Of a DNA stretch of 43,753 nucleotides, positions 1 to 43,753 are shown one piece after another. The translations under genes were made by a program, and so were the position numbers. The notes beneath the pieces were generated by a model. It did not search any database, was not told the origin of the DNA, and was given only the letters and a program-made list of their open reading frames with translations. The stretch comes from an uncultured Nitrospirales bacterium. GTDB taxonomy: Bacteria > Hydrogenedentota > Hydrogenedentia > Hydrogenedentales > CAITNO01. The DNA is taken from positions 1 through 43,753 of the forward strand of contig CAZBNU010000006.1 in the NCBI GenBank assembly GCA_964493075.1, read 5' to 3'. The first letter of the stretch is position 1; every line of letters begins with the position of its first letter.

Positions 1-18
1 GGGAGCCGCCAAAACCGG

Positions 19-68
19 AATGACGGGGATGGAATTAATTGACAATGGATAATTGATAATTGACAATG
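19..68. repeat. Window-edge repeat cluster: an AATGACG terminus (19-25) like the outer ends of the palindromic elements at 34435 and 41233, then two exact copies of AATTGACAATG (37-47, 58-68) around AATTGATA
   Basis: Read directly from the sequence. The 11-nt unit repeats exactly, 21 nt apart, just 3' of the minus-strand uvrB stop. The left side is cut by the window edge. Confidence 0.5.
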
Positions 69-99
69 AAATGGAACGGGGCAAAAGAGAAGGTGCTTG

Positions 100-2115
100 T
101 TACAACCCCATCTCAATTTTCTTCCGTTCGAGTTCGAGCAGCCGATCGCGGTAGACCACCGCGTTTTCGAAGTCCATTTTGTCGGCGGCTTCTTTCATTT
201 GTCTGCGGAGTTGGGTGATGGTTTTGTCGAAGTCCTGGTCGGAGAGGTAGAGGGCGGGTTCTTCGGCGGCTTTGGTGATGTTCAGGTAGTCGCGTTCACA
301 GAGGATGTTGATCATGTTGGGGACGGCTTTGGAGATGGAGCGCGCCGTGATGCCGTGTTTTTTGTTGTAGGCGAGTTGTTTCTTGCGGCGCCGGTCCATT
401 TCGCTGATGGCGCGTTCCATGGCGCCGGTGGTTTTGTCGGCGTACATGATGACCTGGCCTTTGAGGTTGCGCGCGGCACGGCCGCAGGTCTGGATGAGGC
501 TGGTTTCAGAACGCAGGTACCCTTCCTTGTCGGCGTCGAGTATGGCGACGAGGGATACTTCCGGGATGTCCAGCCCTTCGCGCAGCAGGTTGATGCCCAC
601 CAGCACGTCATACTCGCCCTGCCGCAGTTGTCGGATGAGTTCGATGCGTTCGAGGGTTTCCACATCTGCGTGCATGTAACGGATGCGCAGGCCCAGGTCG
701 CGGTAGTACTCGGTGAGGTCTTCCGCCATGCGCTTGGTCAGGGTGGTGATGAGGGTGCGTTCGCCCCGTTCGGCACGGCTGCGCGCTTCTTCCAGCAGGT
801 CGTCCACCTGGTTGCCCACGGGACGCACTTCCACTTCCGGGTCCACCAGCCCCGTGGGACGCACTACCTGTTCCACTACCACGCCCTCACTTTTTTCCAG
901 TTCATAGGAGGCTGGGGTGGCGCTGATGTAGATCACCTGATTGATCCGTTTCTCAAACTCTTCAAAGGTGAGGGGTCGGTTGTCCCGGGCGCAGGGCAGC
1001 CGGAACCCGTATTCGACCAATTTGTCCTTGCGTGACCGATCGCCCTTGAACATGGCGCCCACCTGGGGGATGGACATGTGGCTCTCATCCACCACCAACA
1101 GGAAATCGTCCGGGAAATAACTCATGAGCGTATGGGGCGGTTCGCCGGGCAGGCGTCCGTCGAGATGGCGGGAGTAGTTCTCAATGCCGTTGCAATACCC
1201 CAATTCCTCCAGCATTTCGAGGTCATAATTGGTGCGCTGGTCAAGACGCTGCGCGTAGAGTTCCTGGTTTTCGGCACGCAATTCATTGAGGCGGTTCACA
1301 AGTTCCATCCGTATTGCCTTTACCGCCCGTTCCAACGTCCCCTGTTCCGCTGCATAGTGGGAACCGGGGAATATCTCAGCGCGGTGCAGTTTGCGGAGTA
1401 CCATGCCACGCAGGGGATCAATCTCGGAAATCTGTTCCACTTCATCGCCGAAGAACTCAATGCGGATTGCACGGTCGGCTTCATAGGCGGGAAATATATC
1501 AATGACATCGCCGCGCACCCGGAACGTGCCCCGGTGAAAATCAATGTCATTGCGCTGGTATTGCATGGCGATGAGATCGGCGACAACCTTGTCCCGGTCC
1601 ACCATCTGGCCCGGTTCCAGCATGACGCGCAATGCCATATACGCCTGGGGCGATCCGATGCCGTAAATGCAGGAGACACTGGCAACAACAATACAGTCGC
1701 GGCGGGTCAGCACGGTACGCGTCGCGGCATGACGCATCTTGTCTATTTCCTCATTGATGGAGGAATCCTTTTCGATGTAGGTATCCGTGGTGGGGATGTA
1801 CGCTTCCGGCTGGTAGTAGTCGTAGTAGCTGACGAAATATTCCACGGCATTATGGGGGAACAGGGATTTGAACTCGCCATACAATTGCGCCGCCAGAATC
1901 TTGTTATGGGCCAGCACCAGGGTCGGTTTCTGGGTGCGGGCGATGACATTGGCGATGGTGAAGGTCTTGCCGGAACCGGTCACACCCAGCAGCGTCTGAT
2001 GGGGCAACCCTTCCAGTACGCCCTGTGTCAGCGCTTCAATAGCCTGTGGTTGGTCGCCTGATGGTTCATAATCAGAAACCAGTTCGAGGGGGACATTTTC
2101 CACGTCAACTGGCAT
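100..2115 (-). CDS. uvrB: Excinuclease ABC subunit B (UvrB)
   Basis: 671 aa. Walker [15 protein letters not shown] box ([10 protein letters not shown]), a [10 protein letters not shown] beta-hairpin region and a C-terminal UVR motif ([15 protein letters not shown]). Confidence 0.97.
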
Positions 2116-4174
2116 CCTTCAATCGTTTTCCTTTTTGCTTCGGCTTGACATTCTGTTCTGTCTCCACCTGCTTTTCCTGTACGCCAAGATGAATCGCTTC
2201 GGACACCCCTGGGACACGTTCCACCTTTCGGGCAACGCGCTCAATCACCATTTCATCAGTGGCTTCAAACTGGAAATCAAAATGGTTGTTCTGGTCCTCT
2301 CCGGGCCCATACTGTGCATTAAGGATGTCAATGTTCAGCGGGCGCAGCGCATTGGTAATATCCGCCAGTAGATTGGGACGGTTTCGGGTAACAAGGCGCA
2401 TCTTCGCAAGTAACACGCCTTCTCCTTCCCATGTCGCATGTACGATTCGTGAGTGATCGCGGGCGGATCGGGAAAAACTTTTGCAATTGGTACGGTGTAT
2501 GGAGATGCCCGGCGTCTTGGTGACGTAGCCGACAATGGTGTGTCCCGGCATGGGATTGCAGCATTTGGCAAATTGCACTTCCATACCTTTCAACCCTTCT
2601 ACACGAACCAGTTTCCGGCGTGTCGCCTCGTCCACCTCACGCACTACCGCTGGCGGCACCACTTTGGGGGAGATATGGTGTACTTTCGGTTTCGGTGTGG
2701 GCTGCTCTTCGGAGGGCGCCAGTTCGCCCAGTTCACGCAACCGCTGCCGGATGCGCGTCCGTGCCCGTCCCGTGACCACCACATCAATCCAGTCCAGATG
2801 AGGCTCCTGATTTTTAGACGTGAGAATTTCCACCGAGTCGCCAGTCTGCAGGTTATAGCGAATGGGGACGATGCGCCCGTTCACCCGTGCGCCGATGCAA
2901 TGATGTCCCACATGGGAGTGGATCATGTAGGCGAAGTCCAGCGGTGTGGCGCCCTGGGGCAGTTCTTTCAGTTCACCTCGTGGTGTAAACACATAAATAT
3001 GGGACGACGTAAAATCCTGCCGCATACTGTCCATAAGATGGTCCTGGCCGCTTGCATCTTTCAGCCAGTCGTACATCTTCTGCAGCCAGGCAATCTGCGA
3101 GTCCAGCCTGTCATCTTTTCGTTTTTCCCCTTCCTTATAATTCCAGTGTGCGGCAATGCCTTCGCGGGCAATCTTGTCCATCGCCTCGGAACGAATCTGC
3201 ACCTCCATGGGACGTCCATTTTCACGCATCACCGTCGTATGTATTGCCTGGTACATGTTCAATTTTGGCATGGCTATATAGTCTTTAAGCCTGCCGGGAA
3301 TAGGTGTCCACAGGCTGTGCACCACGCCCAGGGCGTTATAACAGCCAGCATCGGTCTGGGTAATGATTCTGATGCCCAGCACATCCATCACCTGCGCAAA
3401 GTCCTTGCCCTGCTGCTGCATCTTTTCATAAATGCTGTAGAGATGTTTTGGACGGCCTATCACACGGGCCACAACCTCGGCTTCAGCGAGGCGCTCCTCA
3501 AGGAAGGCAAGGGTCTGGTTGAGGTAGGCCTCCCGTTCTCGGCGTTTCATGGCGACCATGCGCGCAATTTCTTTGTATGTCTCCGGCATCAGATGGTGGA
3601 ATGCATGGTCTTCCAATTCCCACTTCCAGCGTGAAATGCCGAGACGGTGAGCAAGGGGCGCGTAAATGTCCAGCGTCTCTCGGGAGATGCGTTCCCGGGT
3701 CTCCTTGTCCAGATACTCCAGGGTGCGCATATTATGAAGACGGTCGGCAAGTTTGATGATAATGACCCGCAGGTCTTTAGCCGTGGCCACCAACAGTTTG
3801 CGGATATTCTGGGCCTGCTGTTGTTCATGTCCCACGGCATCGTCGGTAAAATTGAAACTGCTGATCTTGGTGACACCGTCCACAATGCGTGCAATATCCG
3901 GACCAAACTCCTTTTTGACCATATCGATGGTATAGCTCGTATCCTCAACAACATCATGAAGCAATGCGGCAGCACATACCTCCGGATCAAGACCAAGCGC
4001 CGCAAGAATGGTGGCCACTTCAATGAGATGCAAAATGTAGGGATCACCCGAGGCCCGCAACTGGTTGTGATGGGCCTGATCCGCCACGCGATAAGCGCGG
4101 CGTACTACTTCCAGAGCCTCTGGCGGATGCGACTTCTTCAGCCGCTTCATCATTTTTGCGAATGCTTCTCTCAT
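2105..4174 (-). CDS. relA: Bifunctional (p)ppGpp synthetase/hydrolase, RelA/SpoT family
   Basis: 689 aa. HD hydrolase motif (LLHDVVEDT), synthetase region ([24 protein letters not shown]), TGS domain ([23 protein letters not shown]) and a C-terminal ACT-like domain. Overlaps the uvrB start by 11 nt. Confidence 0.95.
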
Positions 4175-4291
4175 AAAGTTTCCAATGGAGATGGTTATGC
4201 GATGCCGGTGTTATGAATAATGAAACAACGACACCTGCAGGGATCTATTCCCTGCTGATAACTATATCACGTCAGGGATTTGCGTTGCATG

Positions 4292-4723
4292 TCAGACGTT
4301 GAACGGTTTGAACAGGCGGAAGTGGGGACCCACATGCTCAATGAGGAACCGGTCGGACACGACCGTAAAGCCCGCCTTAACATAAAAGGGAACCGCCTTT
4401 TCCCGTGCATTGCACCAGATACCGACAGCAGGCGCTTTTTCTGGAAGCGTGTCATCTAGAAATCGCAATAGAGCACTGCCAATACCCTGCTTCTGATGGT
4501 CAGGGGAAACAGCCATGCCCCGCAGTTGCCAGGCAGGTTCAGATTCCCATTCAGAATACATCAGCGTGGCGCACCCGATGCAGACATCATCCGCCAGCAC
4601 ACCGACATGAAGTGTATCCGAGGCATCATCACCCGGGAAATACGGTGTGTTCCGGTTGGTAGCTGCAATAATCACCGCCTCACGCAAAGGGAGAATGGTA
4701 TCGAGGAGTACATAGGAAATCAT
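4292..4723 (-). CDS. GNAT family N-acetyltransferase
   Basis: 143 aa. Acetyl-CoA motif A: QLRGMAVSPDHQKQGIGSALL. Confidence 0.8.
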   Translation of the reverse strand: MISYVLLDTILPLREAVIIAATNRNTPYFPGDDASDTLHVGVLADDVCIGCATLMYSEWESEPAWQLRGMAVSPDHQKQGIGSALLRFLDDTLPEKAPAVGIWCNAREKAVPFYVKAGFTVVSDRFLIEHVGPHFRLFKPFNV

Positions 4724-4763
4724 GTTTTACCTCTCCAAAAAGGAGGAGTAAAAGATATGCGAC

Positions 4764-5063
4764 TCATGCAGCATCATAAAGCGATACAGCCTTTTTGATG
4801 ACCTCTGAACGAAAATGTTCACTCAGGAAACCTGTAGTATTCAGATCGACTTTTCTTCCCAATATTTGCGACAGTTCCTTTTCAATGGCAAAAAACCTGA
4901 GCCCCACTCTTGTTCCTGGCTCAAACTCCACCAGAATATCTATGTCACTTTCATCCGTGAAGTCTTCGCGTAGTGCAGAACCGAATAAGGAAAGCCTCAG
5001 TATATGATTTTTTCGACAAAACTCATTTATGAGATTATAGGGTATTGATACCTTTGCATTCAT
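4764..5063 (-). CDS. MNT-type nucleotidyltransferase domain protein (antitoxin-like), with no adjacent HEPN partner
   Basis: The LFGSALREDFTDESDIDILVEF motif (GS...DxD) is typical of minimal nucleotidyltransferases. I chose the internal ATG at 5063 (MNAKVSIPYN...), giving about 99 aa, the usual family length. The longer ORF to 5177 has an unconvincing N-terminus. Confidence 0.75.
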   Translation of the reverse strand: MNAKVSIPYNLINEFCRKNHILRLSLFGSALREDFTDESDIDILVEFEPGTRVGLRFFAIEKELSQILGRKVDLNTTGFLSEHFRSEVIKKAVSLYDAA

Positions 5064-5188
5064 AACATAATCCCAATCGGTTTGGATAATGTCGCATTGA
5101 CATGGTACACAAGTTTGTGTTTCAGTATAGACGTTCAAGACTTGCAGTATACAATACCCGGTATGATAGAATCCCAAAAGAGGCCATC

Positions 5189-5302
5189 ATGGAAAATATG
5201 AAACAAAACGTATCGCTACTAATTACCATCCAGGCCCTGATCACGCTTGTTGTAGGTGCCTTGTTCACGCTTATGCTATTCTTCGGGAAACCTGCCGAGT
5301 GA
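5189..5302 (+). CDS. Candidate 37-aa single-pass membrane peptide (hypothetical)
   Basis: AGAGG lies 6 nt upstream of the ATG. The peptide MENMKQNVSLLITIQALITLVVGALFTLMLFFGKPAE has one clear hydrophobic helix. No homology was recognised. Confidence 0.3.
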   Translation: MENMKQNVSLLITIQALITLVVGALFTLMLFFGKPAE

Positions 5303-5306
5303 TGTT

Positions 5307-6383
5307 TTAAAGGGGGCCGAAAGTGCCAGGGGACAGTCCCAGCGCCTCTTCAAAAACGGCAAGCACGTTTTCAACGGGGTTATCGGCCTGGATGCAGTGT
5401 GCCGGGGCGAAGATGTAGCCTCCTTCCTTGAACAGTTCCAGACGATGTCGTGCTTCTTTGCGGCATTCCTCCACAGTACCGAAGGGCAGCGTCTGTTGCG
5501 TGCTGATAAGACCGCAGTAGGCCAATTTGTTGTGGAATGTCTCTTTCAGCAGCTTCAACTGCATGCCCTCAGGTTCGGGCTGCATGGCGTCAAGAATATC
5601 CAGCCCCATCTCAATAAATCGAGACTGGAGGCGACTGGTATCACCGCAGGAGTGCATCATGGCCTTGCAGCCAAATTCGTGGGCCAGTTCGATGTAGCGT
5701 TGCAGCCGTGGTCGGAAGAAAGTATCAAATACTTCCAGCGGGAACATGGGTCCCAACTGGTTACCCGTATCTTCGCCGATACACAAGATGTCTATTTTGC
5801 CGTTTCCTGCCTCCAGCGTGCGACGGGAAACTTCGTAATAAAAATCGCATCGTTTGTCTATGATGGCGACTCCAACGGGGTCTTCCATCATGATATCCAT
5901 CATGACCTGTTCCATGCCCCGTCCCCGGCTGACGCCATTCAGGATGTCAGGCCGTCCGGCATCTCCGGCACAAACGGCATAATCGGCATAGCAATCGCAT
6001 ACCGCTTCAATCTGCGAGTAATCGTAATCGTCGGGGGACGGCCACGGATAGTTTTCCACGTCGTCCATTGTTTTCAGTTTTGCCAGGGCGAGGTAGTTCG
6101 CCTCCGGATAAGCGCCGCCATGGCCGTGGTCAAACATGATGTAGCCAACGCCCCATTCATCAGCGAAACTGCAACCTTCGGGCACAGGTGGCGGTGTTCC
6201 CTGATAGACGGGGTGCACCCCGCGGAAATCCACGCCGAATTGTTGCAGCAACTGTTCTGGATCAGCAAAACCAAAATGCTGCATCAGTTTCTTTTCGATT
6301 TCCGGGGTGAGATATATCTGTATGGGAATACGGTCGGTAGGCCGCCGCGCAAGTGCTGTCAGTAGGCGTTCTTTGGAGGTCAT
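5307..6383 (-). CDS. Uroporphyrinogen decarboxylase (URO-D) family protein, MtaA/CmuA-like
   Basis: 358 aa. The N-terminus (ERLLTALARRPTDRIP), the length and the overall pattern recall URO-D-like methyltransferases. The substrate is unknown. Confidence 0.6.
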   Translation of the reverse strand: MTSKERLLTALARRPTDRIPIQIYLTPEIEKKLMQHFGFADPEQLLQQFGVDFRGVHPVYQGTPPPVPEGCSFADEWGVGYIMFDHGHGGAYPEANYLALAKLKTMDDVENYPWPSPDDYDYSQIEAVCDCYADYAVCAGDAGRPDILNGVSRGRGMEQVMMDIMMEDPVGVAIIDKRCDFYYEVSRRTLEAGNGKIDILCIGEDTGNQLGPMFPLEVFDTFFRPRLQRYIELAHEFGCKAMMHSCGDTSRLQSRFIEMGLDILDAMQPEPEGMQLKLLKETFHNKLAYCGLISTQQTLPFGTVEECRKEARHRLELFKEGGYIFAPAHCIQADNPVENVLAVFEEALGLSPGTFGPL

Positions 6384-6521
6384 AGAGAAATCCTTACGTT
6401 TATGTGTACCAAAACTATAATGTTTACAGATTATGCAGGAATTCCGTTGCGACCTAGAGCGTTATAATGGTACTGTATTGCACAGCAATCAGACCTGCAC
6501 AACCCATAAGGAATTAATGTT

Positions 6522-7751
6522 GTGAAGTATATCATATTATTAGGCGACGGCATGGCCGATCATCCCTTGGAGGCGTATGCTGGCAAAACAGTCATAGAAG
6601 CAGCCAACACCCCCAATATGGATCGTGTCGTTGAACTGGGGTGTACCGGATTGTTCTGTCCCATACCCGATGGAATGGCGGCGGGCAGCGATGTGGGCAA
6701 CCTGTCCATGTTTGGTTATGACCCCCGGGTATCCTTTTCCGGCCGTGCTGCCATTGAAGCCGCAAACCAGGGCATTATGCTGGCGGAAGATGAAGTGGCT
6801 TTTCGCTGCAATCTTGTTACCTTGGGTGATGAGATCATGCAGGATTTCACCTCGGGGCATATCACCAGCGATGAAGCGCGGGAAATTATTGCCACCTTAA
6901 ACGAAACGCTTGCCAAAGAGTTCCCCATTGTTTTTCATGCAGGAGTAAGTTATCGGCATACGGGCGTTATTAAAGGCTCGAAGGCGGGCAGTGTGGACGA
7001 CCTGATTGCTACGCTGTGCGAGCCGCCGCACAATATTTCCGATCGCGAGTATTCCCCTTATTTGCCCAAAGGTCCGGCAGCAGGGTTGTTACACAATATC
7101 ATGGAAGTCTCCCGGAAGATACTTGCCGATCACCCTGTGAACAAGGCAAGACTCGCGGCAGGTAAACCCGCTGCCACGTCGCTTTGGCCCTGGGGACAAG
7201 GCAAGGCATTGACCTTGGAATCGTATAAAGATAGATTTGGGCTGACAGGCGCTGTAGTCTCCGCTGTAGACCTCGTGAAAGGTATAGGCGTGTGTGCTGG
7301 TTTGGAAGTATTGAACGTACCCGGTGCTACCGGTTGGATTGATACGGATTACGAAGGAAAAGTAGCCGCTGCCAAGGATGCGCTGAACCGGCACGATTTT
7401 GTTTACCTCCATGTGGAAGCGCCAGATGAAGCCGGGCACCAGGGAAATGCAGCCTTAAAGATTCAGGCAGTCGAAGAATTCGATGCGAGAATTGTAGGAC
7501 CCTTTCTGGAGTTTTTGAAGGAGAACCCTCAAACGCGTATTCTGGTTGCGCCAGATCACTTTACACTTATCAGTACCAAAACTCACGCAGGTGGTCCTGT
7601 TCCCTTTGCGCTTTGCGGACATAATGTTAAACCCGACACTGCCACCACATACGGCGAAAGTGAAGCATTGCAGTCGGGCGTACTGGTAGCCGATGGTTTC
7701 ACGCTTACCCAACGGTTTATCCGTGAAAATCCGTTGGTCTTCAAGGGTTAG
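6522..7751 (+). CDS. apgM: Cofactor-independent phosphoglycerate mutase, archaeal-type ApgM family (a subgroup has been proposed to act as an alternative homoserine kinase)
   Basis: 409 aa with a GTG start. MKYIILLGDGMAD N-terminus, NTPNMDRV and HVEAPDEAGH metal-site motifs of the alkaline-phosphatase superfamily. Confidence 0.85.
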   Translation: MKYIILLGDGMADHPLEAYAGKTVIEAANTPNMDRVVELGCTGLFCPIPDGMAAGSDVGNLSMFGYDPRVSFSGRAAIEAANQGIMLAEDEVAFRCNLVTLGDEIMQDFTSGHITSDEAREIIATLNETLAKEFPIVFHAGVSYRHTGVIKGSKAGSVDDLIATLCEPPHNISDREYSPYLPKGPAAGLLHNIMEVSRKILADHPVNKARLAAGKPAATSLWPWGQGKALTLESYKDRFGLTGAVVSAVDLVKGIGVCAGLEVLNVPGATGWIDTDYEGKVAAAKDALNRHDFVYLHVEAPDEAGHQGNAALKIQAVEEFDARIVGPFLEFLKENPQTRILVAPDHFTLISTKTHAGGPVPFALCGHNVKPDTATTYGESEALQSGVLVADGFTLTQRFIRENPLVFKG

Positions 7752-7864
7752 GAAACAGATCGTTGTTGTTTAACTGAAAAGATGCTACAATAGACTCAAT
7801 CAGAATGGGGGGGCATCTTAAGGGGTTTAAATTCCAGCATCTCAATGCCACAGGATATAGGTAT

Positions 7865-9448
7865 ATGCCAAAAACAATCGAAATATACGACACTACATTA
7901 CGCGACGGCGCTCAGGGCCCCGGCGTGAAGTTTTCTGCTGAAGATCAAATTGAAGTCGTGCAGGCGCTGGACTTGTTGGGTATTACCTACATTGAAGGCG
8001 GACAACCCGGTTCAAATCCGAAGGCTGCAGACTTGTTCAAGCGCGTTCAGGATATTGAATTGAAGAACAGCACTATGGCCGCCTTCGGCAGTACACGCCA
8101 CTGGAAACGCGCCTGTGAAGACGACCCGAATATGAAAGCCCTTGTGGAAGCAGGCACTTCCGTGGTGACCATCTTCGCAAAAAGTTCTGTTTCTCATGTC
8201 CGTGATGTGCTTGGTGTAACCCTTGATGATAATCTCACGTTGGTGGCCGATTCGGTTGCATACCTGAAAACTCATGGGAAAAGGGTCTTTCTCGATGCGG
8301 AACATTTTTTCGACGGCTATTATGAGGATAGCGACTATGCAATGACAGTACTGGGCTGTGCGCTGGAAGCAGGCGCGGATGCACTGATATTGTGCGAGAC
8401 AAACGGCGGGCGACTGCCCCACGAAGTAGAAGCAGTAACTAAATCTACGAAAAAGCGTTTTCCAAAAACGGCGATTGGCATCCATACCCACAATGATGCC
8501 GCATGTGCTGTTGCAAATGCACTTGCCGCAGTCCGTGCTGGCGCCACCCAGGTGCAGGGAACCATGAATGGCTATGGGGAGCGCTGTGGCAATGTTGATT
8601 TGTGCAGCGTGATTCCCAATCTGCAATTAAAAATGGGCTGCCACGTTCTTACGGAAGACCAACTGTCCCGGCTGACGCGCAAGTCCCATCTTATCGCCGA
8701 ACTCGCCAATATGACCCCCCGCGATTATGCGCCCTTCGTGGGACGTGATGCGTTCACGCATAAAGGCGGCATGCACGCGGATGCGGTGCGTAAACGAAAA
8801 ACAACCTACGAGCATATTGAACCTGGTCTGGTGGGGAATACCACCCATATTGCTGTCAGTGAGATGGCAGGTCGTTCAAGTTTGATACAGAAAGCAGCTG
8901 AACTTGGCATAGCCCTGGATAAAAACGGGGAAGACACATCCGCCATTCTTAACCGCGTCAAGGAATTGGAGAACGAGGGGTATGAGTTTGAAGGCGCTGA
9001 CGCCTCGCTGGAACTTATCATGCGCCGCGCCACAAAGCGTCATCCCGGCTTCTTTGATACAAAGGGATTTCATGCACGCGTTTCGCAACCCCGCGTGGAT
9101 ATGCCCACCTTGTCAGAAGCAACGGTTAAGGTGGTGCTGCCCGATGGTTCAATGGAACATACCGTTGCCGAAGGACACGGCCCGGTGGATGCGTTGAATA
9201 ACGCATTGCGCAAAGCGTTATGGAATACCTATCCGGAAATCGAGGGAATGCATCTTGAAGATTACAAGGTGCGCATACTTGATGGGAAACTGGCAACAAG
9301 GGCTAAAACCCGTGTTCTTATTGAAACCAGCGACCGTGAGGAAGCCTGGAATACCATCGGCGTTTCGGAAAACCTGATTACCGCATCGTACATGGCTTTG
9401 CTGGACAGTTTCGAGTATTTCCTGCTGCGCCGCAAAGGCGAACTATAA
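7865..9448 (+). CDS. cimA: (R)-citramalate synthase
   Basis: YDTTLRDGAQ and HTHNDAACAVANALAAVRAGA (HMGL-like fold) plus a C-terminal LeuA-dimer-type regulatory domain. The start is set at ATG 7865 (MPKTIEIYDTT), not at the upstream ORF extension. Confidence 0.85.
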   Translation: MPKTIEIYDTTLRDGAQGPGVKFSAEDQIEVVQALDLLGITYIEGGQPGSNPKAADLFKRVQDIELKNSTMAAFGSTRHWKRACEDDPNMKALVEAGTSVVTIFAKSSVSHVRDVLGVTLDDNLTLVADSVAYLKTHGKRVFLDAEHFFDGYYEDSDYAMTVLGCALEAGADALILCETNGGRLPHEVEAVTKSTKKRFPKTAIGIHTHNDAACAVANALAAVRAGATQVQGTMNGYGERCGNVDLCSVIPNLQLKMGCHVLTEDQLSRLTRKSHLIAELANMTPRDYAPFVGRDAFTHKGGMHADAVRKRKTTYEHIEPGLVGNTTHIAVSEMAGRSSLIQKAAELGIALDKNGEDTSAILNRVKELENEGYEFEGADASLELIMRRATKRHPGFFDTKGFHARVSQPRVDMPTLSEATVKVVLPDGSMEHTVAEGHGPVDALNNALRKALWNTYPEIEGMHLEDYKVRILDGKLATRAKTRVLIETSDREEAWNTIGVSENLITASYMALLDSFEYFLLRRKGEL

Positions 9449-9476
9449 ATCAGATCCCCTTGCTGATTGCGCTTTC

Positions 9477-9505
9477 TTGACCTTGTGTGCAATACTAAAT
9501 ATAGA
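9477..9505 (+). promoter_or_regulatory. Putative sigma70 promoter for the DUF4160/DUF2442 pair
   Basis: TTGACC (9477-9482), a 17-nt spacer, then TATAGA (9500-9505), about 85 nt upstream of the start codon at 9588. Confidence 0.4.
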
Positions 9506-9587
9506 TTTAGTTAACTTTTTTTAGATAGCATACTTCTCAAATGGAGTATAGGTACTGTATTCCAATGCCTGTAGGAAGTGAAACATC

Positions 9588-9848
9588 ATGCCTACTATAA
9601 GCCTATTTTTTGGAATTGCCGTCCGTATGTATTATGACGAACACGGTATTCCACATTTTCATGCCTATTATGGTGGTGACGATGTAGCAATATCTATTGA
9701 GACGCTTGAAATATTGCAAGGGCATTTGCCACGTCGTGCGCTTGCACTAACTTTGGAGTGGGCTGCTGAACACCGAACTGATCTGAGAGATAACTGGTCT
9801 CGCCTTGAGAAACATCAGCCCCTGAAAAACATAGAGCCACTTGTTTAG
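9588..9848 (+). CDS. DUF4160 domain protein
   Basis: 86 aa. MPTISLFFGIAVRMYYDEHGIPHFHAYYGG matches the characteristic DUF4160 N-terminus. Confidence 0.8.
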   Translation: MPTISLFFGIAVRMYYDEHGIPHFHAYYGGDDVAISIETLEILQGHLPRRALALTLEWAAEHRTDLRDNWSRLEKHQPLKNIEPLV

Positions 9849-9872
9849 TAAGGTACATTGGAGGATAAATCT

Positions 9873-10115
9873 ATGTGGCATACTGTATCTGTAGAACCAC
9901 TTGGCAATTACCATTTACACGTTGTTTTTGAAGATGGCGTGGAAGGCTGTATAGATCTTTCTGAACGTCTTTTTGGACCCGTATTCGAACCACTTCAGGA
10001 CCCTCATCTGTTCAGTCAGGTTTTTGTCGATGAGTTTGGCGTTATTTGCTGGCCAAATGGTGCTGACTTGGCCCCTGACGCAGTATACGAAATGTTGGCG
10101 GGTGCTATCCTATAA
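9873..10115 (+). CDS. DUF2442 domain protein
   Basis: 80 aa from the ATG at 9873, with a GGAGG ending 8 nt upstream. The family-typical C-terminus VICWPNGADLAPDAVYE is present. Confidence 0.8.
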   Translation: MWHTVSVEPLGNYHLHVVFEDGVEGCIDLSERLFGPVFEPLQDPHLFSQVFVDEFGVICWPNGADLAPDAVYEMLAGAIL

Positions 10116-10426
10116 CTCCAAGTTTTGATTCAAGGGGCGGAATGTATTAGATAGAAATTCCTTTACTATAGAGGAACGGGAGGCACGGATTGGTGATCCG
10201 TCGTATGCAGTGTGTCAGGTTCCTTTCACTTAACTACCAGTAAGTAGCACTTTCCAGAGGTACCTTCCTAGGTCTCGTTATTTTATTAACGAAACGCTTC
10301 GGAATCTGTCATAAAATTTGTTGGGGCACTACTAAAATCTTGAAATATCACGGGCTTTCATGTTATTTTACACAAATTCCAGAATCCTCAAACAGGATTC
10401 ATACGCGTAACAGGAAGGAACAAACC

Positions 10427-11275
10427 GTGCACAAAATCATCTCCAATGAACTTATCAGCCCCAACGTCGCCAAAATGGTGGTGAGCGCCCCCTATGTCGC
10501 CCAGCACCGTAAGGCGGGGCAATTTATCATCCTGCGTGTTGGTGAAACGGGTGAACGCATACCTCTGACCATCGCCGATTCCGATGCGGCAGCAGGCACC
10601 ATTTCCTTGTTCTATCAGATTGTGGGCAAGACCACGACGGACATGTCAAAACTCACTGACAAAGATTCGCTGATGGATGTGGCGGGTCCCCTCGGGCATC
10701 CCACCGAGATCAAGAATTATGGGACAGTGGCTTGTGTGGGTGGCGGTATTGGCGTGGCGCCCATTTACCCCATTTCGAGCGCCATGAAAAAGGCAGGCAA
10801 CCGTGTGGTTAACATTATCGGTGCCCGCAATCAGGAACTGCTTATTCTCGAAGATGAAATTACCGCCATTGGCGATGAAATTATTGTGTGCACAGACGAC
10901 GGCAGTTATGGCCGCAAGGCTTTTGTCACCCAGGCGCTTGAGGAAGTCATTCAGCGCGAAACCGTCAATATCGTCGTTGCCGTGGGCCCCGTTCCCATGA
11001 TGCGTGCTCTGTGCAACTTGACAAAGAAATACGAGATTCACACCATGGTCAGCCTGAACTCCATGATGGTGGATGGCACGGGCATGTGCGGTGGGTGTCG
11101 TGTAACCGTAGATGGCCAGACCAAGTTTACCTGTGTGGATGGTCCTGAATTCGATGGGCACAAGGTTGATTTTGACGAATTGATGACGCGCCTGACCTCC
11201 TACAGAGATCAGGAACAGGAATCTATTGAACACAGTCATAAATGCAAACTGGATGGAGTAACCGGAAATGCCTGA
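10427..11275 (+). CDS. nfnA: Ferredoxin-NADP reductase-like subunit (NfnA/GltD-partner, sulfide dehydrogenase-like FAD/NAD/2Fe-2S protein)
   Basis: GTG start at 10427 preceded by AGGAAGGA. FAD/NAD-binding fold and a C-terminal cluster motif GMCGGCRV...FTCVDGPEF. Confidence 0.8.
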   Translation: MHKIISNELISPNVAKMVVSAPYVAQHRKAGQFIILRVGETGERIPLTIADSDAAAGTISLFYQIVGKTTTDMSKLTDKDSLMDVAGPLGHPTEIKNYGTVACVGGGIGVAPIYPISSAMKKAGNRVVNIIGARNQELLILEDEITAIGDEIIVCTDDGSYGRKAFVTQALEEVIQRETVNIVVAVGPVPMMRALCNLTKKYEIHTMVSLNSMMVDGTGMCGGCRVTVDGQTKFTCVDGPEFDGHKVDFDELMTRLTSYRDQEQESIEHSHKCKLDGVTGNA

Positions 11276-12692
11276 AAAAGCACCAAGACAGAGAATGACG
11301 GAACAGCCGCCAATGGATCGCATCCATAATTTCAATGAAGTGCCTTTTGGCTTGACGGATGAACAGGCGGTTACTGAGGCATCGCGTTGTTTGAAATGCA
11401 AGAAACCCAAATGTGTCGAAGGTTGCCCTGTTAATATTGATATTCCGGGTTTCATTAAGGCAATCGAAGAAAAAGACTTTCGTGGTGCCTTTAATGTTAT
11501 CAAGACCACCAATTCGCTACCAGCGGTATGCGGTCGTGTCTGTCCTCAGGAGAGCCAATGTGAAGAATTATGTATTCTTGGCAAGAAGGGCGATCCAGTG
11601 GCTATCGGTTGTCTTGAGCGTTTTGTGGCGGACTATGAACGTGATCGCGACCGTGTTGCGCCTGTACCGCCCGACAAGGAAACAGGCCGCAAGGTTGCTA
11701 TTATCGGTTCCGGCCCTGCCGGGCTTACCGCAGCAGGTGAAATGCGACGCTTGGGCCATGATGTCACGATTTTCGAAGCCTTCCATAGTCCCGGCGGCGT
11801 GTTGGTGTACGGCATTCCTGAGTTCCGCCTGCCCAAGGAAATTGTGCATTACGAAATTAGTGCGCTCGAACAGATTGGCGTGAAACTGGTGCGCAACCGG
11901 GTGGTTGGCATGTCGGAGACCATAGACGACCTGATGCGACAGGGTTTCGAAACTGTGTTCATCGGTTCTGGCGCCGGACTACCCTTGTTCTTGAATATCC
12001 CTGGTGAGAATTTTATTGGTGTCTATACGGCAAATGAATATCTGACCCGCAACAATCTGATGAAGGCCTACAGGTTCCCCGAATACGATACCCCCATCAT
12101 CAAGGGTAGGAATGTTGCGGTATTCGGTGGCGGTAATGTCGCCATGGACTCTGCACGTACCGCGAAACGGCTTGGCGCAGAGAATGTATATATCATCTAC
12201 CGTCGTTCCAAAACAGAGTTGCCCGCCCGTGCCGAAGAAGTGCATCATGCCGAAGAAGAAGGCATCATTTTCCAACTGCTTTCCAATCCAACCCGCTTTC
12301 TGGGCGATGAAAAAGGCCGGTTGTGCGGTGTGGAATGCCTGCAGATGAAACTTGGGGAACCCGATAAGTCGGGCCGTCCCCGTCCAGTACCAATGGAAGG
12401 TTCGGAGTTCGTCGTGGATATAGACCTCGCCATCATCGCAATCGGCAACTCGCCAAACCCGATTATCCAGCGCACTACAGCAGGGCTGGAGACAACGCGT
12501 TGGGGTACGATTGTGGCAAACGAAAAAACCATGCAAACCACCAAGCCAGGCGTATTTGCTGGCGGCGACGTGGTGACAGGCGCAGCAACCGTGATTCTCG
12601 CCATGGGCGCAGGACGCACTGCCGCGCAGGCCATGCACAAGTATCTCATGGGTGAACCCCTCGAAGAAGAAGCGGAAGCACCCGCCGAATAG
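11268..12692 (+). CDS. nfnB: NADPH-dependent glutamate synthase small-chain homologue (NfnB)
   Basis: 474 aa. Cys motifs CLKCKKPKCVEGCP and CGRVCPQESQCEELC, dinucleotide folds VAIIGSGPAGLTAAGE and VAVFGGGNVAMD. Overlaps nfnA by 8 nt. Confidence 0.88.
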   Translation: MPEKAPRQRMTEQPPMDRIHNFNEVPFGLTDEQAVTEASRCLKCKKPKCVEGCPVNIDIPGFIKAIEEKDFRGAFNVIKTTNSLPAVCGRVCPQESQCEELCILGKKGDPVAIGCLERFVADYERDRDRVAPVPPDKETGRKVAIIGSGPAGLTAAGEMRRLGHDVTIFEAFHSPGGVLVYGIPEFRLPKEIVHYEISALEQIGVKLVRNRVVGMSETIDDLMRQGFETVFIGSGAGLPLFLNIPGENFIGVYTANEYLTRNNLMKAYRFPEYDTPIIKGRNVAVFGGGNVAMDSARTAKRLGAENVYIIYRRSKTELPARAEEVHHAEEEGIIFQLLSNPTRFLGDEKGRLCGVECLQMKLGEPDKSGRPRPVPMEGSEFVVDIDLAIIAIGNSPNPIIQRTTAGLETTRWGTIVANEKTMQTTKPGVFAGGDVVTGAATVILAMGAGRTAAQAMHKYLMGEPLEEEAEAPAE

Positions 12693-12717
12693 ACTGTAAC
12701 GCACAAAAAATACTGAC

Positions 12718-12755
12718 GCAGCCGATTGATGACTAGCCGGCTGCGTTTTGTTTAG
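12718..12755. terminator. Bidirectional intrinsic terminator between convergent nfnB and hicB
   Basis: A 9-bp stem, ACGCAGCCG (12718-12726) with CGGCTGCGT (12740-12748). It is followed by TTTTGTTT on the plus strand and by a T-run (TATTTTTT) on the minus strand. Confidence 0.7.
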
Positions 12756-12803
12756 GGGGCAGATAAATATGTTGTGGTGCAGGCTTCAAGCCCATACTAT
12801 GCG

Positions 12804-13043
12804 TCAGGCAACCCCCTGCATTTTGTTTGCATAATCGCGGCATGATGTTGCTGGCGGCAAATTACGTCCTTCGCTGCGATAAAGGGCAATAGTCTCTTCG
12901 ACAATAGCGCACAAATGTACGAAAACTTCCTTCTCGTCTGATCCATGACAACCACCGTACAATAGACCGGGTGCGCTGCCCACATAACAATTGTCTTCTT
13001 CAGACCATTCGATAATCTTTGCGTAACGATCCGTTTCTTTCAT
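12804..13043 (-). CDS. hicB: HicB-like antitoxin (short form, no recognisable DNA-binding domain)
   Basis: 79 aa. YAKIIEWSEEDNCYVGSAPGLLYGGCHGSDEKE is typical of short HicB-like antitoxins. ATGA overlap with hicA. Confidence 0.8.
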   Translation of the reverse strand: MKETDRYAKIIEWSEEDNCYVGSAPGLLYGGCHGSDEKEVFVHLCAIVEETIALYRSEGRNLPPATSCRDYANKMQGVA

Positions 13044-13237
13044 TTGTTGATCTCCCTGAGCGCCGATTGGACGGCGCGTATCTGATAATGTTTGGCATCA
13101 TCATTCATATTTCCGGAAACTGTTATTGGTTTTGAAATAAGGGGATGCATGAAATTTCGATGACTTCCTTTTCCACCACGATCACTAAACCCAGCACTCA
13201 GTAGGTCTTTGACAAGGTCTCTTACTTTTGGCGGCAT
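13040..13237 (-). CDS. hicA: HicA mRNA interferase toxin
   Basis: 65 aa. The pattern KVRDLVKDLLSAGF...GKGSHRNFMHP matches the HicA/YcfA family, including the catalytic-region GSH. Confidence 0.85.
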   Translation of the reverse strand: MPPKVRDLVKDLLSAGFSDRGGKGSHRNFMHPLISKPITVSGNMNDDAKHYQIRAVQSALREINK

Positions 13238-13508
13238 AATTTACTCCAGCAATACTAAACTCAACCTATTATACACATCACTATAACGGGTTTGGAGGGG
13301 ATGAAGCAACAGAGGTAAGGAGACGTATAATTATGTGGAAAAATGATGAATCTTGGACTTTTCCTTATTTGAAAAAAATATGCTCACAGCCACTGGCAGC
13401 CTGAAATCACTGCCTATGTTGCAGTACCCGTATCCCGTTGCGTACACTACAGTAACGGGGTTATGTAACCGTATTGTATCTATTGCCAGCCAACAAGGAC
13501 TATCCTGC

Positions 13509-15548
13509 ATGAGTGAAAGAATGTATATGCGTTTTAAAGCCGTATTTCTGAGTGTTGCCTTCATGTTATGCATCAACATGGTGGCGCACAGTGACACAAC
13601 CTTGTCTGATGCCATTAAAGTCGCTGTGGACAAGGTTAACCCGGCACTGGTGCGTATTCAAGTGGTAGAGGCGTACTATCGTGAGGGGCGCGAGATGAAA
13701 TACGAGGCATCGGGTAGCGGTGTGGTTATCACTCCTGAGGGTCATGTGATTACAAATCATCATGTGGCTGGTCACGCAAAACAGCTGAAATGTGTGTTCG
13801 CTGATAAATCAGAATACGAGGCGGAACTGGTAGGCACCGATCCCCTAACGGACATTGCTGTTATCTTACTGAAAGGGGAAGAAGGTACGCGTTTTCCGAC
13901 CGTATCCTGGGGAGATTCTGCCCTGGTGCAAAAGGCAGACCATGTACTGGCTATGGGAAGTCCATTGGCCTTGTCGCAATCGGTTACGTTGGGCATTATC
14001 AGCAACACGGAAATGATTATGCCGGAGTGGATGAGTCAGTATGGTGGACTTACCATGGATGGCGAGGATGTCGGTGCGCTGGTGCGATGGATAGCCCATG
14101 ATGCCCAGATATTTGGCGGTAACTCGGGGGGGCCGTTGGTGAACTTGAACGGAGAAATTATCGGCATCAATGAAATCAGCATGGGACTCAGTGGAGCGAT
14201 CCCCAGCAATCTGGCGAAGAGCGTTGCCAACGAACTGATGGCTACCGGAAAGGTTCGCCGGGCCTGGGTGGGCCTTGAAGTACAGCCCCGTCTTAAATCT
14301 TCGGAGGACCAGACCGGGGCGCTCATAAGCGGCGCCATTGCGGACTCGCCTGCTTCCAAAGCGGACATTAAATCCGGTGATATGTTGTTGTCGATAGCAG
14401 GTACGCCGGTGAATATCCAGTTTCCTGTGCAGTTGCCTGATCTCAATCTGCTTGTCTGCTCGCTACCGATTGGCGAACCCGTTCCATTTGTTATTAAGCG
14501 GGGAGAGGAAACGCTAACGGTCGAAGTAACCCCTATAGAACGGGAGCCCTATGAACCGAAACAGTTTGAGCAATTGCAGTGGGGAATTACCATTCGCGAT
14601 ATTTCTTTTATGATGGCCCGCGAAATGAAAAGAGAAAACACTGACGGTGTGCTGGTGACATCGGTGCGTTCCGGAGGCCCTTCTGGCGATGCACGGCCAC
14701 CCCTGTCCGAAAAGGATATAATCGTTGCCGTGGGTTCCATACCTGTGAAGAACGTGCGGGAGTTTCTGGAAGCAACGGATACGCTGATAAAGGATGCGAA
14801 GGAGCCGGTTCCCGTGTTGACGACATTCGAGCGGAAAACTGACCGTCTGGTGACGGTGGTCAAGGTAGGCATACGCGAATTGAGTGATCCGGGATTGGAA
14901 GTGAAGAAAGCCTGGTTGCCAGTGGAATACCAGGTCGTCACCCGTGATATTGCCGAATTGCTTGGGGATGCTGACTTGACCGGATTTCGTGTTACCCACG
15001 TTTACAAGAAGAGCAGTGCAGAAGAAGCGGGGATACTCGTGGGTGATCTCATTCTCGCCGTGGACGACGAGGTGATGACAGCTTCTTCGCCGGAACATTA
15101 CGAGGAACTTTCCGCATACATACGTCAATACCCGATAAATGAAACAATATCTTTGAAAGTTAAACGGGGCGATAAGGAGTTGGTACAGGAGGTCAAGTTG
15201 GCACAGGCGCCAAAACTAGCGCGGGAGATGAAGAAGTATCAGGACGAAGTCTTCGAGTTTACCGTGCGCGACATTACCTTCTTTGATCGTGCCTCTGAAC
15301 GCTGGGATGAGAAGCAGGAAGGGGTGTTGGTGGAACAGGTGAAGCCTGGCGGGTGGGCGGCCCTTGGCCGCTTGTCTGTGGGCGACCTCATCGTTGCAAT
15401 TGATGAGACGGTTATAAACCAAGTTTCCGATGTGCGCGAAAAAATGAATGTGATGAACGCGGAGAAAATTACCTCGGTGGTGTTCAAGGTAAAACGCGGC
15501 ATACGGACTCTGTATCTCGAACTTGAACCCAAATGGAGTACCCGCTGA
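13509..15548 (+). CDS. Secreted HtrA/DegP-like trypsin-fold serine protease with about four PDZ domains
   Basis: Catalytic triad contexts TNHHVAG (His), DIAVILL (Asp) and GNSGGPLV (Ser). A signal-like segment (FKAVFLSVAFMLCINMVAHS) follows the ATGs at 13509, 13521 and 13527. Four successive PDZ-like segments of about 90 aa follow (GALISGAI.., GVLVTSVR.., FRVTHVYK.., GVLVEQVK..). Confidence 0.85.
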   Translation: MSERMYMRFKAVFLSVAFMLCINMVAHSDTTLSDAIKVAVDKVNPALVRIQVVEAYYREGREMKYEASGSGVVITPEGHVITNHHVAGHAKQLKCVFADKSEYEAELVGTDPLTDIAVILLKGEEGTRFPTVSWGDSALVQKADHVLAMGSPLALSQSVTLGIISNTEMIMPEWMSQYGGLTMDGEDVGALVRWIAHDAQIFGGNSGGPLVNLNGEIIGINEISMGLSGAIPSNLAKSVANELMATGKVRRAWVGLEVQPRLKSSEDQTGALISGAIADSPASKADIKSGDMLLSIAGTPVNIQFPVQLPDLNLLVCSLPIGEPVPFVIKRGEETLTVEVTPIEREPYEPKQFEQLQWGITIRDISFMMAREMKRENTDGVLVTSVRSGGPSGDARPPLSEKDIIVAVGSIPVKNVREFLEATDTLIKDAKEPVPVLTTFERKTDRLVTVVKVGIRELSDPGLEVKKAWLPVEYQVVTRDIAELLGDADLTGFRVTHVYKKSSAEEAGILVGDLILAVDDEVMTASSPEHYEELSAYIRQYPINETISLKVKRGDKELVQEVKLAQAPKLAREMKKYQDEVFEFTVRDITFFDRASERWDEKQEGVLVEQVKPGGWAALGRLSVGDLIVAIDETVINQVSDVREKMNVMNAEKITSVVFKVKRGIRTLYLELEPKWSTR

Positions 15549-15564
15549 TCCAGTACAAACCGAA

Positions 15565-18234
15565 TTATTGCAAGCGATCCAGCAGCATAAATGCCTCTGG
15601 AAATATGTGTCGTGCATCTTCGTCATCAAGTTGATCCATCAATTCGCGAATACGCGCTGGGTTTGCGTCTACATAATAGGACTTGTAGAAGGGGAGGAGT
15701 TCCGGCATCATGTCGGCAAGCGTTTCAAATACTTCCCTGCCAGCGCTGTCTTGTCCTGCCCCTGTGAAGGAACGCCACCGTGCCCATAATACCCACGAAT
15801 CCTGTTCCGCCTGCAGTACGGGATTATCCGCCAGCAATGCCGCCTCCTCATAGTTGCCGAGTGCAACAAGGCTGTTCATCAACAGATAGAGGATATAGGC
15901 ATTGTCAGGGGCATGGTCAAGGGCTACACGCAATGCCGACTCGGCGGCGTGATGATTGCCCAGAGCGGCTTCCGCAATGCCTAGACGCATGTAAAGCCAC
16001 CGGTATTCAGGCCACTCTTCGATGCCGTCTTTTAGCAGGAGAACCGCCTGCTCATAGGATTTGGTTTCTGTGAGGGAGATGCCATAAGCTTCAATGACTT
16101 CAGGCGGCATATTGTGAACCATACCCGTGTACTGTTGGAAGAAGTGAACTGCCTTCTGATGGTCTCCGGATTTATGGGCGGCAATTCCTAAGTAGAGAAA
16201 TGACTCCGGACAGGCCAGGGAGGGTTCTGCCCCAAATTTTCCCAATGCCGCGATAAATGGCGTGTTATCCGTGTAAAATGCGGTCGGCATGTATTTTTTA
16301 AGTTGATCACATGAGGATGTGCCGGGGTTTCGGAGAGCAATATTCGCTAATTGTTCCAAGTTGAGAACAACATCGAGTGACGTTGCAAGGGCTGACACTC
16401 TTGTTGCTGCAACCAGGCTGCTTTGTGTTGCCTTGGCAAATGCGGAAGCCGCCAAGTCAGTATACCCGGCAATGGAAGATTCAATGCCCAACCGCAGCCA
16501 AAATCCGCCTTCTTCGTCGGGAAGATATTGAATTTCCTTCATCGTGTGATGAATGAGAGGAAGCGACGCATTTTGAGCAAGTTTATTGATCAAATTGTTA
16601 AAAATAGTTTTCCCATCTTCTTCTATTGTCTCTGTCGCAGAAAAATTACTGGGAGATATTCTGTATAGAGCAAGGTCACGCTCCCCTGGAGAATAGCGGC
16701 GCTCGTAGGCTAGATGGTTGTTTTTCAGGCATGACATGAAAGTTGTCTCATCAAAGTCCGTAGTCAGCACCAAAAGAATCCAGATTTCTGGCATCGTGTC
16801 ATTTGATGGCATACACAAAAGTGATGCAGTTTCGCAGAGCGTTCCCCGATTGAATGCGGCGACAATAGGAACGGGAGGTGTTCCCTCAATATTTATCTTC
16901 AATACCGGGAGAAAAAAGGGGTCTTCTAGAAGAAGGATAGCATCCGTTTCTTTTGATTGGATCACATGTTCGTAATTCTGTCGCCAGGCAGAACGGGTTT
17001 GCGGAGGAAGGGCAATGGAAAGTTGGTAGAGGTAAAGGACTCCTATGAAAACTAACCCGGCAGGATAAAGGCGCTTGCGGGTCAAGAGACCTATCATCCC
17101 GCCTGCGAGCAGATAGAAAGCAAACATGCTGTACATGACATACCGGGAACCATAAACAGGTCGCCATACAAAGGATAACAGCGTAATCGATGCTACGGGC
17201 AACAGCGCCCAACATAAGAGCAGTGCCCAGCGCAGCACGGCCTCCCGTTCTCTTTTTTTGAAGCCCTGGATAAGAAACCAAAATCCGGCGCAGAGTGATG
17301 TCAGTGACAACAAAACGAGAAGTCCATCAAATATAGTGTGGTTGTCCCGTATCCATTGTTGAAAAGGGGCAGGCATAAAATACCAGGAAACCGTGGAGGG
17401 GAAGAAAGATGTCGCAGAAAGGGAAGTGCTGTCCCCGGAAAAAGTATGAATGAATACCGTGGAGGGCGTAGGTAGTTCGTAGTAACTGTAAAGTTCTTCG
17501 GCCTGCTGTGGAATAGCGCTCACCCAGGCAACCAATACGACCATCAGCAGCCCATGGCTAAGCCCCCATAAAAATGCCCTGAAATTTAGACGTCGTTCTG
17601 CAAGTAGAAGTACCACACCATATACCGGCAGTAGAAACACGGCAAAGTAATGACTGAAAACAAGTGCACCATTGGATAGAAGGTGCAGGAACCACCAGCG
17701 CAGGTGTTGTGTTCGCAAACCCAGCAGAAAGGTGATCATGCCGCATAAGGTAAACAGCGAAACGAACGCATACATGCGCGCTTCCTGAGAATGAAAAACG
17801 TGAACGGGAGAAAAAGTGATGCAGGTCAGTACCACCAGGGCGGCTTTTCGGGAGAGGGCGCTGGGCTGGAATAGCAGGCGGGTTGCACAATATCCCAAAA
17901 ACATAACGGCGATTCCGGCAAGGGCGGACAATAGACGTATATGGGCAATGGAATCGCCCGCGATTTTTGTCCAGAAATAGAACAAGGCAGGGGTTAGTGG
18001 TGCGCCGTAAGGATACAGGTCTCTCTGCTGTTCAAAAAAGGCGGAAAAGTCCGGTGTTCCCAACGCACTGACACAGGCATATTCTTCGAGATCAATGGAT
18101 TCACCGCCCAAATTATAAAGGCGTACACCGGTTCCAAGTGCAAGCAGAAGGATACATAAGAAAATATGTGTATCAACCGTTATGCCTTTATGCGGCCTGT
18201 TCTCAGATAAGGTGTTGTTCTTTTTTAAGGGCAT
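15565..18234 (-). CDS. Polytopic membrane glycosyltransferase-like protein (GT39/ArnT/PMT_2-like N-terminal half) fused to C-terminal TPR repeats
   Basis: 889 aa. The first ~400 aa contain about 11 hydrophobic helices. The C-terminal ~250 aa carry TPR-like repeats (YLGIAAHKSGDHQKAVHFFQQY; LGIAEAALGNHHAAESALRVALDHAPDN). Confidence 0.65.
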   Translation of the reverse strand: MPLKKNNTLSENRPHKGITVDTHIFLCILLLALGTGVRLYNLGGESIDLEEYACVSALGTPDFSAFFEQQRDLYPYGAPLTPALFYFWTKIAGDSIAHIRLLSALAGIAVMFLGYCATRLLFQPSALSRKAALVVLTCITFSPVHVFHSQEARMYAFVSLFTLCGMITFLLGLRTQHLRWWFLHLLSNGALVFSHYFAVFLLPVYGVVLLLAERRLNFRAFLWGLSHGLLMVVLVAWVSAIPQQAEELYSYYELPTPSTVFIHTFSGDSTSLSATSFFPSTVSWYFMPAPFQQWIRDNHTIFDGLLVLLSLTSLCAGFWFLIQGFKKREREAVLRWALLLCWALLPVASITLLSFVWRPVYGSRYVMYSMFAFYLLAGGMIGLLTRKRLYPAGLVFIGVLYLYQLSIALPPQTRSAWRQNYEHVIQSKETDAILLLEDPFFLPVLKINIEGTPPVPIVAAFNRGTLCETASLLCMPSNDTMPEIWILLVLTTDFDETTFMSCLKNNHLAYERRYSPGERDLALYRISPSNFSATETIEEDGKTIFNNLINKLAQNASLPLIHHTMKEIQYLPDEEGGFWLRLGIESSIAGYTDLAASAFAKATQSSLVAATRVSALATSLDVVLNLEQLANIALRNPGTSSCDQLKKYMPTAFYTDNTPFIAALGKFGAEPSLACPESFLYLGIAAHKSGDHQKAVHFFQQYTGMVHNMPPEVIEAYGISLTETKSYEQAVLLLKDGIEEWPEYRWLYMRLGIAEAALGNHHAAESALRVALDHAPDNAYILYLLMNSLVALGNYEEAALLADNPVLQAEQDSWVLWARWRSFTGAGQDSAGREVFETLADMMPELLPFYKSYYVDANPARIRELMDQLDDEDARHIFPEAFMLLDRLQ

Positions 18235-18310
18235 ATTCAGAACTGCCTGCTGTTATATCCTTGCCAACGCGGTTGTGGTACTACCCAAGCATAATGACAT
18301 ATTGCCGACA

Positions 18311-19606
18311 TCAAAAGACAACTGGCTTAGCCCCATAGCGTTTCATCAGGATAAGGCGTGCTTCTCCTACGGCATATATGGATCCGGTAACTAACAATGG
18401 ACGTTCCTTCGTAGCGAGACGTATTCCTTCCTCAAGCGCCTGTGCAAGGGTGGGGGATATCTGGTGCGGAATGTCTCCTGCATGGGTTCGTAGTTGTTCA
18501 AGGGGCAGACAGCGCCCCCCTGAGTACTGGGTCAGAATAAGGGGGGACGAAATCGGCGCCAGGATGTTAATCATACTTGAGATGTCTTTATCGGAAGAAA
18601 CGGAAAACACCGTTACGCAGTGCGGCAGGGCTTGAGCCAAAGCCTGGCATCCTGAGGGATTATGGGCTACGTCCATGATTACAGGGGGTGCATCCATCAC
18701 CAATTCCAGGCGGCCAGGCCAGCGTGCACTCTTAAGACCGTCGCTTACAACCGTTGGCGTTATCTTGGGAAAACTGCCACGAATCAGTCCGGCAAGGGCA
18801 ATAGCCACCCCAGCATTGTATACCTGATGCATACCGGCAAGTCCTAACGGTGCCTCTTCAATATCGAAGCCTGGACCATGATAGGAAACTGTGGGGTGCA
18901 GTACGTCGCCGCCGGGGAAAATCTGGTATTCTTCGCCCAGAAGAGATAGCGTTGAATTTACCCGCTGGGCTTGTGCCTTGATAATGGTCAGGGGACTCGC
19001 TGCGATGGGCCCCGTTACAGCAGGCACGTCTTTTTTGAGTATGCCTGCTTTTTCAAAGGCAATTTGCTCAAGCGTTTCGCCAAGATATTGTGTATGGTCA
19101 TAGTCTATTGTGGTGATGCCACACACTAGCGGATCCACAATGTTGGTGGAATCAAAACGTCCGCCCATGCCTACCTCCACAAGGGCAATATCCAGTTCGT
19201 GCCGGGCAAAGCAACGGAAAGCGATAGCGGTGTTCATCTCAAAGTACGTCGGTGTAATTTCAGTTTTCTCCGCCGTGCAACGTAATGCCGCAAGATGTTC
19301 GTAGAGTTCACCGTCGCTTATGGGCATATCATCAATAAGAAAGCGCTCATTTACCGATATAAGATGTGGGCTCGTAAAGCGTCCGGTGCGGTATCCCGCC
19401 TTTCGGAGAATGGCATTCAGAAACGTGAGTACACTTCCCTTGCCATTGGTACCTGCCACATGCACCACGGGGTAGCGATTTTGCGGATTGCCCTCATGCG
19501 TCATCAATTGCTGAATGTTATGAAGGCCCAGTTTGATGCCATGGACAATCAGCGAGTCCATGTACTGAAGTAATGCCGCTGGTGAAGAGGGGTTATGCAG
19601 TACCAT
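18311..19606 (-). CDS. folC: Folylpolyglutamate synthase/dihydrofolate synthase
   Basis: 431 aa. Mur-ligase P-loop VAGTNGKGSV. Overlaps accD by 14 nt, giving the classical accD-folC gene pair. Confidence 0.92.
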   Translation of the reverse strand: MVLHNPSSPAALLQYMDSLIVHGIKLGLHNIQQLMTHEGNPQNRYPVVHVAGTNGKGSVLTFLNAILRKAGYRTGRFTSPHLISVNERFLIDDMPISDGELYEHLAALRCTAEKTEITPTYFEMNTAIAFRCFARHELDIALVEVGMGGRFDSTNIVDPLVCGITTIDYDHTQYLGETLEQIAFEKAGILKKDVPAVTGPIAASPLTIIKAQAQRVNSTLSLLGEEYQIFPGGDVLHPTVSYHGPGFDIEEAPLGLAGMHQVYNAGVAIALAGLIRGSFPKITPTVVSDGLKSARWPGRLELVMDAPPVIMDVAHNPSGCQALAQALPHCVTVFSVSSDKDISSMINILAPISSPLILTQYSGGRCLPLEQLRTHAGDIPHQISPTLAQALEEGIRLATKERPLLVTGSIYAVGEARLILMKRYGAKPVVF

Positions 19607-20471
19607 GGCCGTTACCTGAGTGCGAAAGGGGAGGTGTCAGATACTTCACAAGCCGCCCCAGGTAACCCCGCATTTCCTGGCGCTTGACAATGGCATCTAT
19701 GTATCCATTTTGAAACTGGTACTCGGCGCTTTGGAAACCTTCCGGTAATTTTACCTTTAACGCGCCCATGATGAGGCGCTTCCCGGCAAACCCGATGTAA
19801 GCACCTGGTTCGGCGATTATAATATCGCCCAGTGAGGCGAAACTCGCCCAGACGCCTCCAGTTGTAGGATCGGTAAGCACCGTAATATAGGGAATGCCTG
19901 CATCGTTGATGCGTTTCACGGCATCCGCAGTTTTTGCCATCTGCATAAGCGCCAGAATCCCTTCCTGCATACGGGCGCCGCCACTCGCAGTAAATACAAT
20001 AAGGGGTATTGAGTACTCTATGGCATCATTCACCATGCGGCAGAATTTTTCACCAACTACAGAGCCCATACTCCCCATGATGAATTCCGCTTCCATTACT
20101 CCCAGAACTACGGAGGTACCGTGAATTGTTGCGGTGCCCGTAAGTAGCGCTTCCTTTAGTTGGGAATCTTTTTGTGCGCGAACCACCCGCTCGTCATAAC
20201 TTTCACCGCCCGCGCAAAATCCTAATGGATCAACCGTAGTCAGACCAGTATGGGTTTCCGAAAAGGATTTTGGATCAACAGTTGTTTCGATACGCTTCCA
20301 GGCATTAATACGATAGTGCTTTCCGCAAACTGGGCAAACCTGCATGTTCTCTTCTACGTCAGTACGGTATACGGTCTGGTGGCAGGCGTCACACTTAATC
20401 CACAGGCCTTCTGGAATGTCGCTCTTGGCGCTGTTGCGAAGTGAAAAGCGTTTTCTTGAAAACAAGGGCAT
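19593..20471 (-). CDS. accD: Acetyl-CoA carboxylase carboxyltransferase beta subunit
   Basis: 292 aa. N-terminal zinc finger CDACHQ...CPVCGKH and carboxyltransferase motif SGGARMQEG. Confidence 0.95.
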   Translation of the reverse strand: MPLFSRKRFSLRNSAKSDIPEGLWIKCDACHQTVYRTDVEENMQVCPVCGKHYRINAWKRIETTVDPKSFSETHTGLTTVDPLGFCAGGESYDERVVRAQKDSQLKEALLTGTATIHGTSVVLGVMEAEFIMGSMGSVVGEKFCRMVNDAIEYSIPLIVFTASGGARMQEGILALMQMAKTADAVKRINDAGIPYITVLTDPTTGGVWASFASLGDIIIAEPGAYIGFAGKRLIMGALKVKLPEGFQSAEYQFQNGYIDAIVKRQEMRGYLGRLVKYLTPPLSHSGNGHGTA

Positions 20472-20477
20472 GAGTTC

Positions 20478-21209
20478 TCAGGTTTCCTCGATCGATGCCG
20501 CGGGCTGGTTTTGGGGAAGGTTCCCCGGAAAATAAAGCAGGCGCCCGCAGTGCTGACAGGTATGAACCTTATCGTTGGCCATTATTTCGTTTACAACCTG
20601 CGGACGCACCGACATAAAGCAGCCGCCACACACTTCTTCGTTCAGCGGCACAACTGCAGGTGTGCGTGCTTTGCGGATGCGCTCATAGCGGTTGAGCAGA
20701 CCTTTATTCACTTTTTCTGCAATGGGTGGACGAGACTTAATCAGCGCCTTGCGTTCAGAGGTTAAAACATGCAGTTCTGCGTCAATCTTGGCACATGCTG
20801 CGTCTATGACCTTTAGTTCCCCCTGAATACGTTCCTTGTCTGCTGCCAGCGCTACCGTTGCCTCGTCATGTTCTATCATCAAAGCGAGAATACGTTCTTC
20901 TTTTACGGCTATCTGTTTTTTCAGCAACTCCATTTCATAAAGTAATGCCTTGTATTCTTCGTTTTTTCGGATGCTGTATAACTGGGCATCGTACTTTGCT
21001 ATTTGTGCCTGACGCTGTTCGATATCACCGGCGCATTCACGTTGTTCCAGTATCAGCCGTTTGCAGCGCTCTTCACTGTTTTTCATTTCCAAAGCAAGCC
21101 GATCGCGATGAATGGCGTATTTGTCTTTTTGTTTAGGCAATTCACGCTCGCTCTCTTTGAGCGAGGCAATCTTCATGTCCAGTTTCTGGAGTTCGAGTAG
21201 TTCTATCAA
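20478..21209 (-). CDS. Coiled-coil protein with C-terminal C4 zinc ribbon (COG1579-like)
   Basis: 243 aa with a TTG start; an alternative ATG lies 11 codons downstream. Long heptad-rich region, then CGGCFMSV...CQHCGRLLY. Confidence 0.75.
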   Translation of the reverse strand: MIELLELQKLDMKIASLKESERELPKQKDKYAIHRDRLALEMKNSEERCKRLILEQRECAGDIEQRQAQIAKYDAQLYSIRKNEEYKALLYEMELLKKQIAVKEERILALMIEHDEATVALAADKERIQGELKVIDAACAKIDAELHVLTSERKALIKSRPPIAEKVNKGLLNRYERIRKARTPAVVPLNEEVCGGCFMSVRPQVVNEIMANDKVHTCQHCGRLLYFPGNLPQNQPAASIEET

Positions 21210-21245
21210 AACTGAGGACCTTTATTTAAGTTGTAGGGTAATGGC

Positions 21246-21276
21246 AAAAAAAAACGCAGCCTCAAAAAAGGCTGCG
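21246..21276 (-). terminator. Orphan intrinsic terminator on the minus strand, 37 nt upstream of the Zn-ribbon/accD/folC operon start
   Basis: Read on the minus strand: CGCAGCC, loop TTTTTTGA, GGCTGCG, then nine consecutive T. No annotated minus-strand gene lies upstream of it. Confidence 0.7.
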
Positions 21277-21743
21277 GTCATTTGATACGCAGGGGCCAAC
21301 TGGCTGCTGAACGTGCGTGTCCGTGGCCAGCATACAGAGGAAGGCCACGTTTCTTTTGAAACGCTGGCGTTCGTCAATAGATTTTTAGAAAGAAGCATCA
21401 TGGTGACAAATAGTTTCACTGCATTGTTCTATGTAAATACCAACACGATAAGCACTGTCCTGTATAACGCCTATAGCACAAATCAGTTTTCAACTTTTCT
21501 TCAGTTCAACGATCACAATGCAGATTATAGCAGAAGTGGGCATGGCAAGCCAAATCGAGACAAATAGCATTGATATATGATAAATCAAAGTGGTATAGTA
21601 GGAATAACCGCATTGATGCTGTATGTTGCTGCCACTTAGTTGGCTACTTGTGGAAGTTGGTGTTAGTTTTAAGTATAGGTCATGCTGGAATGTTGCAATA
21701 CTTGTAGATTTTCAGCGACCAATAATTGATAAAGGATAATTGA

Positions 21744-22673
21744 ATGAACATTTTCAAGGACAACAGTTTTTCGATTGGCAGAACACCGTTAGTACGATTA
21801 AACACGCTGGCAAAGGATAGTTGCGCTAAACAGATTCTTGCGAAGATTGAAGGACGTAATCCTGCGTATTCCGTAAAATGCCGTATTGGCGCCAACATGG
21901 TCTGGGATGCCGAAAAGCGTGGCGTTTTGAAACCAGGCGGAACCATTATTGAACCCACTTCAGGCAACACAGGAATTGCGTTGGCCTATGTTTGTGCCGC
22001 AAGAGGTTACAAATTGATGCTTACCATGCCGGAGACGATGAGTTTGGAGCGTCGTGCCATGTTAAAGGCATTTGGCGCCGAATTGATTCTTACACCTGGA
22101 GAAAAGGGCATGCCCGGCGCGATTGCAGAAGCTGAGCGCATCGCGGAAGGACACCCGGAGTATTTTTTACCGCAACAATTTAAGAATCCAGCCAATCCGG
22201 AAATACATTTCAAAACAACAGGACCGGAGATTTGGCAGGATACAGATGGGGAAGTGGATGTTTTCGTAGCAGGTGTCGGCACAGGCGGCACCATCACCGG
22301 GGTGTCCCGCTTTTTGAAGCAAGAAAAGCACATGAATGTACAGACTGTCGCTGTGGAACCGGAAACATCCCCTGTTCTCAGTGGTGGTAAGGCAGGCAAA
22401 CACAAGATTCAGGGGATTGGCGCAGGTTTTATACCGGATGTTTTGGATATGTCTCTTGTGGATCGAGTGGAGCAAGTATCTGATGAAGAGGCCTTTGACA
22501 CTGCCAGACGTCTTGCTAAAGAAGAAGGCATTATCTGCGGTATCAGTTGTGGCGCTGCGGCAGCGGTGGCATTGCGTTTAGGCAAAAAAGAGGAATATGA
22601 GAATAAAACGATTGTTGTTATTTTACCGGATACCGGCGAGCGATATTTATCCACACCGTTGTTCCAATCATAG
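21744..22673 (+). CDS. cysK: Cysteine synthase A (O-acetylserine sulfhydrylase)
   Basis: 309 aa. PLP-lysine context NPAYSVKCR, plus [10 protein letters not shown] and GTGGTITG loops. Confidence 0.95.
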
Positions 22674-22796
22674 TCAAGACAATAGTGAGATGATTAGGAA
22701 GTGATAGCGCAAAAAGAAGGGGATCGGTTTGTCATTATTGTAAAGTTTTTCAATTTTGTGAATAACCGTGTTCTTGTAAGATTCTTGTGCAGGTAG

Positions 22797-22826
22797 TTGA
22801 CAAGCATTTGGATAATCGCGTATAAT
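22797..22826 (+). promoter_or_regulatory. Strong sigma70-type promoter upstream of the response-regulator operon
   Basis: Consensus TTGACA (22797-22802), an 18-nt spacer, then consensus TATAAT (22821-22826). Confidence 0.6.
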
Positions 22827-22938
22827 TCATCTTAATATCTGTTCTGTTGGAAATTGTGAAGTTTGCGGTTTATTGCGCGTATGTATCTTGTTACAAAACT
22901 GTTAAAGACTTCGCAGAACTACTAAGGAAGGCGTACTG

Positions 22939-23520
22939 ATGGAAAGAGAAGCAAAGGCCTATACAACGTTTGAGGCAGCAAAAGTCTGTCACGTCACCCA
23001 TCATAGCATTAAGAATTGGATCAAGCAGGGGTTGATCAAAGCTTCCCGTACTCCCGGTGGTCATTACAGAATATTGGAACACGATTTGGATGCTTTCCGG
23101 GAGCAGTACGATATGTTTCCACGAGATAAAGTTATTGGAAATCGGCAGGTTATGATAGTGGACGATGATCCCGATGCCTTGGCGCTCATGGAAAGAATAC
23201 TGCTCGATGAGGGGTGCGAACTGATCAAGGTAAGTAACGCCACCGAGGTAGGCTTGAAGGCAGTACAGATGGCTCCCGATCTTATCCTGCTTGATTTCCT
23301 GATGCCGGAGATAAACGGATTTGAAGTGTGTCGTGCCTTGCGCACCAACGAAGCTACACGTTATATTCCAATTATGGCGGTGACGTGTTTGGACAAAGAA
23401 AATGATATTGAGAGGATATTTGCCTGTGGCGCGGACGATTACCTGCCCAAGCCTTTTAAGGTTGATCTATTTGTCAGTAAAGTCCGTGAATTGTTGACCA
23501 AAAAAGAAACCCGCGAATAG
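22939..23520 (+). CDS. Response regulator with an N-terminal MerR/excisionase-type HTH and a C-terminal receiver domain
   Basis: 193 aa. HTH: YTTFEAAKVCHVTHHSIKNWIKQGLIKASRTPGGHYR. REC: VMIVDDDPD, phospho-Asp context LILLDFLMPEINGFEV, and DYLPKPF. Confidence 0.85.
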   Translation: MEREAKAYTTFEAAKVCHVTHHSIKNWIKQGLIKASRTPGGHYRILEHDLDAFREQYDMFPRDKVIGNRQVMIVDDDPDALALMERILLDEGCELIKVSNATEVGLKAVQMAPDLILLDFLMPEINGFEVCRALRTNEATRYIPIMAVTCLDKENDIERIFACGADDYLPKPFKVDLFVSKVRELLTKKETRE

Positions 23521-23625
23521 TGAAATTTGCCCGGTTCAATGTCGTTTATCTGAAAATATCTATACAGATGACCAGTGTTCCAAAGGAGTTGGGGGATGCT
23601 GGTCATTTAGTTTTTGGGGATTAAC

Positions 23626-26600
23626 ATGGACAAAAAAACAAAACGATCCAGTATTGAAAAACGTTTTGTAATGTCCATTCTATGGGTGGGCGTTATTCCC
23701 ATGACCCTCGCCCTACTTATCGGCTACTTTGCGGCGCGGGAGGGACAGCAACTGTCCGTCCTCCAGAATCTCTCCACTGCGGCAAATAAAACGGTTGACG
23801 GCATCCGTTTGGCGGTGCGTGAGCGGGAACGAGTCATACAGCGTATTGCCCAAATGCCTGAAATCATGTCGGTATTGGGGGCACAGGATTCTGGTGAAAC
23901 TTTGCTTATAGAGGATGTCCTTTCTCTCTTTGAGAAGGAATCAGCGACCAGTAGCGTACTCAAGTCCATCTATTGTCTTTATGATCGTAATGGAGAGCCG
24001 CTTGCGGTCCAGGAAGGTCTTACCGCTCCTGTAATTTCCAACATCGCCAGGATTACCGGGCCACGCTTTGTTGATTTGCAGTACCTGCCAGAGCAAAACC
24101 GGTATGCGGCATTGCTGGTCACGCCCATAGTTGATCCCGAAAGCAAAGAAACAATCGGGTATTTGGCCGAGAGTCAGAATATTCATGAACTGCTTGCCTT
24201 TATGCTTGATAAAGAGGCTATTGCCAATCAAACCGAGTATGACCGGTATGAGGTGGTGGTATATGATGATGACACCCAATTTATTGTATATCTTGATGAG
24301 AATTCAGATATTACGCCACCGCCACCTTCCTTTGCTTCCATTCACCCCAGCCTGAAAGAACGACTGGCCCAGATGGAGGCCAAGGATCAGGATGCCTTCA
24401 TGCTTTGGAATTATACCTCCCGCGGCAAGGATGTCCCTGTACTAATCGCTTACAGAAAGCTTACTGCGGATTTGCCTATTTATATTGCAGTACATCGTCC
24501 TACGCCTCAGGTATTCACCATCATCAATCAGGCTGCTGTTATAACTGTGTTTGCCAGCGCATTGGTCATCATGATCTTTTGTGCGATTGGATACCGTATT
24601 GTTAACAACACGATTATACGGCCGGTATCCCTGCTGAATGAAGGCGCACAGATTATCAGGCAGGGTGATCTGGAACTGAAACTGAAGATTGAAACGGGAG
24701 ACGAAATAGAGGAATTGGCTTCTTCATTCAATCAGATGGCCTCAGCGCTTCGTGCAAACATACATCGCTTGCGTTCTTCTGAACAACGATACCGTAGTCT
24801 TGTGACATCCATGCGCGATGGTATTTTTCAGACAGGTGAAAACAATATTATCACCTTTATCAACCCTGCAGGCGCGGCAATCCTCGGATACGATCAAATC
24901 GGTGATGTACTCGGGCAGTCCCTGCATGATTTCTTTCTCAACGAAGAAGAGTTTGAACATGTCATTGGGGAAATTTCGGAACAGCCTTTTATCGAAAGTG
25001 TTCGGGTTTGGCTTAAAAAGAGTGATAATGAATCGGTCTGCGTGGAAATGTCCGGTATCCGGCTTTTTGGCGAGTGGGGCGAACTTACCGGCATTGATGG
25101 ATCTTTTCGGGATGTTACACGTAACGTGCGGCTTGAAAAGGAGGTCTCTGATCGGGCAGAACGTATGGTTGCAATCAACCAGATTGTAAACGTAGTTAAT
25201 TCGAGTATTGAGGCTGGTCGTGTATATGAAAATCTCACCAGAGAAGTGCGATGGCTGGTAAATTTTGACTACGCTGCAGTCTCCCTGTATATGGATGATG
25301 GTTCCTTTGAGACCAGGCAATTATGGCCTGAACCCCGTGAAGGGCGCGAGCAGTTTCCACGAATGGACGATATGGAAAGTTGTTCCGGATGGGTTTCCAA
25401 AGAAAAACGTTGTCTGCTCATTCCACTACTGGAGGATGACGCCAGTGAGTTTGCGCGTAATTTCCCCGAGGATATACGCAGTTGTCTTTGTGTGCCTCTT
25501 CATGCGGAAAATAAAATTATTGGTTCATTGAACTTTGGGTCTCGCAAAGAAGCCGGATTCTCAGAGATTGATGCGCGCATGCTTGAACAGATGTCGCCTC
25601 ACCTGGCTGCCGCCATTCGCAATGGTAAACTTCTTGAAGACTTGACGCGAACGCTGGAAGAAGCTACGCAGGCACGGGAGAAACTTCATGCAGCCAACGA
25701 AGAACTCAAGTCGCTTGATGAAATGAAAACCAACCTTCTGTCTAATGTTTCCCATGAACTACGCACACCGCTGGTTGCGGTCATGGGATACACAGACATG
25801 GTACTCAATGGCAAAGCCGGGCCGACCACTGAAACGCAGCGTGAGTATTTGCAAATTACGTTGCGCAATGTGGAAAAGCTCGTCTCTCTCATCGAAAATC
25901 TTCTGGACTTTTCACGTCTTCATAAAGGGACAGAAGAAATGGTATTCACCCGCTTTAATCTAGTTGATTGTATTCATGCCAGCATGCAAAGCGTCAAGCC
26001 TGTTGCAGATGGTCGAAAAATTGAACTGCTTCTGTCCATTGTTAATGCTGATAATGAAGAAGGCGCGGCGTCACTGATAGTGGAAGGTGACAAGGGAAAA
26101 CTGGGTCAGGTATTTAACAACCTGCTGGCAAATGCCGTAAAATTTAACAAGAATGGCGGCAAGGTTTCTGTAACCATTGAAGTACGAAAAGATGCCGCCC
26201 ATATAGCAGTCAGTGATACGGGTATTGGAATTGAAGAGAATGATCTCGATAAGGTGTTTGCCAGGTTCTATCAGTGTGATGCATCTTCTACAAGGAAGTA
26301 TGGCGGCACAGGAATAGGATTGGCAATCGCACAGGATATTATACGACTTCATGGGAGCCGTATTACGGTGACCAGTAAGGTGGGGGAGGGTTCCACATTC
26401 AGGTTCACATTGCCTTTGTATATGCCTTCCGACATACCCGGCGTGGCCCCTGATACGTCCGTTTTACCCGTTGAAACTCGGTTGCTTGTAGAGGTGGTAT
26501 CCAGGGATAAAGCCTTGAGTGCACAAATACGAAATTTTCTGCAATCGGAAGGCATGGATATTATCCATGCGCTGTCTGCTGAAACTGCATTGATGATGAT

Positions 26601-27240
26601 ACATAAGTATAATCCTGATTGTATTCTCGTAGATACCGAAATGGATGCTTCTGCCAGCCCTGTGCTTGATGCTATTGTGGAAAGTTCATCTGAGATTGAT
26701 TCAGCCATAATCATGATTACCGATGACGACACGCTATATAGGAAATATGAAGGACATGTCGTTGCGCATGTCAAACGTAGTTTTCGTAAGAGCACGTTGC
26801 TAAGTGGCATACATCTCGCACTTAGCCATGGAGCGCCAAAGGATCGTCAACTTGGCAAAAAAATACTGTGTGTTGATGATGATGAAGAAATTGGGATATT
26901 CATTGCAAGATGTTTGGAAAATGAGGGATATGAAACCGAGTATTGTTCCACAGGCGAACGTGCTCTCGCCCTTGCTGCAACCCGGGAGTACTGGCTTGTT
27001 CTTCTTGATGTTGCCATTCCGGATATGGATGGCTGGACAGTCTGCCGCAATTTGAAAAACAATGCTGATCTGGCGGGCATTAAGGTATACATTGTCACGG
27101 CAAAATCCGTGGAGAACGAAGCCCATGAAATTCGTGACAGCGAAGCCGATGGATATCTGTTGAAGCCGTTCAAGGCCGACGATATTATTTCAGTTGTTCG
27201 TGCCTTTGATGCACAATCGGGGTATTCCCGGTTTATTTGA
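23626..27240 (+). CDS. Hybrid sensor histidine kinase: TM, ~270-aa extracytoplasmic sensor, TM, HAMP, PAS, GAF, HisKA, HATPase_c, degenerate receiver, canonical receiver
   Basis: H-box SHELRTPL. N, G1 and G2 boxes NNLLANAVKFN, DTGIGI and GGTGIGLAIA. HAMP (GDEIEELASSFNQMA). Final REC has VDDDEE, LLDVAIPDMDG and LLKPF. The preceding REC-like block lacks the DD acidic pair. ATG at 23626. Confidence 0.9.
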   Translation: MDKKTKRSSIEKRFVMSILWVGVIPMTLALLIGYFAAREGQQLSVLQNLSTAANKTVDGIRLAVRERERVIQRIAQMPEIMSVLGAQDSGETLLIEDVLSLFEKESATSSVLKSIYCLYDRNGEPLAVQEGLTAPVISNIARITGPRFVDLQYLPEQNRYAALLVTPIVDPESKETIGYLAESQNIHELLAFMLDKEAIANQTEYDRYEVVVYDDDTQFIVYLDENSDITPPPPSFASIHPSLKERLAQMEAKDQDAFMLWNYTSRGKDVPVLIAYRKLTADLPIYIAVHRPTPQVFTIINQAAVITVFASALVIMIFCAIGYRIVNNTIIRPVSLLNEGAQIIRQGDLELKLKIETGDEIEELASSFNQMASALRANIHRLRSSEQRYRSLVTSMRDGIFQTGENNIITFINPAGAAILGYDQIGDVLGQSLHDFFLNEEEFEHVIGEISEQPFIESVRVWLKKSDNESVCVEMSGIRLFGEWGELTGIDGSFRDVTRNVRLEKEVSDRAERMVAINQIVNVVNSSIEAGRVYENLTREVRWLVNFDYAAVSLYMDDGSFETRQLWPEPREGREQFPRMDDMESCSGWVSKEKRCLLIPLLEDDASEFARNFPEDIRSCLCVPLHAENKIIGSLNFGSRKEAGFSEIDARMLEQMSPHLAAAIRNGKLLEDLTRTLEEATQAREKLHAANEELKSLDEMKTNLLSNVSHELRTPLVAVMGYTDMVLNGKAGPTTETQREYLQITLRNVEKLVSLIENLLDFSRLHKGTEEMVFTRFNLVDCIHASMQSVKPVADGRKIELLLSIVNADNEEGAASLIVEGDKGKLGQVFNNLLANAVKFNKNGGKVSVTIEVRKDAAHIAVSDTGIGIEENDLDKVFARFYQCDASSTRKYGGTGIGLAIAQDIIRLHGSRITVTSKVGEGSTFRFTLPLYMPSDIPGVAPDTSVLPVETRLLVEVVSRDKALSAQIRNFLQSEGMDIIHALSAETALMMIHKYNPDCILVDTEMDASASPVLDAIVESSSEIDSAIIMITDDDTLYRKYEGHVVAHVKRSFRKSTLLSGIHLALSHGAPKDRQLGKKILCVDDDEEIGIFIARCLENEGYETEYCSTGERALALAATREYWLVLLDVAIPDMDGWTVCRNLKNNADLAGIKVYIVTAKSVENEAHEIRDSEADGYLLKPFKADDIISVVRAFDAQSGYSRFI

Positions 27241-27249
27241 TCCTGCGAT

Positions 27250-27280
27250 GGTTCTGGTTTGTATTCAGAACCGTATTTGG
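27250..27280 (+). terminator. Weak hairpin after the kinase gene (possible partial terminator)
   Basis: GGTTCTG (27250-27256) pairs with CAGAACC (27266-27272) across a 9-nt loop. The tail GTATTTGG has only a short T tract. Confidence 0.25.
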
Positions 27281-27334
27281 GCTATAAACAGGGATTATTT
27301 TCTTACGATGTTTTCCTGACTGCGAAAGTTCCGA

Positions 27335-29158
27335 ATGTCTACGAATAACAGTCTTTTTGATACGTACAAATTTCCAGAGGTAAAAAGGAAAAAGCCCTTC
27401 CTTACGCTTTGGCGGTTCAACCTGCCCTACGTGCGCCGTTACCTGGCGGGCGCTTTGTTGGCGTTGTTTTTCGTGGTTATAAACCTTGTCTTTCCGCTGG
27501 TGGTACGCGCTATTGTTTTTGGATTTTCAGAACAACAACTCACCTACAGCCGTCTGGCGTTCTATTTCAGCGTTTTGCTGGCTACAGCGCTTGGTGCCGG
27601 AATTGCCCGTTATTACCAGAGAACGCTAATGATCGGCGCATCACGCATGTTTGAGTATGACCTGCGAAACGCCTATTTTCACCGTATCCTTACCCTGTCG
27701 TCCCGCTTTTTCCATCGTATGCCTACGGGGGACATTATGGCGCGTGCCACCAGTGACATCAATCATGTCCGTGATTTTATCGGACCGGGGATCATGGGGA
27801 CGGTGGATATGCTTGTCATTCCTTTCACGCTTTCCATGATGCTTTATCTCAGTCCGGCCCTTACAGTCTATGCGCTGTTGCCGTTGCCCGCTCTCACCAT
27901 ACTTGTGTATTTCTTCATCCGTTTTATGAACCGACAGTCGCAGATTGTGCAAGAAATATTTTCAACCATTTCTGACCGTGCCCAGGAAAATCTCACAGGG
28001 GCACGGGTTGTTCGTGCTTATGCCATTGAAGACCGGGAATTGAAGGCTTTTGAGGAGGTCTCGCAAAAGTATAAGCATGCAAATATCGTACTAGCTACGG
28101 TTATGTCCTTTACCTGGCCGCTTATTGATCTGCTTATAGGTATTGCCATACTGGTCATTATTTTTCAGGGCGGGCGCATGGTTATCGCTGGCACGCTGGC
28201 GCTGGGTGATTTCACAGCCTTCATGGTGGTGACCAGCATGCTTGCCTGGCCGCTGGTACAATTTGGGTGGGTATTAACCCTTTATCAGCGGGGATCGGTG
28301 AGCATGAACCGCATCAGTGAGGTGCTCAACACGCCTGTGGAAATAGAGGACAACGACAGTACTGTTCACGAAGCGCGTATCGAACAAGGACACATACGCT
28401 TCGAAAACGTGTGCTTCCGGTACGGCAACGAACACTCACAGCAGGAGGAGAATGCCTCATGGACACTGGAAGGCATTGACTTTGAAGTTAAGGCAGGGGA
28501 GACGCTGGCCATCGTCGGGCAGACCGGATCAGGAAAATCGACCATCATCTCGTTGTTGTGTCGCCTCTATGATCCGGATCAGGGTCATATTTATATTGAT
28601 GGCCGAGAACTGCGACACTATCCGCTGCAGGCCTTGCGTTCCGCGATCGGGTGTGCGCCGCAGGATAGTTTTGTGTTTTCGGACAGCATCCGCGAGAACA
28701 TACGCATGGCAAAGCCTGATATTGACGATACCGCCATTCAACATGCCTGTGAGGTAGCCTGTTTAGCGGGTGACATCGCTGAAATGCCAGACGGTCTGGA
28801 TACGCTTCTCGGAGAACGGGGCATCAATCTGTCAGGTGGTCAAAAACAGCGGCTTATGTTGGCAAGGGCTCTTGCCCGCGACCCGGTGGTGTTGATTCTG
28901 GATGATACGCTGTCAAGCGTGGATGCCGATACAGAACAGGCCATATTGCATGAATTGCGGCGTGTGCTGGTTGCCCGCACCAGTATCATCATATCGCATC
29001 GTGTTTCTGCCATTGCCCACGCTGACCAGATTATTGTTCTGGAACAGGGCCGTATTGTGGAACGGGGACAGCATGAGGAACTGATAAGCCGTAACGGCTT
29101 ATACAAACGCATGTATAAACGCCAAATGCTTGAAGCGAAACTGGACAAAGATGAATGA
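27335..29158 (+). CDS. ABC exporter, fused permease/ATPase (MdlA/MsbA-like half transporter)
   Basis: 607 aa. Six N-terminal TM helices, Walker A GQTGSGKST, signature LSGGQKQRL, Walker B VLILDDTLSSVD. Confidence 0.9.
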   Translation: MSTNNSLFDTYKFPEVKRKKPFLTLWRFNLPYVRRYLAGALLALFFVVINLVFPLVVRAIVFGFSEQQLTYSRLAFYFSVLLATALGAGIARYYQRTLMIGASRMFEYDLRNAYFHRILTLSSRFFHRMPTGDIMARATSDINHVRDFIGPGIMGTVDMLVIPFTLSMMLYLSPALTVYALLPLPALTILVYFFIRFMNRQSQIVQEIFSTISDRAQENLTGARVVRAYAIEDRELKAFEEVSQKYKHANIVLATVMSFTWPLIDLLIGIAILVIIFQGGRMVIAGTLALGDFTAFMVVTSMLAWPLVQFGWVLTLYQRGSVSMNRISEVLNTPVEIEDNDSTVHEARIEQGHIRFENVCFRYGNEHSQQEENASWTLEGIDFEVKAGETLAIVGQTGSGKSTIISLLCRLYDPDQGHIYIDGRELRHYPLQALRSAIGCAPQDSFVFSDSIRENIRMAKPDIDDTAIQHACEVACLAGDIAEMPDGLDTLLGERGINLSGGQKQRLMLARALARDPVVLILDDTLSSVDADTEQAILHELRRVLVARTSIIISHRVSAIAHADQIIVLEQGRIVERGQHEELISRNGLYKRMYKRQMLEAKLDKDE

Positions 29159-31019
29159 CGGCTACCACATAAACGATGAATTGCAGCAACGTTCCTATGA
29201 TGGAAGGTTAATGCGCCGGTTGCTGGGTTATACCCGTCCCTATCGGCGCGGGTTCATTGTGGCCACGGTTCTTTTGCTACTTCTATCCGTGCTAAATAAC
29301 ATTACACCATTGCTTATCATGCGGGCGGTGGACCGCTACATCAACAATCCTGCCCGTGTTCTTTTGGAAGGGGATACTGCAGAGACTGCTGAAATGGTGC
29401 AGGCCGATATGCACGGGTTGCTGCTGGTGGTAGCCGCGCTGGCTTTACTGCTGTTTGCCCAGGCATTGGTGCGCTATTTTCAGGTCTTTATGGTGAACGT
29501 TATTGGCCAGAAATGTATGTACGATATGCGTCTTGAAGTGTTCAATCACTTGCAAAAGCAATCATTATCTTTCATAGACCGCAATCCCGTGGGGCGTCTC
29601 TTAAACCGTATCACCAATGACATAGAAAAGATTCAACAAACCATCGTAGGTGGTGTCGTGGCTGTTATCAGCGATCTGCTCACCATTGTGGTAGTGCTTT
29701 TGGTTATGCTCTACGTGAATTGGCAGTTGGCCCTTATCGCGCTCAGTCCAGTCCCCTTTATTCTGGGGACGAGCATCGTATTTCGTAAGTACGCACAACA
29801 TTCTTTTCTGGAAGTGCGTCGGAAGATAGCCCGTATTACTGCTTGGATGCAGGAACACATCAGCGGCATCAGCATTGTGCAATTGTTTGGCAGGGAGTCC
29901 CATGCGTTTAAGGAATTTGAAGCACGTAATGCGGATCACCGCGATGAATGGCTACAGCAGGTGCGCAATTTCGCCTTGTATTTTCCGGCGGTAGAGTTTT
30001 TGAGCACCTTGTCAACGGCGCTGATCATGTTGTACTGTGGTTCCATGTTCATTGTTACCGGCGAAGCAAAAACCGGTTTTGCTTCTGTGGGCACCATCTT
30101 CGCCTTTATTCTTCTGTCCGACCGTTTCTTCGGCCCCATACGCGCTCTGGCGGACCGCTATAACCTGCTGCTGGAAGCCATGGCGGCCTCGGAGCGGGTT
30201 TTCAAACTCCTGGACACAGAACCAGAAATACAGGACGTGCCAGACGCTGTGTCCACGCTACGATTTGAAGGTCGGATTATACTCGACAAGGTATGGTTTG
30301 CCTATGACAGTCCAGATGAAAAAGAGAAAAGCGAGCAACGCTGGATATTGCAGGACATTTCCCTGGAAATACAGCCCGGCGAACATGTAGCGGTTGTCGG
30401 CCATACCGGAGCGGGTAAGAGCACCCTTTTGAATCTTCTGTCCCGGTTCTACGATGTGCAACAGGGCAACATCATTATTGATGAACGTAATATTCGGGAT
30501 TACCAACTCCGGTCGTTGCGAAAACAGATAGGCGTAGTGTTACAGGAACCGTTCCTCTTTTCTGGTACCATCGAATCCAACATTCGACTGGGTAATATGG
30601 ACCTTGGCATGGAACGAATCCGTGAATGTGCTTCCTATGTCAATGCCGACAAATTTATTGAACACCTGCCTGGCGCCTACCAGTATCATGTGGGTGAACG
30701 AGGGTGTAATCTGTCTACCGGACAGCGGCAACTCATCGCATTTGCCCGCGCCATTGCACACGACCCTGCAGTACTCGCTCTTGACGAAGCCACCTCAAGC
30801 GTGGATTCCGAAACAGAACACCTCATACAGGAAGCTATCGAAAAACTGTTGCGAAGCCGCACCAGCATCGTCATCGCACACCGGCTTTCCACCATCCGCA
30901 ATGCCGACCGCATTATCGTAATGCACCATGGACGCATCCGCGAAACAGGCACCCACGAAGAACTCCTGAAGCAAGATGGGCTGTACAAAACGCTTTATGA
31001 ATTGCAGTATTGTGATTAG
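29151..31019 (+). CDS. ABC exporter, fused permease/ATPase (MdlB-like partner half transporter)
   Basis: The ATG at 29151 overlaps the upstream stop by 8 nt. Walker A GHTGAGKST, signature LSTGQRQLI, Walker B VLALDEATSSVD. Confidence 0.9.
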   Translation: MNDGYHINDELQQRSYDGRLMRRLLGYTRPYRRGFIVATVLLLLLSVLNNITPLLIMRAVDRYINNPARVLLEGDTAETAEMVQADMHGLLLVVAALALLLFAQALVRYFQVFMVNVIGQKCMYDMRLEVFNHLQKQSLSFIDRNPVGRLLNRITNDIEKIQQTIVGGVVAVISDLLTIVVVLLVMLYVNWQLALIALSPVPFILGTSIVFRKYAQHSFLEVRRKIARITAWMQEHISGISIVQLFGRESHAFKEFEARNADHRDEWLQQVRNFALYFPAVEFLSTLSTALIMLYCGSMFIVTGEAKTGFASVGTIFAFILLSDRFFGPIRALADRYNLLLEAMAASERVFKLLDTEPEIQDVPDAVSTLRFEGRIILDKVWFAYDSPDEKEKSEQRWILQDISLEIQPGEHVAVVGHTGAGKSTLLNLLSRFYDVQQGNIIIDERNIRDYQLRSLRKQIGVVLQEPFLFSGTIESNIRLGNMDLGMERIRECASYVNADKFIEHLPGAYQYHVGERGCNLSTGQRQLIAFARAIAHDPAVLALDEATSSVDSETEHLIQEAIEKLLRSRTSIVIAHRLSTIRNADRIIVMHHGRIRETGTHEELLKQDGLYKTLYELQYCD

Positions 31020-31050
31020 GGGGTGGTCTAGTAGCAAGTACAGCAAAGAT

Positions 31051-31144
31051 TTATTGTCCGCAAATTACGCAGATTTATACCGATTATGACGATATGAAGT
31101 GATTTTAATAATCTGCGAATATCTGCGTAATCTGCGGACAATAA
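31051..31144. repeat. Palindromic element E1: 24-bp inverted arms with 1 mismatch and a 46-nt loop; the right side also holds tandem ATCTGCG-type units
   Basis: TTATTGTCCGCAAATTACGCAGAT (31051-31074) against ATCTGCGTAATCTGCGGACAATAA (31121-31144). Paired base by base, 23 of 24 positions match. Starts 31 nt after the ABC gene stop. Confidence 0.85.
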
Positions 31145-31487
31145 CCGTCGCCACTATTGCGAAAAAGCCGCGGTCAGGATTAAGGAAATCACAAAAGTCC
31201 ACATCATAAAAAACATTGCTGCTGCACTATCCATAACCAAACTCCTTATTGTTGATGTGTAGGATGTTTCTGTTAATCACTACAGTATATTAGACGATCT
31301 GAAAAGGTTAAATATTCACGAACATCAAAAGAAACATCCCACATCCTGCGGCAATTCCCTTCGATTCGTTCATTTAATTGTATTTATCGTTACGTTAAAA
31401 TTGCAATCGCATGTCAAATAAACATATTCTATAAGGCAGTTGACAGGAGTGATGCCCGCATTCTTTGGGCAAATAACAACAAAGTCC

Positions 31488-33128
31488 ATGGAGGATTACA
31501 CTGTGTCTTTAACTGTTATTGATTATATCAGCATTGTGGCCTTTATTGGCGTGGTGCTTGGCGTAAGCATGTATAAAAGTCGTCAAAAGAAGGACAGCGC
31601 AGGCTACTTTCTGGCGGACCGCGGCGCCACATGGTGGCTCATAGGCTTTTCACTCATTGCTGCAAATATTTCTACGGAGCAGTTTGTGGGTATGAGCGGC
31701 GCTGGCGCGGGTAACGCCGGACTTGCAATTGCCAGTTATGAATGGATTGCAGCGATTACGCTGGTATTTGTCGCTATCTTCTTCCTGCCCCGTTTCCTGA
31801 GTGCCGGCATTTTCACTATTCCCGAATATCTGGAATACCGCTATAACGCCGCAGCGCGAACGGTGATGTCTCTTTTTCTCATGGTGGTGTATGTATGCGT
31901 AACCATCGTTGCTGTGGTCTATTCCGGTGGGCTTACGATCCACGCTATATTTGGCTGGCCGCTGGTTCCCAGTATCTGGGTTATAGGTGTGCTTGCCGCT
32001 GCCTATACAACCTTTGGAGGGTTGAAAGCGGTTATTTGGGCTGACCTCATACAGGGTTCTGCACTCATCCTTGGTGGCGCGATCGTGCTGTATTTCGGGT
32101 TACATGCCATGACACCGGACGGCGGACTTGTGGCAGGATGGGGTTCGTTCATGGAGCAGGCTGGCGACAAAATGCACATGAGTTTAGGCAACGACCACCC
32201 GGAATTGCCCTTCACCGCTCTGTTCTTCGGTATCTGGATTCCGAACTTCTACTATTGGGGCTTGAACCAATACATCACGCAGCGTACCCTGGCATCTAAG
32301 AGCTTAAGCGAAGGCCAGAAAGGCGTTCTGTTTGCCGCTGCCTTGAAACTAATTATTCCCTTCGTTATCGTAATTCCCGGTATTATGGCATGGATCCTGT
32401 ATCCGGCAGAATTGGGCGGCGGTGAAACGGCAAAGGATGCCGCTTATCCCTTGTTGGTAAAAAATCTGGTGCCAGCTGGACTCAGCGGCTTCATGCTTGC
32501 GGCGCTGGCCGGAGCGGTGATGAGCTCGCTCGCCTCCATGCTTAACTCTGCGTCCACTATCTTCACGATGGACTTGTTCAAGCGTTTCATAAAGCGTGAC
32601 GCTACGGACAAGCAAATGGTGTTTACGGGCAGGTTGACGACAGTTATCTTTGTGGTCATCGGCTGCCTTATTGCCCCGCAACTGGCAGACCCCCGTTTCG
32701 GCGGCGTATTCAAATATATTCAGGACTTCCAGGGGTTCATCTCGCCGGGCATCCTTACCGCTTTCGTATTTGGCCTGATTATCAAACGTACACCGGCAAC
32801 TGCCGCCATTGCCGCCATGATTGCTAATGTACCGATTTATGGAATCCTGCATTTTGGGTCGGTACAAACGGCCATAGTGAAAGCAGTACCCTTCATGGGT
32901 TCCATGAGCGAAGATGGCGTGGGCAGTGTCGCCTTCCTGAACCAGATGGCGATTACCGCCGCCTGCCTTACCCTGATCATGGCGATTGTAACTGCCATCA
33001 AACCGCTAAAAGAGCCTGTCGTCATGCCTGTCAATAAAGACTTCAATATGGAACACACGAAAGTCGTTCCCGTGGCAGGTACGGCCATTATTCTGATGAC
33101 CATAGTGTTGTACTACATTTTCTGGTAG
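31488..33128 (+). CDS. Sodium:solute symporter family (SSF/SGLT-like) transporter
   Basis: About 546 aa from the ATG at 31488, with 13-14 hydrophobic helices. Family-typical GGLKAVIWADLIQG segment. Substrate not inferable. Confidence 0.85.
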   Translation: MEDYTVSLTVIDYISIVAFIGVVLGVSMYKSRQKKDSAGYFLADRGATWWLIGFSLIAANISTEQFVGMSGAGAGNAGLAIASYEWIAAITLVFVAIFFLPRFLSAGIFTIPEYLEYRYNAAARTVMSLFLMVVYVCVTIVAVVYSGGLTIHAIFGWPLVPSIWVIGVLAAAYTTFGGLKAVIWADLIQGSALILGGAIVLYFGLHAMTPDGGLVAGWGSFMEQAGDKMHMSLGNDHPELPFTALFFGIWIPNFYYWGLNQYITQRTLASKSLSEGQKGVLFAAALKLIIPFVIVIPGIMAWILYPAELGGGETAKDAAYPLLVKNLVPAGLSGFMLAALAGAVMSSLASMLNSASTIFTMDLFKRFIKRDATDKQMVFTGRLTTVIFVVIGCLIAPQLADPRFGGVFKYIQDFQGFISPGILTAFVFGLIIKRTPATAAIAAMIANVPIYGILHFGSVQTAIVKAVPFMGSMSEDGVGSVAFLNQMAITAACLTLIMAIVTAIKPLKEPVVMPVNKDFNMEHTKVVPVAGTAIILMTIVLYYIFW

Positions 33129-33148
33129 AAGAAGAATATAGAAAAAAT

Positions 33149-33235
33149 GTAGGGTGGGTGAAGCGAATGCGAAACCCATCAAACATACGATTATATCGTG
33201 CATGGTGGGTTCCGCATTCGCTTCACCCACCCTAC
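33149..33235. repeat. Palindromic element E2: ~30-33 bp inverted arms with 1 mismatch, starting with GTAGGG
   Basis: GTAGGGTGGGTGAAGCGAATGCGAAACCCA (33149-33178) against TGGGTTCCGCATTCGCTTCACCCACCCTAC (33206-33235). It fills the gap between the convergent symporter and DUF3368 genes. Each arm contains its own TGGGT...ACCCA mini-stem. Confidence 0.85.
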
Positions 33236-33237
33236 GA

Positions 33238-33522
33238 CTAAATATCTTTCTTTTCGCCAGCAACATCCAATAGTCTTTGTTCCAGTACTGGCGCGATGAA
33301 ACGACCGGCCTGTTTTAATGATGATAGACCAATCTTTATCGAAGGGATTACCTGTTTCTTTTTGGCAATGAGAATAATGCCGCCCGTGCCAATTACTGAT
33401 AGCCCTAAGGAATAAGCACAACGGCGGGCTTGGGCATCATCAAGTACAGCGTGATATTCCTGATGATTGTAGACGTGGTTGATAAGAGGAGAGGCATTGA
33501 CAACAATAGTCTTAATCGGCAT
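33238..33522 (-). CDS. DUF3368 (PIN-like) toxin homologue, apparently shortened and degenerate
   Basis: 94 aa. N-terminus IVVNASPLIN and C-terminus LGLSVIGTGGIILIAKKKQVIPSIKIGLSSLKQAGRFIAPVLEQRLLDVAGE fit my recollection of the ~150-aa DUF3368 family. The middle of the protein seems to be missing, and the first conserved Asp reads Asn. Confidence 0.6.
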   Translation of the reverse strand: MPIKTIVVNASPLINHVYNHQEYHAVLDDAQARRCAYSLGLSVIGTGGIILIAKKKQVIPSIKIGLSSLKQAGRFIAPVLEQRLLDVAGEKKDI

Positions 33523-33766
33523 TTGCAGATTCTCTCAACAATTCATCCATTGAATACTGAAACGGCGATACTTTTGCTTCTGAAAGCGCGGTGATAAAGT
33601 CTGAACGTGAAAGTCCGGCAATCTCCGCGCCCTTCCCCTGAGATATTTTTCCCTGTTCATACCACTTTGTGGCGGCGGCAATGCGCAACTCACTAGCAAA
33701 GAGTTCTGGCGGCACATGAAGTGCTGCAAAAACTGATTCCGGAAAATCTATCGTTATCGTTGTCAT
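33512..33766 (-). CDS. UPF0175 family antitoxin-like protein
   Basis: 84 aa. LRIAAATKWYEQGKISQGKGAEIAGLSRSDFITAL is typical of UPF0175. Overlaps the DUF3368 gene by 11 nt. Confidence 0.75.
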   Translation of the reverse strand: MTTITIDFPESVFAALHVPPELFASELRIAAATKWYEQGKISQGKGAEIAGLSRSDFITALSEAKVSPFQYSMDELLRESANAD

Positions 33767-33807
33767 AATGGTATCTCCTTGCTATACACAGTATACCAGA
33801 ACAATTA

Positions 33808-34344
33808 TCACAGTGTCTCAATGGTGATATGTGTATTCGTATAGATGCAGATTTCTGCGGCGATGCGCAAGGACTTGTCCACGATTTCCTGGGCGTTGAG
33901 GTCGGTATGGTTTGAGAGGGCGCGGGCGGCTGCGAGGGCATAGGAGCCGCCGCTCCCGATGGCGAGGATGCCGTCTTCCGGTTCGATGATTTCACCGCCA
34001 CCGGAGATGAGCAGCGACATATTCCGGTCGCTCACGGCAAGAAGCGCGTTCAACTGGCGCAGGTATTTGTCGGTACGCCATTCTTTGCCCAGTTCCACGG
34101 CAGCGCGGAGCAGGTTCTTGTTGAACTCCTTCAGTTTGCCTTCAAAACGCTCGAAGAGGGTGAAGGCGTCCGCCACAGCGCCCGCGAATCCTGCCAGCAC
34201 TTCGCCGTCAGCAAGGCGACGCACTTTGGTGGCATTCCCTTTCATGATCGTGTCGCCAATGGTTACCTGGCCATCGCCGCCCATGGCGACAACACCGTTT
34301 TTCCGGACGCATAATACGGTTGTGCCGTAAAATGTTTGTGTCAT
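33808..34344 (-). CDS. hslV: ATP-dependent protease subunit HslV (ClpQ)
   Basis: 178 aa, alignable by eye along its full length with E. coli HslV and B. subtilis ClpQ ([11 protein letters not shown]..., [32 protein letters not shown]). A short MTQTFYG propeptide precedes the TT nucleophile. Confidence 0.93.
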
Positions 34345-34434
34345 GTTCGTTTCTCCAATCTGCAGTAAGTTTTGTAATTGCGACTATGCTTTTCTATTAT
34401 ACCTGTTGGAAACGGTATAATTCCCTTTAGTGGT

Positions 34435-34515
34435 CGTCATTGCGAGGTACGAAGCAATCTCAACAACTCTCATGTCATTACTGTGCACCGGATTGCTTCG
34501 TACCTCGCAATGACG
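34435..34515. repeat. Palindromic element E3: perfect 25-bp inverted arms, 31-nt loop, CGTCATT termini
   Basis: CGTCATTGCGAGGTACGAAGCAATC (34435-34459) against GATTGCTTCGTACCTCGCAATGACG (34491-34515). All 25 positions were checked. It lies in the divergent hslV / acetyltransferase intergenic region. Confidence 0.9.
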
Positions 34516-34553
34516 GGTTTAATAGTTGGCTGAATGAATCATGGAGAACCCCT

Positions 34554-35267
34554 ATGTCTCTCAGAAGAAAATGGCGGCGCTGGGTTAACAGCCGTAAATT
34601 TGTGCGCGTCGGCAAGCGTTGTAGTATTGATGGCTACAACATTGAAATTGACGGCCATGTAGAACTGGAAGATTTCTGCAAGGTGCGCAGCAACACCATC
34701 ATGCGCACCAACGGCGGCGGCAAGATTCTGATCGGCACCTATTCCGGAATCAGTTATAATTGTGTTTTCGAGGCGCGTACTATCATCCAGATAGGCAAGT
34801 ACACGGGCATTGCCGAGTTTTGCGTTATCCGGGACACGAACCATGCGGTGATCGGCACTTCCGAACACTGGCGGCTTACACCCCACATCTCGCAGCCCAT
34901 CGTGATAGGCGACGGCTGTCTCATCGGAAGCGGGTGCTATATTTCGCCTGGCGTTGCCATTGGCGACGGCGCGGTGATTGCCCAGCACAGTGTGGTGACA
35001 AAAGACGTGAGGCCCTTCGAGGTCTGGTCCGGCAACCCGGCGCGCAAGGTGGCGCACCGGATCCATGGCATCCCGGAGACCATGCAGAAACGCTATCAGG
35101 AACTGCTCGACACCTATGGCGTTCGCGACATCCGCCACGGGTTCCAGAAACAGGCAGAAGAAATCCGCGACGCAGTAAACCTTGAGGGCAACCGCGCCGC
35201 GGAGGAACGTGATCGGCTTATGGCGTTGTTTGCTGCTGAACCAAAGGACAGCGAAACAACTTCGTAA
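34554..35267 (+). CDS. Left-handed beta-helix (hexapeptide-repeat) acyl/acetyltransferase with a ~60-aa charged C-terminal tail
   Basis: ATG at 34554 with a GGAG starting 11 nt upstream (34543-34546). Hexapeptide run IGDGCLIGSGCYISPGVAIGDGAVIAQHSVV, then the family-typical FEVWSGNPARKV. Confidence 0.8.
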   Translation: MSLRRKWRRWVNSRKFVRVGKRCSIDGYNIEIDGHVELEDFCKVRSNTIMRTNGGGKILIGTYSGISYNCVFEARTIIQIGKYTGIAEFCVIRDTNHAVIGTSEHWRLTPHISQPIVIGDGCLIGSGCYISPGVAIGDGAVIAQHSVVTKDVRPFEVWSGNPARKVAHRIHGIPETMQKRYQELLDTYGVRDIRHGFQKQAEEIRDAVNLEGNRAAEERDRLMALFAAEPKDSETTS

Positions 35268-35268
35268 T

Positions 35269-37185
35269 TTATGATTGTCCCGGGGCAATATAGGTGGTCG
35301 CTATGAGCGACTGATAATCATTCACCTGCCCGCCGTCCAGACAGCACTCGATGATGGTCTTGCCGAGGGGGTGCAGTTCGGGAACCATGAACTGGCGGAT
35401 ATGGCGGTGGAAGAATTCCGTCAGAATTTCGGCGCCTTCGTCATAGGCGGCATCGCCCACTTCGGGCTGTGTGTTTACCTGCAGCAGCCAGCGGGGTACA
35501 GAATAACCCTCCAGGGTGACATGCTGCAAGGCATGCCCCAGCAGCGGGCATCGGGCTGGACGGAACTGGTCGGTCTTGAACTTCGCAATACCCCGTCGCG
35601 CAAGGTATTCACGGGTGATCCATTGCGGCATAAAGCCGACTTTCCAGGCGCCCACATTCTGATTCGGACACAGAATATGAACCACCTTGGGTGTCGCCAG
35701 TATCTGGTTCAAGAGTAGGTTGGCATGTTCCACTTTCAAGCCCGGCGCAAAGGGCCAGTAGGAACCGACACCCTCAGAGGTCATTCCTTCGGAATCCACT
35801 ATGCTCGGGTTGTCATGGCCGCGGGGCGCCACAAGTCGCCACAGCCAGGACAGCGACGGCGGCAACAGGTGGAACAGTCCGATGATTCCATACGTGGGGT
35901 GTGCGGCGGTGCAAGGCGGTGTGCGCACGCCCAGACTGCGGATGTCCACCGCAACCGGCTCTTCTACAACATCCGGCATGGCGCGGCGCGGCAGGATAAC
36001 CCGCGGGTTTGGACAGGGTTTGTTGGGCATATCCATGGTGTGTTCCCAGATAAGGGCGCGGCTATTGGGTACGGCATCTATATTCAGGAACAACAGTGGT
36101 TCTTCCGGTTGTGCCGTTAATGCCTCAAACATCGGATCCGTACCGTAGCTGTCAATGTGATTTACACGGACAAACCAGGCGTTTTCCGCGTCTACAACAG
36201 TCAACTTGCCGTCGCCTTTTTGTATGGAGGGATGGCAGAGCGCCATGTCGTCCGTTACGGGACGCAGTGCGCAGCCACGCGGGATTTCCAGAAACCGTCT
36301 TTCATCGGTAACTGTATTCACGCCCAGCAACAGACGTCCGTCTGCTTCGCGGTGTGCTACTTCCAGCATTTCGCTTTTGCCGCCACCGCTGGCGCCTTCG
36401 TGCATGATGGTCAGCGTGTTGTCGTAAGGGGTCACCACCTGTACCACCGAACAGTGGGCCGTCACCCAGCCTTCCCGTTCACCGAGTCCCAGCAGGCTTC
36501 CGTATACGCCTTTTTTGGCGCTCGGTCCCGGGTACAGGTTGTACGCAAAGATTTCATGGCTTTGCTTGCCCCGTTTATGCACCACAACCTGTTTGCCGTC
36601 GAAGTGGGTGTGCCGGAAGGGCGGCGCAATATAGAGAATAAGTTGCGGACTGAATTTGGAGGGAAGGTCTTCGGGGGGGATGATCCCTTGAAGCATGGCG
36701 AGTCCAAGCGCAAAGAACCCTGCGTTGGCGGGCGCAATTACCATCGCATCCATGCCCATCTTGCGACGACCCGCCACAAAGCCGAATACGGCAAGTTCCT
36801 GTTCTTTCAGCCATGCCATCGTTTCCTGGCGCAACGGTTCAAAAGAACCGTTGAAGCGTTCCGCGTAGGTGGGTTTGTCGGTAGGCAAATCGTCTCCGAT
36901 TACCATGCAGTCCGGATCGCGGCGACGCATATAAATATCCGTGTAATTCGCGCAGATGCCATTGCGCACCCGTGCAACAGTTGCCTCTACCACAGTGCCT
37001 TTACCGGGCACATCGTAGCCCACCTCAAAATAGTCGCTGTCCGCACCACCACAGGCAAGGTCTACCAGCTCCGTGGTAGTTGCAGCAACAGTAACCTTGG
37101 GACTTGCTTCCAGAATGGCTTGGGCTTCGGGAGGCGGATTGAACAACCGCCATCGGTCTGTTTGTTTGTCTTTGTTCTGTTGCAT
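35269..37185 (-). CDS. Uncharacterised 638-aa protein with a PEPCK/HprK-like P-loop (resembles my recollection of DUF4914)
   Basis: HEGASGGGKSEMLE resembles the GxSGxGKSE P-loop of HPr kinase and the kinase-1a motif of PEPCK. A downstream acidic pair, RPVTDDMALCH, follows. No function is known to me. Confidence 0.55.
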   Translation of the reverse strand: MQQNKDKQTDRWRLFNPPPEAQAILEASPKVTVAATTTELVDLACGGADSDYFEVGYDVPGKGTVVEATVARVRNGICANYTDIYMRRRDPDCMVIGDDLPTDKPTYAERFNGSFEPLRQETMAWLKEQELAVFGFVAGRRKMGMDAMVIAPANAGFFALGLAMLQGIIPPEDLPSKFSPQLILYIAPPFRHTHFDGKQVVVHKRGKQSHEIFAYNLYPGPSAKKGVYGSLLGLGEREGWVTAHCSVVQVVTPYDNTLTIMHEGASGGGKSEMLEVAHREADGRLLLGVNTVTDERRFLEIPRGCALRPVTDDMALCHPSIQKGDGKLTVVDAENAWFVRVNHIDSYGTDPMFEALTAQPEEPLLFLNIDAVPNSRALIWEHTMDMPNKPCPNPRVILPRRAMPDVVEEPVAVDIRSLGVRTPPCTAAHPTYGIIGLFHLLPPSLSWLWRLVAPRGHDNPSIVDSEGMTSEGVGSYWPFAPGLKVEHANLLLNQILATPKVVHILCPNQNVGAWKVGFMPQWITREYLARRGIAKFKTDQFRPARCPLLGHALQHVTLEGYSVPRWLLQVNTQPEVGDAAYDEGAEILTEFFHRHIRQFMVPELHPLGKTIIECCLDGGQVNDYQSLIATTYIAPGQS

Positions 37186-37267
37186 GCTTTTGCTCCTGTA
37201 GTTGTTTCGCGGGTTATCAGCAGAAATTTGGGTATAAACGTATGCGCAGGCGAAAAAGATGACACCT

Positions 37268-38011
37268 TTAGTCGGTTATTTTACTGCAAACCACCTGATC
37301 GTAGTCGTAAACCCCTGCAATGTGCCCGCCCGGCGGAATCACCAGAAATTGTTCTTCCGGCCAATTGCCCGTTATCAAAGATTCAATAAGACGAATGCTC
37401 CCCGGCAGATGTTGCATGTTTTTGCCTGCCGACTGCATATACGCTTTTATCCGTTCAATAAGTACGTCTATATGGGTTTCAGGAACATCAATTAACGGAA
37501 TGTCCGGGCTATCATGGTGTGCCGTCAGGGCATCCACGAGATAACGGGCGTTTTCTTCGCCATAGATTTCAGCCAGTTCCAGGAAAGACTGTCCGCCCTG
37601 ACCGAAAGAACGGGCGTCTCCGTCAGAGAAAACAGAATCGCCGCGCTCTGAATACCCCACCGAGGTCCATGCCTGACTGGGATTGCCGCCAAAGTGTTCT
37701 TCAAATGCCTGTTTCGATCCCAGAAACAGGGTGGTGCAGTCGTGGGCGCGGGGGATCACCAGCGGAAACCGTTTGGCAGTAAGGCCGATGGTCGCATTGC
37801 CGCATAAGCCATAAGCCAAAAGCACGGCATCATAGGCAATATCGCCCTCAGCGGCGACATCAATCTGCTCCTGCAACAGTTCCCGCAATCGGGAAGGGTG
37901 GTTATGCTCTCCTTTTGCGAAAAAGGACAGGTCTAGGGTGTTGGGCGATCGTGCGGCGCACCAGCATACCTCACGGGTGAGTACGTCGCAAGCCAGAACA
38001 CGGAAATGCAT
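37268..38011 (-). CDS. DUF1638-like Cys-rich protein
   Basis: 248 aa from the ATG at 38011 with a GGAG upstream. VLACDVL, LLAYGLCGN and VIPRAHDCTTLFLGS match the DUF1638 pattern as I recall it. Confidence 0.6.
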   Translation of the reverse strand: MHFRVLACDVLTREVCWCAARSPNTLDLSFFAKGEHNHPSRLRELLQEQIDVAAEGDIAYDAVLLAYGLCGNATIGLTAKRFPLVIPRAHDCTTLFLGSKQAFEEHFGGNPSQAWTSVGYSERGDSVFSDGDARSFGQGGQSFLELAEIYGEENARYLVDALTAHHDSPDIPLIDVPETHIDVLIERIKAYMQSAGKNMQHLPGSIRLIESLITGNWPEEQFLVIPPGGHIAGVYDYDQVVCSKITD

Positions 38012-38063
38012 AGAGTTCTCCTGTTTACATTTAGTTGGCACAGTAACCATGCGCAACGGGCAA

Positions 38064-38513
38064 TTATTCCCCGGACTTGGCAGTATTGCTCTTGAGAAAC
38101 TCATCCAACGCTCGCCACGGCAGCACCGCGCACTTGATGCGCATGGGATAAGCGCGTACGCCAGCGAAAGCCGCCAGATTACCCAGCGCAGCCTCGTCAA
38201 CAGGTGCATCGGGCGATTCCTGAAGCATCGAATGAAACGCCTGATAAAGGGCATGAAACCCATCCACGGTTTTGCCCTGTAATATCTCTGTCAGCATGGA
38301 GGCGCTTGCCTTGGAAATGGCACATCCGTTCCCTTCGAAGGTGATTGCCGAAAATGTCTGATTCTCCAGTTGAATATACAGTTTGAAGGTATCGCCGCAC
38401 AGAGGATTATACGCATCAATCACGGCGGTTGCATCATCCCTTTTGGAATAGTTCTTCGGATGTTTGTTATGTTCAAGAATCAGCTGTTCATAGAGCACAT
38501 TAGACTCCGACAT
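38064..38513 (-). CDS. sufU: SUF-type Fe-S cluster scaffold/sulfur-transfer protein SufU
   Basis: 149 aa. The three conserved Cys contexts are NPLCGD, GNGCAISKASASM and RIKCAVLPW. Confidence 0.9.
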   Translation of the reverse strand: MSESNVLYEQLILEHNKHPKNYSKRDDATAVIDAYNPLCGDTFKLYIQLENQTFSAITFEGNGCAISKASASMLTEILQGKTVDGFHALYQAFHSMLQESPDAPVDEAALGNLAAFAGVRAYPMRIKCAVLPWRALDEFLKSNTAKSGE

Positions 38514-39745
38514 TACGCAAAAACCTTTCTTACCTGGTGCAGCCCGCGTACCAGAGTGTCAATATCCTGCTTCGTGTTGTAAAGGCCAAATGAGGCGCGG
38601 GCTGTGGCCGGTATGCCATAAAACTGCATCAGCGGTTGGGCACAATGATGACCGGAACGGATGGCTACGCATTCATGGTCCAATAACTGGGCAATATCAT
38701 GAGGATGGGCGCAGTCCATGGTAAATGATAGCACACTGGATTTGTGGGTTGCAGTGCCGAGTATGGTAAGCCCCTCGATTGTTGTCAACGCTTCCGACGC
38801 ATACTGCAACAATTCCTGTTCGTGTTTTATGATGCTATCCATACCGATACCCTCAAGGTACTCAACAGCAGCAGCCAATCCTGCAGCGCCGGCGATGTGC
38901 GGCGTGCCCGCCTCAAACTTCTCAGGGGCGTTTCTGAAGGTAGTTTCATCAAAAGTCACCGTGGTGATCATGCCACTGCCGGTCTGGAAGGGACACATCG
39001 CTTCCAGCAGTTCTGTGCGCCCACATAACACGCCGATGCCGGTAGGACCATACATTTTGTGACCGGAGCAACAGAAGAAGTCTGCCCCCATTTCCTGCAG
39101 AACAATTTTCAGGTGCGCCGCACTCTGGGCGCCATCCACGAGGCATACTGCCCCCTGACTTCTTGCCTTGCTGCAAATATCCCGAACAGGATTTACTGTG
39201 CCGAGCACATTGGATATATGCGTTACGGCTACGAGTTTCGTTCGTTCATTCAGCAGACGGTCAAATTCGGCCATGACCAATTCCCCCGATTCGGTGATGG
39301 GAACTACCCGAAGATTCGCGCCTGTTGACCGGCACAGCATTTGCCAGGGCACGATATTCGAATGATGTTCCATCTGGGTTATCAGAATTTCATCATCGGC
39401 ATGCAAGAAGGATTGTCCGAATCCATGAGCCACCAAGTTTATGGACTCCGTGGTACCGGAAGTAAACACGGTTTCGTAGCCAGCATCGGCGCCTAGAAAT
39501 CCGCTGACAGTTTTTCGTGCAGCATCATAGCTTTCGGAAGCCTTCTGACTGAGATAATGCAGACCACGATTCACATTGGCATTTTGGCAGGTGTAAAAGT
39601 TCACCAGCGCGTCAATGACGCACTGGGGCTTCTGGGTCGTAGCGGCGTTGTCCAGGTAAGCAGGCAATTTACCCTGTATCGGGACACGGAGTATTGTAAA
39701 ATCGTTGCGGAAAGCATCGTTATCTTTGTTGGCGTGAGTACTCAA
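38513..39745 (-). CDS. sufS: Cysteine desulfurase SufS (group II)
   Basis: 410 aa with a TTG start. PLP-Lys context SGHKMYGPTGIGVL and active-site RSGHHCAQPLM. Its stop overlaps the sufU start by 1 nt. Confidence 0.92.
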   Translation of the reverse strand: MSTHANKDNDAFRNDFTILRVPIQGKLPAYLDNAATTQKPQCVIDALVNFYTCQNANVNRGLHYLSQKASESYDAARKTVSGFLGADAGYETVFTSGTTESINLVAHGFGQSFLHADDEILITQMEHHSNIVPWQMLCRSTGANLRVVPITESGELVMAEFDRLLNERTKLVAVTHISNVLGTVNPVRDICSKARSQGAVCLVDGAQSAAHLKIVLQEMGADFFCCSGHKMYGPTGIGVLCGRTELLEAMCPFQTGSGMITTVTFDETTFRNAPEKFEAGTPHIAGAAGLAAAVEYLEGIGMDSIIKHEQELLQYASEALTTIEGLTILGTATHKSSVLSFTMDCAHPHDIAQLLDHECVAIRSGHHCAQPLMQFYGIPATARASFGLYNTKQDIDTLVRGLHQVRKVFA

Positions 39746-39802
39746 TATTGTCTTTCAATTGTAAGTTAGTGTCTTTATATTATGCCCTGTTCAGTCGGAC
39801 AA

Positions 39803-39839
39803 TAGAAAATCAGGCTTTTGCACAAGACAAAAGCCTGAT
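39803..39839 (-). terminator. Intrinsic terminator after the DUF1559 gene
   Basis: A 12-bp stem, ATCAGGCTTTTG (39809-39820) with CAAAAGCCTGAT (39828-39839). On the minus strand it is followed by TTTTCT. Confidence 0.7.
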
Positions 39840-39881
39840 AATTTCAGTCATGGTTGCTTACTTAAAGCAAGCAGATTCTGC

Positions 39882-40892
39882 TTAGATGTTCGCCATCAAA
39901 CCACCAACGAAACTGGCAACTGGTCCGTTAATTGGTCCGGGGCCAAATTCTTCATAGCGCATGAATTCAACGTGGCCGTCCATGTATAGAATATTGGAGC
40001 CGCCTGGGATGTGGTTGAATTCTTGAAGGCTGGTGGAAACACCGTCAGCCATGAGAAAAAGTGTACTCTGTGCCATTGCCGAAGCGCCGGGGTTATTAAT
40101 GTCGGTAATCATGAAACGTTCAATACCTTCGCGGAACCGATATACCTTTGTGCTTGTGCTGCCCGGTCCGCCGCCATTACCAAATCCTGCAGGAACAGTG
40201 GCATCATCCAGTAATTTTTTAAATACATAATCAGCTGTATTGGCATCGGCCCCGGAATTAAGCAGCAAGGTTAATTCGCGGTCTAAAGCAGTTGCGACCA
40301 TCTGTGTAGGCGCATCCACGTTAACACTATTAATCGGAATCTGCGTTATAAAAGCAGGGTCATTGGGAAACAGATCAAAAACATAACCCATATACCAGTA
40401 ACTGTCATCAGCAGACTGCATACCCGAATAACCACCAGTGCACATGATGTTAAAGATGGGATCGCCAACCGAAACGACTGCGCCGCTATTGGTGACAAAC
40501 GGCGATTTACATAAGGCATCTCCTGGGTCATTATTAGGATCAGAAGGGCAATAATTAATTGCCGGATCCGTGAGATATTCAGGATAGAGGCTGCCCATAT
40601 AAGCACCGGCGGCAATCACAAACTGCTTTGAGGTTCCACCTTCATTATTGCAATCAGAAGTACCATCCCAAGCTGGGGCAGCGCACATGGGGGGATAAGA
40701 TTCCCCTTTGGATTCATTCGAATACATCTTGAATACCAGCCCCCATTGTTTCAGATTGTTCTGGCAGCTGGAGCGGCGCGCTGCTTCACGGGCGCGTGCA
40801 AGGGCCGGGAGCAGAATGGCGGCAAGAATACCGATAATGGCTATAACGACCAACAGTTCAATGAGCGTAAATCCTTTGTGTTTTTTTAGCAT
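39882..40892 (-). CDS. Prepilin-type N-terminal cleavage/methylation domain protein with a DUF1559 (H-X9-DG) C-terminal region
   Basis: [44 protein letters not shown] leader and helix. C-terminal [27 protein letters not shown]. Confidence 0.85.
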
Positions 40893-41080
40893 CTTGATTT
40901 CTCCTTATTTTTGATACAAAAAGCATACAACACACACAAGACAAAAAGACGTCGTGACAACAGCGGACGGTAATCAATTACCGCATGGTGTAGGAAAAAG
41001 CCTCCAAATTCCTCCTGTGTTACATGAACAAAAAGGCTTACCGCCACTATTAAGCACTTTTCAACTTTACGAACCAAGTT

Positions 41081-41109
41081 TATTCTATCACAACCCATCC
41101 TGATTTTCA
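41081..41109 (-). promoter_or_regulatory. Putative sigma70 promoter for the DUF1559 gene, implying a ~180-nt 5' UTR
   Basis: Read on the minus strand: TTGAAA (41109-41104), a 17-nt spacer, then TAGAAT (41086-41081) preceded by TGA (extended -10-like). Confidence 0.45.
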
Positions 41110-41232
41110 AGCACGAATTTCAGATTGTTGTACAGACACTTTTGATAATACAATTTACAATTGAAGTCGGAAAACTTTACTGAAATGTAATTGCCCGGTA
41201 AGTCTGGCAATCTATGGTTATTGTGCGTTCAA

Positions 41233-41329
41233 AAATACCGTCATTCACGCGAAAGCGGGAATCCATTGCCATAACAACAGTGTATCCGCTGTTTTCTGGA
41301 TTCCCGCTTTCGCGGGAATGACGGTATTT
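41233..41329. repeat. Palindromic element E4: 33-bp inverted arms with 1 mismatch, 31-nt loop, CGTCATT termini; each arm is itself a hairpin unit
   Basis: AAATACCGTCATTCACGCGAAAGCGGGAATCCA (41233-41265) against TGGATTCCCGCTTTCGCGGGAATGACGGTATTT (41297-41329). The nested unit ATTCCCGC-TTTC-GCGGGAAT lies inside the right arm. Confidence 0.9.
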
Positions 41330-41427
41330 CGCTGTCACTAAGGTACATTAAGCGATCTGCGTGACAGTTTCTCTGAAATTACGAATCAATCTGGAGTATA
41401 ATGGCAGGAACAAAAGAAGGAGGAGAC

Positions 41428-43599
41428 ATGAGATACTTCACACGCAATGGGATGCTTTGTACGACACCACTGTTCTGCCTGCTATTTTTAACTCTTGGAT
41501 GCACGGATCAGCCACAGGACTATGCCTCTTTTATTCCAGAAAAAGGGCTTTACGATGTGCGTATCCTGCGTGATACCTGGGGAACACCGCATATATACGG
41601 TGTCCGTGATGCTGATACGGCGTATGGTCTCGGTTTTGCCCATAGCGAAGATGATTTCGTTTATATGGAAGAGACTATTCTCACCGTGCGTGGCGAACTT
41701 GCACGTAAACTTGGCCGGGACTGGGCAAAATTCGATTATATCGTTTCCCTTTTCCGAGTCAGAGAGTTTACTGAGCAACACTACGATACCGAGATAAGTG
41801 ATGAATTGCGTGCTGTAGCGGAAGGATACGCTGCGGGTATTACGCACTTTGCTGCGCTTAATCCCGACAAAATGCCGCACATAAAACTTCCGGTCACGGG
41901 TAAAGACATCATCGCCGGGGTCATGCTGAAGGCACCTTTCTTTTACGAATTACATCGGGCACTTCAAAAGATGCTTGAAAGCGGCAGCATTAAAATGGAC
42001 AAAGCAGGCGTTGTGGCTTTTAACGCCCTTCGGGACAATCCTTTCAGTCGCGACCTGCCCATTGGTTCCAACGCCTGGGCGGTGGGACCCGCCAGAAGTG
42101 CCGATGGGGCCACGCGCCTTGCCATCAACAGCCACATGCCGTGGGAGGGACAGGTGACCTGGTACGAAGCGCACCTTCACAGCGAAGAAGGCTGGGACGT
42201 TATCGGCGGCACCTTCCCCGGTGGCCCCATGATTTTCAAAGGGCATAACGCGAACATGGGCTGGTGTCATACCATCAACCGGCCCGGTCTTGCAGACATA
42301 TACGAACTCACCATGAATCCGGATAACCCGTATCAATACGAACTGGACGGGGAATGGAAAGAACTCGAACGGGGCACGGCGCGGATGAACGTGCGCCTGT
42401 GGGGCAACCTCATTATTCCTGTGAGCAAGGAAACCTTGTGGTCTGTACATGGTCCCGTAGTGCGTCAGGGGAACAGAACGCTGGCGTTGCGTTTTGTAGG
42501 CTATGGCGAAGCACGTCCCCTGGAACAATGGTTTCGCATGAACAAGGCGCAGAATCTTGACGATTTTATGGCAGCCATGAATATGGGGGAAATGTTATCC
42601 TTTAACACCCTCTATGCCGATCGGGATGGCAACCTGTTTTACGCCTACGTAGGAAAATTTCCGGTGCGTGCGCAGGAGTTTAACTGGAATGAAATACTGC
42701 CGGGCAATACCTCAAAAGCCATCTGGACAGCGTATCACCCTTTCAGTGACGCGCCCCAGGTGCTGAATCCTCCTTCGGCATTTATACAAAGCTGCAACAG
42801 TGGTCCCTTCTATACCACGGTGGGAGAAGGGAATCCTTTGCCGGAACAGTTCACCCCGGACATGCGCATTGAGACCCATCGGACAAACCGATCTGGACGG
42901 GCGCTTGCGTTGTATGGCGGAGATACTTCCATCACCAGGGAGGAGTTTTACGCTTACAAATACGACAAAGTCTACACCCCCGTTTCCCGGTTTGCCAGCT
43001 GGCAGCGGGACGTGGCGGCAGCGGAACTGGCCCCTGATTCGGATCTCGCTGAAGCGGTGGCGTTGATTGGCGGTTGGGATTTGTCCGGAACCCCTGACCG
43101 CAAAGAAACAGCGCTGGCTATGCTGGCGATGGAATTGGGCCCTTCAGAAAATTCCCCTGCTGATGAGCCGGATGCGCTGAAGAAGCTGCGTAGTGCAGTG
43201 GAGTACATGCTGGAAAAGCACGGCCGGATAGACGTGCCCTGGGGAGAGATGCTGCGATTGCGACGGGGGAATACAGACCTTGCCCTTGGCGGGTGTCCGG
43301 ACTGCTTGCGCGCTGTGGACATCAAATTGCAGGAGGATGGTCGTTTTGTCGGTATCAATGGGGATTGCTTCTACCAGATAGTGGAATGGACAGCAGATGG
43401 GGAAATGCGCTCGGAAAGCGTGCATCAGTACGGTACGGCTGCCTCCGACGTGGACTCGCCCCATTACGCGGATCAGGCGGAACTGTTTGCGTCGGAAACA
43501 ATGCGGCCCACTCTATATTATGAAAAAGATATTCGTGCCAATCTGGCCCGTGAATATCGTCCCGGTGATTTTGCGGGCTCATGGTACGACATGCCATAA
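41428..43599 (+). CDS. Penicillin/AHL acylase family (Ntn hydrolase) lipoprotein
   Basis: ATG at 41428 preceded by AAGGAGG. Lipobox LTLGC. Autoprocessing and nucleophile site PIGSNAWAV. Confidence 0.85.
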   Translation: MRYFTRNGMLCTTPLFCLLFLTLGCTDQPQDYASFIPEKGLYDVRILRDTWGTPHIYGVRDADTAYGLGFAHSEDDFVYMEETILTVRGELARKLGRDWAKFDYIVSLFRVREFTEQHYDTEISDELRAVAEGYAAGITHFAALNPDKMPHIKLPVTGKDIIAGVMLKAPFFYELHRALQKMLESGSIKMDKAGVVAFNALRDNPFSRDLPIGSNAWAVGPARSADGATRLAINSHMPWEGQVTWYEAHLHSEEGWDVIGGTFPGGPMIFKGHNANMGWCHTINRPGLADIYELTMNPDNPYQYELDGEWKELERGTARMNVRLWGNLIIPVSKETLWSVHGPVVRQGNRTLALRFVGYGEARPLEQWFRMNKAQNLDDFMAAMNMGEMLSFNTLYADRDGNLFYAYVGKFPVRAQEFNWNEILPGNTSKAIWTAYHPFSDAPQVLNPPSAFIQSCNSGPFYTTVGEGNPLPEQFTPDMRIETHRTNRSGRALALYGGDTSITREEFYAYKYDKVYTPVSRFASWQRDVAAAELAPDSDLAEAVALIGGWDLSGTPDRKETALAMLAMELGPSENSPADEPDALKKLRSAVEYMLEKHGRIDVPWGEMLRLRRGNTDLALGGCPDCLRAVDIKLQEDGRFVGINGDCFYQIVEWTADGEMRSESVHQYGTAASDVDSPHYADQAELFASETMRPTLYYEKDIRANLAREYRPGDFAGSWYDMP

Positions 43600-43603
43600 T
43601 ACA

Positions 43604-43686
43604 TGCTTTAGTAGGCGTACCGTCCCAGGTGCGCCAAAATCCGCGTTGTAAGATGGCGCACCTGGGAAGGTACGCCTACTAAAGCA
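43604..43686. repeat. Palindromic element E5: 33-bp inverted arms with 1 mismatch, 17-nt loop, containing GTAGGCG
   Basis: TGCTTTAGTAGGCGTACCGTCCCAGGTGCGCCA (43604-43636) against TGGCGCACCTGGGAAGGTACGCCTACTAAAGCA (43654-43686). Starts 5 nt after the acylase stop, and no T-run follows. Confidence 0.9.
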
Positions 43687-43753
43687 GCAAATTAAAGCCG
43701 TTTTCCTTGTTCTTTTTGCTTTCAACAGGGGCTAACGCGTAAAGTATACGGCG

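Follow-up and report, generated by a model that had tools for sequence, protein, structure and literature searches.

In the window (the whole 43.7-kb stretch of DNA that was analysed), probably from a Hydrogenedentota bacterium, the ORF calls place sufS, sufU, a DUF1638 gene and a DUF4914 gene one behind the other on the minus strand (Table 1), which raises the question of whether the four genes form a dedicated enzyme system or combine separate functional units. A sequence-only reading had favoured the former, and its description of the layout holds, as the gene order, the 1-nt sufS/sufU overlap and the 52-nt and 82-nt gaps agree with the coordinates. Both spacers carry an AGGAG Shine-Dalgarno sequence 6-8 nt ahead of the ATG at the spacer end, and, as had been noted, no hairpin plus T-run separates the genes: a simple consensus scan found neither terminator-like sites nor a promoter-like consensus in either spacer of the window, and the sufU-DUF1638 spacer has no Rfam match. 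For the DUF1638 gene, the longest ORF extends back to 38263. The sole convincing terminator-like site is found between the preceding DUF1559 gene and sufS, upstream of the latter, and probably marks where the sufS transcription unit begins, while a weak terminator-like score at 36720-36737 falls inside the DUF4914 coding region. Because the terminator scan was a simple consensus scan, co-transcription of the four genes is regarded as plausible, no more. In relatives, the DUF1638-DUF4914 spacer measures 83-124 nt, and a promoter-like CTGTGATACACT motif, not conserved in the window, is kept in this spacer in four of them.

Table 1. Coordinates of the sufS-sufU-DUF1638-DUF4914 locus and its borders in the window.
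Feature	Position	Strand	Description
Terminator-like hairpin + T-run	39809..39839	-	13-bp stem, then T-run; between DUF1559 gene and sufS
sufS	38513..39745	-	410 aa; first gene of putative operon; ORF call
sufU	38064..38513	-	149 aa; start codon overlaps sufS stop codon by 1 nt
sufU-DUF1638 spacer	38012..38063	-	52 nt; AGGAG Shine-Dalgarno 7 nt before ATG
DUF1638 gene	37268..38011	-	247 aa from ATG at 38011
DUF1638-DUF4914 spacer	37186..37267	-	82 nt; AGGAG ribosome-binding site
DUF4914 gene	35269..37185	-	638 aa; ORF call
Hexapeptide-repeat acyltransferase gene	34440..35267	+	Convergent with DUF4914; Pfam Hexapep

The first two genes encode familiar proteins. By its profile matches, the sufS product is a type II (SufS-family) PLP-dependent cysteine desulfurase (Pfam Aminotran_5, 480.6 bits; NCBIfam TIGR01979 for SufS, 558.5 bits, cutoff 475.1), the encapsulin-cargo model NF041166 covering the catalytic part only and staying, at 577.9 bits, under its cutoff of 800. 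The sufU product is, on the same kind of evidence, a sulfur-transfer protein (Pfam NifU_N, 85 bits; TIGR01994 for SufU, 146.3 bits, cutoff 92.5). The pair resembles Bacillus-type SUF in that each protein exceeds its curated NCBIfam cutoff and sufS and sufU are translationally coupled. It differs in that sufBCD is neither adjacent nor elsewhere in the window, where, as noticed earlier, none of the large ORFs has a SufB, SufC or SufD domain, and in that DUF1638 follows sufSU in three related lineages.

For the third gene, the profile-HMM check bore out the DUF1638 assignment (Pfam PF07796, 85.4 bits, cutoff 27). The cysteine contexts that had been thought conserved are so among 77 homologues, C8 (ACDVL) and C70 (GLCGN) being invariant and C92 (HDCTT) at least 90% conserved; H90 and D91 are also invariant in the homologue alignments. 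An AF2 model (pLDDT 88.5), which has no significant structural neighbour in the PDB, places all five residues in the first alpha/beta domain, where three beta-strands have their C-terminal ends. The earlier view that neither family has an assigned function stands for DUF4914, which is mentioned in no paper of the searchable literature library, but not for DUF1638, which published genetic work connects with RamA/RACo in corrinoid (B12) reactivation: in Phaeobacter, a DUF1638 gene is co-fit with a RamA-like activase and with split methionine synthase, and phylogenetic co-occurrence with RamA is on record as well (PMC5764234; PMC12478193). The window protein shares PF07796 membership with this module, and its close and distant homologues have RACo, B12-binding and URO-D/MtaA-type neighbours. 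In other metagenomes, DUF1638 homologues adjoin RACo, corrinoid (B12-binding) proteins and URO-D-type methyltransferases, with URO-D-type neighbours in 9 DUF1638 loci and the order URO-D, DUF1638, RACo, PocR/AraC regulator, B12-binding protein, URO-D in L121 and L129. The window differs from the module in that RACo was not found in its 43.7 kb and no B12-binding protein among its large ORFs, its only corrinoid-type gene being an ORF 31 kb away (5307-6383) for a URO-D-like protein homologous to the URO-D-type neighbours, and in that its DUF1638 gene is flanked by sufSU and DUF4914, neither of which is reported for the module.

The DUF4914 assignment was likewise upheld, over the full length of the protein (Pfam PF16260, 1032.7 bits), and the P-loop GASGGGKSEM and acidic TDD that had been pointed out are present at residues 264-273 and 311-313, the latter 42 residues past K270. 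All of the top 50 PDB matches in Foldseek are ATP- or GTP-dependent PEP carboxykinases (PEPCKs), matched over the full length (E 1.2e-17 to 1.3e-14, probability 1.00, TM 0.50-0.67); the AF2 model is mediocre (pLDDT 65.7), with low confidence around the P-loop and DD region. Alignment to E. coli Pck by hhalign (E 2.4e-4 and 1.2e-4, at probabilities of only 44-56%) pairs YMRRRDP with FTGRSPKD (R65), Y218 with Y207, K224/K225 with K212/K213, H244 with H232, S266 and K270 with S250 and K254, NPRV (R395) with NTRV (R333), and GVRTPP with GVLPP, whereas the equivalences to the PEPCK DD pair (D268/D269) and K288 are our own reading of the sequences, hhalign having set DD one motif further on. The R-x-R motif, Y218, K224/K225, H244, S266, K270, D312/D313, R340 and R395 are invariant in 198/198 close homologues, and ten more distant members (eight at 29-43% identity) keep the catalytic residues save for single substitutions at H244, R340 and G264.

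As modelled, DUF4914 is a divergent enzyme with a PEP-carboxykinase fold. It shares with PEPCK (PckA PF01293; PEPCK_GTP PF00821) the full-length two-domain fold (Foldseek E about 1e-17), the P-loop, Y-x5-KK, an H-C-S motif 20 residues later, the DD pair, N-x-R-V-x-x-P, G-V-x-x-P-P and Arg equivalents of R65 and R333. It differs in being only about 12-17% identical, in having GKSE, as in HprK, instead of GKTT in the P-loop, in a ~28-residue insertion between P-loop and DD pair, in a subfamily-specific Cys quartet, in an unusually high identity of 62-71% across phyla, and in often being accompanied by a PocR/AraC or LysR regulator of its own. HMMER profiles draw no connection between the families, as DUF4914 has no match at this level to PF01293 or PF00821 and Pfam at E<=1 returns DUF4914 alone, and a PDB sequence search gave no match.

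HprK/P, which had been named alongside PEPCK as a possible relative, is ~310 aa long and PEPCK-like in its C-terminal domain only. The GxSGxGKSE P-loop, the hydrophobic-strand-DD motif and the structural superfamily are common to both proteins, whereas DUF4914, with 638 aa, aligns with PEPCK over both domains. An HprK-like architecture of DUF4914 is contradicted by this two-domain alignment, by a Foldseek top 50 that comprises PEPCKs and no HprK chain, and by the lack of a Hpr_kinase Pfam match, so that the earlier fold claim survives for the PEPCK/HprK superfamily, with a complete two-domain PEPCK fold, but not for an HprK-like architecture. The conserved small-molecule-binding Arg and Tyr of PEPCK also argue against a protein substrate. 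The Cys quartet flanks the DD and R395 motifs (C305, C317 and C391 in 198/198 and C425 in 195/198 of the core subfamily), but, unlike the PEPCK-type catalytic residues, it is missing from distant members, which makes a family-wide Fe-S or persulfide mechanism appear unlikely.

The full four-gene order was found in the window and in L087/L088, whose SufS is only 65% identical. The syntenic loci L178/L179 have sufS-sufU-DUF1638-hslV and lack the segment with DUF4914 and the hexapeptide transferase that the window and L087/L088 contain. Altogether sufS-sufU-DUF1638 is retained in three related lineages (SufU 55-83%, DUF1638 73-90% identity), and SufSU is present in no other DUF1638 or DUF4914 locus examined. 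The clade's other branch has RACo, the corrinoid reductive activase, and not SufSU as third member beside DUF1638-DUF4914: DUF1638-DUF4914(-RACo) occurs in L001, L174, L175 and L093, with DUF4914 between the other two in L001 and L174. DUF4914 also adjoins RACo in L089 and DUF1638 in L093, L175, the window and L087, and the outer flanks differ among all these loci. That DUF4914 repeatedly adjoins DUF1638, RACo or both, in at least four contexts with different flanks, could reflect a genuine link in function. The close relatives L090, L091, L176 and L177 have DUF4914 with neither DUF1638 nor RACo nearby.

Linkage of DUF4914 was surveyed in 80 species-representative loci and 9 close-clade contexts. 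Neighbourhoods are highly variable, and DUF1638, SufSU and RACo are near DUF4914 at 0/80 loci of other species (within 10 kb for DUF1638 and RACo). Conversely, 1/80 metagenome DUF1638 loci has DUF4914 beside DUF1638 and 79/80 do not, and SufSU is absent from all 80. The four-gene grouping is clade-restricted, not a conserved system, and the DUF1638-DUF4914 pair is not conserved across either family; of its supposed linkage to sufSU, the sufS-sufU-DUF1638 part persists. Together, L178/L179 and the 0/80 count indicate that SufSU tracks DUF1638 and that DUF4914 is an independent PEPCK-like enzyme. At 13/80 unrelated DUF4914 loci, a PocR-sensor/AraC regulator is transcribed divergently upstream. 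Regulators of this architecture are also seen in DUF1638-RACo-corrinoid clusters, and MtaR, from methanol methyltransferase operons, has it too (PMC13602510).

The sequence-only reading had taken DUF1638 and DUF4914 for a dedicated persulfide- or Fe-S-dependent, nucleotide-using pair, fed with sulfur or clusters by the minimal SufS-SufU. Co-orientation with short, terminator-free spacers, a gene order that persists in L087/L088 despite appreciable divergence, the three conserved DUF1638 cysteines and the core-subfamily quartet all speak for it, but we consider it quite improbable, as the linkage is clade-restricted, SufSU is at none of the 80 species DUF4914 loci, 9 close-clade contexts and 80 metagenome DUF1638 loci, L178/L179 do without DUF4914, RACo is the partner in sister lineages, and the quartet is lost where the catalytic residues persist. 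At the other extreme, the genes could be four unrelated housekeeping neighbours, with DUF4914 as the organism's (alternative) PEP carboxykinase and DUF1638 unrelated to SufSU. Their variable surroundings, the indel-like behaviour of DUF4914 plus hexapeptide transferase relative to L178/L179 and the complete PEPCK catalytic set agree with this, which nevertheless seems rather unlikely, as sufS-sufU-DUF1638 is kept in three lineages and DUF1638-DUF4914 amid differing flanks. The DUF4914 Pfam entry was presumably built mostly from Bacteroides species in which canonical PckA is present as well, which argues against a simple PckA replacement.

A role of DUF4914 alongside DUF1638 and RACo in corrinoid reductive activation, the window being a cluster that lost RACo, is also quite doubtful; DUF4914 might, for example, give PEP- or oxaloacetate-linked nucleotide-handling support to the ATP-dependent reduction of Co(II) to Co(I), or have a metabolite of the corrinoid pathway as its substrate. 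Its position between or beside the functionally coupled DUF1638 and RACo, with differing outer flanks, and the shared regulator architecture favour such a role. However, the adjacency is limited to one subclade (DUF4914 identity at least 79%) and could go back to one ancestral gene order that individual breakpoints have since broken up, neither partner is found at the 80 other species loci or in the four close relatives named above, the promoter-like spacer motif in relatives hints at separate transcription, and PocR domains are not B12-specific but sense many small molecules.

The explanation that we prefer, with about an even chance of being right, is that three functional units have come together at this locus in a mosaic that is specific to the lineage and probably co-transcribed, and that does not amount to a dedicated two-enzyme system; any coupling of function among the genes is putative. 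SufS and SufU would be an ordinary cysteine desulfurase and sulfur acceptor, mobilising sulfur for Fe-S biogenesis. DUF1638 would assist in reactivating corrinoid (B12) methyltransferases or methionine synthase, as the genetic partner of the reductive activase RamA/RACo; Cys8, Cys70 and Cys92, with His90 and Asp91, at the strand ends of its Rossmann-like domain, may form a metal or Fe-S cluster site, and because that site would bind metal or Fe-S, sufSU may have been recruited directly upstream in this sublineage. The adjacency of DUF1638 and DUF4914 in the window would be the remnant of a clade-specific DUF1638-DUF4914-RACo cluster of Hydrogenedentota-like bacteria, whereas in most bacteria DUF4914 apparently stands alone, with a PocR/AraC- or LysR-type regulator of its own. 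DUF4914 itself would belong to the PEP-carboxykinase structural superfamily, highly diverged but keeping the residues that align with the entire PEPCK catalytic set, namely the P-loop for the nucleotide, KK, H and DD as Mn/Mg ligands, and the Tyr and two Arg for oxaloacetate/PEP. It would most likely catalyse a phosphoryl transfer that requires a nucleotide and a divalent metal and is coupled to (de)carboxylation, with oxaloacetate/PEP or a close analogue as the probable substrate, and it offers enzyme discovery a good target.

The six-frame ORF list bore out four minus-strand genes, namely sufS, sufU, a DUF1638 gene and a DUF4914 gene, together with the spacers of 52 nt and 82 nt that the sequence-only reading had reported. 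Both spacers are closed by an AGGAG ribosome-binding site, and a consensus-only scan found no terminator-like site in either of them, in line with the earlier claim that no hairpin plus T-run separates the genes. The sole strong hairpin with a T-run is located upstream of sufS, following the DUF1559 gene that precedes it, while one weak terminator-like score falls inside the DUF4914 coding region. Promoter-like matches in the consensus-only scan were fewer than the shuffle expectation, so that it speaks neither for nor against internal promoters. No Rfam element, and in particular no cobalamin riboswitch, matched the spacers or the region upstream of sufS at the gathering score or at E<=1, and the tRNA search of the same check found none. 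In four relatives (L093, L001, L174 and L175; L handles denote related loci from other genomes or metagenomes), the spacer between DUF1638 and DUF4914 keeps the motif CTGTGATACACT, which is like an extended -10 promoter element and only vestigial in the window and in L087 (GGTGTCA); in these four lineages, DUF4914, or DUF4914 with the corrinoid (B12) reductive activase RACo, may thus have a promoter of its own.

Positions of the features discussed, in the window and in related loci
Sequence	Feature	Position	Strand	Remarks
Window	sufS	38513-39745	-	410 aa
Window	sufU	38064-38513	-	149 aa; 1-nt overlap with sufS
Window	DUF1638 gene	37268-38011	-	247 aa from ATG at 38011; maximal ORF back to 38263
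Window	DUF4914 gene	35269-37185	-	638 aa
Window	URO-D/MtaA-family protein	5307-6383	-	358 aa
Window	UPF0175 and PIN-like DUF3368 ORFs	33238-33766	-	84 aa and 94 aa; small, overlapping
Window	DUF4914 and hexapeptide acyltransferase segment	34440-37185		Missing from L178/L179
Window	Raised GC	34001-37000		Up to 0.56-0.57; flanks about 0.48-0.50
Window	Strong hairpin and T-run	39809-39839
Window	Weak terminator-like score	36720-36737
Window	Region compared with L178 and L179	33808-40892
L178	Region compared with window	6104-9409
L179	Region compared with window	609-3914
L093	Spacer with CTGTGATACACT	1340-1466
L001	Spacer with CTGTGATACACT	7870-8006
L174	Spacer with CTGTGATACACT	5517-5653
L175	Spacer with CTGTGATACACT	6874-7006
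L129	PocR/AraC regulator	12299-13546
L021	~290-aa downstream protein	3947-4756
L040	~290-aa downstream protein	6028-6921
L062	~290-aa downstream protein	5254-6135
L030	~290-aa downstream protein	11797-12747
L004	Carboxylation-related neighbours	9927-17884

The first two genes are readily classified. SufS is a type II cysteine desulfurase by TIGR01979 (558.5 bits, cutoff 475.1) and SufU follows TIGR01994 (146.3 bits, cutoff 92.5), with Aminotran_5 and NifU_N also matched, respectively. No SufB, SufC or SufD domain was found among the large ORFs of the window that were scanned, hence the window does not hold a complete SUF system, and the earlier remark that sufBCD is missing stands. The best-scoring NCBIfam model for SufS is that of the family 2A encapsulin cargo cysteine desulfurase (NF041166, 577.9 bits). 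A cargo identity was rejected: the score falls short of the cutoff of 800, and the match is confined to model positions 221-622, so that the N-terminal targeting region (positions 1-220) is missing. The protein is therefore a plain SufS that is kin to the encapsulin cargo clade. SufSU is ordinary.

The DUF4914 assignment proposed earlier was confirmed by a full-length match to PF16260 (1032.7 bits, cutoff 25.7; residues 18-628 on model positions 2-612 of 612), and hmmscan at E<=1 gives no second Pfam family. The family comprises at least 8000 clusters at 90% identity; at the 50% level it has 718 (E<=1e-3), of which many are fragments. Relatives are encoded in at least 591 stretches of species-representative genomes, and 80 loci were kept from these, with an identity of 62-71% between their products and the window protein; they derive from Hydrogenedentota, Verrucomicrobiota, Chloroflexota, Planctomycetota, Bryobacterales, Omnitrophota, Chromatiaceae, Accumulibacter and Propionivibrio, so that this identity range spans Hydrogenedentota, Verrucomicrobiota, Chloroflexota, Planctomycetota, Acidobacteriota and Proteobacteria. 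Judged from these sequences, the conservation is exceptional and the family large. Orthologues are also encoded by the cultured Anaerolinea thermolimosa IMO-1 and Ornatilinea apprima P3M-1 (L026, L036). A tblastn search against PLSDB gave no plasmid match. The gene has a GC content of 56.8%, as opposed to 49.8% in its flanks. Horizontal acquisition was considered for this raised GC but is not clearly indicated by it: the gene exceeds its flanks in other low-GC hosts as well (L019, 0.41 vs 0.34; L087), whereas it equals them in high-GC hosts, hence the shift is probably intrinsic to a very conserved protein rather than a sign of recent transfer.

What kind of enzyme DUF4914 may be is indicated by its predicted structure. 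The AF2 model, built with 23 homologues, is of moderate confidence (pLDDT 65.7, pTM 0.66), and its best 50 Foldseek matches in the PDB are all PEP carboxykinases (PEPCK), with E 1.2e-17 to 1.3e-14, probability 1.00, TM 0.50-0.67 and about 620-730 aligned columns; the two-domain fold is covered. These whole-length matches comprise both ATP-dependent (Thermus, E. coli, Anaerobiospirillum, Actinobacillus) and GTP-dependent (chicken, rat) enzymes, and no HPr kinase (HprK) chain is among the 50. Profile-profile alignment by hhalign to E. coli Pck gave E 2.4e-4 and 1.2e-4, with a probability that stayed modest because the PckA homologues retrieved were all from Enterobacterales, with 86% identity or more. 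The alignment pairs YMRRRDP (R87-89) with FTGRSPKD (R65), NLYPGPSAKKG (Y218, K224/K225) with TWYGGEMKKG (Y207, K212, K213), AHCS (H244) with MHCS (H232), the P-loop GASGGGKSE (S266, K270) with GLSGTGKTT (S250, K254, T255), CPNPRVILP (R395) with TENTRVSYP (R333), and GVRTPP with GVLPP. Where hhalign is ambiguous, inspection would match PVTDDMAL (D312/D313) to LIGDDEHG (D268/D269) and AWFVR (R340) to GCYAK (K288); an insertion of about 28 residues, a beta-hairpin in the AF2 model, precedes the DD pair. The PEPCK catalytic constellation (P-loop GxxGxGK[ST], Tyr207, Lys212/Lys213, His232, Asp268/Asp269, Arg65 and Arg333 in E. coli numbering) is therefore present, the Asp268/Asp269 pairing being the one made by inspection. 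Across 198 homologues, R87, R88, R89, Y218, K224, K225, H244, S266, K270, S271, E272, D312, D313, R340, N393 and R395 are invariant, and the same set persists in ten more distant members (eight at 29-43% identity), except that R88 varies and single substitutions occur at H244 and R340.

This likeness to PckA and PEPCK_GTP lies in fold and catalytic residues, whereas by sequence DUF4914 falls outside both families: neither PF01293 nor PF00821 was matched by hmmscan at E<=1, and phmmer and hmmsearch against PDB sequences returned no PEPCK and no other solved relative. Canonical PckA was not found in the about 2 Mb of sequence collected for the loci. The P-loop had earlier been described as of PEPCK/HprK type, and both halves of that wording have a basis, the first in the Foldseek result and the second in the GKSE motif, but only this motif resembles HprK. 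HPr kinase/phosphorylase consists of Hpr_kinase_N and Hpr_kinase_C in about 310 aa; DUF4914, with its 638 aa, lacks this architecture, and no Hpr_kinase Pfam match was obtained at E<=1. With the fold and the residue conservation both shown, we conclude that DUF4914 belongs to the PEPCK structural superfamily as a diverged member in which the residues aligned to the catalytic set are retained, and that it is best described as a new sequence family within it. The most economical mechanism would be a nucleotide- and Mn/Mg-dependent phosphoryl transfer coupled to (de)carboxylation, for which we infer oxaloacetate/PEP or a close analogue as substrate.

DUF1638 leads in another direction. Its assignment holds (PF07796, 85.4 bits, cutoff 27), as does the conservation of its cysteines: C8, C70, H90 and D91 do not vary among 77 homologues, and the conservation of C92 and C18 reaches at least 90%. 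The earlier view that neither family has an assigned function applies to DUF4914, which, like PF16260 and IPR032580, is not mentioned in the literature searched, but not to DUF1638, for which genetic evidence exists (PMC5764234; PMC12478193). In Phaeobacter inhibens, cofitness links the DUF1638 gene to a three-piece split B12-dependent methionine synthase and to a RamA-like (DUF4445/RACo) activase, and methionine rescues its mutants, although no mechanism was offered by the authors (Price et al., PMC5764234). A 2025 study names RamA and DUF1638 as a predicted cob(II)alamin-recharging pair (PMC12478193). DUF1638 is a genetically implicated, mechanistically blank component of B12-enzyme reactivation. 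Consistent with this, 80 metagenome loci with the DUF1638 subtype of the window hold an adjacent RACo in three cases, a URO-D/MtaA-type methyltransferase in nine and a B12-binding corrinoid protein in three, and L129 has the order DUF1638, RACo, PocR/AraC regulator, B12-binding protein and URO-D. The RamA/RACo-DUF1638 module occurs in L001, L174, L121, L129 and L133, but not within the window, where tblastn found no RACo and the large ORFs show no B12-binding domain. The window does encode a URO-D/MtaA-family protein (Pfam URO-D, 58 bits, C-terminal half only) that is homologous to the methyltransferases next to DUF1638 in the nine metagenome loci, at up to 31% identity (L104 copy), which suggests that the organism runs corrinoid-dependent methyl transfer.

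The AF2 model of DUF1638 is confident (pLDDT 88.5) and consists of two alpha/beta domains. The conserved Cys, His and Asp residues come after beta-strands 2-8, 62-66 and 84-87 of the first domain, a usual position for a cofactor or metal site, which they may form. No significant structural neighbour was found in the PDB; the Foldseek matches (best E 6.5e-3, TM about 0.2) are generic two-domain alpha/beta folds and were set aside as uninformative. Phmmer and hmmsearch gave no meaningful sequence relatives in the PDB either. The modelled fold currently has no representative among solved structures.

The linkage of DUF1638, DUF4914 and sufSU, on which the sequence-only reading built, is not conserved across the families. 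None of the 80 species-representative DUF4914 loci, among them 48 with 2 kb or more of sequence on each side, contains DUF1638 (tblastn E<1e-5 and DUF1638 HMM), and neither SufU nor RACo was found within 10 kb; the lone SufS-like gene, in L035, is 3.6 kb away and unrelated (29% identity). Conversely, only one of the 80 DUF1638 loci (L093) has DUF4914 and none has SufS/SufU. The complete order of sufS, sufU, DUF1638 and DUF4914, followed by a convergent hexapeptide transferase and hslV, is shared by the window and L087/L088, with identities of 96% for DUF4914, 90% for DUF1638, 83% for SufU and 65% for SufS; SufS is only 65-66% identical to the L087 and L178 proteins, as against the 96% of DUF4914 in L087. 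L178/L179 read penicillin amidase, DUF1559, sufS, sufU, DUF1638 (73% identical), hslV, trypsin/PDZ protease, PMT_2/TPR, Mur ligase and carboxyltransferase. They share with the window the order DUF1559, sufS, sufU, DUF1638 and hslV; their remaining genes are all present in the window, but ordered differently. As they lack DUF4914 and the hexapeptide acyltransferase gene, this two-gene segment represents an indel with respect to close relatives. Further relatives show TPR, DUF1638, DUF4914 and RACo (L001, L174), DUF1638 and DUF4914 before the contig end (L175, L093), radical-SAM, DUF4914 and RACo (L089), or DUF4914 (74-82% identical) with unrelated neighbours (L090, L177, L091, L176). SufSU thus accompanies DUF1638 in three lineages; DUF1638 goes together with DUF4914 in about five contexts, which have two different upstream flanks, and DUF4914 with RACo in three contexts. 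All of these fall into a single subclade, in which the named relatives are Candidatus Hydrogenedentes. The four-gene arrangement is lineage-specific and not a conserved system. An ancestral DUF1638-DUF4914-RACo cluster would, through single breakpoints, give rise to both the window state and that of L089, hence the linkage pattern alone is no proof that selection keeps DUF4914 with either partner. Between hslV and an SSF transporter, the window also carries UPF0175 and DUF3368 ORFs, a probable toxin-antitoxin pair, in place of which L087 has an AbiEii/NTP_transf_5 gene after hslV.

Clustering of ORFs from the 80 DUF4914 loci revealed no universal operon partner, and the partial ones are a PocR/AraC regulator (13), LysR (6), a ~290-aa downstream protein (8), a Mo-hydroxylase (7) and Sua5 (4). 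The regulators are divergent upstream genes, the 13 with PocR sensor and AraC HTH being from Verrucomicrobiota and Tepidisphaerales (PocR/AraC or LysR examples: L030, L031, L034, L051, L058, L060, L062, L064, L065, L079 and others). This PocR+AraC architecture is that of Salmonella PocR, which controls the cob/pdu regulon. It is also found in MtaR, activator of methanol:corrinoid methyltransferase operons (PMC13602510), and inside the DUF1638-RACo-corrinoid cluster of L129. The downstream protein, which directly follows DUF4914, is unannotated, has ~270-300 aa and gives no significant Pfam match. Motifs in its C-terminal part, for instance DHKPRHLIV and (V/I)DYE, are reminiscent of a protein-kinase-like catalytic loop, and it may be a conserved DUF4914 partner in Verrucomicrobiota and Planctomycetota. 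F420_ligase-like (PF01996), SAICAR synthase, PurE, PurK and beta-carbonic anhydrase genes are neighbours in L004, L068, L081, L083 and L085; such CO2/bicarbonate- and carboxylation-related neighbours would suit a carboxykinase, but the loci are too few for significance.

We give about an even chance to the best-supported reading, a lineage-specific four-gene operon that assembles three units. SufS/SufU would mobilise sulfur; DUF1638 would assist corrinoid reactivation as a metal- or Fe-S-binding protein, a role that a desulfurase close by would suit; and DUF4914 would act independently as a PEPCK-type enzyme, having come into the locus or remained there as part of the clade-specific DUF1638-DUF4914-RACo cluster. 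It is rather unlikely that the neighbours are purely incidental and DUF4914 simply an alternative PEPCK. The persulfide- or Fe-S-dependent, nucleotide-using pair of DUF1638 and DUF4914 that was originally proposed, fed by SufSU, has become improbable, as L178/L179 combine sufSU and DUF1638 without DUF4914, none of the other loci has SufSU, and distant DUF4914 members do not keep the Cys quartet. C305, C317 and C391 are found in 198 of 198 homologues and C425 in 195, yet these belong to the core subfamily, and in the ten more distant members the quartet is lost; a family-wide Fe-S enzyme was rejected on this ground.

A real role of DUF4914 in corrinoid reactivation is, in our estimate, just as improbable: its repeated adjacency to DUF1638 and RACo argues for it, and the PocR regulators are a further hint, though weak and indirect, of a tie to corrinoid-dependent or small-alcohol metabolism, while they also fit a conditionally expressed stand-alone enzyme; no such linkage was found in other phyla, which speaks against this role. 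More speculative still, and least probable, DUF4914 could be an unrecognised PEPCK-type class (acting on oxaloacetate/PEP or a related enol/oxo acid) with a redox- or metal-binding Cys quartet, wired to DUF1638 and RACo in Hydrogenedentota, where it might, for example, link PEP-level phosphoryl potential or a C3/C4 metabolite with the ATP-dependent reactivation of B12 enzymes, while SufSU would mature the Fe-S or Cys sites of the module.

The value of the locus lies in two DUFs that have become testable hypotheses, chiefly a conserved and widespread PEPCK-like enzyme, rather than in the proposed Fe-S/nucleotide pair. For DUF1638, the leads to its function are a confident model without PDB neighbour, a strand-end Cys/His site, and adjacency to sufSU or RACo depending on the lineage. 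DUF4914, through its PEPCK fold and the retained residues of the catalytic set, becomes a testable enzyme hypothesis: it may represent a third PEPCK sequence class, or a PEPCK-like enzyme with a new substrate.
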